42,154 nucleotides of DNA from Lachnospiraceae bacterium (GTDB lineage Bacteria > Bacillota > Clostridia > Lachnospirales > Lachnospiraceae), in assembly GCA_024691145.1 (NCBI GenBank), contig JAILNW010000050.1:1-42154 (forward strand), read 5' to 3'. Under the pieces are notes generated by a model that saw only the letters and a list, made by a program, of their open reading frames with translations, searched no databases and was not told the DNA's origin. Positions 1-42,154 of this stretch are shown in pieces; position 1 is the first letter of the stretch, and every line of letters starts with the position of its first letter. A program made the translations under genes and the position numbers.

Positions 1-675
1 TATTATTTGAGGCATACTACTATCTATCATAATAAGATTCCTCTTAAAACCAGAATGATTCATGTCTGAATACTCAATAACTCCACCATAATTTTTTATT
101 AATTTCATTCTATCTTTAATTTTTGTTTTTGTCTCTATAGAGTTTATTTCTTTTGCTTGTTCAGATGTCAGCCCTTTTACTCTGTATATAAAATTAGTTG
201 TAGTTCCTGCATTCAATAAAGTCGGTGCATTTCCTATTTCAGATTTTATTGAAAATCCAACATTTCTTACATAGTTTGTATGTATATCCTGAATTTGCAT
301 TGAAATATCCGTTTTATCTGTTGATGGTGCTTTTATTTTAGTAACTTTTATTCCATTGGCAAATTTTGCAATTTCTTCTAATTCAAAACTTCCTGAATGT
401 GATACAATCTCTTTTAGTAATTTGTTAGCTTTTTTTTCAACTTCATTTCTTGGAATAGTCATTATCACGCCAGATTGATGTTCAACAATTATATTCTCGT
501 CAGCTATACTATAATAAAAGACATCTCCCTTTTGTTCTTCTCGAATTATTTTCAAAATAGGATAATAAACATCACTGATTTTCTCTAACTTCTCATTTGC
601 TGCAAATACTCTTCCTTGACTAAGTAGTTTCAAAAAAGTATATAATTCCGACCATTCTCCTTTATTTCCTACCAT
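1..675 (-). CDS. Type II restriction endonuclease, HpaII-like (3' end truncated by the window edge)
   Basis: Not in the ORF track because no stop is reached. I checked the minus frame from ATG 675 to position 1 and it is open. AAGGAAAG sits just upstream, and the ATG lies 7 nt after the methyltransferase stop. My translation reads MVGNKGEWSELYTFLKLLSQGRVFAANEKLEKISDVYYPILKIIREEQKGDVFYYSIADE...KSEIGNAPTLLNAGTTTNFIYRVKGL... The NKGEWSE start and the TLLNA..TNF block recall the HpaII endonuclease family, and the gene is co-oriented behind a HpaII-like m5C methyltransferase. Confidence 0.7.
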   Translation of the reverse strand, partial: MVGNKGEWSELYTFLKLLSQGRVFAANEKLEKISDVYYPILKIIREEQKGDVFYYSIADENIIVEHQSGVIMTIPRNEVEKKANKLLKEIVSHSGSFELEEIAKFANGIKVTKIKAPSTDKTDISMQIQDIHTNYVRNVGFSIKSEIGNAPTLLNAGTTTNFIYRVKGLTSEQAKEINSIETKTKIKDRMKLIKNYGGVIEYSDMNHSGFKRNLIMIDSSMPQII

Positions 676-682
676 TCTTTCC

Positions 683-1690
683 TTATTGTTCTTCTCCACC
701 TTCTAATACCTTCCTTATCTCTTTTGCTATTGCCTCAATTACATTTACCGTAACACTATTACCAAATTGTTTATATAAATGTGTATCTGCTATTACAAAT
801 TTAAAATCATCAGGAAACCCCTGTAATCTTGCCCATTCTCGTGGTGTCATCTTTCTTATTCCCAACCTATTTACTTCCCCTTTTATATGAGTTACAGGTG
901 TAAAATCTTTTAATCTCTTATCTACTATTAGATTTCTTTCTCTTCCCATTCCTCCACATACAATTGCTCCTGCCTGTCCGTTTATATCTCTTATTTCATA
1001 TCCAAAGCCATGACCTTTAGCTGCATGTCTTTCTTTATGTCTTTTCAATGTTTCTAAATATGTATTTGAAAGATAATATTTTACACTAACTACATTTTTT
1101 TCCATTATGTCCTTGATACTAGTATCCGAATTATTACCTTCTGGAAATATAAATTTTGTACTATCTATATCATTCCTGAATGCTACAATATATATTCTTT
1201 CTCGATTTTGAGGAACGCCAAAGTCTTTACTATTTAATATTTTATCATATACAATATAACCTATTTGTTCAAAAGATTTTTTTATTACTTTAAATGTCCG
1301 TCCTCTGTCATGCATTACTAATCCTTTTACATTTTCACAAAAAATGACCTTAGGTTTATGATACTCACATATTCGAACAACATCTTGAAACAATGTTCCT
1401 CTACACATCCCCTTGTAATCATCTTCGAATCCCATTCTTTTTCCAGCCAAAGAGAATGCCTGACACGGAAATCCCGCAAGACATATATCAAAAACTGGAA
1501 TATCTTCTACCTCTATTTTTGTTATATCTCCAGCAATTTCAAAATCATCTTTAAAATTTGCCTGATATGTTTTTTGAGCAAACTTATCCCACTCACTCAC
1601 AAAAACCGTAGAAATATCTTCCTTAAAGGCACTCTCAAATCCTTTTCTAATTCCTCCTATTCCCGCAAATAAATCTATTGATCTGTACAT
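683..1690 (-). CDS. DNA (cytosine-5)-methyltransferase, M.HpaII-like
   Basis: All canonical m5C MTase motifs are present: I DLFAGIGG, IV GFPCQAFS, VI ENVKGL, VIII QNRERIYIV, X GNSVTV. The variable region (KYYLSNTYLETLKRHKERH..GFGYEI..GGMGRERNL..GEVNRLGIRKMTPREWARLQGFPD) resembles M.HpaII as I remember it. Confidence 0.95.
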   Translation of the reverse strand: MYRSIDLFAGIGGIRKGFESAFKEDISTVFVSEWDKFAQKTYQANFKDDFEIAGDITKIEVEDIPVFDICLAGFPCQAFSLAGKRMGFEDDYKGMCRGTLFQDVVRICEYHKPKVIFCENVKGLVMHDRGRTFKVIKKSFEQIGYIVYDKILNSKDFGVPQNRERIYIVAFRNDIDSTKFIFPEGNNSDTSIKDIMEKNVVSVKYYLSNTYLETLKRHKERHAAKGHGFGYEIRDINGQAGAIVCGGMGRERNLIVDKRLKDFTPVTHIKGEVNRLGIRKMTPREWARLQGFPDDFKFVIADTHLYKQFGNSVTVNVIEAIAKEIRKVLEGGEEQ

Positions 1691-1754
1691 GATTGAACTG
1701 CTCCTTTATTACATACAACTAAATCATCAAATCTTATCTATTTCCTATCTTTCT

Positions 1755-1783
1755 ATGATACCATTTTCGTTGAAATTCGTCAA
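1755..1783 (-). promoter_or_regulatory. Candidate sigma-A promoter for the methyltransferase-endonuclease pair
   Basis: Minus strand reads TTGACG (1783-1778), a 17 nt spacer, then TGgTATCAT (extended -10, hexamer 1760-1755). It sits ~65 nt upstream of the MTase ATG and directly downstream of the HTH gene stop. Confidence 0.5.
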
Positions 1784-1803
1784 TTATTTCCATATATTTA
1801 CAT

Positions 1804-2034
1804 TTAACTTTTTACTACCACTATATCATCCAAAGATACCCCAAACAATACCGCTAGTATAATCATATTATCTATTGTAGGAAGTGCCGTACCATACTGC
1901 CACTTGTATATAGCCTGAGGTGTTCCAAATCCAAGTATATTCTGCAATTCCTTAACTGAAAGTCCTGCCTTTTTTCTTAATTTCTTAATGTTTTCTCCTG
2001 TCTTAGTCATGTCCACTATCGGTAAATTAATCAT
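1804..2034 (-). CDS. Small XRE-family helix-turn-helix transcriptional regulator (about 76 aa)
   Basis: The tracked ORF is 1804-2160. However, ATG at 2034 (MINLPIVDMTKTGENIKKLRKKAGLSVKELQNILGFGTPQAIYKWQYG..) is preceded by GGTGGAGG 6-7 nt upstream, and the upstream extension is AT-rich junk. Typical HTH_3 pattern (LS..ELA..LG.s...I..WE.G...P). Confidence 0.8.
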   Translation of the reverse strand: MINLPIVDMTKTGENIKKLRKKAGLSVKELQNILGFGTPQAIYKWQYGTALPTIDNMIILAVLFGVSLDDIVVVKS

Positions 2035-2111
2035 TCTTATCGCCTCCACCTTAAATTTTACATTAAAGTATGTCGCGATATTGTGACTCAGAAAAATTTT
2101 TTTTAACTTTT

Positions 2112-2128
2112 TTATACTACTAGTATAA
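2112..2128. promoter_or_regulatory. 17-bp perfect palindrome TTATACTA-C-TAGTATAA (candidate operator), with a third half-site ATTATACT at 2143-2150
   Basis: Read directly from the sequence. It lies in the divergent HTH / paralog-1 intergenic region. It overlaps the candidate -10 of the HTH gene, and the third half-site lies inside the spacer of the paralog-1 promoter. Confidence 0.35.
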
Positions 2129-2137
2129 TTTTTTATA

Positions 2138-2166
2138 TTGCAATTATACTCTCTATACATTATAAT
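2138..2166 (+). promoter_or_regulatory. Candidate sigma-A promoter of the paralog-1/paralog-2 operon
   Basis: TTGCAA (2138-2143), exactly 17 nt, TATAAT (2161-2166), about 50 nt upstream of ATG 2217. TTGCAA is itself palindromic, so it could also serve as -35 for the divergent HTH gene (TTGCAA-18-TAGTAT on the minus strand). Confidence 0.5.
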
Positions 2167-2216
2167 TGTTCAATGTGATTTTATACAACTTATTTTTTAC
2201 TTGGAGGTACACATTT

Positions 2217-4094
2217 ATGTTAAAAGAGAAACTACGCAAACTTACAATTGCAGCATTATCACTTGGCTTTGCAATTGTCTTTACAAACACAAACCCTATT
2301 ACAGCAAAAGCTAGCAACGATAACTTAGGGACTGTAGGTATTACAGATGATGGATTTTCTTATACTATAGAAAATGGCGAAGCAACAATCACTAGCTATA
2401 GTCTAAATCCACATAATGATTTATTCTATGGATATGCACCCGCAAGTGGTGAAAGCACTTACGGACTTAGTTCGATAAAAGCTACATATGAAGAAGCAAA
2501 AGAGATATGTGAACAAAATGGTGGTCACCTTGTCTCAATTGAGTCTGCAAAGGAAAGAGATCTTTTATTTAAAACTGAGGCGTTAATTGACTACCCGATT
2601 TTTATAAAGTCTAGTGTAAATCCTTATAGTCATGAATCATCTGATAATGAGAGCTATGAATTAAGATTTTTTGATCTTTCTTCTACACCAACAAGAGAAA
2701 CGCCCTCATATTTCATTTATAAAATGACTACTTCTTTCTTTGATAAGTTCAGACCAATACGTGATTTTACAGAAGATACAACCTTATTTGATCACGAATA
2801 TATGTATACTTACTATGATATAGCTACATATTTTATATGTGAATGGGAAGATACAACTCCTAGAAACTTTTATACAATAGACACAGATATCGTTATACCT
2901 GAAGAAATTAATGGCTATCCTGTTACAAATATAAATAATGATGCTTTCCCTTTATTAGAAAAATATGGTTCTAGAGATTATTTACATACTCTCCAAATTG
3001 ATGCAAAACTTGATACCTTATGTGATTTTAGATGTTCACCATATCTAACTACTGTAACTTTACCTGATTCACTGCTAAAAATCAACGATTATACTTTTGA
3101 TTATTGTATCAGTTTAGAATCAGTAAATATACCATCAAATGTTAATTATATCGGTGACTATGCTTTTTCAATAACAAAACTCTCAGTTATAGATATACCA
3201 AAAAGCGTAAAACACATTGGTACATGCGCTTTTGCTGGCAGTAATGTTTATTCAGTTACACTACATGAAGGTCTTGAAACTATAGGTGATTATGCCTTTG
3301 CATATAATTACGGTTTAGCTTCATTTATTATACCTGACTCTGTAAAAAATCTTGGAGTTTCAATAACTCTAAGGTCTTATACTCAGTTACTGATTACTTC
3401 AGTGAATAAAGATATTACAGTTAATATTAACAAAGGTAATGGTATTGATATCGAATATACTCTTTATCACCACCATTTTTACTTTAATACAAAAGCAATT
3501 GTTTTTAAATATGGTATTAATGAACTAAAAGAAAATTGTATAACCTGTAATGGTTTAGGACTTATCTTTGTTCCACAATCAGTAACTAATATAGAAGCCA
3601 ATGCCTTTTCCAAGTGTAAAAGCATAAGTACTCTTTATCTTCCAGAGCACTTCAAAGATTTTACAGAAGATGAAATTGCTAAAGTTTTAGGCGATTGTAA
3701 TGTTAACGAAATCATTTTCTATGAATGTATTGATGAATGTATAGACGCAATTATGGCATGTGAAAGTGATTACTTTACAAAAAATACTTTTAAAATTCAA
3801 CTCCGTGAATGCCTAATTCCTCATGATACTGAATATTCAGATATAGATAATGACAGTCAGACAAGTCCTTCTGAAGAACAAGTTGGTTGCACAGAATGTA
3901 CTGAATGCAATGGATGTAATGAACCTACTATTACTGAAGAATGCTGCGATAGAACAACCAATACAAATACGGATAATAAAAACAAACATAAAAAGCAAAA
4001 GCAGAAAAAACAAAAAAAACAGAAAAAACAGAAAAATCAGAAGAATCAGAAAAACAAAACACATTCAATTAGCAAAAAAGCTAAAAAACTATAA
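2217..4094 (+). CDS. Secreted CTLD-like + BspA-type LRR (LRR_5) protein, paralog 1 (Cys-rich, K/Q-rich basic C-terminal tail)
   Basis: ATG 2217 follows GGAGG (2203-2207); the tracked upstream extension from 2166 is unlikely. Signal peptide MLKEKLRKLTIAALSLGFAIVFTNTNPITAKA|S. CTLD-like blocks YGLSSIKATYEEAKEICEQNGGHLVSIESAKERD ... YFICEW (nt ~2424-2852). These are followed by LRR_5 repeats (SLESVNIPSNVNYIGDYAF.., IDIPKSVKHIGTCAF..). Confidence 0.85.
   Translation: MLKEKLRKLTIAALSLGFAIVFTNTNPITAKASNDNLGTVGITDDGFSYTIENGEATITSYSLNPHNDLFYGYAPASGESTYGLSSIKATYEEAKEICEQNGGHLVSIESAKERDLLFKTEALIDYPIFIKSSVNPYSHESSDNESYELRFFDLSSTPTRETPSYFIYKMTTSFFDKFRPIRDFTEDTTLFDHEYMYTYYDIATYFICEWEDTTPRNFYTIDTDIVIPEEINGYPVTNINNDAFPLLEKYGSRDYLHTLQIDAKLDTLCDFRCSPYLTTVTLPDSLLKINDYTFDYCISLESVNIPSNVNYIGDYAFSITKLSVIDIPKSVKHIGTCAFAGSNVYSVTLHEGLETIGDYAFAYNYGLASFIIPDSVKNLGVSITLRSYTQLLITSVNKDITVNINKGNGIDIEYTLYHHHFYFNTKAIVFKYGINELKENCITCNGLGLIFVPQSVTNIEANAFSKCKSISTLYLPEHFKDFTEDEIAKVLGDCNVNEIIFYECIDECIDAIMACESDYFTKNTFKIQLRECLIPHDTEYSDIDNDSQTSPSEEQVGCTECTECNGCNEPTITEECCDRTTNTNTDNKNKHKKQKQKKQKKQKKQKNQKNQKNKTHSISKKAKKL
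3974..4060 (+). repeat. A-rich low-complexity tract encoding (K/Q/N)-rich tail, with homopolymer runs A6 (4005-4010), A8 (4012-4019), A6 (4023-4028)
   Basis: Sequence ...aaaagcaaaagcagaaaaaacaaaaaaaacagaaaaaacagaaaaatcagaagaatcagaaaaac... encodes KHKKQKQKKQKKQKKQKNQKNQKNK. Confidence 0.8.
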
Positions 4095-4123
4095 CCATTA
4101 CATGAGTTGGAGGTATAAACATT

Positions 4124-6007
4124 ATGAAAAAACAACTGTTAAAATTAACAATTGCCACATTATCACTTGGCTTTGCAATTGTCCTTACAAACACAAAACC
4201 TATTACAGCAAAAGCTAGCAACGATACTTTAGAAAATACAGGTATTACAGATGATGGATTTTCTTATACTATTGAAAATGGCGAAGCCACAATTACTAGC
4301 TATAGTCTAAATCCTAACAATGATTTATTTTATGGATATTCTGTCTCATCTAATGGTCATACTTACGGCATAAGTTCAATAAGAGCTACATATGATGAGG
4401 CAGAAAGAATCTGTAAAGAAAACAATGGTCATCTAGTAACAATAGACTCCAATACTGAAAGAGACATTATACACAATATAGAACTCTTATACAATGGTCC
4501 TATATTTATTGGTAACTGTACATCTCCATATTCAGATGATTTCAGTAATCATTATAGATTTGAAGAGTTTTATAACTCACCATTAAAGGACAATTATTCA
4601 TATTTATTGTGTGATACAGAAAAAGATTCCTATGGTGATTCTACTTCCGAAAACAGACATTACGGCTATTTCTATACAAATGCCGACTTTTTAACATATT
4701 TTATCTGTGAATGGGATTTAAATGCACCTGAAAACTACCATACTATAAATACAGACATTATTATACCCGAGAAAATAAACAATATTCCTGTTACAAAACT
4801 TGAACCTAAAACATTTCCATATTTACAAAAATATGAATCAAGAGATTATATTCATACACTTACTGTATATGCCCAGATAGAATCAATCTCTGGTTTAAAT
4901 GATTGTCCAAACCTTACAATGGTGGTACTTCCAAAATCTCTTAAAGAGATAAACGATAAGACATTTGAATTCTGCACAAATCTAAAGACAATAGAAATAC
5001 CTGAAAAAGTAGAACGCATTGGAAAATTTGCTTTTAATGCTTCAGGAATAGAAAATATTACTATTCCCAAAAGCGTTAAAACAATTGACAATTGTGCTTT
5101 TTCAAATACGCTTTTAAACAGCATTACATTTAATGAAGGTTTGATTAATATTGGACAAGAAGCATTCTCTTATAGTGGTATCAGCAATATAATATTACCC
5201 GATACCCTTGAAACACTTGGAAACAATGCATTTATTTACTCTAACATACATACACTAATTATACCAAAAAATGCAAAGATAGTGACTTCTAATGCAAATC
5301 AACTTTTATCTTCATTGGAAATATTAAGAACCTATAGAGCTGATAGCTATATTAATTATGTTCATATTTCGCATTCAATACCAAAGATTCACAATGTTAT
5401 TTTTGCTTATGGTACAATCCGAATGGATAGTGACTCAATTCCATTTGAAAGCCTTTCAAATGTTGTTATTCCAGAATCAGTATCTATTATTGAAAATAAT
5501 ACTTTCAATAAGTGCAAAAACATCCAAAATCTTTATTTGCCAAAAGCATTTGAAAGTTTTTCTAACAAAAAATTGATGAATATTTTAGGTTCAACTACTG
5601 TGGAAAACATATACTATGGAACAGATTTTGACTTATTGTTAAATAACTTAGAGCTAAACGACGAAGAAAACAATTCATTATTTATCGATGAATTACGTAC
5701 AAATATCATAGTTCCAGCAAATGCAACTGCCAAACCAACAGAAACTGCAGAGCCTGTTGAAACTGCAATTCCTGAAAACACACAAATACCAGAAACTTCT
5801 GCAGAACCAATTAACACACAATCACCTGAAACAGTTCCTTCAGTTGTCCCTGAAGCAACGAATAAACCAAACATAACTGCTTCACCAACTGAAAAACCTA
5901 CAAATCAATCTAATTATAATAATAATACAATTAATATCTTTAATCCTATTACTATTTTGAAAAAAGTAATAACTAAACTCTTAAAGTATGTTTTTAAATG
6001 GCAATAA
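4124..6007 (+). CDS. Secreted CTLD-like + BspA-type LRR protein, paralog 2 (P/T/E-rich linker and amphipathic C-terminal tail)
   Basis: GGAGG lies 8 nt upstream, only 29 nt after the paralog 1 stop, so the two are probably co-transcribed. The first ~72 aa are nearly identical to paralog 1. CTLD-like blocks YGISSIRATYDEAERICKENNGHLVTIDSNTERD ... YFICEW (nt ~4328-4717), then LRR_5 repeats. The tail is TAKPTETAEPVETAIPENTQIPETSAEP...NIFNPITILKKVITKLLKYVFKWQ. Confidence 0.88.
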   Translation: MKKQLLKLTIATLSLGFAIVLTNTKPITAKASNDTLENTGITDDGFSYTIENGEATITSYSLNPNNDLFYGYSVSSNGHTYGISSIRATYDEAERICKENNGHLVTIDSNTERDIIHNIELLYNGPIFIGNCTSPYSDDFSNHYRFEEFYNSPLKDNYSYLLCDTEKDSYGDSTSENRHYGYFYTNADFLTYFICEWDLNAPENYHTINTDIIIPEKINNIPVTKLEPKTFPYLQKYESRDYIHTLTVYAQIESISGLNDCPNLTMVVLPKSLKEINDKTFEFCTNLKTIEIPEKVERIGKFAFNASGIENITIPKSVKTIDNCAFSNTLLNSITFNEGLINIGQEAFSYSGISNIILPDTLETLGNNAFIYSNIHTLIIPKNAKIVTSNANQLLSSLEILRTYRADSYINYVHISHSIPKIHNVIFAYGTIRMDSDSIPFESLSNVVIPESVSIIENNTFNKCKNIQNLYLPKAFESFSNKKLMNILGSTTVENIYYGTDFDLLLNNLELNDEENNSLFIDELRTNIIVPANATAKPTETAEPVETAIPENTQIPETSAEPINTQSPETVPSVVPEATNKPNITASPTEKPTNQSNYNNNTINIFNPITILKKVITKLLKYVFKWQ

Positions 6008-6012
6008 CCAAC

Positions 6013-6066
6013 ACAAGCTGCCTCCACGTCTTGCACGTAAGAGACAGCTTGTTTATTAATTATTTA
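6013..6066. terminator. Bidirectional intrinsic terminator between convergent paralogs 2 and 3
   Basis: Imperfect hairpin ACAAGCTG-c-CTC-c-ACGT-cttgc-ACGT-aa-GAG-a-CAGCTTGT (6013-6052), followed by TTTATTAATTATTT. Confidence 0.6.
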
Positions 6067-6086
6067 CTTAAAGATTTGTCCTTTTC

Positions 6087-7739
6087 CTACTGTGGTGTTA
6101 CAGTTATTACCTTGTCACCATACTCAACTGTTACAGTTGAAGTGCCGAAAAGCTTGTTTAAGTTTTCTTCCTTGATAGTTGTAGGTATTACAGCTGTTTT
6201 TATAAAAGGATTGTCGAATGCATCATCGCCAATATAACGTACTGTATTAGGAACTTCAACTCTCTTTGTTGTCCAGTTCTTTAAAGCTTCGCTTGGAATA
6301 GAATATGTTCCAGACTGGAATGCGATAGTCTTAGGTCCTCTTCCATACATATCAACTTTTCCTGTACCAAATGTCTTAACAGTTTTAGGGATTGTTAAAG
6401 TATCCACCTTTGCACATTCAACAACACCACTACCAAGATGAGTTAAACCGCTTGGTAAATTAATCTCTGTTAAATTAGTAAAACGGAAAGCATCATTTTC
6501 AATCTTCTTTACACCCTTGTTAATAGTAACTGTCTTTAATTCAGTCTTGCAGAAAGCACCTTCTCCAATTGTTGAAACTGTACCAGGGATAGTTACATCT
6601 GTCATCTTACAGAATCTGAAAGCATTCTTTCCGATAGTTTTAAGATTTCTGTTAATTGTAACACTATTCTTAAGTCCTGCATACTCAAAAGCACTTTCCC
6701 CTATAGAATTAAGTCTGTTATTAAATGTAACACTGTTTAATTTAGATACATGGAATGCATAATTACCAATCTTATAAAGATAAGATGGAAGATTTAATTC
6801 AGTTAATCCATTGTTTTCAAATGCATATGCATCAATTGTCTGTAATGTACATGGAAAACTTACGCTTTTCATATTAGTAGCACCAGAGAAAGTTCCCTCT
6901 TCAATATTTGTAATCTTTGCACTGATTGTAAGGGAATCCATATAAGCACGGTATCCGTCAAACTTAGGGAAGGCGTCCTTATCAACTGTTCTTACAACCA
7001 TTCCATTTACTCTCTGAGGTATAACAAAATCAGTTGAGAATACATGCATGTTCTGAGGCTTAGAATCCCACTCGCATACAAAATATGAGCTAACGTCATA
7101 GTTTGTAACTAATTTTAAATCACTGCTTTCCCACCACTGGTTACCATAACGCTTCTGAAATTTGTTTGTAGCACTGTATGACAATGCTGCATCATCATTA
7201 GCATATGTAAGTGCAGTATTATAATATTTGTACAATGAAACCTTCTTATCACTTTCTAACTTAGTAAGTGTGCTTTCATCACCAAATAATGTGAAGAAAT
7301 CCTTCATATTGCTTTCTGCTACAGTGTCACGACCATAACCATAAAATGTAATTCCCTCGATTATTACTGGTAACTGCTGTGTAGTTGCAACTCTTGTAAG
7401 TGCATCTTTCTCAGCCTGGGAATCTACAGATATAAGCTCTCCGCCATTCTCTTCACAAATCTTCTTTGCTTCATCATATGTAGCTTTTACGGTACTTATA
7501 CCATAATAACGTCCGTCTCTTTCAATACCATAAAAAAGACTATTGTCAGGATTAAAGTTATAGCCAGTAATTCTTGCACCAAAATTACTAGGTGTAAACT
7601 CATATCCATCTTTAGTAACAAGTACTTTGCTTATTTTCTGCTCCTTAGCAAATGCGCTTGTTGCACCAACTGTTGTTCCCACAACAACACCAGCTAATGC
7701 CATACAAACCAAAATTTTTCCTTTTTTGTTCTTTTTCAT
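6087..7739 (-). CDS. Secreted CTLD-like + BspA-type LRR protein, paralog 3 (no extra tail)
   Basis: RBS GGAGGCAGAG upstream. Signal peptide MKKNKKGKILVCMALAGVVVGTTVGATSAFA|K. Blocks DGYEFTP..ARITGYNFNPDNSLFYG, YYGISTVKATYDEAKKICEENGGELISVDSQAEKD ... SYFVCEW (nt ~7065-7535). LRR_5 repeats follow (MKSVSFPCTLQTIDAYAF.., LNLPSYLYKIGNYAF..). Confidence 0.88.
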   Translation of the reverse strand: MKKNKKGKILVCMALAGVVVGTTVGATSAFAKEQKISKVLVTKDGYEFTPSNFGARITGYNFNPDNSLFYGIERDGRYYGISTVKATYDEAKKICEENGGELISVDSQAEKDALTRVATTQQLPVIIEGITFYGYGRDTVAESNMKDFFTLFGDESTLTKLESDKKVSLYKYYNTALTYANDDAALSYSATNKFQKRYGNQWWESSDLKLVTNYDVSSYFVCEWDSKPQNMHVFSTDFVIPQRVNGMVVRTVDKDAFPKFDGYRAYMDSLTISAKITNIEEGTFSGATNMKSVSFPCTLQTIDAYAFENNGLTELNLPSYLYKIGNYAFHVSKLNSVTFNNRLNSIGESAFEYAGLKNSVTINRNLKTIGKNAFRFCKMTDVTIPGTVSTIGEGAFCKTELKTVTINKGVKKIENDAFRFTNLTEINLPSGLTHLGSGVVECAKVDTLTIPKTVKTFGTGKVDMYGRGPKTIAFQSGTYSIPSEALKNWTTKRVEVPNTVRYIGDDAFDNPFIKTAVIPTTIKEENLNKLFGTSTVTVEYGDKVITVTPQ

Positions 7740-7752
7740 ACTCTGCCTCCTG

Positions 7753-7773
7753 ATATTAATATTATATTAATAT
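7753..7773. promoter_or_regulatory. Two copies of the 10-bp palindrome ATATTAATAT spaced 11 bp apart (7753-7762, 7764-7773)
   Basis: Read directly. They lie in the predicted 5' leader of paralog 3, between its promoter and RBS. Confidence 0.35.
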
Positions 7774-7800
7774 TTTCGTAATTTTTATTAATACTTTTCA

Positions 7801-7829
7801 ATTATACTCCCATTTGTCACGTTTTTCAA
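7801..7829 (-). promoter_or_regulatory. Candidate sigma-A promoter of paralog 3
   Basis: Minus strand reads TTGAAA (7829-7824), exactly 17 nt, TATAAT (7806-7801), about 60 nt upstream of ATG 7739. Confidence 0.55.
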
Positions 7830-7914
7830 GTATGTTTTCGCCATTATCTCAATTTTTATATAATATTCATAAATCCTTAACTCTAACGTGTACAATAAAC
7901 GCATTTTTATACAA

Positions 7915-7924
7915 ATATTAATAT
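7915..7924. promoter_or_regulatory. Third copy of the palindrome ATATTAATAT
   Basis: Read directly. It lies about 30 nt upstream of the candidate -35 of paralog 4. Confidence 0.3.
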
Positions 7925-7955
7925 TAAGCATACTCTAACTTAAAACAAAATTAAC

Positions 7956-7984
7956 TTGATAAATTGCCTTTAGGTCATTACACT
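7956..7984 (+). promoter_or_regulatory. Candidate sigma-A promoter of paralog 4
   Basis: TTGATA (7956-7961), 17 nt, TACACT (7979-7984), about 35 nt upstream of ATG 8021. The -10 is only moderate. Confidence 0.4.
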
Positions 7985-8020
7985 ATTTATGGTTTGAATA
8001 AATATTTGGAGGGAACAATT

Positions 8021-9739
8021 ATGGTAACTAAAAAAACAAAAATTTTAACACTCGCATTAGCAACAATCGTTGCTGCAGGAGGAGTTGCATTTGCTATTAA
8101 TAATAATAAGATGTCATCTGCAAGTGCAGCAAACACAAACACATCATCAGAAACTAAAGGTACAACTGAAGATGGATTTAGCTACACTATTAAAGATGGT
8201 GTTGTAACTATTACTGGCTACAATTTCAATCCAAACAATGATACCTTCTATGGTATGAAAGCTAGTAATGGACATTACTACGGTTTCTGTAAATCTTCTA
8301 AAACTTATAAAGAAGCAAAGGAACTATGTAAAAAATCAGGAGGATATCTTATCTCTATTGATTCACAAGAAGAAAAAGATTCTGCAACTGAACTTGCTCG
8401 AGCTTATGGCAGATTCTTTATCGGCAGCTGTTCAGTTGGTGAAAAAGTTCTTGCTGATGATGATTACGATAACTTCAATGGTTTCAGTTCAGAACTCAGT
8501 TTTTTAAAATCTGAAGAAGGCCTAAAGCAAATAAAGAATAAGTCTGATTATCCTTTATTTTTAACTAATGAAAGTCTTTTAGAAGATTATAGCCGTTTAA
8601 ATGAAGACGAAAGAGAATTATATAATTTCCGTCTTATGGATTTACCTTCATGGATGCAGAATTTTTATTGCTATACAAAATACGATATTAGCTCACCTTT
8701 TGTATGTGAATGGGAAGAGGGTTCAACACCTAAGAATTTTCATGAAATTAAATCCGATATAGTAATTCCTGAAAAAATCGAAGGAAAACCAGTTAAGTAC
8801 TTAGACAAAAATACATTTAAAACAATTGGTGATTATAAACTTCGTAACTACATTAAAAATGTTGATATTAAGGCAAAACTTTATATGATAGATGAAGGAA
8901 CTTTTGAAAATGCCGAAAATTTAAAAACTGTAACATTACCAAGTTCATTAATGTACATAATGCCTAGCTCATTTAAACATTGCAGGTCACTAAAATCAAT
9001 AACAATACCAGATAAAACAACATGCATCGGAAAACATGCATTTGAAGGTTCTGGTTTAACAACTGTTATTTTTGGTAAGAAAACAAAGACAATTAATGAT
9101 TTTGCTTTTGCAAGTACTGAAATAAAAACATTAAATATTCCATCAACTGTAAGAACAATTGGTGAAGGTGCATTCATTAATTCAAGTCTTACTTCTGTAA
9201 CTATGGAAGAAGGTGTTGAAACAATTAAAGATGGAGCTTTTGATTGTTGCAGAAATTTAACAAGTATCAATTTCCCAAAGTCAGTAAAATTTTTGTCTGC
9301 TAATGCCATTAGATGTACAGGTATTGAAACATTAAGAGTTCCTGCTAATGCTGAGTTAAATCCAAGTATGAAAATAATTTCTTTTGAACTTCCTGTATGG
9401 ATTGACGGTTCAAGATACTTTAGAGAATATGGTTCATCTACAATTCGTAACATTATATTTGAAGATGGAAGAACTACAATAAAAACTGATTCGTTAAAAG
9501 ATATGTCAGTAAAATTTGTTTTTGTACCTGAATCAGTTACTACTATTGAAAATAGTGCATTTTCTACTAACTACGATGGATTTATATATCTTCCACAGTC
9601 CTTCTCTGGTAAAACTACTGAAGAACTTAATGCTATGTTAGGTGAAAATGGTTCTAGAAATAAAATCAGATTTTATACAGATGAAAGTGAATGGGAAGGA
9701 ATTATGAATACTCCATTCTGGTTATGGGATTCATTATAA
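8021..9739 (+). CDS. Secreted CTLD-like + BspA-type LRR protein, paralog 4 (Trp-rich C-terminus)
   Basis: ATG 8021 is preceded by GGAGGG (8008-8013); the tracked TTG start at 7964 is unlikely. Signal peptide MVTKKTKILTLALATIVAAGGVAFA... Blocks DGFSYTIKDGVVTITGYNFNPNNDTFYG, YYGFCKSSKTYKEAKELCKKSGGYLISIDSQEEKD ... PFVCEW (nt ~8246-8716). LRR_5 repeats follow (LKTVTLPSSLMYIMPSSF.., ITIPDKTTCIGKHAF..). Ends ..WEGIMNTPFWLWDSL. Confidence 0.88.
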   Translation: MVTKKTKILTLALATIVAAGGVAFAINNNKMSSASAANTNTSSETKGTTEDGFSYTIKDGVVTITGYNFNPNNDTFYGMKASNGHYYGFCKSSKTYKEAKELCKKSGGYLISIDSQEEKDSATELARAYGRFFIGSCSVGEKVLADDDYDNFNGFSSELSFLKSEEGLKQIKNKSDYPLFLTNESLLEDYSRLNEDERELYNFRLMDLPSWMQNFYCYTKYDISSPFVCEWEEGSTPKNFHEIKSDIVIPEKIEGKPVKYLDKNTFKTIGDYKLRNYIKNVDIKAKLYMIDEGTFENAENLKTVTLPSSLMYIMPSSFKHCRSLKSITIPDKTTCIGKHAFEGSGLTTVIFGKKTKTINDFAFASTEIKTLNIPSTVRTIGEGAFINSSLTSVTMEEGVETIKDGAFDCCRNLTSINFPKSVKFLSANAIRCTGIETLRVPANAELNPSMKIISFELPVWIDGSRYFREYGSSTIRNIIFEDGRTTIKTDSLKDMSVKFVFVPESVTTIENSAFSTNYDGFIYLPQSFSGKTTEELNAMLGENGSRNKIRFYTDESEWEGIMNTPFWLWDSL

Positions 9740-9753
9740 TTAAATAAATATTA

Positions 9754-9790
9754 AAATGCCTCTAATGGAATAATTCCTTTAGAGGCATTT
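9754..9790. terminator. Bidirectional intrinsic terminator (end of paralog 4 and end of the fla/che operon)
   Basis: Near-perfect hairpin AAATGCCTCTAA-t-GGAA-taa-TTCC-t-TTAGAGGCATTT. It sits between the convergent stops at 9739 (+) and 9792 (-). Confidence 0.75.
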
Positions 9791-9791
9791 C

Positions 9792-10562
9792 TTATAAAAT
9801 GATTGCCTGTGCTACTTTGTCATAATCAGCTCCCATAGGAACATTATGTGTCCCAGCACATATCTTACTGTCATAACCTTTATCAATCAGATATTTTACA
9901 AATGCATTTGCATCATCAATTACACCTTTACTATGTAACATTTTTGCCACCCCATCTGCAGAGGTATTTACTGCTATAGTAATTGTGGCATAAGATGCTT
10001 CAGCATTGTTCTCAGCAGGTGCTATAGTTGGACAAGCTGTAACAACTGGTGTCTGTGTTGGTGTTACTGTTGGTGCTATTGTTGGTTTCACTGTTGGTCT
10101 TATTGTGGGTGCCACCGTTGGCCTTATCGTAGGTCTTACTGTAGGTCTTATTGTAGGTGCCACTGTTGGCCTTACTTTTGGGGTCACCGTTGGTCTTATT
10201 GTAGGCCTAACTGTTGGCCTTACTGTGGGTGTCACTGTTGCTGTTGGAACTGCTGATTCTGCTGGCATTTCTGACCCTTCAGGAATAAGTGTTTCCTCAG
10301 GGATTTCTGATTGTACTGGTTCCTCTGTTTTTTCTTCTTCCTGTATTCCCTCTACCAGACCTTTTGCTGCGCCATTATCAAGAATATTCTTTATTTTATT
10401 TTCATTTTGTTCAGTTGCCTCAACCATTCCAAGTTTCTTAGCTCTCCTTATTATCTCCTCATCACTTACTTTTAAAGGCATTATAGAGCATAATAAAGTA
10501 GCACTTATAAGTCCAAGCCCCAATCCTCTTATAAAACTAACTTTCTTTTCATTCTTTTTCAT
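9792..10562 (-). CDS. Membrane-anchored protein with a (P-T-V/I-R/A/K) tandem-repeat linker and a C-terminal MltG/YceG N-lobe-like domain; function unknown
   Basis: N-terminal TM FIRGLGLGLISATLLCSIMPL, then SDEEIIRRAKKLGMVEA, an acidic linker, and about 17 PTxR-type repeats. The C-terminus ATITIAVNTSADGVAKMLHSKGVIDDANAFVKYLIDKGYDSKICAGTHNVPMGADYDKVAQAII resembles the v.Ip.G.s...Ia..L...gvI.....F......i..G.y.l pattern of the MltG N-terminal lobe. No catalytic MltG region is present. The start lies 12 nt after the upstream gene stop. Confidence 0.75.
   Translation of the reverse strand: MKKNEKKVSFIRGLGLGLISATLLCSIMPLKVSDEEIIRRAKKLGMVEATEQNENKIKNILDNGAAKGLVEGIQEEEKTEEPVQSEIPEETLIPEGSEMPAESAVPTATVTPTVRPTVRPTIRPTVTPKVRPTVAPTIRPTVRPTIRPTVAPTIRPTVKPTIAPTVTPTQTPVVTACPTIAPAENNAEASYATITIAVNTSADGVAKMLHSKGVIDDANAFVKYLIDKGYDSKICAGTHNVPMGADYDKVAQAIIL
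10047..10247 (-). repeat. 12-nt-period tandem repeat encoding PT(V/I)(R/A/K/T) x ~17
   Basis: Plus strand shows ..actgttggtcttattgtgggtgccaccgttggccttatcgtaggtcttactgtaggtctt... Copies differ mostly at synonymous positions. Confidence 0.85.
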
Positions 10563-10574
10563 TTTAAAACACCT

Positions 10575-11291
10575 TTACTTTCCCGCTGCCACATTCATCT
10601 GCTTGTATAAATTAACAACTAATAATACTTCTCCTACACCAATTCCCATACTCTTTGAAATTTCTGTTAATGAAAGACCATTATTATATTTCATAATAAT
10701 CTCGTCATTTTCACTCTCATATTTTTGTATATCACCCTTAATTTCCTCTATTTCCTCCTCAGTATATCCCTCATTATCATCATAAATATCATCAGCTATC
10801 TCTTCAAGCATTGCTGCCTGCTTTCCCACCTCAATTTGCGACTCATCAGACAGTCTTATCTGCTGTGATATTCTCTCAAGTTTATCATTCAGTTCTTCAA
10901 TAAGCACATCAACCTGGTACTTATAGTCCTCAATTTTTCCCAAAGTACTTTTCACATCACCGTCTTTGTTGTTAAGCATATCATAAAGGAACATTATTTC
11001 CTTATGCTCAACATCAATCTTATTCCTGACTTCCTGTGAATAAGCTTCAAATTCACTGATTTTTGCATTGGACATATGTGCAAGCCTTGTATCTGTTGCA
11101 TCACTTACAGTTTCCATTTTCTCATTAAGCATCTGGTTAAGCCTTTCCTGTAAGGATTTCATCACATGATCCACATAATTATTTACTTCTTCATCAACAA
11201 TTTTTTCTTTTTCCTCTTCAGGGTCACCCATTATAAAACTTAATATATAAATGGCAACACCCATAAGGCATAAAACAATTCTTATTATCAT
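10575..11291 (-). CDS. Single-pass membrane protein with a long acidic coiled-coil and a C-terminal HTH-like (sigma-70 region 4 / YlxM-like) segment; function unknown
   Basis: N-terminal TM IIRIVLCLMGVAIYILSFIMG, heptad-rich acidic middle, and C-terminus NNGLSLTEISKSMGIGVGEVLLVVNLYK. Sits inside the operon between the DUF342 gene and the PT-repeat gene. Confidence 0.75.
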   Translation of the reverse strand: MIIRIVLCLMGVAIYILSFIMGDPEEEKEKIVDEEVNNYVDHVMKSLQERLNQMLNEKMETVSDATDTRLAHMSNAKISEFEAYSQEVRNKIDVEHKEIMFLYDMLNNKDGDVKSTLGKIEDYKYQVDVLIEELNDKLERISQQIRLSDESQIEVGKQAAMLEEIADDIYDDNEGYTEEEIEEIKGDIQKYESENDEIIMKYNNGLSLTEISKSMGIGVGEVLLVVNLYKQMNVAAGK

Positions 11292-11309
11292 AGCATCATC
11301 CCATTTATC

Positions 11310-12914
11310 TTAAACCTTTGAAACAACTATATCTCTTCCTTCTTTAAAATACTTATATGCATACATTTCACGTCTTATGTAGTAATTAGCACCTGATATG
11401 TTAATTCTTACACCTACATTGGCACTTTCTTCTATTACTACATAACCATCTTCTTCTATTTCTTCCTCCATAAAGTTTATTATTGCCAGTCTTTCATGCT
11501 CTTTTACCTGAACGTCCATTTTAAGATTCTTATACTTGTTTAAAGTTTCATAAAGCAGCCTTGTGTTTTTTTCATTTAAACTGCCTTCCTTTTCTTTTAA
11601 AGTTTTATAAAACTTAATAATCTTAAGACATTCATCCATCTGCATATAACATTTGTTCATGGCAGTCTCAACCATTTTAAGTTCATCATCACTTGCCACA
11701 TCTCTTCCAATCTGAAGCACAGTCTGTGTTTCCATAACAGAACCTGCAAGTATGCACCTTATTTCTTTAATTGCCCTTACCTTTCCCCCTACAATAAATC
11801 CCTTTTTTGATGTAACAATTACACTTGAATGTGAAAATATATTGCTGTGCATTATAGTATCCGCAGTGATATTACCATCACTTGAGACATTGGCATTTTC
11901 AATAAATTTTGCAACAATATCTCCACTAGCTGTTACTGCACCTTTATTATTGCCTGTAATACCACGTTTAACTATTACATTACATCCAGCATCAACTATT
12001 GCACCTTCAATAAGTCCGTCAACAAATACACTTCCTCCTGCACGAACTTTAAATCCTGTAAGTATGCTTCCCTTTACATGAACATCTCCGTTGCAGTCGA
12101 TATTTCCAGTAAGCACACCAACATCGCCCTTAACCTCATATACATCTGATACAAGTATAGCACCTTCCTGTATTCTTACATGTCCGTCTATACTTGAATA
12201 TACCTCAAGTCCGTCTTCAGATAAATACACATTTTTTTTGGTTTTTATCTTTTTCTTTTTGCCAATTGTATGTTTTATATTTTTACCATATACATCCATA
12301 CCACTTTTTCCCTCAATTTCGGGAATTAGTTTTGCTAAAAGCTGATCTTTAACTACATTGTTTATATTTTCAATATTATGAAAATCAACCGTTCCGTCCT
12401 CGTTGAGATGAGGATGAATATTCTTGTCGGTATTAAACATGTATACTATTTCTGCATCTTTTCCATTCTCAGGTGCTATACCATGAGCGAATGCAACTGG
12501 AACGCAGTATTTTTTTTCAGTAAGCAGTTTATCAATAACCTCTTCTTCAATAGGAACTGTAATTCCTTCTTCCTTAATACGGTTAAGTACGATAATCTTA
12601 CTAATATCGCCACCATTTTCAGAATGTGGAAATAAAGTTATATTAGCTGTCATATTATCGCTTGAACATGATATATATACCTCTTCTGTTACTTCAAAAC
12701 TCTTTTTTACAGGTAGCAGAATTTCTGCAGGCTGGTTATTCCTGGCTGCAGTTTGTGCTTCTTTAAATCCAAATTCATAAATATTATGTCTGTAGAGATA
12801 ACTTTGTATCTCATCTATATTATTTCTTCTTCCCTTGCCTTCAGCTGGTATCAGTTGTAAAAATACACCATTTTCTTTATGTATAATTTTAAAACATGCA
12901 TCTTTATTCTCCAT
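11310..12914 (-). CDS. DUF342 / FapA-like (flagellar assembly protein A family) beta-solenoid protein
   Basis: RBS GGAGGTGGGAT upstream. Central Gly/Val/Ile-rich solenoid repeats GDVGVLTGNIDCNGDVHVKGSILTGFKVRAGGSVFVDGLIEGAIVDAGCNVIV..., plus a C-terminal coiled-coil. This is the typical DUF342 layout, and the gene lies directly after sigD. Confidence 0.8.
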   Translation of the reverse strand: MENKDACFKIIHKENGVFLQLIPAEGKGRRNNIDEIQSYLYRHNIYEFGFKEAQTAARNNQPAEILLPVKKSFEVTEEVYISCSSDNMTANITLFPHSENGGDISKIIVLNRIKEEGITVPIEEEVIDKLLTEKKYCVPVAFAHGIAPENGKDAEIVYMFNTDKNIHPHLNEDGTVDFHNIENINNVVKDQLLAKLIPEIEGKSGMDVYGKNIKHTIGKKKKIKTKKNVYLSEDGLEVYSSIDGHVRIQEGAILVSDVYEVKGDVGVLTGNIDCNGDVHVKGSILTGFKVRAGGSVFVDGLIEGAIVDAGCNVIVKRGITGNNKGAVTASGDIVAKFIENANVSSDGNITADTIMHSNIFSHSSVIVTSKKGFIVGGKVRAIKEIRCILAGSVMETQTVLQIGRDVASDDELKMVETAMNKCYMQMDECLKIIKFYKTLKEKEGSLNEKNTRLLYETLNKYKNLKMDVQVKEHERLAIINFMEEEIEEDGYVVIEESANVGVRINISGANYYIRREMYAYKYFKEGRDIVVSKV

Positions 12915-12949
12915 ATCCCACCTCCGGTACCGGTACTAAGAATATACAA

Positions 12950-13717
12950 TCAGATTATATTAAGTATATCTCCATATTCCCCAAGGTTCACCTTCATCTT
13001 CTGAAGAGCCCTTGTATGTAACTGCGATATTCTTGATTCCGAAACCTCAAGAATCTTGCTTATTTCTTTAAGTGTTAACTCTTCATAATAATAAAAGAGA
13101 ATCACCTTTTTTTCTTTATCTGTTAACTGGCCTAATGACTTTATTAAAAGTTCCTTGGCCTCTGTTTTCATCATTGATCTTTCAGGCTGACCTATATTGT
13201 TGCTCCTTGCAACATCTAGCTTTACTTCGCTTCCCTGATCAAGATATTCATCGAGTGATACAAGATTAGTAATTTTTGTCTGACCATATAAAGTATCTAA
13301 TTCACCCATGGAAATTCCAAGTTCCTTTGCCACTTCCTCATCTGTAGCAGTTCTTCCTGTTTCTGCTTCGATTTTTTTAAGTGCATTATCTAGTTTTTTC
13401 TGTTTCTGGCGTAATGTTCTTGGAATCCAGTCCATTTTTCTAATCTGGTCAAGAATTGCGCCTCTGATTCTTAAACTTGCATAAGTTTCAAATTTTACAC
13501 CCCTGCATAAATTGAACTTATCAATTGCATCAATCAATCCAAATGTACCATAACCTACCAAATCATCGTACTCAACATTGTAACCAAGATACATGCTGAG
13601 TCTGCCTGCAACAATTTTAACAAGATTTGCATACTCGATGATTAATTTTTCTCGCACCTCAAGAGATTTTGTTTTTGAATATTCCTGCCAAAGTTTGTTC
13701 TTTTCTTCATCGTTCAT
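12950..13717 (-). CDS. sigD: Flagellar sigma-28 factor SigD/FliA
   Basis: FliA/WhiG-type sigma: region 2 DLVGYGTFGLIDAIDKF..FETYASLRIRGAILD, region 4.2 LTLKEISKILEVSESRISQLH. ATG 13717 is preferred over 13723 because GGAGGA lies 7 nt upstream of it. Confidence 0.93.
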   Translation of the reverse strand: MNDEEKNKLWQEYSKTKSLEVREKLIIEYANLVKIVAGRLSMYLGYNVEYDDLVGYGTFGLIDAIDKFNLCRGVKFETYASLRIRGAILDQIRKMDWIPRTLRQKQKKLDNALKKIEAETGRTATDEEVAKELGISMGELDTLYGQTKITNLVSLDEYLDQGSEVKLDVARSNNIGQPERSMMKTEAKELLIKSLGQLTDKEKKVILFYYYEELTLKEISKILEVSESRISQLHTRALQKMKVNLGEYGDILNII

Positions 13718-13766
13718 AAACATTCCTCCAATGAGCTTTATGGTATTGCTTTTCTACTTCTTCTTG

Positions 13767-14021
13767 TTACTGTAAATCTATATTATTATCAGACTCTTCA
13801 CTTTCTTCTTCCTCCTCATCATCTTTATGAAGATTTGGATTTGGATGAAGAGTTCTGAAAATAACCGTTTTTGCAATAGTGCCTATTATGAAAAAAATAA
13901 TTATGACTGTTAAAACTACGACTAAACTATACATCATATCCCTTTTTTGGGAAATACATATACCACAGGCAATAATTCCTGCGATTAATGTTATAACTAC
14001 TGATATATATCTGTATTCCAT
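13767..14021 (-). CDS. Small (84 aa) two-TM membrane protein with a poly-acidic C-terminal tail; function unknown
   Basis: GAGG lies 5 nt upstream, overlapping the cheD stop. Two hydrophobic helices (ISVVITLIAGIIACGICI, SLVVVLTVIIIFFIIGTIA), then HKDDEEEEESEESDNNIDLQ. Embedded between cheD and sigD. Confidence 0.6.
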   Translation of the reverse strand: MEYRYISVVITLIAGIIACGICISQKRDMMYSLVVVLTVIIIFFIIGTIAKTVIFRTLHPNPNLHKDDEEEEESEESDNNIDLQ

Positions 14022-14028
14022 AAATACC

Positions 14029-14514
14029 TCAAATCTTTTTATCAGGTTTTCCTACTGATTTTATCAGAAGTTCTCCTGTTTCTGTATAAAACTCAATTGT
14101 TCTACCATAATTTAAACCGGTATCTTCTGCCATTATTTTTATATTTTTTGTATCCAGTATTTTTTTTACTGCTTCAACATTTCTTTCTCCGATACGTAAT
14201 GCATCACTATCTGACGAAAATGCAAACATCTGTGCTCCGCCTGCAATTTTAGCAACTATTCTTTCTTTATGTGCCCCAACACCCAGCATATTTTCCATGA
14301 GAGATTCTATGCCCGTATCAGCATACTTTGCCTTATTTTCATTATGGTTAAACTTTGTGCTGTCAGGCAGCATAACATGTACCATTCCGCCAATTTTACT
14401 AAGTGAATCATATAATACAATTCCAACACATGAACCAAGACCAAGTGTTGTCAGTACTCCGGGAGATTCACAGACTTTTAAATCTGCCATACCAACCCTG
14501 ATCATGTTCTTCAT
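14029..14514 (-). CDS. cheD: Chemoreceptor glutamine deamidase CheD
   Basis: CheD pattern: LGSCVGIVLYD, GGMVHVMLP, AKIAGGAQMF, IGERNVEAVKKIL, YGRTIEF. Confidence 0.93.
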   Translation of the reverse strand: MKNMIRVGMADLKVCESPGVLTTLGLGSCVGIVLYDSLSKIGGMVHVMLPDSTKFNHNENKAKYADTGIESLMENMLGVGAHKERIVAKIAGGAQMFAFSSDSDALRIGERNVEAVKKILDTKNIKIMAEDTGLNYGRTIEFYTETGELLIKSVGKPDKKI

Positions 14515-14529
14515 AACAACCCCTCCATG

Positions 14530-15162
14530 TTACGTAATATCTGTAAATCCTAATCTGTTTAGTATCTTTCCATATGATTCAACATTTGGTATAAGAATAA
14601 AATATCCATTTATCTCTCTGTCTATTTCACCAAATTTTGACTGGATAAATAATGCTTTATCACCCATTTTTCCAAACTCAATAGCTGGAACACTAAGTAT
14701 TGCACCTGCCATATCAATGGATAATGAAGGAATAGAAGCATTTATAGTCATTCCTGTTAACTGGCTGAGGGAATATAAATATGCACCACATATTATATTT
14801 CCCACCTCGCTAAGTGCGGATTTATCCATATCACTAAATGTGCCATCTTCAGACGGTGGACATTGCATAAGGTTACTTACCATATATCTTGCAGATTCTT
14901 CCTCAATGATAAACAACATCATTCCATCTATATCCATTGAAAGACTTAACATTATTCCAACTACTGAAACTTCTGCTCCTCCTAAAACATCAGGAAGTTC
15001 TGAAAAGTCAAGCATAGATACTTTTGGAACACTCATATCAATTCTTTCATTAAGAAGCTGTGATAGTGCTGTTGTTGCATTACCTGCACCAATATTACCT
15101 ATTTCTCTGAGTACATCATAATACTCGTCATTCATTTTGTTAAAATCAAAACCATTTCCCAT
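14530..15162 (-). CDS. cheC: CheY-P phosphatase CheC
   Basis: Duplicated CheC/FliY active-site helices: DVLREIGNIGAGNATTALSQLL and SALSEVGNIICGAYL. Confidence 0.92.
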   Translation of the reverse strand: MGNGFDFNKMNDEYYDVLREIGNIGAGNATTALSQLLNERIDMSVPKVSMLDFSELPDVLGGAEVSVVGIMLSLSMDIDGMMLFIIEEESARYMVSNLMQCPPSEDGTFSDMDKSALSEVGNIICGAYLYSLSQLTGMTINASIPSLSIDMAGAILSVPAIEFGKMGDKALFIQSKFGEIDREINGYFILIPNVESYGKILNRLGFTDIT

Positions 15163-15177
15163 TATTTACCTCCCTGT

Positions 15178-15639
15178 CTATCTGTCCATATCCTTATCTA
15201 TTACTACGCCTGCAATATTAAGAAGTGAGATAAGTTCATTGCCATATTTTCCAATTCCACTTAAATACATTGCTTTTTCATCAGTAGAATTCTGAGCTAC
15301 AGGTTCTATCTCATCATCACTTATAGTGATAACTTCTTTAACCATATCCACAAGAATTCCAACTGCTGCCTGTGGCTCTAATTTAATTATTATTATTCTT
15401 GTAAGATTAGTTATTTCATCATCATCAAGTCCAAATTTTACTCTTAAGCTCATTACGGGAAGAACTTCACCTCTAAGGTTAATTACACCTTTAAAATATT
15501 CCTGAGCCTTTGGTACTCTTGTAATTCTCTGCATTCTTACAATATTATCAATATAATTTATATCTATGCCAAACTGCTCTCCGCCAAGTTTGACTACTAT
15601 GTATTGTTTTGTTCCACTGGATGTATTATTAGTTTCCAT
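15178..15639 (-). CDS. cheW: Chemotaxis coupling protein CheW
   Basis: 153 aa single CheW domain (QYIVVKLGGEQFGIDI..V..I.....IT.VP...EYFKGVINLRGEVLPV). Confidence 0.93.
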   Translation of the reverse strand: METNNTSSGTKQYIVVKLGGEQFGIDINYIDNIVRMQRITRVPKAQEYFKGVINLRGEVLPVMSLRVKFGLDDDEITNLTRIIIIKLEPQAAVGILVDMVKEVITISDDEIEPVAQNSTDEKAMYLSGIGKYGNELISLLNIAGVVIDKDMDR

Positions 15640-15649
15640 AAATTACCTC

Positions 15650-17725
15650 CTAAACCATCGCATTTACATCAAGAATAAGTGCAACTTCTCCATCTCCAAG
15701 AATAGTGGCACCGCCAATCATCTTGCTGTTATTGATGTATTTTCCTAATGGTTTAATAACAATTTCCTGCTGTCCAATAAGATTATCTACAACCATACCT
15801 GCCTGTTTATCACCCTTTGAGACAATAACTACAGTTAATGAATCATTTTTCTCTTCAAGTGGTTCAACATCAAGTACTTCCTCTAATCTTACAAGAGGTA
15901 TTACAGAACCTCTTAAGTTAATTACTTCTTTACTCTGAACATATTTTATATCATTGTAATCAACATCTTCAATTGTCTGAATGCTTCCAAGTGGTATAGC
16001 ATACTTTTCTTTTCCTATTTCAACCATAAGTGCCTGAATAATGGCAAGTGTAAGCGGAAGTCTTATTATAAAGTTACTTCCTTCACCAAGTACGGATCTT
16101 GCCTCAATGTCTCCTCCGAGAGCCTCTATCTTGCTCTTAACAACATCAAGACCAACACCTCTTCCTGAAATATCAGATACTACTTCGGCAGTTGAAAAAC
16201 TTGGTCTGAAAAGTAAATCAACAATTTCATTCTCTGCCATTGTTTCAGCTTGTTCAGGAGTTATAACGCCTTTACTTAAGGCCTTATTCTTTACTTTTTC
16301 AACATCAATTCCGGCTCCGTCGTCCTTTACTTCTATAACAACGTTGTTACCATCCTGATATGCATCTAAAAGTATAGTACCCTGTTCTGGTTTTCCTTTC
16401 TTTACTCTGACCTCTCCAGATTCAATACCATGATCTGCTGCATTTCTTAAGAGGTGCATTAAAGGATCACCAATCTCATCTATAACTGTTCTGTCAAGTT
16501 CTGTATCTTCACCTGACATGTACAATTCCATTTTCTTATTAAGTTTCTTAGCAAGATCCCTTATCATTCTAGGGAAACGGTTAACAACACTTTCAATAGG
16601 CACCATTCGAACCTTCATAACTGACTCATGAAGATTAGTAGTTATACTTTCAAGATATTCAATCTGCTCATTAAAGCTGTCATTCTTTCTTCCTTCGCTT
16701 CCGTGTGCCCCTATTGATACAAGTCCATTCTTTGCAATAATAAGCTCACTTACAAGATTCATAAGTATATCTAACTTTTCAATATCAACTCTTACCGAAC
16801 GGTTTACCACTGGTTTTGCAGCTGCCTGTTTCTTAGGCTGATTTTTTTCTTCCTGCTTGTTCTTTGTACTTAAATCACTTACAGCTTCAACCGCCTCTTT
16901 AGCAGGCTCTGGTTTCTTATCGCTATGCTGTTCATCGATCTCTACATCGCCAATATAAACCTCAGTAACCTCAGATACATTACCTATTGATTTTTTTACA
17001 TCTTCCATTTTTGACTTTGTTAAAAGTACAATTGAAAAGTTATCATCAAACTCTTCATTCTCTATATCCTGAGAATCTGGATTTGATTTAATTATCTCTC
17101 CATGCTCTTCTGCTGCCTTAAATATAAGAAAAGCTCTGGCTGACTTTAACATACACTTTTCATTTATATATACAGTAATAGCATATGCAGACATTCCGGA
17201 TTGTCTTGCAGCTTCAATAGCATGTATTTCATGTGAAGCATATACAAGCTCCTTATATTTTTCCTTAATGCCACTTTCGTCTTTTTCCTTATGTGGTTCT
17301 TCCTCCTGCATCAGTTTCTTATCATCACTGTCTTTACCTGTTCCGCTTTTTAATATTTCATTTAATTCTTCAATAATCTCATCGTTGTCTTCTGTTCCTT
17401 CTGAAGCTGTTTCCTGAATATTAGACAAATACGATTCGAGTGCATCTATCCCCTTAAACAATACGTCAATAAGATTGTCAGTAACAATCATATTTCCATT
17501 TCTTATTTCAGAAAATACATTCTCCATATCATGAGTTAATCTCTGCATTCTCATAAAGCCCATGGTACCAGCCATGCCCTTTAATGAGTGAGCTGCTCTG
17601 AATATCTCATTAATGGTATCTATATTGTCTGCCTCTTTTTCCAAAATAAGAATGTGCTCATTAAGTGCCTGTAAATGTTCCTTAGTTTCTTCAATAAATA
17701 TTTCAAGATATTGACTTACGTCCAT
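15650..17725 (-). CDS. cheA: Chemotaxis histidine kinase CheA
   Basis: HPt site FRAAHSLKGMAGTMGF. HATPase blocks HLLRNAADHGIE, DDGAGID, GRGVGLDVV. C-terminal CheW-like domain. Confidence 0.96.
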   Translation of the reverse strand: MDVSQYLEIFIEETKEHLQALNEHILILEKEADNIDTINEIFRAAHSLKGMAGTMGFMRMQRLTHDMENVFSEIRNGNMIVTDNLIDVLFKGIDALESYLSNIQETASEGTEDNDEIIEELNEILKSGTGKDSDDKKLMQEEEPHKEKDESGIKEKYKELVYASHEIHAIEAARQSGMSAYAITVYINEKCMLKSARAFLIFKAAEEHGEIIKSNPDSQDIENEEFDDNFSIVLLTKSKMEDVKKSIGNVSEVTEVYIGDVEIDEQHSDKKPEPAKEAVEAVSDLSTKNKQEEKNQPKKQAAAKPVVNRSVRVDIEKLDILMNLVSELIIAKNGLVSIGAHGSEGRKNDSFNEQIEYLESITTNLHESVMKVRMVPIESVVNRFPRMIRDLAKKLNKKMELYMSGEDTELDRTVIDEIGDPLMHLLRNAADHGIESGEVRVKKGKPEQGTILLDAYQDGNNVVIEVKDDGAGIDVEKVKNKALSKGVITPEQAETMAENEIVDLLFRPSFSTAEVVSDISGRGVGLDVVKSKIEALGGDIEARSVLGEGSNFIIRLPLTLAIIQALMVEIGKEKYAIPLGSIQTIEDVDYNDIKYVQSKEVINLRGSVIPLVRLEEVLDVEPLEEKNDSLTVVIVSKGDKQAGMVVDNLIGQQEIVIKPLGKYINNSKMIGGATILGDGEVALILDVNAMV

Positions 17726-17767
17726 TGCTGCACCCCCGCATATAAAGATTTATTTTTTCATAAGTAT

Positions 17768-17800
17768 ATTATACCAAAAATAACCCTTCTCATAAGTGCA
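17768..17800 (-). promoter_or_regulatory. Candidate internal extended -10 promoter upstream of cheA
   Basis: Minus strand reads ..TTTTTGgTATAATat.. (TG at 17776-17775, TATAAT at 17773-17768), inside an unusually long 125-nt gap. There is no good -35 at 17 nt (TTGCAC is 22 nt away). Confidence 0.35.
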
Positions 17801-17850
17801 AAGTAATCATTTTTGGAAGTTTTTTACTTTTATTGTAATTTTTTTCTTTA

Positions 17851-18555
17851 TTAGTATCTGTCATTCATTTTATTTCTTCTTCTACGTTCTTCTTCGAAGA
17901 TAAATTTTACAACCTGTTCCCTGTCTGATTTCGTTATATCCAGATAAGATATACGATATTCCATCATGTCTGGATACTGTTCAAGTGTTGTCATCATAAC
18001 AATTCTTGCCTGACATTCGCAATGGAACTCACTTGTTAAGTCCTTTCCAAGTGTAAAACTAATCATTACTTCCTTTGCATCAGAAAGACTTGCTTTACTG
18101 TTAAACTTCATACCACCGCCACTTATATCAGTAAGAGTGGCTTTGTTCCAGTCTGAAGGATTGATTTCCAAAGGGTCTCCTTTGTAATCCCTTGAAAGTT
18201 TGGCAAACTTAATGTCTGTCACATATTCAAGTCTGAAATACTCTCTTCTCTGGAACTTTTCCATTTCAGACATAAACTGTATGGTACAAACCATTTGTCC
18301 CCTGTCTTTTCCTATTTCTATAACCTGAGACTTGCATTTGTATATTCCATTTTTCGTGCAAAAACAGGTTTCAAACTTGTCTCCTGTTTTTACAGGAACG
18401 TATTCCATTCGTTCCATTGGCATGGATATAACAACTTTATCATCATCCTTAAAATCCTGAACCTTACTTACATATTTTTTCTCTGTTGCGTCCGATTTAA
18501 GTTTTCTTGTTATATCTATTTTGTCTCCTATGTTTAGTACTCTTCTAGACGCCAT
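17851..18555 (-). CDS. PilZ-domain c-di-GMP receptor, YcgR/MotI-like flagellar brake or clutch protein
   Basis: PilZ motifs RxxxR (QRREYFRLE) and D/NxSxxG (TDISGGGMKF), plus a YcgR-like N-terminal beta-barrel region. Overlaps the flhG stop by 11 nt. Confidence 0.85.
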   Translation of the reverse strand: MASRRVLNIGDKIDITRKLKSDATEKKYVSKVQDFKDDDKVVISMPMERMEYVPVKTGDKFETCFCTKNGIYKCKSQVIEIGKDRGQMVCTIQFMSEMEKFQRREYFRLEYVTDIKFAKLSRDYKGDPLEINPSDWNKATLTDISGGGMKFNSKASLSDAKEVMISFTLGKDLTSEFHCECQARIVMMTTLEQYPDMMEYRISYLDITKSDREQVVKFIFEEERRRRNKMNDRY

Positions 18556-19444
18556 TCTTTACTTCTCCTCTCTTTAGCAGACTCGCCCTGATTATTCCCG
18601 TAAATATTCTTGTTATACCGCCTTTAGAAACAATCTGCTCGGAATCACCACTATATATTTTTTCAGCAATTGCCTGCACACTTTTAGTTGCAGGTGAAGC
18701 TGGATACATTACGCTTAATGGTTCCTGCTGCAAAACTGCTTTCATCAAGTTCGAATCCTGCAGAACAGCCCCCATATATTCAAGCTTTATATCCAGGAAT
18801 TTTTCCACCACCACATTAAAGTTGTTGTACAGCTGGTGCCCTTCCCTGTCAGATGGTACTCTGTTGGCAATTAAACTAATTGTCTTATCCTTTATTATGT
18901 CTCCAAATGAGTTAAGTGTTTTCAATAATGCATAAGCATCCGTAAGTGAAGTAGGTTCAGGTGTTGCAACAAGAAGCACCTCAGAACTTAATATTACAAA
19001 CTGAAGAACAACACTCGAAATTCCTGCTCCGGTATCTATTATTACGATATCCGCTAACTCATCAAGTTCATAAAGCTGGCTTGTCATAAGTTCTATCTGG
19101 TCAGCCTTTAGATTATTAAGTTCCTGTATTCCCGTTCCGCCTGATATAAAACCTATTCCCATAGGTCCTTCAGTTATTATATCCTTAAGCTTCATACCTT
19201 TAAACATAAGGTCTGCAAGATTATATTTGGGTCTTATGCCAAGCATTACTTCTATATTGGCTAGTCCAAAATCAGCATCAAGAATAATTACTCTTTTTCC
19301 AAGTTTGGCAAGCTGTAATGCCAGGTTTACTGAAATGCTTGACTTTCCAACTCCGCCTTTTCCGCTGGTTACTGTTATTACTCTTGCAAGTGAATTCTGA
19401 CTTTGTTTTTTCATAAGTTCACGTAATGATTCTGCCTGATCCAT
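18545..19444 (-). CDS. flhG: MinD/ParA-type ATPase FlhG (YlxH/FleN)
   Basis: Deviant Walker A VTSGKGGVGKSS, DADFGLAN; lies immediately after flhF. Confidence 0.92.
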   Translation of the reverse strand: MDQAESLRELMKKQSQNSLARVITVTSGKGGVGKSSISVNLALQLAKLGKRVIILDADFGLANIEVMLGIRPKYNLADLMFKGMKLKDIITEGPMGIGFISGGTGIQELNNLKADQIELMTSQLYELDELADIVIIDTGAGISSVVLQFVILSSEVLLVATPEPTSLTDAYALLKTLNSFGDIIKDKTISLIANRVPSDREGHQLYNNFNVVVEKFLDIKLEYMGAVLQDSNLMKAVLQQEPLSVMYPASPATKSVQAIAEKIYSGDSEQIVSKGGITRIFTGIIRASLLKRGEVKNGV

Positions 19445-19446
19445 GT

Positions 19447-20631
19447 CTATTCACCCCCAAGTAACTGCTTCGCAATAAGTTGTGAATCTAATTTTCCTAT
19501 ATCATTAGGAACATCCTGTCCATATGCCACATATGAAAGATCAGCATTTGTAAACATCTTTACATTAAGAATATTTCCAAAGTTGATTGTTTCATCTGTT
19601 TTTGTAAACAACAATCTGTAATTATTTATTTCAGCATAGGAATTTACAATATTTTTTAAATCAACATACTTCGTTGTTGCACTAAGTACAAGAAATACTT
19701 CTCTTTTTTCTTCCTCCACTGCATTTATAAAATTAAGAAGATCATTTCTCTGCTCCTTATTTTTATGATTTCTTCCTGCAGTATCAATAAGCACAACATC
19801 ATATTTTTCAAGTTCTTCCTTAGCTCTTAATATCTCCTCAGGAGTATAAACAACAGTAATAGGAAGTTTTAAAATATTTGCATAAACCCTTAACTGCTCG
19901 ACTGCAGCAATTCTGTAGGTATCTGTAGTAAGAAGTGCTATATTGTATTTTTTATTAATTTTAAAATCCGAAGCTATTTTAGCTATTGTTGTTGTTTTTC
20001 CAACTCCTGTAGGTCCAACAAAGAATATAAACTTAGGATTTTTATCTCCTACTTCTATTATCTTTGGCTGGCCGAGTTTAAGCACTATTTTCTGGTAAAT
20101 GGATGTAAGTATATTATCAACCGGCGTATCTTTTTTAATATTACACCTTACTTCTCCAATAATCTCATCTATATACTTCTCATCAACCTCATGCTTTTTT
20201 AACTGCTTAATAATAAGATTAAGACACTCTTCTGATTTATCAGGCAGTTTCTTTTCTTCCTCCGCAGTTTCTTTTACTTCTTCTTTTGTTTCAGCTTCCT
20301 TAAGTTTTATGTTTCTTTCATTATTCATCTGAGTCTCTATAAGGGAAGCCAGTTTATTAATTTTTTCCTCAATTGCGTCTGTTTTGTCTTCTTTTTTCTC
20401 TTCTTCCTTTTTTACAAATGCTTTATTTGCATCTTCTTTTGTGTCAGAAGAATATTTTTTCATTTCGTCAATTGCTGCCGTTACTTCCACAGAAGGCTTT
20501 CTGAATATTCGATAAAATCCCTTAGGAGATATTTTCTTTATATTCATTACAATTGCGTCTTTTCCCAATTCTTCTCTTACAAGTAACATTGCATCCTGTT
20601 CTGTATTAGCCTGATATTTTTTTATTATCAT
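19447..20631 (-). CDS. flhF: SRP-type GTPase FlhF
   Basis: G1 FVGPTGVGKTTTIAK, G3 DTAGR, G4 TKTDE. Confidence 0.93.
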   Translation of the reverse strand: MIIKKYQANTEQDAMLLVREELGKDAIVMNIKKISPKGFYRIFRKPSVEVTAAIDEMKKYSSDTKEDANKAFVKKEEEKKEDKTDAIEEKINKLASLIETQMNNERNIKLKEAETKEEVKETAEEEKKLPDKSEECLNLIIKQLKKHEVDEKYIDEIIGEVRCNIKKDTPVDNILTSIYQKIVLKLGQPKIIEVGDKNPKFIFFVGPTGVGKTTTIAKIASDFKINKKYNIALLTTDTYRIAAVEQLRVYANILKLPITVVYTPEEILRAKEELEKYDVVLIDTAGRNHKNKEQRNDLLNFINAVEEEKREVFLVLSATTKYVDLKNIVNSYAEINNYRLLFTKTDETINFGNILNVKMFTNADLSYVAYGQDVPNDIGKLDSQLIAKQLLGGE

Positions 20632-22673
20632 ACAGTCACCATCCCAACTGATTGTAATTCAACGTTTGATTCTATTTCGTTATACGAAATAACAATCAAA
20701 TCGCTTATATAATCCATCGTCAGACGTTTAAAATAAGTTCTAACTATTGGTGATGTCACAACAATAGGATTCTTTCCAATGTTTTCAAGTTTCCTAACTT
20801 CTTCTGTTACAGAATGGATTATTCCCTTTGTCCTTTCAGGATCAAGTGTAAGGAATGTACCCTGTTCTGTCTGTTTAACAGAATTCATAATTTCCTGTTC
20901 AATCTTAGGATCAAGAGTAACCACGCTTGTCATTTCATTATCTGCAAAATACTTATTAGAAATGGCTCTCTTTAGTCTTTGTCTTACATATTCAGTAAGT
21001 ATATCCGGATCCCTTGATGTCGGTGCATAGTCTGCAAGTGTCTCAAATATTGTTACAAGGTCCCTTATTGAAATACCTTCTTTCAACAGATTCTGAAGTA
21101 CCTTCTGAATCTCACCAACACCAAGAATTCTTGGAACAAGTTCTGTAATAAGTGTTTCATTGGCTTCTTTGATGTTATTAATAAGATTCTGTACATCCTG
21201 TCTTGTAAGAAGTTCATCAAGGTGGGCTCTTATAACTTCTGTAAGGTGTGTTGCAATAATTGAAGGTGGATCTACTACTGTGTATCCAAAAGATTCCGCT
21301 CTTTCACGCTGGCCTTCAGTAATCCATAAAGCAGGAAGATGGAATGATGGTTCAACAGTTGGTATACCAACAATCTCCTCCTCTACGTACCCTGGGTTCA
21401 TTGCCATATAGTGGTCAAATAATATCTCACCATCACTAACTGGCACACCTTTAATCTTTATCACATATTGATTTGGATTAAGCTGGATATTGTCTCTTAA
21501 TCTTATAATAGGAACAACACAGCCAAGTTCCAAAGCAATCTGTCTTCTAATCATAACTACTCTGTCTAACAGGTCACCACCCTGGTTAACATCTGCAAGC
21601 GGTATAATACCATAACCGAACTCAAGTTCAATAGGGTCAACCTGCAAAAGAGCATTAACATTTTCTGGTCGTCTGATTTCTTCCACTTCATTCTCCTCTG
21701 GTGCAAGTTCTTCAGTCTTTGCAGAAATTTCAACATTTTTCTTAAGTCTTGAAGCTACAAATACAAATACAAGTCCGTAACTAACAAATATTATAAATGG
21801 AAGAGGTGTTACAACACCTAAAAATATAAGTGCTGCTCCTGCAAGATAAAGTACCTTAGGTGTTGAAAATAACTGTTTAACAAGTATATCTCCAATATCA
21901 GCTTCTTTAGATACCTTAGTAACAAGAACACCTGTTGCAAGAGATATCATAAGTGAAGGTATCTGGCTTACAAGGCCATCACCAATTGTAAGTATTGCAT
22001 ATTCCTGAAGAGCCTGGCTTGCATCCATTCCTCTTGAAAGCATTCCCATAAGAAGACCACCAATAAAGTTTACGCATGTAATGATAAGACCTGCCATAGC
22101 GTCTCCCTTTACATACTTGGTAGCACCGTCCATGGAACCGAAGAATGCTGATTCATCCTGAATCTTCTGTCTTCTTTCCCTTGCCTGTTCATCTGTAATT
22201 GCTCCTGTATTAAGATCAGCATCGATGGCCATCTGTTTACCAGGCATGGCATCAAGTGTAAATCTTGCTGTAACTTCAGATACACGCTCTGAACCTTTGT
22301 TAATTACCATAAACTGTACAATTAACAAAATAATAAATACAACAACACCTATTACAATATCTCCCCCACCTACGAAATCACCAAAGGTTCTTACAACCTC
22401 TCCTGGATCACCACTTGACAATATAAGTCTTGTTGATGATACGTTCAGAGAGATTCTGAATATTGTTGAAAAGAGTAATATCGAAGGAAAGCTCGACATA
22501 CTCAGTGCCTCTGGTGAAAACAGTGCGTTTAATAATATAATAAGTGCAACAGATATATTAATTGCCAATAACGCATCTAATAGAAATGATGGTATTGGAA
22601 TAATCATAAATACTATTGCTGATAGCAAATAGATACCTATACCTAAATCAGACTTTTTTACAGTCATAAGCAT
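20628..22673 (-). CDS. flhA: Flagellar type III export gate protein FlhA
   Basis: Eight-TM N-terminal region with RFTLDAMPGKQMAIDADLNTG, plus a large cytoplasmic C-domain. ATG 22673 shares one base with the flhB TGA (GTG at 22676 is an alternative start). Confidence 0.96.
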   Translation of the reverse strand: MLMTVKKSDLGIGIYLLSAIVFMIIPIPSFLLDALLAINISVALIILLNALFSPEALSMSSFPSILLFSTIFRISLNVSSTRLILSSGDPGEVVRTFGDFVGGGDIVIGVVVFIILLIVQFMVINKGSERVSEVTARFTLDAMPGKQMAIDADLNTGAITDEQARERRQKIQDESAFFGSMDGATKYVKGDAMAGLIITCVNFIGGLLMGMLSRGMDASQALQEYAILTIGDGLVSQIPSLMISLATGVLVTKVSKEADIGDILVKQLFSTPKVLYLAGAALIFLGVVTPLPFIIFVSYGLVFVFVASRLKKNVEISAKTEELAPEENEVEEIRRPENVNALLQVDPIELEFGYGIIPLADVNQGGDLLDRVVMIRRQIALELGCVVPIIRLRDNIQLNPNQYVIKIKGVPVSDGEILFDHYMAMNPGYVEEEIVGIPTVEPSFHLPALWITEGQRERAESFGYTVVDPPSIIATHLTEVIRAHLDELLTRQDVQNLINNIKEANETLITELVPRILGVGEIQKVLQNLLKEGISIRDLVTIFETLADYAPTSRDPDILTEYVRQRLKRAISNKYFADNEMTSVVTLDPKIEQEIMNSVKQTEQGTFLTLDPERTKGIIHSVTEEVRKLENIGKNPIVVTSPIVRTYFKRLTMDYISDLIVISYNEIESNVELQSVGMVTV

Positions 22674-23812
22674 CACTCATTTCCTTCTGTGTTAAGTGAA
22701 TAAACATGTGCTAAAACTTCTGCTACCATCTGATACAGTTCTGGTGGAATCTGTTCACCAATTTCCACATTATAATAAAGCATACGGGCTAAGGGTCTGT
22801 CTTCGTACAATTCTATGTTGTATTCTCTAGCCTTTTCCTTTATCTTCTGTGCAAGATAATCCTCACCCTTTGCTATAACAACAGGTGCTGTGTCTACTTT
22901 ATTGTCATACTTAATAGCAACTGCAAAGTGAGTAGGGTTTGTAATTACGACGTCTGCCTGTGGAAGGTCCTGCATCATACGTCTCATTGATGACTCCTGC
23001 ATACGTCTTCTTATCTGTCCCTTAATCTGAGGATCTCCTTCAGACTGTTTGTACTCGTCCTTTAATTCCTGCTTGGTCATCATCATATCTTTATTAAATT
23101 TATATTTCTGATAAAATAAATCAGCAAATCCTATTATCAAAAGCAAAAAACTAATCTTAATTGCAAGATTAAGAACCACATCACCAATTATCTTAATACA
23201 TGTCCATACATCATAGTCATAAAGAGTTTTTATAAGGTTCTGCTGGTCCTTTAGTGTATTATACACAACAGCAACTATTACAATTATCTTTAATATAGCT
23301 TTTATAAGTTCGACTACTTTTCTTCCTGATATAATGTTTTTTATACCCTTGGCAGGATTAAGTTTATCAAACTTAGGCTGAAGAGCCTTTGGAGATGGTT
23401 TTAAACCAACCTGGGCAATATTCATTACAAGTGCCAGTACATAGGCACATAAAAGAAACGGAATAGCTGCAATTAAAATAATTACAAGTGTCCTGTTAAT
23501 TATGGCTCTTGCTATATTTGTTGTAAAATTGCCCCCTGAATACAGGGAAATATATCCATACATTTCTTTAAATCCGTCTAAAAACCTGTTGGCAACAAAT
23601 CCAGCAAAAAGTTTTATAAATACAAACATGCTAATCAGAATTACTCCTGTAAGAAGATCCTGGCTTTTTGCAACCTGTCCTTCTTCTCTTGCTTTCTCGA
23701 GTTTTTTAGGAGTTGCCTGCTCAGTCTTCTCACCGCCTTCACCTTCGGCAAAGAACTGCAGGTTATATTTAATTCTTATTCTAAATGAACTTGCAATATT
23801 GTATTCTTCCAT
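22673..23812 (-). CDS. flhB: Flagellar export switch protein FlhB
   Basis: N-terminus LQFFAEGEGGEKTEQATPKKLEKAREEGQV. Autocleavage site VVITNPTHFAVAIKY. Confidence 0.96.
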   Translation of the reverse strand: MEEYNIASSFRIRIKYNLQFFAEGEGGEKTEQATPKKLEKAREEGQVAKSQDLLTGVILISMFVFIKLFAGFVANRFLDGFKEMYGYISLYSGGNFTTNIARAIINRTLVIILIAAIPFLLCAYVLALVMNIAQVGLKPSPKALQPKFDKLNPAKGIKNIISGRKVVELIKAILKIIVIVAVVYNTLKDQQNLIKTLYDYDVWTCIKIIGDVVLNLAIKISFLLLIIGFADLFYQKYKFNKDMMMTKQELKDEYKQSEGDPQIKGQIRRRMQESSMRRMMQDLPQADVVITNPTHFAVAIKYDNKVDTAPVVIAKGEDYLAQKIKEKAREYNIELYEDRPLARMLYYNVEIGEQIPPELYQMVAEVLAHVYSLNTEGNE

Positions 23813-23826
23813 AAAAACAATCCTTA

Positions 23827-24594
23827 TTATTTAAGCATATTTACCATTGTTCTTATAACTTCTTTAATCTGTTCAAATATATAGTCCGATATTCCTGCGT
23901 AAGAACCTGCAATTATAACAAGTATAAATAATCCTGCAAATATCTTAATCTGAAAACCAACTGCAAACATATTCATCTGTGGCGAAACTCTTGTTAATAT
24001 TCCAAGCACTACATTTGCAACCAGTATACACATAAAAACAGGAATAAATATTCTTATGGCAATTATAAAATAATTAACCAAAAATCCCACAAAGGCCGTA
24101 TAAATATTACTTGGAATGTTAACAGTTCCTGCTGGAATTATTTTAAAGGTATCAATAATTGCTTCTATTATGTACAAATGTGCATTTGATAGAAGCATAA
24201 TTATTAAAACCACATATGTAAGCAAATTACCCGTTATTGTTGTTTCAAAGCTTGCTGTTGGATTCATGGTCTGTACCATGGAAAAACCCATTTCAACATC
24301 CATAAGATTGCCGGCAAATCCTAATATCATCATACATATATTTGCGGAAAAGCCTATGATAACACCACACAGTACTTCTTTTATAACAAGCAGTGCAAAT
24401 CCCAGCACTCCAATATACTCTAATTTATCATATTCTAACATTGGATATGTTATAACAGCAAGCAATACCGACAGTGCTGCTTTTACTTTTCTGGGAATCA
24501 TATTCTGGCTAAAAATTGGTGCAGAATATATAAATGCTGATATCCTGGCAACAATTAGCAGGAAAAACTCTAATTGCTCAATAGTAAAATTCAT
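23827..24594 (-). CDS. fliR: Flagellar export apparatus protein FliR
   Basis: 255 aa polytopic membrane protein located between fliQ and flhB; FliR-like helices. Confidence 0.9.
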   Translation of the reverse strand: MNFTIEQLEFFLLIVARISAFIYSAPIFSQNMIPRKVKAALSVLLAVITYPMLEYDKLEYIGVLGFALLVIKEVLCGVIIGFSANICMMILGFAGNLMDVEMGFSMVQTMNPTASFETTITGNLLTYVVLIIMLLSNAHLYIIEAIIDTFKIIPAGTVNIPSNIYTAFVGFLVNYFIIAIRIFIPVFMCILVANVVLGILTRVSPQMNMFAVGFQIKIFAGLFILVIIAGSYAGISDYIFEQIKEVIRTMVNMLK

Positions 24595-24618
24595 ATAACA
24601 ATCCCTACTTCATCTTAG

Positions 24619-24888
24619 TTATCGAATATACAAATCAAAATTAGAAAATAATTCTTTCATATATTCCACCACAGTGCCAAGTATAAATGAGCCTGCAAGT
24701 GCCAGAATAAGAAATATAGCTAACAATTTTGGCACAAATGTAAGTGTCTGTTCCTGTATTGATGTAACGGTCTGTATAATACTTATTATAAGACCTACAA
24801 CAAGGGAAACTAACAACATTGGCATGGAGCATTTTATAACTACCAACAACGCCGCTCTCATAATATCAACAACCATATCAATAGTCAT
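24619..24888 (-). CDS. fliQ: Flagellar export apparatus protein FliQ
   Basis: 89 aa, two TM, ..PMLLVSLVVGLIISIIQTVTSIQEQTLTFVPKL.. RBS AAAGGAGGAAG. Confidence 0.93.
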   Translation of the reverse strand: MTIDMVVDIMRAALLVVIKCSMPMLLVSLVVGLIISIIQTVTSIQEQTLTFVPKLLAIFLILALAGSFILGTVVEYMKELFSNFDLYIR

Positions 24889-24902
24889 AAATCTTCCTCC
24901 TT

Positions 24903-25712
24903 TTATTTATAAAATGTTCTTACAAGGTTTCCTATAACAAGATTCCAGCCATCAGCAAGTACAAATAAGAGAATCTTAAATGGCATTGATATTGTGGTTG
25001 GTGGTAACATCATCATACCCATTGACATAAGTGTTGATGCCACAACCATATCAATTATTATAAATGGTATATAAATAACAAATCCAATTATAAATGCCGT
25101 TCTTAATTCGCTTATAACAAATGCAGGTATCAGAACACTTGTTGGAATGTCTTCTCTTGTTTCTATAGGATTTTCTTCTGTATCAATTCCTGCAATTTCT
25201 GTAAATAAAGCCAAATCCTTTGTTCTTGTCTGCTCAAACATAAAGTCTCTTAAAGGCTCTATTGCAAGTTCTATAGCTTCTTCTGTCTTTATCTTTCCTT
25301 CCTGTGCAGGAACAATTGCTGTCTCATTAATCTTCGTAAATACAGGTGTCATAATAAACACAGTTAAAAATAAAGTAAGACCAATTAACACCTGATTTGG
25401 AGGAGTTGTCTGAGTTCCCAAAGCACTTCTTAAAAAGTGCAAAACCACAACAATTCTAGTAAAGCACGTAACCAGTACCAGAATAGCCGGTGCAAGTGAA
25501 ATAACTGTAAGTATAAGCAAAATTCTAAGTGTACTTGACAATGAATTACTTTCATCATTATCTGGAACAGATAATGTTACAGAGTAATCATCATTGGTTC
25601 TTTCGCTTGCATAGGCCTTAACACCAGTAAAAGCCGCTATAGAAATAATAACCATAATATATATTGCTATTGCTACAATGTATCTTTTTTTATTATTCTT
25701 CTTTTTCTTCAT
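24903..25712 (-). CDS. fliP: Flagellar export apparatus protein FliP
   Basis: Signal-like N-terminus followed by the conserved FliP core (LRSALGTQTTPPNQVLIGLTLFLTVFIMTPV, ..MLPPTTISMPFKILLFVLADGW). Confidence 0.95.
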   Translation of the reverse strand: MKKKKNNKKRYIVAIAIYIMVIISIAAFTGVKAYASERTNDDYSVTLSVPDNDESNSLSSTLRILLILTVISLAPAILVLVTCFTRIVVVLHFLRSALGTQTTPPNQVLIGLTLFLTVFIMTPVFTKINETAIVPAQEGKIKTEEAIELAIEPLRDFMFEQTRTKDLALFTEIAGIDTEENPIETREDIPTSVLIPAFVISELRTAFIIGFVIYIPFIIIDMVVASTLMSMGMMMLPPTTISMPFKILLFVLADGWNLVIGNLVRTFYK

Positions 25713-26157
25713 TCTTATCAGCCTTTGTTACCTTTTGTTTTACCTTTTCAAACAGTTCTTTAAAATCCACAGTTTCTACATTCTTCTTTTCAAAGTTAAT
25801 TTTATCTTCATCAATTGTTGATATAACATCTACTTTTTCCTTGCTGATACCAAGTGCATAGTATTTATCAGCAATTTTAACTATCTGAATACTCTGATTC
25901 TGAGATATCCTGAATACTTCTATTACATTTATGTTACGACACTGATTTATGCCCATTCCATTTTTTCCAAGCCATTTTGTTACATACACAGCACCGTATA
26001 ATATAATTATAAATAACAAAAGAAGCCCCAAAAGTTGCAATATACTGTCGCCGGAATTATTAACGCCATATACTGGCTCTTTTTCCGTCACCATATAAAC
26101 CCTTGCAATTTTTGGAGCTCCCCATGCTTCAATTATGCTCTTATAATTATTTATCAT
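25693..26157 (-). CDS. fliO: Flagellar biosynthesis protein FliO (FliZ in Bacillus nomenclature)
   Basis: Single TM (ILQLLGLLLLFIIILYGAVYVTKWL) followed by ..IEVFRISQNQSIQIVKIADKYYALGISKEKV.. Lies between cheY and fliP and overlaps fliP by 20 nt. M22 is an alternative start. Confidence 0.85.
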   Translation of the reverse strand: MINNYKSIIEAWGAPKIARVYMVTEKEPVYGVNNSGDSILQLLGLLLLFIIILYGAVYVTKWLGKNGMGINQCRNINVIEVFRISQNQSIQIVKIADKYYALGISKEKVDVISTIDEDKINFEKKNVETVDFKELFEKVKQKVTKADKNEEKEE

Positions 26158-26158
26158 T

Positions 26159-26521
26159 TTATCCTATGGCTTTTTTTACTGCTTCTAATACTCTGTCTGC
26201 CTGGAATGGTTTTACTATAAAGTCCTTTGCACCTGACTGGATTGATTCAATAACCATTGCCTGCTGTCCCATTGCAGAGCACATAATAACATTTGCATCA
26301 GCATCAACTGATTTGATTTTCTTAAGTGCCTGAATTCCATCCATCTCTGGCATTGTTATATCCATCATAACAAGATCAGGTTTTACTTCATTAAATTTTT
26401 CTACTGCCTTTGCTCCGTTTTCAGCTTCTCCTGCGATGGTATACCCATTCTTAGATAAAATATCCTTAATCATCATTCTCATAAATGCCGCATCATCGCA
26501 AATTAAAATAGACTTTCCCAT
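26159..26521 (-). CDS. cheY: Chemotaxis response regulator CheY
   Basis: 120 aa receiver domain: ILICDDAAFMR, phospho-Asp in LVMMDITMP, SAMG, KPF. Confidence 0.96.
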   Translation of the reverse strand: MGKSILICDDAAFMRMMIKDILSKNGYTIAGEAENGAKAVEKFNEVKPDLVMMDITMPEMDGIQALKKIKSVDADANVIMCSAMGQQAMVIESIQSGAKDFIVKPFQADRVLEAVKKAIG

Positions 26522-26539
26522 ATGACTATCTCTCCTATA

Positions 26540-27763
26540 CTACTTAGTAATTTCTGTTATTCTTATGCCAAAACATTCATCTATAACAACAACCTCTCCC
26601 TTAGCAACAAACTTGCCATTTACAAGTACATCTACAGGCTCCCCGGCAAGTTTATTAAGTTCTACTATGGTACCTGGCTTAAACTCAAGAATCTCATGAA
26701 TTGACCTTGTTGTTCTTCCAAGTTCTACAGTAACCTCAAGAGGTACATCCATTATAAGATCAATGTTCTCTGTTTGTAGCGCAGGATTAACAGCTTGATT
26801 AAAGGCTGCAAATTGCGCTGGTGCCACATTAATATTCTGCTGTACAAATCCAGGCTGCTGGTACATACCATTTGGTGGCATCTGCATCGCCGGCATCTGA
26901 TACATCATATTAGGTGGCATACCCTGTTGCATATTCCCCATCATGTATTGTTGCATATCCATTCCAGGAACCTGCTGCATCGGCTGCGGCACAGGCTGTG
27001 GCTGCGGCTGTGGCTGTGGTTCTGGTTGTGGCGCCTGTTCTTTTTTAGGCTCCTCCTTAGGAGCTTCTTTTGGTGCTGCATCCGCTTCGGATAATTCACT
27101 AAAAGTCCTAAATAACTCCTTCGCAAAATCCATCGGATACATCTGCATTAACTGACTGTCAATAAGTCCTTCAATTACAAGTTTAAATGATACCTTTACA
27201 AAAGTATCCTTTAAAAATGCCATGGAACTTTCTTCAGCTACTGAAGAACTGTCAGTAATAGGTATTGTTGTTGGAGGACTTATATCTATCTTTCTTTCTA
27301 ACATAGATGACATTGCTGTTGAAGCAGCTCCCATCATCTGGTTCATGGCTTCAGATATTGCACTCATATGGAGTTCTGTTAATTCCACATCATCAACATC
27401 TGTTCCAGTACCTCCCATCATAAGATCTGTAATTATTCTTACATCTCTTTCTTTTAACAAAAGTAAATTGTTGCCACTAAGTCCTTCCTTAAACATTATA
27501 TCAATTGTAACACCTGGTTCGTCAAATATTCCTTCTATGTCATTCCATGTTGAATATTCAACCTTAGGTGTTGTAATTATAACCTTCTTATTTACTATGG
27601 TAGATAATGTAGTTGCAGCAGTTCCCATGCTTATATTGGATATTTCTCCAATAGCATCTTCTTCTTCTGGTGTCAGTGAAACGGTGTTGTTAGTCGGGAT
27701 TGTGCCATTCTCAATTCCACTAAGTAAAGCATTAATTTCCTCTTGAGATAAAATACTATCCAT
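26540..27763 (-). CDS. fliY: Flagellar motor switch protein/phosphatase FliY (CheC-like N-domain + FliN/SpoA C-domain)
   Basis: N-terminus LSQEEINALL. CheC-like helices AIGEISNISMGTAATTLS and SAISEAMNQMMGAAS. C-terminal SpoA domain IMDVPLEVTVELGRT...VDVLVNGKFVAKGEVVVIDECFGIRITEI. A long P/Q/M-rich linker separates the two domains. Confidence 0.93.
   Translation of the reverse strand: MDSILSQEEINALLSGIENGTIPTNNTVSLTPEEEDAIGEISNISMGTAATTLSTIVNKKVIITTPKVEYSTWNDIEGIFDEPGVTIDIMFKEGLSGNNLLLLKERDVRIITDLMMGGTGTDVDDVELTELHMSAISEAMNQMMGAASTAMSSMLERKIDISPPTTIPITDSSSVAEESSMAFLKDTFVKVSFKLVIEGLIDSQLMQMYPMDFAKELFRTFSELSEADAAPKEAPKEEPKKEQAPQPEPQPQPQPQPVPQPMQQVPGMDMQQYMMGNMQQGMPPNMMYQMPAMQMPPNGMYQQPGFVQQNINVAPAQFAAFNQAVNPALQTENIDLIMDVPLEVTVELGRTTRSIHEILEFKPGTIVELNKLAGEPVDVLVNGKFVAKGEVVVIDECFGIRITEITK
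26982..27033 (-). repeat. GC-rich hexanucleotide repeat (CAGCCN)n encoding PQPEPQPQPQPQPVPQP within the fliY linker
   Basis: Plus strand reads ggctgcggcacaggctgtggctgcggctgtggctgtggttctggttgtgg. This is a local GC island in an AT-rich gene. Confidence 0.8.
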
Positions 27764-28748
27764 CCTCTTGCTCCTCTCTGATCACTGATTTGATTTTTAC
27801 TGCATATGAATCCTTAATGGAGCCTGGTACAGCAGTAAACTTATGCATGTTTCCTACATATATATCAAGTTCGTCATCAATCCTTTTATCGAGCTTAATT
27901 ATATCTCCCCTTTGTAAATTGCTGAATTCACTTACCGAAATTACACTGTTACCCAATACCACCTTAACTGGTATATTTGCCCTTGAAATTGCACTTTCTA
28001 TAGCATCCTTATATGTAACCTCTTCTCTTTCCTGAATACTTGAATACCAGAATTTAGTATTAAGTTTATCTATAACTGGTTCAAGGCAGGCATATGGCAT
28101 ACATATACTTGCAAGTCCTGATATTTCACCCATTTGAATACTTAGAGAAACTATAGATGTCATTTCATTAGGTGAATAAATCTGGGCAAACTGTGCGTTA
28201 GTTTCTATTCTTTCTAGTTTAGGTTCAATATGTACAACATTTTCCCATGGTTCAACCAATAAACCTACACATATATTGAAAACCTTTCCAAGTATGGAAA
28301 GTTCTATTTCTGAAAATTCCCTGCTTTTGTTAAGGGGCAATCCCTTGCCTCCAAGCAGTCTGTCAACCATTGCAAAGCCAAGACTAGAGTCGATTGATAA
28401 TATTATACTTCCATTAAGAGGTACAATATCAATAATACCAAATAATACAGGGCTCGACAATGCATTCGAAAACTCATGATATGTTATAGCTTCCGAATTT
28501 AGCAAACTAACCTGCACATTTTTTCTTAAATACAATGGAAAATGTGTTGCTAACAATCTTCCATAATGTTCATATATTATCTCTAATGTCCTTAAGTGCT
28601 CCTTAGAAAACTTGGCTGGTCTTGCAAAATCATAATTCGAAACAACTTTTTCATTTCCTTTATTTATTATGCTTTCTGCCGTCAGTTCACCACTATCCAA
28701 AGCAGCCAAAAGGTTATCAATTTCATTTTGTGATAATACATCGCTCAT
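27756..28748 (-). CDS. fliM: Flagellar motor switch protein FliM
   Basis: N-terminal CheY-P binding motif MSDVLSQNEIDNLL, a middle CheC-like fold, and a C-terminal SpoA-like domain. RBS GGAGGTGAGACT. Confidence 0.96.
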   Translation of the reverse strand: MSDVLSQNEIDNLLAALDSGELTAESIINKGNEKVVSNYDFARPAKFSKEHLRTLEIIYEHYGRLLATHFPLYLRKNVQVSLLNSEAITYHEFSNALSSPVLFGIIDIVPLNGSIILSIDSSLGFAMVDRLLGGKGLPLNKSREFSEIELSILGKVFNICVGLLVEPWENVVHIEPKLERIETNAQFAQIYSPNEMTSIVSLSIQMGEISGLASICMPYACLEPVIDKLNTKFWYSSIQEREEVTYKDAIESAISRANIPVKVVLGNSVISVSEFSNLQRGDIIKLDKRIDDELDIYVGNMHKFTAVPGSIKDSYAVKIKSVIREEQEDG

Positions 28749-28789
28749 AGTCTCACCTCCGAACGATTTATCATAAATAAACTGTTTGT

Positions 28790-28821
28790 ATTATAATACC
28801 ACAAATTGAGACTTTTTTAAA
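28790..28821 (-). promoter_or_regulatory. Candidate internal promoter upstream of fliM, overlapping the 12-bp palindrome GTATTATAATAC (28788-28799)
   Basis: Minus strand reads TTTAAA (28821-28816), 17 nt, TGgTATTAT/TATAAT. Lies inside a 117-nt gap between fliL and fliM. Confidence 0.3.
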
Positions 28822-28865
28822 GGTAAATTTGTAAATTTCTTAAAATTTTTTCTAATTTTTTCCTT

Positions 28866-29375
28866 TTATTGGAAAGCAACACTACCAAATGAAATATCTA
28901 CAACTATTTTTGTTTCAAATTCATCTGCTATATCAAGTAATATTGCTGCCTTAATATCATCCTTCTTTTCCTGTGCCTCAGTTTTCGTATACTTTGAATA
29001 CTCTGAGGAAATAATATCTAATATTTTTATTTCATTCGTTATTATTTTCTGGCTTGCACTTGAGTAATCCTCTGCTGTTTTATTTAACATTAATGATATT
29101 CCATTTATAGCTGCATAAGAATCCGCTGTATCCTTTTCTCCTTTTTTAAGGTTAATTGTTACTGTCTTTTCATTGAATACATAAGTTTCCTGATCATATA
29201 TACTTAGTTCTTTACCATTTGTCTTTAATTCCAGATCAATTGCTTCTGCAACTTTATATACCAGCTTGTTGGTATTTTTTGCACTTGGAACAACAACAAA
29301 CAGCATAACAGCCGTCATAACCAAATTAGCAAGACTTACAGCAAGTATAATTATTGTTAAAATATTCTTTTTCAT
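28866..29375 (-). CDS. fliL: Flagellar basal-body-associated protein FliL
   Basis: 169 aa with N-terminal TM (ILTIIILAVSLANLVMTAVMLFVVV) and a periplasmic-type FliL domain. Lies after motB. RBS GGAGG. Confidence 0.85.
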   Translation of the reverse strand: MKKNILTIIILAVSLANLVMTAVMLFVVVPSAKNTNKLVYKVAEAIDLELKTNGKELSIYDQETYVFNEKTVTINLKKGEKDTADSYAAINGISLMLNKTAEDYSSASQKIITNEIKILDIISSEYSKYTKTEAQEKKDDIKAAILLDIADEFETKIVVDISFGSVAFQ

Positions 29376-29387
29376 ACACTACCTCCA

Positions 29388-30197
29388 TTACTCTGTGTAA
29401 ATCTTAAACTCAACTCTTCTGTTTTTTGCCCTGCCTTCTGCTGTCTGATTATCGGCAATTGGTTCATATTCACTTCTTCCTGAAGCTTCTAATGTTGATG
29501 GGTCTAATAATTTTGCCGTAACCATGTACTTCCACACATTATATGCTCTGTCACTTGAAAGCATCATATTATCTGCATATTTTCCGCTTGTCATAGGTAC
29601 ATTGTCAGTGTGGCCTTCTATTTTAATTAAATTTTTATCATAGTTCTTTAATATATCACCTATCCTTGATAACACTCTTTCAGCTTCTGGCTTTACATCT
29701 GATTTACCAGAATCAAATAATATTGCTCCATTTATAGATATTTTTACATACTGGTATTTTGAATCTATTGATACTTCAATGGTATTCTCAATATTATTCT
29801 CCTCAGCCATTTTTGATACATCTTCATACAATTCTTCAGTTTTCTGTTTGTTAAGTTCTTCGATTAATTCAAACGCACTTTCCTCTGTCATTTCCTCAGG
29901 TGTCAGCGTTTCTTCTTTTTTTCCTGTGTCCTTCTCATATTTTTCAAGATTATCAATCTGATTAACATTTGTAGGGAACAGATTGCTTGCCTCAATTACC
30001 TGTCCCTGCTTCGCACTGAATATACTAAAACTTGAATTAAATGACTGTACAAGTTCAGCATATTTCTCAGCATCTACACTGGACATGGAAAATAAAAGTA
30101 CGAAAAAGCACAGTAATAAATTCATTAAATCACTAAACGTCGCCATCCAGGCTGGTGAACCAGCTGGTGCGTCTTCTTGTTTTTTCTTTTTAGCCAT
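29388..30197 (-). CDS. motB: Flagellar stator protein MotB
   Basis: N-terminus AWMATFSDLMNLLLCFFVLLF carrying the conserved Asp. OmpA-like C-terminus GHTDNVP..SSDRA..NRRVEF. Confidence 0.95.
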   Translation of the reverse strand: MAKKKKQEDAPAGSPAWMATFSDLMNLLLCFFVLLFSMSSVDAEKYAELVQSFNSSFSIFSAKQGQVIEASNLFPTNVNQIDNLEKYEKDTGKKEETLTPEEMTEESAFELIEELNKQKTEELYEDVSKMAEENNIENTIEVSIDSKYQYVKISINGAILFDSGKSDVKPEAERVLSRIGDILKNYDKNLIKIEGHTDNVPMTSGKYADNMMLSSDRAYNVWKYMVTAKLLDPSTLEASGRSEYEPIADNQTAEGRAKNRRVEFKIYTE

Positions 30198-30217
30198 ATG
30201 TGCCTCCGTTATAAACC

Positions 30218-31021
30218 TTATTCATTCGAATCTGATATTATTTCTCTGTCTTTAGGAGCCATAAATGATTTTAATTTTTCCTCTATAACTCTTGGATTTT
30301 CTCCTGCCTGTATAGATAACAGACCTTCCACAACAATCTGCTTATTTGATATCTCCACAGAATTTCTTCTTTTTAATTTTGTTGCAATAGGTGTTGCTAT
30401 CCAGTTTGCAAGAAGTGAGCCATAAAATGTTGTAATCAGTGCTACCGCCATATTAGGTCCAACGGAACCTACATCGTCAGACATATTTTTTAACATGTTA
30501 ACAAGACCTATCAGGGTACCAATCATACCCCAAGCAGGTCCCATAGACGCAACATTTTCCCAAAATGCTATATTATCCTTATGTCTTTCTTCAAGTGCCT
30601 CAAGTTCAGTTTCCATAATTCTTGAAACAAATTCCGGATCAGTACCATCAACGATTAACATAAGACCTTTCTTTAAAAATATATCCTCTGTATTATTAGC
30701 TGTATCCTCGAGGGCCAAAAGGCCCTCTTTTCTTGCTATATTAGATAACTCAATAATAGACTTTATTGTATCACTGCCATTTATATCATCCTTTTTTATT
30801 GCAAATTTTATACTTTTTAATTTAGTTAAAAAGTCTGGAAATCCGCCTGTCATCGCAAGGACACACATAAATGCTCCACCTAATGTAATAAGTATAGAAG
30901 GAACATCAATAAAACTCTGGACTTTTGTAAAGTCAAATGACATGTTTGCCTGGTCAAATGTCATACCAAATATACATAATACAAAACATAATACTAAACC
31001 TACAATAGTTGCTAAATCCAC
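30218..31021 (-). CDS. motA: Flagellar stator protein MotA
   Basis: MotA/TolQ/ExbB channel family (GPAWGMIGTLIGLV, GPNMAVALITTFYGSLLAN). GTG start that overlaps the flbD stop by 1 nt. Confidence 0.95.
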   Translation of the reverse strand: MDLATIVGLVLCFVLCIFGMTFDQANMSFDFTKVQSFIDVPSILITLGGAFMCVLAMTGGFPDFLTKLKSIKFAIKKDDINGSDTIKSIIELSNIARKEGLLALEDTANNTEDIFLKKGLMLIVDGTDPEFVSRIMETELEALEERHKDNIAFWENVASMGPAWGMIGTLIGLVNMLKNMSDDVGSVGPNMAVALITTFYGSLLANWIATPIATKLKRRNSVEISNKQIVVEGLLSIQAGENPRVIEEKLKSFMAPKDREIISDSNE

Positions 31022-31233
31022 TAAGAATCACCCGCCATCAGTTTATAGTTACATTTATTAATCTTATTTTTAAATGCAATTACTAGTTCTAAAATTTCTT
31101 CCTGAGACTGTTTTACAACGTATTTTTTTCCCGAAGTCAATGTTATAACTGTGTCAGGTGTTTCTTCTACAATTTCTATCAGATCACAGTTTAGCAAAAA
31201 GCCTTTTCCATTTATTCTGGTTAATTCAATCAT
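31021..31233 (-). CDS. flbD: Flagellar protein FlbD
   Basis: MIELTRINGKGFLLNCDLIEIVEETPDTVITLTSGKKYVVKQS is the typical FlbD sequence. ATG 31233 is preceded by GGAGG 6 nt upstream; the tracked TTG at 31245 overlaps that RBS. Confidence 0.9.
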   Translation of the reverse strand: MIELTRINGKGFLLNCDLIEIVEETPDTVITLTSGKKYVVKQSQEEILELVIAFKNKINKCNYKLMAGDS

Positions 31234-31251
31234 GTAAGCCTCCAATGTTTA

Positions 31252-32712
31252 TTATCTCTTAAGATTTATTAATTCCTCAAGCAATGTATCCGAAGTTGTT
31301 ATAATTCTTGAATTTGCCTGGAATCCTCTCTGTGTTGTTATCATGTTAGTAAATTCTGTTGATATATCAACGTTACTCATTTCAAGTACACCAGTTGAGA
31401 AAGATAATCCTATCTCTGATATATCTTTTCCTATACCATCAAAGTCACCAGAACTTTGTGTTATCTTATACATATTGTTACCTATTGCTTCAAGTGCCGA
31501 TGGATTTGTAAACTGTGCTACAGCAATCTGTCCTAAAAGTTTTGTATCACCATTACTGTAAGCGGCATATATTCTTCCGTCTGTACCAACACTTACACCT
31601 TTATAAGCACCCTTTGTTTTACCAGCTCCAATACCAAGTTCTCTGTCTCCTCTTTCTGCTGTAATTGAAGAATTACCATTATCTTCGTACATTGTCATAG
31701 CAGAAAAATCTACATTTATGTCACTAAAAAGTCTTTCTGCACTTATGTCTCCAACTGAACCTGTGTTAATTTTAATTGTCATCTTATCTCCTGAAGTAGT
31801 TCCATCATCAATGCTTACAAACTTACCTGTTGAAGCATTAAATGTAAGTGTAGATGCAACACCAGAAAGTTCAACTTTTCCTGTATCCTCATCAACGTTT
31901 GTAAGAGTAAATTTATTATCTCCCAAATCTACACTAGGTGTTGGATCCTTTGCAACATATTTTGTCTGTCCATTTTCTTCTACCTTTTCTACAAAAATTG
32001 ATAATCCTTCATCATCTTTAATATCTGTAAGTTCAATATCATAAATGTTCTTATCAAGAGTATCCTGCTGAGTTAATTTGTATGCAGCAGTATATTTATT
32101 TCCTAGATTATCATAAAACTCCATCTGTAAAGTTCTTCCCTTTATAAGGGCTGTATCATTTTGATCAACGTTACCAGAAAAATACACTTCTGAAGTTCCT
32201 TCAGGTTCACTTGTCATATTATCAACAGTACTGATTTTTAATGGTTTTACAGATGTCTGAAGTATATTGTTTGGGTTATCAGGATCAACTCCCCAGCCCA
32301 TTACATATGCTCCTGCTTCTGTTGCCAGCATACCTTGTCCATCTTTATTAAATGCACCTGCTTTTGTAAAGTAGTTTGTTCCGCCCTGGCTTACAATAAA
32401 GAATGCTGTTCCATTAATCATAAGGTCAAGAGCATTATCTGTTCTTTGTGCTCCACCCTGTGCAGCCATATCTGTTGAAATAGATGCAACAGATGCACCA
32501 AGACCAATACTCATAGGGTTTGTACCTGCTTTACCCATTACAGGGTTTGGTGCAGTAGCTCCCTGAGATGTCTGATACAAAACATCTGAAAACTTTGTTG
32601 AACTGGCTTTAAAACCAATTGTATTTACGTTTGATATATTGTTACCTATAACGTCCATCGCTGTCTGATGAACCTTTAATCCTGAAATTCCTGAATATAA
32701 TGATCTTAACAT
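31252..32712 (-). CDS. flgE: Flagellar hook protein FlgE
   Basis: N-terminus MLRSLYSGISGLKVHQTAMDVIGNNISNVNTIGFK. C-terminus LEMSNVDISTEFTNMITTQRGFQANSRIITTSD. Confidence 0.96.
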   Translation of the reverse strand: MLRSLYSGISGLKVHQTAMDVIGNNISNVNTIGFKASSTKFSDVLYQTSQGATAPNPVMGKAGTNPMSIGLGASVASISTDMAAQGGAQRTDNALDLMINGTAFFIVSQGGTNYFTKAGAFNKDGQGMLATEAGAYVMGWGVDPDNPNNILQTSVKPLKISTVDNMTSEPEGTSEVYFSGNVDQNDTALIKGRTLQMEFYDNLGNKYTAAYKLTQQDTLDKNIYDIELTDIKDDEGLSIFVEKVEENGQTKYVAKDPTPSVDLGDNKFTLTNVDEDTGKVELSGVASTLTFNASTGKFVSIDDGTTSGDKMTIKINTGSVGDISAERLFSDINVDFSAMTMYEDNGNSSITAERGDRELGIGAGKTKGAYKGVSVGTDGRIYAAYSNGDTKLLGQIAVAQFTNPSALEAIGNNMYKITQSSGDFDGIGKDISEIGLSFSTGVLEMSNVDISTEFTNMITTQRGFQANSRIITTSDTLLEELINLKR

Positions 32713-32727
32713 AATAAAACCTCCTTA

Positions 32728-33171
32728 TTACTCGCCCTTAGTTATGTATGATGAATCATAAATATTTTCAACTGTTGATGCTTCATACTGGTTACCATTA
32801 ATATTTACATATGCTGTTCCGTTGGAAATAGATACTGACTCTACTATTCCGCTAACTGATTCTTTGGAACCATTACTAAGTTCGGAAGTAAGTTCTACAT
32901 ATTTTCCAACCATGCTCATTGCCTGCATGCTTGACATTGATGAACCTATATTCTGTAACTCTTCTACCTGTGAGTAAGTAGCAAGCTGTGCTATAAAATC
33001 TTCATTTGACTGTGGTTCAAGAGGATCCTGATTCTGCATCTGGGCAACTAATAACTGTAAAAATGCATCTTTTCCTAATTCCCCGCCTGCAACATCTTCT
33101 TTTTTATTCGTTCCAGAAGTTTTCTTTACGAATTCCCCATCAACCATAGGCTGTATTAACATATCACTCAT
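32728..33171 (-). CDS. flgD: Flagellar hook assembly/capping protein FlgD
   Basis: LGKDAFLQLLVAQMQNQDPLEP motif. ATG 33171 is preferred because GAAAGGA lies 8 nt upstream; the tracked ORF start is 33180. Confidence 0.93.
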   Translation of the reverse strand: MSDMLIQPMVDGEFVKKTSGTNKKEDVAGGELGKDAFLQLLVAQMQNQDPLEPQSNEDFIAQLATYSQVEELQNIGSSMSSMQAMSMVGKYVELTSELSNGSKESVSGIVESVSISNGTAYVNINGNQYEASTVENIYDSSYITKGE

Positions 33172-33194
33172 ATATAACATCCTTTCTAATCTAA

Positions 33195-34799
33195 TTATGC
33201 AGAATAATTAACCTGATTTCCATTTTCCTGCATCATCTCTGCAAGAATTTCTTCCCTGATTTCCTGTGTATTAACAGTAATTGTTTCATCATCTACATAA
33301 TTACTTCTTCGTCTTTCCTGATGACGATTCTGTCCTGCTCCCGCTCCGCCTTCATTAAACATGTCACCTTCTGCTACCACGACTTCTATTGCATTTACTG
33401 TTATTCCCTGTTTGTCAAATCTTTCTTTAAGAGCCTCCATGTTAACCTCAAGTGCTTCTTTTACAAGTTCATTCTCTACTATAAACTTAGCAGAAACATC
33501 ACCATTCTTTGAAACAATGCTAAGATTAACTTTGCCTAAATTATGAGGATTTAAAACAACCTCCATACTGGTTGTTTCCTGACTCACATTAACTCTTATT
33601 TTATCAATTATCTGTGTGGCAATCTCTCTTATTTCTTTTACTTTTACAACCTCCTGAACCAGCATGTCATCCATATCTGCTACAGAATTTGTAAGATTAT
33701 CTAAAAATACCTCAAAGTTTTTATCAGATGTTTCTGTTTTAACTTCTTTTGTATCTTTCACATCTTCAGCTGTTCTTGTCACCATTACCTTATCAGCATC
33801 GTCTTGTTTATTCATATTGTTATTGCCATCAGAGCCACTGTACTGCTGTTTATTATTATCATCTTTTTTTACATTAACATTATTGTTTAAATCAGTTACA
33901 TCATCTTTTGATATTTTTTTATTATCAGTTTCTTTTACACTGTCATTCTTAATTTCAATTTCTTTAGAATCTGAATTAGCAGCTGTTTTTTCAACTTCAA
34001 TTTCAATTTCATTTGTTTTATTTGTAATAACAGTTGCTTTTTCAATTTCAGGTTCTGTATCAAAATTTGCTTTAATATCTGGCACCTTTACTTTGTCATT
34101 AACTGTATCATTTTCTTTAAACTGTCTTAAATTATCCATTGCCTCTTTTATGATACCTTCAAGTTCCTCATTTCCAACATCAAGCTTAACGGAAAAATCA
34201 CTATTTTCAACTAAATCCATTACTCTTGACATCTTGTCACAAAGATTTTCATTCGTCAGTATTGCCGAGAAATCCTCTTCTCCACTTACATTTACAACAA
34301 GTTCTTTAGCAAAATCCTGAACAAATAATCCTACAATGGATATACCCATTTCTTCTAAGGCCTTATCAAGTTCTTCATCGTCTATATCAAGTATATCTTT
34401 TATTTTTTCTCTTAAGTCATTTATGGATTCTTTTATTTCGCTTTCAATATTGTCAATATATTCATCAAGACTTTCAAAATCATATGAATCCTCTTCTATC
34501 TCACTGTCCTTAGCTGTCATATCCTGCTGATTATCTTTTTTGACTTCTTTTACCTGGTCATGCTTTTTACTTACATTATCATTTTTCTCTGTTTTTACAG
34601 TATCTTGCGTTTTTGTAATATCATTTGTTGTTTTCACGTCTTTTGAGACTGTTTCTTCAACTTTTCCAGTCTCACTTGATTTTGTTTCAACTTTTTTTAA
34701 CAGATTGTCAAATACGCCATCATTAGTTTTTTTCACCGTACTAGTAGAAATATTCAGGTTATTTGCAAATGTACTCTCTACAACTTTAGCTGTAGTCAT
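33195..34799 (-). CDS. fliK: Flagellar hook-length control protein FliK
   Basis: Long low-complexity K/D/E/N/T-rich ruler region and a C-terminal Flg_hook domain (MEVVLNPHNLGKVNLSIVSKNGDVSAKFIVENELVKEALE). Lies between the YlxF-like gene and flgD. Confidence 0.88.
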   Translation of the reverse strand: MTTAKVVESTFANNLNISTSTVKKTNDGVFDNLLKKVETKSSETGKVEETVSKDVKTTNDITKTQDTVKTEKNDNVSKKHDQVKEVKKDNQQDMTAKDSEIEEDSYDFESLDEYIDNIESEIKESINDLREKIKDILDIDDEELDKALEEMGISIVGLFVQDFAKELVVNVSGEEDFSAILTNENLCDKMSRVMDLVENSDFSVKLDVGNEELEGIIKEAMDNLRQFKENDTVNDKVKVPDIKANFDTEPEIEKATVITNKTNEIEIEVEKTAANSDSKEIEIKNDSVKETDNKKISKDDVTDLNNNVNVKKDDNNKQQYSGSDGNNNMNKQDDADKVMVTRTAEDVKDTKEVKTETSDKNFEVFLDNLTNSVADMDDMLVQEVVKVKEIREIATQIIDKIRVNVSQETTSMEVVLNPHNLGKVNLSIVSKNGDVSAKFIVENELVKEALEVNMEALKERFDKQGITVNAIEVVVAEGDMFNEGGAGAGQNRHQERRRSNYVDDETITVNTQEIREEILAEMMQENGNQVNYSA

Positions 34800-34813
34800 C
34801 CGCTTCCTCCTTT

Positions 34814-35575
34814 CTACTGATTATCAGAATATATTTTAGCTGTTACTTTAGCCGCAAATGCCGGTGTCATCTCATCCATGATTTCTGCTCTGTTTTTCTG
34901 TGCCATAATAGTCAGTATCTTACACACCATGCCAATACTTTCGTCTGCTTCTTCCAACGCTTTTGCCGCGTTTGCTGGTTCCATTTTGGCATATGTATTA
35001 GCTAACTCAACTATTTCCTGATCTGCATCTGTTTTTTCTACAACTTGTTTGTACAACCTTTCAGCATTTTCCGGCTCAATACTCTCATAGTACTTTTTAT
35101 ATTCTGTTATATCCGGTGCATCACTAGAAAAAACAACCTCTTGTTCAAACTCTTCCTTTAGTTTGACAAATTCTTTATAATCAGTCTCATATTCTTTTAA
35201 TTTTTTATTTTCCTTGTTAAGATTGTTCACTTTGGTATTTATATCGTCATTTTCTTTCTGAAGTTTATCTATTTTCTTCTGCAATTCTTTAATAACTTCA
35301 CAAGCTTCATCCATAGTTTCATATGGATAATCCTTTACTTCTTCATCTCTGTATTCTTCCTTTGGCAATATTTTGTTAATTACTGGCCAGTCTTTAATTA
35401 ATGGTCGCATAACATTACTTCCAAAGTCATTTATATCTAATTTTACCATCGCAATGAAACCAAGCAGAACTATAAGTGCAATTAACACAGAGAGTATTAT
35501 ATTAAGAATTACTCCGCCTTTAGTTAGTGTTTCATCATCATTCTTTTTTTTATCATCTTTTTTCCCCATAATCAT
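34814..35575 (-). CDS. MotE/YlxF-like flagellar protein (N-terminal TM, coiled-coil, MgtE_N-like C-terminus)
   Basis: TM ILNIILSVLIALIVLLGFIAMV, coiled-coil ..KIDKLQKENDDINTKVNNLNKENKKLKE.., C-terminus YAKMEPANAAKALEEAD...ILTIMAQKNRAEIMDEMTPAFAAKVTAKI. Same position as ylxF in the Bacillus fla/che operon. ATG 35569 is an alternative start. Confidence 0.8.
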   Translation of the reverse strand: MIMGKKDDKKKNDDETLTKGGVILNIILSVLIALIVLLGFIAMVKLDINDFGSNVMRPLIKDWPVINKILPKEEYRDEEVKDYPYETMDEACEVIKELQKKIDKLQKENDDINTKVNNLNKENKKLKEYETDYKEFVKLKEEFEQEVVFSSDAPDITEYKKYYESIEPENAERLYKQVVEKTDADQEIVELANTYAKMEPANAAKALEEADESIGMVCKILTIMAQKNRAEIMDEMTPAFAAKVTAKIYSDNQ

Positions 35576-35583
35576 ACCTCGCT

Positions 35584-36033
35584 TTACTGTTCATCTTTAT
35601 TCACAAACCTAAAACTTACTAGTTCATCATTTACTTTATCTTCTTCTTTTTTTATTTCCTCAAGAAAATTTTCAAAGGCCTTCTCTTTCATTTTTTCAAA
35701 GGTTTTTCTTTCTTTCATGGCTTCATTAAGTTTTTCTCTTTCTTCCTCAACCTTTTTTTCTGCCTTTTTTATTACAATCTTTTGTTCCTCCATTGCACGT
35801 TTTGTTATTTCAATGCTTTCATGGAGCTTTTTCATTTCCACAATGCTTATTACATCCTCATAACTTCTTTTTATTTCCTGTTCATAATAGTTCTTTTTTT
35901 CCTCAAGTCTTTCTAATTTGTCACATTCTTCTATATATTCTCTGTTAGCCATAGCAAAGGATGCCTTGCACTGTTCCTCAATTTTTTCTTTTATTGTTAA
36001 AATATTCTGAAGACTATATCTGAATACTGCCAC
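35584..36033 (-). CDS. fliJ: Flagellar export chaperone FliJ
   Basis: 149 aa all-helical coiled-coil (FRYSLQNILTIKE...). Lies directly after fliI. GTG start, 6 nt after GAGGAGGAG. Confidence 0.88.
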   Translation of the reverse strand: MAVFRYSLQNILTIKEKIEEQCKASFAMANREYIEECDKLERLEEKKNYYEQEIKRSYEDVISIVEMKKLHESIEITKRAMEEQKIVIKKAEKKVEEEREKLNEAMKERKTFEKMKEKAFENFLEEIKKEEDKVNDELVSFRFVNKDEQ

Positions 36034-36036
36034 CTG

Positions 36037-37350
36037 CTACTCCTCCTCAAAGAGATTGCATAACATCTCTATCTCATCTTCAAAACTGTATTTACTGTCT
36101 GTTGTCTGCATAAGATAATTATTTACATTATCAATATTATCTATAGCAAAGTCTATATTACTGTTTGAGCCTCTTTTATAGGCTCCTATATTGATTAAAT
36201 CCTCAGCATCTGCATATGTAGCCATAACATTTTTCATGGTTCCTGCTGCCTTTTTATGCTCTTTTGAGGCTATGCTGCTAAATAATCTGGATATACTTTG
36301 TAAAACATCAATTGCAGGATAGTGGTTTTTATGTGCCAGTTTTCTTGAAAGCATAATATGACCATCTAAAATACCTCTTGCAGCATCTGTTATAGGCTCG
36401 TTAAAATCATCACCATCAACTAATACTGTATAAATTCCTGTAATCGACCCTTTATCTGAATTACCTGCTCTTTCTAATAATTTGGGCATTTCTGCATAAA
36501 CACTTGGGGGATATCCTCTTGATATTGGAGGTTCACCTGATGCAAGACCTATTTCTCTTTGTGCCATTGAAAATCTGGTAAGTGAATCCATCATAAGAAG
36601 AACATCTCTCCCCTTATCTCTAAAATACTCTGCAATTGCAGTAGCTGTTTTTGCAGCTTTATTTCTTACAAGTGCGGTCTGGTCTGAGGTTGCAACCACA
36701 ACAACAGACCTTTTCATTCCTTCTTTTCCAAGGTCTTTTTCTATAAATTCTCTTACTTCCCTTCCACGCTCTCCTATAAGTGCAATAACATTAATATCTG
36801 CCTTTGTATTTCTTGCTATCATACCCATAAGTGTACTTTTTCCAACACCAGAACCCGCAAATATTCCAATTCTCTGGCCTTTTCCAAGGGTAATAAGACC
36901 ATCTATGGCTTTTACACCAAGAGGCAGAACCTCGGTAATTATTTCCCTTGACATAGGATCTGGAGGCATAGCTTCAGTAGGGTATGCTTCTTTTAGTTCA
37001 AGTTCTGAACCATCCAGAGGTCGTCCTACGCCGTCTAATACCATTCCAAGAAGTTCATCTCCTACAGGCACTTTAAAGGAATCATGTGTACACTTAACCA
37101 TGCTTCCTACACCAACGCCTTCAATATTTCCAAGAGGCATAAGAAGAACTCTTGAATCCCTGAATCCAACTACTTCCGCAAGTATCCTGTTCTTTTTATC
37201 TAGAGTTGTAATTACACATACATCATTAATATTGGCTTCTGGTCCAATAGACTCCAGAGTTAGTCCGACTACCTTAACTATCTTGCCATATTTTGTTTCA
37301 AATGATTTACTTAAAATCTCTTTGTACTTTGTTATATCAAGTTGCGGCAT
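36037..37350 (-). CDS. fliI: Flagellum-specific ATPase FliI
   Basis: Walker A GSGVGKSTL and Walker B VLLMMDSLTR; F1/T3SS ATPase family. Confidence 0.97.
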   Translation of the reverse strand: MPQLDITKYKEILSKSFETKYGKIVKVVGLTLESIGPEANINDVCVITTLDKKNRILAEVVGFRDSRVLLMPLGNIEGVGVGSMVKCTHDSFKVPVGDELLGMVLDGVGRPLDGSELELKEAYPTEAMPPDPMSREIITEVLPLGVKAIDGLITLGKGQRIGIFAGSGVGKSTLMGMIARNTKADINVIALIGERGREVREFIEKDLGKEGMKRSVVVVATSDQTALVRNKAAKTATAIAEYFRDKGRDVLLMMDSLTRFSMAQREIGLASGEPPISRGYPPSVYAEMPKLLERAGNSDKGSITGIYTVLVDGDDFNEPITDAARGILDGHIMLSRKLAHKNHYPAIDVLQSISRLFSSIASKEHKKAAGTMKNVMATYADAEDLINIGAYKRGSNSNIDFAIDNIDNVNNYLMQTTDSKYSFEDEIEMLCNLFEEE

Positions 37351-37363
37351 GACTACACCTCTT

Positions 37364-38167
37364 TTATCTGCTCATGGATAATAGTCTTAAATCTTCTATA
37401 AGATTTTCTAATTGCACATCAAGGCTGCAATCAATAACAGTATTATCGGTTTCAATAATACATTTATTTCTCGTCAGATTATCTGCAATATTAATCTCAA
37501 CACTTACTCCTTCTTTAAGATTTTCCATTATCTCATTCTTTTTATCATTAACAAATTCATAGTCTTCTTTTGCTACTCTGATTACATATGTATTATTATT
37601 AGGCGAATTAGAAAGAGCATTATTTATTAAGTGCATAATTACCTCTTTCTTATCATCAACAATAATCCCTGTAATCTTTTCAATAATAGAAGAAGCCAGT
37701 TCAACAAAATCAAGTTCAAATTTAGATATCTTCTCGTCTAATAAAATATTTTTATTATTATACTCCAGCTCCAAATTTTCTCTAATTTCGTTAATTCTGG
37801 CTTCTCCCTCAGCAATTCCATCATCATATCCAAGCTTATGTCCCTCATCATAAGCCTGTTGTTTTATACTGTCGTATTTTTCCTGTGCTTCATTTACAAT
37901 AGTCTCTGCTCTTACTGTAGCGGTATTAATGATTTCATCTGCCTTTTTTTCTAGCATCATCTTTTCATATTCAAGTTCCTGCTGTTTTTCCATAAAACTT
38001 TTTGTTATGTCTCTTATGGATTTTTCCTTAAAATCATTATCATTTTCTCCATCTACAGAAACTTCACTGTTTTCTTCTTCCTCATCCTGTATATTTTCAT
38101 TAAAATCAATAATTCGATTTTTTACATCCTCATTGCTTATGTTAGTGTACTTAATAATATTAGACAA
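37364..38167 (-). CDS. fliH: Flagellar assembly protein FliH
   Basis: Acidic N-terminus, coiled-coil, and a FliH/V-type E-subunit-like C-domain. Lies between fliG and fliI. Apparent TTG start overlapping the fliG stop; no in-frame ATG for about 60 codons. Confidence 0.85.
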   Translation of the reverse strand: MSNIIKYTNISNEDVKNRIIDFNENIQDEEEENSEVSVDGENDNDFKEKSIRDITKSFMEKQQELEYEKMMLEKKADEIINTATVRAETIVNEAQEKYDSIKQQAYDEGHKLGYDDGIAEGEARINEIRENLELEYNNKNILLDEKISKFELDFVELASSIIEKITGIIVDDKKEVIMHLINNALSNSPNNNTYVIRVAKEDYEFVNDKKNEIMENLKEGVSVEINIADNLTRNKCIIETDNTVIDCSLDVQLENLIEDLRLLSMSR

Positions 38168-39182
38168 TTATATCGTCACCTCCACCTCTTGAGATAACAA
38201 TTTCACCTGCATCCTCTAATTTACGTACAACAGAAACAATCTTTTGCTGTGCTTCTTCAACATCTTTAAGTCTGATAGGTCCCATGTATTCCATATCTTC
38301 CTTTATCATATCTGCCAAACGAGAAGAAAGGTTTCTGAATATGACATTCTGTACATCATCCGTAACACCTTTAAGAGCAACAGCAATATCATTGTTCTCA
38401 ATTTCTCTGAGAATTCTCTGTATAGACTTATCATCAAGGTTAGCAATATCTTCAAATACGAACATTTTTCTTCTGATTTCATCAGCAAGATCTGGATCGT
38501 CATTTTCAAGATTTTCAATAATGTTCTTTTCAGTACTTCTGTCAACATTATTAAGAATATCAACGATAGACTCAACACCACCGACATTTGTGAAGTCCTG
38601 ATTAACAAGAGATGATAATTTCTTCTCAAGTACATATTCAACCTGTCTTATAACTTCTGGAGACGTACTATCCATGTTAGCAATACGTCTTGCAACATCT
38701 GCCTGTTTTTCATCTGATAACATAGATAATACCTCCGATGCCATAGCTGTAGGGAGATATGCAAGTATCAATGCTATAGTTTGTGGATGCTCATCCTGAA
38801 TAAAGTTAACAAGCTGCTGAGGATCTGTTCTTCGTATAAATTCGAATGGTCTTACCTGTAATGAAGCTGTTAACTTTCCAAGTATTGTTCTTGCTGTTTC
38901 CACACCAAGTGCTTTTTCAAGAAGGTCTTTTGCATATGCAACGCCACCTTCAGTAATATACTGCTGTGCAAGACATATTTCATAAAATTCATTTACTACC
39001 CCATCCTTTAAGTCTGGTGGAATACTCCTTGTATTAGCAATTTCAAGGGTAAGGGCCTCAATTTCATCTTCTTTTAAATGTTTAAATATCGCAGCAGATT
39101 TTTCCGGACCAAGTGAAATGAGTAATATAGCTGCTTTCTCTACCCCACTAATGCTTTCAATATCATTCGATTTTTTTCCCAT
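38160..39182 (-). CDS. fliG: Flagellar motor switch protein FliG
   Basis: GVEKAAILLISLGPEKSAAIFKHL, MFVFEDI motif, and a charged C-terminal torque helix region. Confidence 0.97.
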   Translation of the reverse strand: MGKKSNDIESISGVEKAAILLISLGPEKSAAIFKHLKEDEIEALTLEIANTRSIPPDLKDGVVNEFYEICLAQQYITEGGVAYAKDLLEKALGVETARTILGKLTASLQVRPFEFIRRTDPQQLVNFIQDEHPQTIALILAYLPTAMASEVLSMLSDEKQADVARRIANMDSTSPEVIRQVEYVLEKKLSSLVNQDFTNVGGVESIVDILNNVDRSTEKNIIENLENDDPDLADEIRRKMFVFEDIANLDDKSIQRILREIENNDIAVALKGVTDDVQNVIFRNLSSRLADMIKEDMEYMGPIRLKDVEEAQQKIVSVVRKLEDAGEIVISRGGGDDIIV

Positions 39183-39185
39183 GTG

Positions 39186-40793
39186 CTATATCCCCCATTC
39201 ATCCTTAAGCCAGTTTCTAAGTAATCTCGCTGCCGCTTCTGGATTTTCATCAACAAAGTTTTCAATAACTCTTCTTGCATCAGATTTTTCATTGTATGCA
39301 ATGTCATCAAGATTGTTAACTTCAACAGAAGTAGCAAGTAATTCTTCTACAGATAATTCAGGTTCCAACTCTTCAACCTTAATTGGAGCTGTTCCTTTAA
39401 TTACTACAAATATAAGCATTGCAATTATTACTGCTAATAGTACAAGTAACAAATAATCTGACAATCCTCTTTTTGTTTCTTCTTTAAACTTAAATATAGG
39501 CTGCTGATAAGCTGTTATATTTATCTTACTTGCCGCAATACCTGTAGCAGCTGATACTGATTCAATTAAACTATCATCTACAGTCAGACTGTTTACCTTT
39601 TCAAGGTTATTATCTTCTATGTATTCTTCAAAGGTTGTTCCTTTAAGTTCGCCTTTTCCCTCTAGGGTTTCTTCACTATAAACCTTATACTTTGTTAATA
39701 CTATAGATACAGAGGAATCATTTGTATTTATAGCACCTATTTCCTTTTGTGTATTAGTAACTCTTACATTTGGCAGATATTCTATATCTGAATATTTTAC
39801 ATTACTTGCTGCCACGTTATTATCCTGTATTTCGTATGTTACATCATCATTGTTAGTATCAGTTCCTGGAATACCTACCGCACCATCGGTATTATCTGCC
39901 TTATATTCGTAACTGCTTTTATACACACCCTGATCTGATCCTTCAGCCGGAGTATACTCTGTATATAATTCTTCAACCACGTCCATGTCAAATTCAAAAT
40001 GAGGGATAACTTCTGCATCATCATATCCCTGTTTTATAAGGAGAATTCTTATATCATTTGCTCTTGTGTTGGTAAGTTTCTTTTTATAATCCTCAACACT
40101 GGCAAGATTTCCTGATGAATAAAGATCTGATGTTCCATCATACAGCACAACACCATTACTTCCTGTTACTCGGACATTTTCAACATCTGTATCAATTGCC
40201 GAAGCAACCATTTCAGCAATGGAAGCTGCTGCACTTTGTGGAAACTCATCAGTTGTAGTAAGAACAACGCTTGCGGAATGTTTTACTTCTTTGTTAAGTA
40301 TACTTACATCCTGATCTGATGTTGTAAGATAAACAACAGCATCTCTTATTCCGTCAAAACTCTTTATTGTATTTGCTAACTTATCCTGCATGTAAATATT
40401 GCTCTTAAGTTTTCTTTCTGACTCAGTTGTACTTAAACTGTTATCAAATAACTGTTCATATGTCATTCCGTTATTATCCAGTATATTATTAGATCCAAGC
40501 AAAAGTCTTGCTGCATCATACTTTTTCTCATCTACAGATACAACAGTGCTGTTATTAGATAATTTATATGCTATTTGCTGTTCTTCAAGCAAAGTTACAA
40601 CCTCATTGGTCTGCTTTGCTGTTTCACATGTAATAAGTTTTTTGTACTGTGTTCTTGTTAAGACATAAGAAAGCAAGAGTATTGTTAATAATACTCCTAC
40701 TAAAACACTTATAACCAAAGATTTTTGTTTAGCACTGTAATTGTTCCAAAACTCTAACAATCTGTCTCTTATTGCTTTTATTCTGTCAGCCAT
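39186..40793 (-). CDS. fliF: Flagellar MS-ring protein FliF
   Basis: YscJ/FliF family with N-terminal TM (LVISVLVGVLLTILLLSYVL) and C-terminal TM (LLLVLLAVIIAMLIFVVI). ATG 40793 has AGGAG 9 nt upstream; the tracked GTG is at 40799. Confidence 0.95.
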   Translation of the reverse strand: MADRIKAIRDRLLEFWNNYSAKQKSLVISVLVGVLLTILLLSYVLTRTQYKKLITCETAKQTNEVVTLLEEQQIAYKLSNNSTVVSVDEKKYDAARLLLGSNNILDNNGMTYEQLFDNSLSTTESERKLKSNIYMQDKLANTIKSFDGIRDAVVYLTTSDQDVSILNKEVKHSASVVLTTTDEFPQSAAASIAEMVASAIDTDVENVRVTGSNGVVLYDGTSDLYSSGNLASVEDYKKKLTNTRANDIRILLIKQGYDDAEVIPHFEFDMDVVEELYTEYTPAEGSDQGVYKSSYEYKADNTDGAVGIPGTDTNNDDVTYEIQDNNVAASNVKYSDIEYLPNVRVTNTQKEIGAINTNDSSVSIVLTKYKVYSEETLEGKGELKGTTFEEYIEDNNLEKVNSLTVDDSLIESVSAATGIAASKINITAYQQPIFKFKEETKRGLSDYLLLVLLAVIIAMLIFVVIKGTAPIKVEELEPELSVEELLATSVEVNNLDDIAYNEKSDARRVIENFVDENPEAAARLLRNWLKDEWGI

Positions 40794-40824
40794 AGTCACA
40801 CACTCCTATGAAAAAGAAATAGCA

Positions 40825-40889
40825 ACCTCTTGATTACTATTCGCTGAACTTTATTTCGCAGGTCACCTCTTGATTACTGCGAATAGTAA
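40825..40889 (-). promoter_or_regulatory. Structured fliE-fliF spacer: duplicated 14-mer plus two mutually exclusive hairpins
   Basis: Direct repeat ACCTCTTGATTACT at 40825-40838 and 40865-40878 (RNA sense AGUAAUCAAGAGGU, SD-like). An 11-bp inverted repeat TTACTATTCGC (40834-40844) / GCGAATAGTAA (40879-40889). A competing 7-bp pair TTCGCAG (40855-40861) / CTGCGAA (40877-40883). Confidence 0.45.
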
Positions 40890-40892
40890 CCC

Positions 40893-41234
40893 TTAAAATT
40901 GCATGTTCATGATTTCTTTGTATGCCTCCATTATCTTATCTCTTACAGCTACAGTGTATGATAAGGAGATGTTGGCTTTGTTCTGGGCAACCATAAGTTC
41001 AAGGGTATTGTCTTCACCCATTGCGTACTTTATTTCTTCTTCTTCTGCTTTATTAGTAAGTTCATTAGTTTCATTAATATTTTTTACTATTGAATCGAGT
41101 ATTGACTGAAAGCTCTGGCCATCTGAAGTTTTGTTAACAGCATTACTATTAGAACCTTTTGTAATATTAGTAAGCCAGTCAACAGAACTTGTTGACAATC
41201 CATTATTAATAGCATTAACAGGTATTATTGCCAT
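40893..41234 (-). CDS. fliE: Flagellar hook-basal body protein FliE
   Basis: C-terminal FliE signature ..LELMVAQNKANISLSYTVAVRDKIMEAYKEIMNMQF. ATG 41234 has AGGTGG 7 nt upstream; the tracked GTG is at 41243. Confidence 0.92.
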   Translation of the reverse strand: MAIIPVNAINNGLSTSSVDWLTNITKGSNSNAVNKTSDGQSFQSILDSIVKNINETNELTNKAEEEEIKYAMGEDNTLELMVAQNKANISLSYTVAVRDKIMEAYKEIMNMQF

Positions 41235-41262
41235 AATTTCCACCTACTTTTCTATTTTATAA

Positions 41263-41703
41263 TTATTTTGTGTCGAGTTCTAGTGTTTTTGAAAGCATAG
41301 CTTTACTTGAATTAAAGGCTGTTACATTGGCTTCATATGCTCTTGAAGCATCAATCATGTTAGTCATCTCTGTAACAACATCAACATTAGGATAAGTTAC
41401 ATATCCATCCTCATCTGCATCAGGATGTGAAGGATCGTAAACCTTCTTCATATCTGTTTTCTTATCCTTTACAATTGATGTTACTTTAACACCCTTTCCG
41501 CTTTTACCCAAAGATGCATTAAGCACGCTGTCAAATCTGTTATTGGTTTTTTCCGAAAATACCACAGTCTGTCTGGCATAAGGTTCTCCATCTTCACCTC
41601 TTGTGGTATTAACATTTGCAATATTCTGCGATATAATATCAGTTCTTAATCTCTGTGCCGTCATACCGCTGGCACTTACATTTAATGAATTAAAGAAAGA
41701 CAT
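41263..41703 (-). CDS. flgC: Flagellar basal-body rod protein FlgC
   Basis: SASGMTAQRLRTDIISQNIANVNTTR N-terminus and ..ASRAYEANVTAFNSSKAM.. C-terminus. RBS GGAGG. Confidence 0.96.
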   Translation of the reverse strand: MSFFNSLNVSASGMTAQRLRTDIISQNIANVNTTRGEDGEPYARQTVVFSEKTNNRFDSVLNASLGKSGKGVKVTSIVKDKKTDMKKVYDPSHPDADEDGYVTYPNVDVVTEMTNMIDASRAYEANVTAFNSSKAMLSKTLELDTK

Positions 41704-41731
41704 ATAATTCCTCCTCTCTAAGCCTCAAAAT

Positions 41732-42115
41732 CTATTTTATTACAGATGTGATTCTGCGAAATTCCTGTTTCATAGAGTCAATTAACGTATAATATCTAAG
41801 CTGGTTTTCTGCAAGATATGCATTTTCTGTATCAATATCTACATTGTTACCATCCAGCCTGTAACTTAGTGAAGAGGTATCTGTATAAACACTCTCATTT
41901 ATACTATCCAGTCTTATGTTGTTTATATTCTCATCTAAAGTTCCGGTTCTTCCAACTGCTGCCCTAAGAGCTTTCTCAAAACTCACATCCTGTCTTTTAA
42001 AGTTAGGAGTATCAACATTAGCAATATTGTTGGTAATAACCTCTTGTCTTGTCATGGCTGCCGATGAAGCCTTAGACAAAACATTAATATAGTTATAAGC
42101 ATTAGAAATTATCAT
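41732..42115 (-). CDS. flgB: Flagellar basal-body rod protein FlgB
   Basis: QEVITNNIANVDTPNFKRQDV rod motif and C-terminus ..YLAENQLRYYTLIDSMKQEF.. ATG 42115 has GAAAGGA upstream; the tracked TTG is at 42124. It is the first gene of the operon, and the promoter lies beyond the window edge. Confidence 0.94.
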   Translation of the reverse strand: MIISNAYNYINVLSKASSAAMTRQEVITNNIANVDTPNFKRQDVSFEKALRAAVGRTGTLDENINNIRLDSINESVYTDTSSLSYRLDGNNVDIDTENAYLAENQLRYYTLIDSMKQEFRRITSVIK

Positions 42116-42154
42116 AACCTTCAATCCTTTCTAGAATTTCCTTTTAGTGTATAA

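Follow-up and report, generated by a model that had tools for sequence, protein, structure and literature searches.

The C-type lectin-like domain (CTLD) fold serves prokaryotic adhesins and receptor-binding proteins, such as the C-terminal domain of intimin/invasin, Mtd and TvpA, as a recognition surface that binds proteins or is hypervariable, whilst ligand recognition through a remodelled loop is established in the snaclec and NK-receptor CTLD families. Here we describe four adjacent genes (w1–w4) from a low-GC flagellated bacterium, found in a window of 42,154 nucleotides (the whole stretch of DNA that was analysed), which encode predicted secreted LRR proteins with a remodelled CTLD; their repeats are of the same family as those of the BspA-type LRR_5 proteins Tannerella forsythia BspA, Streptococcus pneumoniae PcpA (PDB ID: 4cp6) and Treponema pallidum TpLRR (PDB ID: 6mlx).

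The four ORFs agree in coordinates and strand with those proposed in an earlier sequence-only reading of this DNA (Table 1). The ATG start codons of that reading are favoured over longer TTG-initiated ORFs because of a GGAGG ribosome-binding site (RBS) 7–9 nt upstream, present at the ATGs at 2217, 7739 (minus strand) and 8021. As w2 begins 29 nt past w1, the two genes are probably co-transcribed. The convergent region between w2 and w3 contains an imperfect inverted repeat (ACAAGCTGcCTC ... GAGaCAGCTTGT) and, after it, TTATT, read from the sequence as a possible bidirectional terminator; a consensus terminator scan did not report this repeat. In the divergent region between w3 and w4 the best sigma-70-like match (TTGAAA-17-TATAAT, 7829–7801, minus strand) lies upstream of w3 and a second, weaker match (7956–7984, plus strand) upstream of w4: these predicted promoters are only suggestive, since the region contains no more consensus matches than expected after shuffling. 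The remainder of the window comprises a flagellar/chemotaxis operon and a restriction-modification unit of the HpaII type, to which the neighbouring HTH gene belongs, correcting the first reading. Adjacency to the motility locus had been taken as meaningful, but a functional link with w1–w4 is not evident. The context search gave no match to defence systems, and matches to phage families were confined to the LRR region and to families of unknown function.

Table 1. Features of the w1–w4 cluster. Coordinates refer to the window; residue numbers refer to the individual proteins.
Feature	Coordinates	Strand	Length	Basis	Signal peptide	Hairpin	CTLD	Variable stretch	Cysteines in CTLD	LRR_5 solenoid	C-terminal region or arrangement
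w1	2217..4094	+	625 aa	ORF + GGAGG RBS	predicted, 1-~33	45-61	~69-212	132-204	C98, C208	~225-497	tail 498-625: Cys-rich, then poly-Lys/Gln
w2	4124..6007	+	627 aa	ORF	predicted	44-60	~68-199	131-191	C97, C195; extra C132, C163	~212-494	Pro/Thr/Glu-rich linker and amphipathic C-terminal end
intergenic w2/w3	6008..6086	.	79 bp	sequence reading							convergent
w3	6087..7739	-	550 aa	ORF	predicted	44-60	~68-226	129-218	C95, C222	~238-550	without tail
intergenic w3/w4	7740..8020	.	281 bp								divergent
w4	8021..9739	+	572 aa	ORF + GGAGGG RBS	predicted	51-67	~75-233	136-225	C103, C229; extra C90, C137, C217	~247-572	without tail

All four proteins follow a common layout of signal peptide, beta-hairpin, CTLD and BspA-type LRR_5 solenoid; the identity of the other paralogs to w1 is 29–44% and pairwise identity 25–40%, well above chance. 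The shared motifs quoted previously are seen in the w1–w4 alignment: DGF.YTI..G.ATIT.Y in the hairpin, FYG ... YG.S..KATY.EAK..C...GG.L(I/V)S(I/V).S..E(K/R)D in the N-terminal half of the CTLD, (Y/P)F(I/V)CEW in its last strand and, ahead of the LRR_5 repeats, (I/F)(V/I)IP(E/Q)..(I/V).(G/N)..V. Between E(K/R)D and CEW lie about 80–110 residues, where the sequence-only reading gave 90–150 aa, and FYG, there counted as part of the LRR-cap hairpin, belongs to the CTLD as strand beta0 of a long-form CTLD, because it is repeated ahead of the second CTLD in relatives with two such domains (KFYGFEYNGHYYGLS in P0138). Each protein does begin with what reads as a Sec signal peptide, consisting of a K/R-rich start, a hydrophobic core and AKA-S, AFA-K or ASA-A; these Sec/SPase-I signal peptides were called by reading the sequence and suggest that w1–w4 are exported via Sec. 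The claim that no anchor is present also stands, with LPXTG, lipobox and second hydrophobic segment all absent in a regular-expression search of w1–w4, and the anchor modules SLH, choline-binding, LysM and dockerin gave no Pfam match at E<=1. In PcpA, choline-binding repeats act as the anchor, and in BspA a type IX secretion system (T9SS) C-terminal domain together with Big domains; w1–w4 have no recognisable anchor.

The identification of the inserted segment as a CTLD, proposed from motifs, is corroborated independently by Pfam, profile comparison, Foldseek and bridging relatives, with both profile and fold matches obtained. Pfam Lectin_C (PF00059, cut-off 22.6 bits) matched w2, w3 and w4 with 23.7, 21.2 and 25.8 bits and gave no match to w1 alone; these matches span positions 2–47 only of the 107 in the profile (residues 88–132 in w2). 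The four-module profile matched single-domain solved CTLDs with E-values of 4e-8 to 1e-6 (bitiscetin 4e-8, agglucetin 7e-8) and the multi-CTLD receptors DEC-205 and PLA2R with about 1e-13 to 1e-15 (DEC-205 3e-15), and hhalign against canonical bacterial CTLD units returned 99% probability and an E-value of 8e-18. All of these sequence-profile matches cover the N-terminal half of the CTLD only (beta1-alpha1-alpha2-beta2); for the C-terminal half, support comes from the last strand, (F/I/V)CEW, which is invariant, from the Cys within it and from fold comparison. The AlphaFold model of the w4 module displays a beta-alpha-alpha-beta...beta topology, and its best 50 PDB matches in Foldseek were CTLDs in 50/50 cases (prob 1.00), with target-normalised TM values of 0.48–0.62 for single-domain targets. 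In the models the CTLD core runs in the order beta1-alpha1-alpha2-beta2 ... beta5 with pLDDT 70–91, and a CTLD fold in w1–w4 is supported at this level of modelling. The Cys residues of helix alpha1 (C1) and the last strand, beta5 (C4), align with the canonical CTLD Cys, as had been noted, and are invariant in 4/4 proteins and in 6 relatives; this alpha1-beta5 pair is predicted to form the fold-defining disulfide. As regards the second CTLD disulfide (C2-C3), extra Cys pairs exist only in w2 (C132, C163) and w4 (C137, C217) and are absent from w1 and w3, and the WIGL motif is degenerate in all four proteins (IFIK, IFIG, VIIE, FFIG).

Pfam LRR_5 (PF13306, cut-off 27.7 bits) matched 4/4 proteins with 118.6–199.5 bits in 2–4 stretches per protein, with E-values between 2e-34 and 2e-59 (w1 2e-34, w2 2e-59, w3 2e-53, w4 2e-44). 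The AlphaFold model of full-length w3 has a pLDDT of 78.3 and a pTM of 0.74, with residues 220–550 mostly at pLDDT 82–96, and its top Foldseek PDB matches (4fs7, 4cp6, 4h09, 4fd0, 4gt6 and 6mlx; E 5e-9 to 6e-5) include the solved LRR_5 proteins PcpA, a pneumococcal surface protein (4cp6), and T. pallidum TpLRR (6mlx) as well as the gut-bacterial LRR_5 structures 4fs7, 4h09 and 4gt6, which have the same solenoid fold as the w3 model. BspA-type LRR_5 proteins and w1–w4 have in common the N-terminal capping hairpin followed by L.IP..I.G..V, a Sec signal peptide and a tendency towards multigene families. The difference lies at the junction of hairpin and first repeat: in 9 ordinary LRR_5 proteins this gap is 6–7 aa, whereas in w1–w4 it is 151–179 aa, a CTLD of 130–160 residues filling what is otherwise a 6–7-residue loop; relatives with one canonical CTLD have gaps of 140–143 aa and those with two have 271–275 aa. 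These gap lengths support the earlier proposal that a lectin-like module was inserted in the loop between hairpin and first LRR. We regard the interrupted junction as a distinguishing variation and as no ground to exclude w1–w4 from the BspA-type LRR proteins. An ancestor would have gained a canonical C-type lectin domain in this short loop, and because the N- and C-terminal strands of a CTLD pair together, the domain would fit there with the host fold undisturbed.

The bridging relatives (P0138, P0143, P0201, P0159 and locus L001) are uncharacterised metagenome proteins with an identical hairpin-Lectin_C-LRR_5 layout, exhibiting the same hairpin and first repeat as w1–w4 together with a full-length Pfam Lectin_C domain (positions 2–106 of 107, E 1e-16 to 1e-33) that carries GEPNN and WNDW. 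Canonical metagenome relatives are 31–35% identical to the w4 module, with clear homology in the hairpin, the CTLD core and the first repeat, and share with it GHYYG(L/I)S, T(W/Y).EAK..C, GG.L(V)SI and Y(I/F)CEW(E). They differ in their full Lectin_C domain with WIG..D, GEPNN and WND, by which they presumably bind Ca2+ and sugar, and also in size: they often have two tandem CTLDs and reach more than 2,900 aa, whilst proteins of the window subfamily have one CTLD and 550–627 aa. This subfamily is very rare, with 2 other representatives among 1.84 billion, and a search of a literature library found no functional characterisation of the family, in line with the sequence-only reading. Given that the closest relatives of the same architecture have canonical EPN and WND, and that the fold matches of the w4 module are mostly sugar-binding CRDs (mannose receptor CRD4, DC-SIGN, SIGN-R1, mincle), w1–w4 might be ordinary Ca2+-dependent carbohydrate-binding lectins whose sugar residues have diverged past recognition by eye. 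We consider this quite unlikely: the canonical Ca/sugar motifs are indeed absent, with no EPN/QPD and no WND in w1–w4 and no tripeptide resembling them either in their CTLDs or in P0123 and P0124, the long-loop region as a whole cannot be aligned to the canonical relatives and varies in length among the paralogs, and the best single-domain sequence matches are protein-binding snake-venom CTLDs. The suggestion of a glycan-binding repertoire finds no support, since w1–w4 lack the determinants of sugar binding, and a classification of w1–w4 as sugar-binding C-type lectins would be wrong.

In the w1–w4 subfamily the long-loop region is replaced by an aromatic-rich stretch of 61–90 residues, which is the most variable structured part of the proteins: across paralog and ortholog pairs its identity is 14–32%, compared to 46–96% in the hairpin, 40–59% in the N-terminal half of the CTLD, 52–60% in the last strand and 25–47% in the LRR. 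AlphaFold modelled this stretch at pLDDT 34–61 (w4 module and full-length w3). Between w3 and its 97% identical ortholog from another strain's assembly (P0122), 14 of the 16 substitutions fall in residues 129–217 (Fisher p 3e-10); the 339 residues 212–550 carry none. Between these two strains, flagellar proteins diverge by 0.5–5%, and a proxy contig gives a dS of about 0.37. Such a pattern would be consistent with selection on the loop, although relaxed constraint could also explain the variability and the stretch could be partly disordered. The CTLD could be a decaying remnant whose core survives only as a structural cap, with the LRR as sole functional module and the variable stretch as an unconstrained, largely disordered spacer: the low AlphaFold confidence over the stretch, the loss of the canonical motifs and the large indels among paralogs all fit, and the clustering of strain substitutions is also expected from relaxed constraint if strong purifying selection acts on the LRR. 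We nonetheless find a decayed domain doubtful, as conservation in these proteins is highest in the CTLD core blocks, above that of the LRR, and the two fold-defining cysteines are invariant. Furthermore, the stretch is retained at 61–90 residues in 6/6 known subfamily members, and its composition, rich in F/Y/W (16–23%, against 18% in the canonical long-loop region) and poor in Pro and Gly, is unlike that of a Pro/Gly linker or spacer such as the true P/T-rich linker in the tail of w2.

Diversity-generating retroelements (DGRs) typically diversify C-type-lectin-fold proteins, e.g. Mtd and TvpA, and the CTLD fold together with the tight clustering of between-strain substitutions (14/16 in 89 codons) would also suit a variable stretch that is the VR of a DGR elsewhere in the genome. 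Such an origin appears extremely unlikely, with no template-like repeat of the stretch in positions 1–12000 of the window and no reverse-transcriptase match in the scanned ORFs (most, not all, of the large ORFs in the window). The substitutions span about 230–510 nt, more than a VR typically does, and after them the protein continues with the conserved last strand and an LRR of 330 aa, so that the stretch is not at the C-terminus; Mtd and TvpA are moreover absent from the best 50 fold matches.

Our preferred explanation, held with moderate confidence, is that w1–w4 constitute a small set of adhesin-like binding proteins, secreted via Sec, whose lectin-fold surface is non-canonical and diversifying, a binding role being proposed because the two folds usually bind. 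Each protein would have two recognition modules, with the BspA/PcpA-type LRR_5 solenoid as scaffold. The CTLD would have retained its core (beta0/beta1, both helices, the (W/F)IG strand, the last strand and the alpha1-beta5 cysteine pair), whilst the Ca2+/sugar long-loop region would have been swapped for a longer, aromatic- and acid-rich stretch that varies in length and sequence among the paralogs and appears to be a hot spot of between-strain change. This stretch may form a Ca2+-independent ligand-contacting surface, and the concave face of the LRR would offer a second, more conserved surface for binding or presentation. The probable ligand is a protein, or otherwise a non-canonical one, exposed on the surface of a host, a food particle or a microbe, by analogy with snake-venom CTLDs, NK-receptor CTLDs and intimin; we infer both this ligand class and the binding function itself. 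So read, w1–w4 would represent a rare variant of known binding-protein families.

Amongst described CTLDs, the best single-domain sequence matches are the snaclecs (bitiscetin, agglucetin, factor IX/X-binding protein) and NK-receptor CTLDs (CD69), which share with w1–w4 the beta-alpha-alpha-beta core, the positions of the alpha1-beta5 disulfide and the lack of functional EPN/WND sites; by this analogy, w1–w4 may likewise recognise ligands through a remodelled loop. The differences from these metazoan domains are that w1–w4 are bacterial, embed the CTLD in an LRR protein, and are monomeric as far as known, that the second conserved disulfide appears absent or non-conserved in them, and that their long-loop replacement has no sequence similarity to the loop-swapped dimers of snaclecs. 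Intimin/invasin, Mtd and TvpA show no detectable sequence relationship to w1–w4 and none of them is among the best 50 fold matches; in these proteins the CTLD is C-terminal, whereas in w1–w4 it is inserted in the LRR cap.

The four open reading frames of common architecture described in the sequence-only reading (w1-w4, see table below) were confirmed, both in their coordinates and in the motif blocks present in an alignment of the paralogs, which are 29-44% identical to the first of them. Because GGAGG-type ribosome-binding sites precede the ATG codons at 2217, 7739 (minus strand) and 8021, we retained these ATG starts in preference to longer TTG-initiated frames. The N-termini read as Sec/SPase-I signal peptides, whilst the anticipated PF13306 domain (Pfam LRR_5, BspA-type) was found in 4/4 proteins with E 2e-34 to 2e-59. 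Motif and Pfam searches of w1-w4 revealed no LPXTG motif, lipobox, second hydrophobic segment or known wall-binding module, which agrees with the absence of an LPXTG, SLH or lipobox anchor noted previously. A gap of 29 nt separates w1 from w2, and these two genes are probably co-transcribed; w2 and w3 are convergent and w3 and w4 divergent, with promoter-like matches in the cluster no commoner than in shuffled sequence. At their 5' ends, w1 and w2 share 87% DNA identity over 213 nt (2223-2435 vs 4127-4339), and at the protein level the signal peptides are 73%, the hairpins 96% and the complete proteins only 40% identical: the N-terminal part, far more alike than the whole proteins, may have been subject to gene conversion or be of mosaic origin.

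Coordinates in the window of the four lectin-LRR genes and of neighbouring genes
Feature	Position	Strand	Remark
w1	2217-4094	+	ORF, 625 residues
w2	4124-6007	+	ORF, 627 residues
w3	6087-7739	-	ORF, 550 residues
w4	8021-9739	+	ORF, 572 residues
RE_HpaII endonuclease (PF09561)	window edge, first 225 aa, runs off window start	-	8.8e-71
C5 cytosine methylase	683-1690	-	1.5e-97
small HTH_3 protein	likely true start ATG 2034 (GGAGG RBS), not 2160	-	profile + RBS
PT-repeat protein	9792-10562	-	distal end of flagellar operon
DUF6115	10575-11291	-	adjoins PT-repeat protein
FapA	11310-12914	-	flagellar operon, near PT-repeat protein

Five independent lines of evidence, drawn from sequence comparison and modelling, agree in identifying the inserted segment of w1-w4 as a predicted C-type-lectin-like domain (CTLD). 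A PF00059 (Lectin_C) match had been expected between the FYG and CEW blocks: scores above the curated cut-off of 22.6 bits were obtained for w2 (23.7) and w4 (25.8), w3 remained below it (21.2) and w1 gave no Pfam Lectin_C match. The matches of w2, w3 and w4 span only profile positions 2-47 of 107, sequence-profile matches to CTLDs reaching the N-terminal half of the domain only. A profile of the four modules (the N-terminal parts comprising the CTLD) matched the single-domain CTLDs bitiscetin alpha (E 4e-8) and agglucetin (7e-8) among solved structures, and also multi-CTLD receptors, these with E of about 1e-13 to 1e-15. An exhaustive HMMER search of 1.84 billion representatives with the module profile returned 1,207 matches at E<=1e-3, the best 150 of which are, the family itself aside, mostly long multi-CTLD proteins; in a word-indexed search with a full-length protein as query, only LRR_5 proteins were found. 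The window proteins are bridged to canonical domains by metagenomic relatives (P0138, P0143, P0201, P0159 and locus L001) with the same signal peptide, hairpin (DENGFSWTSDGTSVTITGY) and first LRR (I.IP.EI.G.PVT), in which one or two canonical Lectin_C domains lie between hairpin and first LRR: these cover positions 2-106 of the 107 in the Pfam profile (E 1e-16 to 1e-33) and exhibit WIG..D, GEPNN and WNDW. When the window subfamily was compared, profile against profile, with canonical CTLD units from bacteria, the probability was 99% (E 8e-18). The AlphaFold2 model of the w4 module, calculated from a bridged alignment, displays the hairpin followed by beta0, beta1, alpha1, alpha2, beta2 ... beta5, with a core pLDDT of 70-91 and the middle of the domain modelled at low confidence. 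When this model was compared with the PDB using Foldseek, all 50 best matches were CTLDs (probability 1.00), including Endo180, mannose-receptor CRD4, CD23, SIGN-R1, mincle and snaclecs, with a target-normalised TM of 0.48-0.62 for single-domain targets; the CTLD fold anticipated for the segment was thus recovered. Finally, the two cysteines at the alpha1 and beta5 positions, whose disulfide is fold-defining in known CTLDs, are invariant in 10/10 aligned sequences. The CTLD signature assigned to the conserved blocks from sequence is hence upheld by profiles, bridging relatives, the fold model and invariant cysteines; FYG, previously placed in the cap hairpin, belongs instead to CTLD strand beta0 and is repeated before the second CTLD in relatives with two such domains.

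The site of insertion can be seen by comparison with ordinary LRR_5 proteins (n=9), where the same type of hairpin directly follows the signal peptide (e.g. GDFEYRILQDGTAEITKY) and the first repeat (L.IP..I.G..V) starts 6-7 residues past the hairpin in 9/9 cases. The corresponding gap is 140-143 aa in relatives with one canonical CTLD, 271-275 aa in those with two and 151-179 aa in w1-w4: such quantised lengths are what domain insertion into a loop would produce, and they support the proposal that a lectin-like module was inserted between the N-terminal hairpin and the first LRR. The N- and C-termini of CTLDs sit side by side, which is consistent with loop insertion. In the full-length model of w3 (pLDDT 78.3, pTM 0.74) confidence is good for hairpin, CTLD core and entire solenoid, and by fold it best matches the solved LRR_5 structures 4fs7, 4cp6 (PcpA), 4h09 and 6mlx. 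We are highly confident of the architecture as described, hairpin, inserted CTLD and LRR_5 solenoid, and the locus is a clear-cut example of a whole domain placed within the loop of an LRR cap.

The middle of the domain is where w1-w4 depart from their canonical relatives. In the latter, the long-loop segment comprises about 55 residues, WIG..D...W.W..G....Y.NW..GEPN......WND; in w1-w4 it is replaced by a variable stretch of 61-90 residues that defies alignment with the canonical segment and is not equally long in all paralogs. A motif search found neither EPN/QPD nor WND in this stretch, confirming the earlier impression that canonical Ca/sugar motifs are not visible. Since EPN and WND are absent, w1-w4 are not true C-type lectins, and the explanation that they act as canonical sugar-binding lectins, as the motifs of the relatives might imply, appears very unlikely. 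Over eight paralog and ortholog pairs, identity in the stretch is 14-32%, compared with 46-96% in the hairpin, 40-59% in the N-terminal half of the CTLD, 52-60% in the last strand and 25-47% in the LRR; with just 14-32% identity, the stretch is the least conserved of the structured regions in these alignments. Such low conservation could also indicate a decaying CTLD with an unconstrained spacer. In composition, the stretch is acidic, polar, poor in Pro and Gly and contains 16-23% F/Y/W (the canonical long-loop region is 18% aromatic), and judged by this does not look like a spacer; we regard decay as unlikely. The motif-less, enlarged-loop subfamily is extremely rare: outside the window, whole-module matches at 50% clustering were limited to P0123 (45% to w4) and P0124 (42% to w1), with none detected in 185,579 species-representative genomes, scanned with two peptide patterns only, and none among metagenome matches. 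As to how widely the fusion occurs, its canonical form is found in metagenomic relatives, and the motif-less subfamily is nearly absent from the other sequences searched.

Strain-level variation could be followed in w3, whose ortholog P0122 is 97% identical and lies on a 2.1-kb contig of GCA_016648615.1, an assembly with bacterial contigs all of 1.9-5.6 kb that may be of metagenome or host-genome origin. All 16 differences fall within residues 40-211: the variable stretch of 89 residues accounts for 14/16 (Fisher p 3e-10), and residues 212-550, the LRR part of 339 residues, are unchanged. The two strains are not near-identical: between them, protein divergence is 4.1% for CheA, 2.6% for FlhB, 5.1% for FliR and 0.5% for FliI, and a JGI contig with the other strain's exact FliR shows 91.6% DNA identity to the window (dS 0.37, dN 0.026), the background strain divergence (dS about 0.37) being taken from this contig as a proxy and not from P0122's own assembly. 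This can be read in two ways: purifying selection on the LRR may be exceptionally strong, with the stretch unconstrained or selected for change, or the strains may have exchanged the gene recently, with diversification of the stretch following. Gene conversion among paralogs was rejected as the source of these differences, which are scattered point substitutions in a stretch where the paralogs are unalignable. A local DGR was excluded because no template-like repeat of the stretch is present within the surrounding 12 kb and no reverse transcriptase was matched among the window ORFs scanned. The inferred nucleotide changes are of every kind, and a remote DGR targeting the stretch seems extremely improbable. 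A broader possibility, which we consider unlikely, is that the stretch serves as a hypervariable surface for recognition, either strongly selected to diversify or mutated by an unlinked DGR, making the cluster a germline-encoded 'variable receptor' repertoire on an LRR and lectin-fold scaffold: specificity would then turn over between strains with the LRR frozen (0/339 vs 14/89 residues changed).

We lean towards reading w1-w4 as adhesin-like proteins that are secreted and bind their ligands through two recognition modules. The first would be the conserved LRR_5 solenoid as an adhesin or ligand-binding scaffold, the role it has in BspA, PcpA and HupY/LrrG; the NCBIfam similarity is confined to the LRR and far under threshold. 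The second would be the inserted CTLD, in which a variable surface rich in aromatic residues has taken the place of the sugar/Ca2+ site. Comparison with snaclecs, NK-receptor CTLDs and intimin makes Ca2+-independent binding of a protein or other non-canonical ligand by this surface probable, and four paralogs may provide four specificities. A predicted repertoire of binding proteins is therefore what we keep of the glycan- or host-binding repertoire suggested in the sequence-only reading, the sugar motifs required for its canonical glycan side being absent. C-terminal tails occur in 3/6 known subfamily members (w1, w2 and P0124), with w3 and w4 lacking them: that of w1 (window 3708-4094) has a Cys-rich patch, CTECTECNGCN...EECC, followed by a poly-Lys/Gln run, that of w2 (window 5606-6007) is a Pro/Thr/Glu-rich linker ending in the amphipathic segment ITILKKVITKLLKYVFKWQ, and that of P0124 combines an acidic linker with a Cys/Leu/Lys-rich end resembling that of w2. 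It is speculative that these tails confer non-covalent association with the envelope.

To the left, the cluster is flanked by an HpaII-type restriction-modification (R-M) unit on the minus strand (window 1-2034), whose HTH_3 protein was rejected as a regulator of the lectin-LRR genes and is best read as the R-M controller. To the right, the cluster borders on the distal part of a long flagellar/chemotaxis operon of the minus strand, which encodes a PT-repeat protein, DUF6115, FapA, a FliA-like sigma factor, CheC/CheX, CheA and a YcgR-like PilZ protein, then FlhG, FlhF, FlhA, FlhB, FliR, FliY, FlgE, FliK, FliI and FliF. In the PT-repeat protein, a hydrophobic segment at the N-terminus is accompanied by a long tandem array of (T/I)(V/I)RPT-type Pro/Thr units with a 12-nt period (Pfam PT repeat, 4e-7). 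Nothing connects the lectin-LRR cluster functionally to motility. With a GC content of 0.30-0.34 vs about 0.35 elsewhere, the cluster looks like a small variable islet between R-M unit and operon. The GC content, taken together with the set of flagellar genes, points to a probable Clostridia-like Firmicute. A defence-system origin (no PADLOC match) and a phage origin (PHROG matches LRR-only, to families of unknown function) were both rejected.

Several relatives show further arrangements of the domain. One metagenomic contig (L001, ERZ808028) encodes in its region 928-16227 a giant LRR_5 protein of >2,900 aa that begins with the same hairpin and two canonical CTLDs. Its neighbours are an ORF (6235-7359) that is tyrosine recombinase-like by eye and, encoded on the other strand, a further LRR_5 protein (1,709 aa). 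Among the profile matches, P0245 has a transmembrane-like segment at its C-terminus besides three CTLDs (Pfam Lectin_C 8e-41), and P0175 contains three canonical CTLDs and, by eye, a putative C-terminal dockerin segment, GDANCDGKTSVADAV; were this dockerin genuine, P0175 would be a cellulosome-associated lectin.

The literature search (CTLD-LRR fusions, bacterial C-type lectins, accession) found no description or characterisation, in line with the earlier statement that no function is described for this domain combination; routine annotation does see the architecture, the precomputed Pfam entries for w4 being PF13306 and PF00059. To our knowledge, bacterial Lectin_C domains of the canonical type have seldom been studied, and few ligands are known for the very large family of BspA-type LRR proteins. 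The relatives and w1-w4 form a natural series from canonical sugar-type CTLD through tandem CTLDs to a remodelled, motif-less CTLD, from which the repurposing of a lectin fold might be understood. If the stretch is both ligand-binding and diversifying, the cluster would be a compact model of adhesion-specificity diversification in gut/environmental Clostridia-like bacteria, and stretch swapping would give a practical handle on LRR_5 ligands; if not, the domain combination is rare yet unremarkable. In terms of known systems, w1-w4 are members of the LRR_5 family and, by predicted fold, core motifs and cysteines, of the CTLD superfamily, and they share their hairpin-CTLD-LRR_5 architecture with the uncharacterised metagenomic relatives: what is new is the subfamily with an enlarged loop that lacks the motifs, together with its tandem array of four genes, and not a new kind of system.
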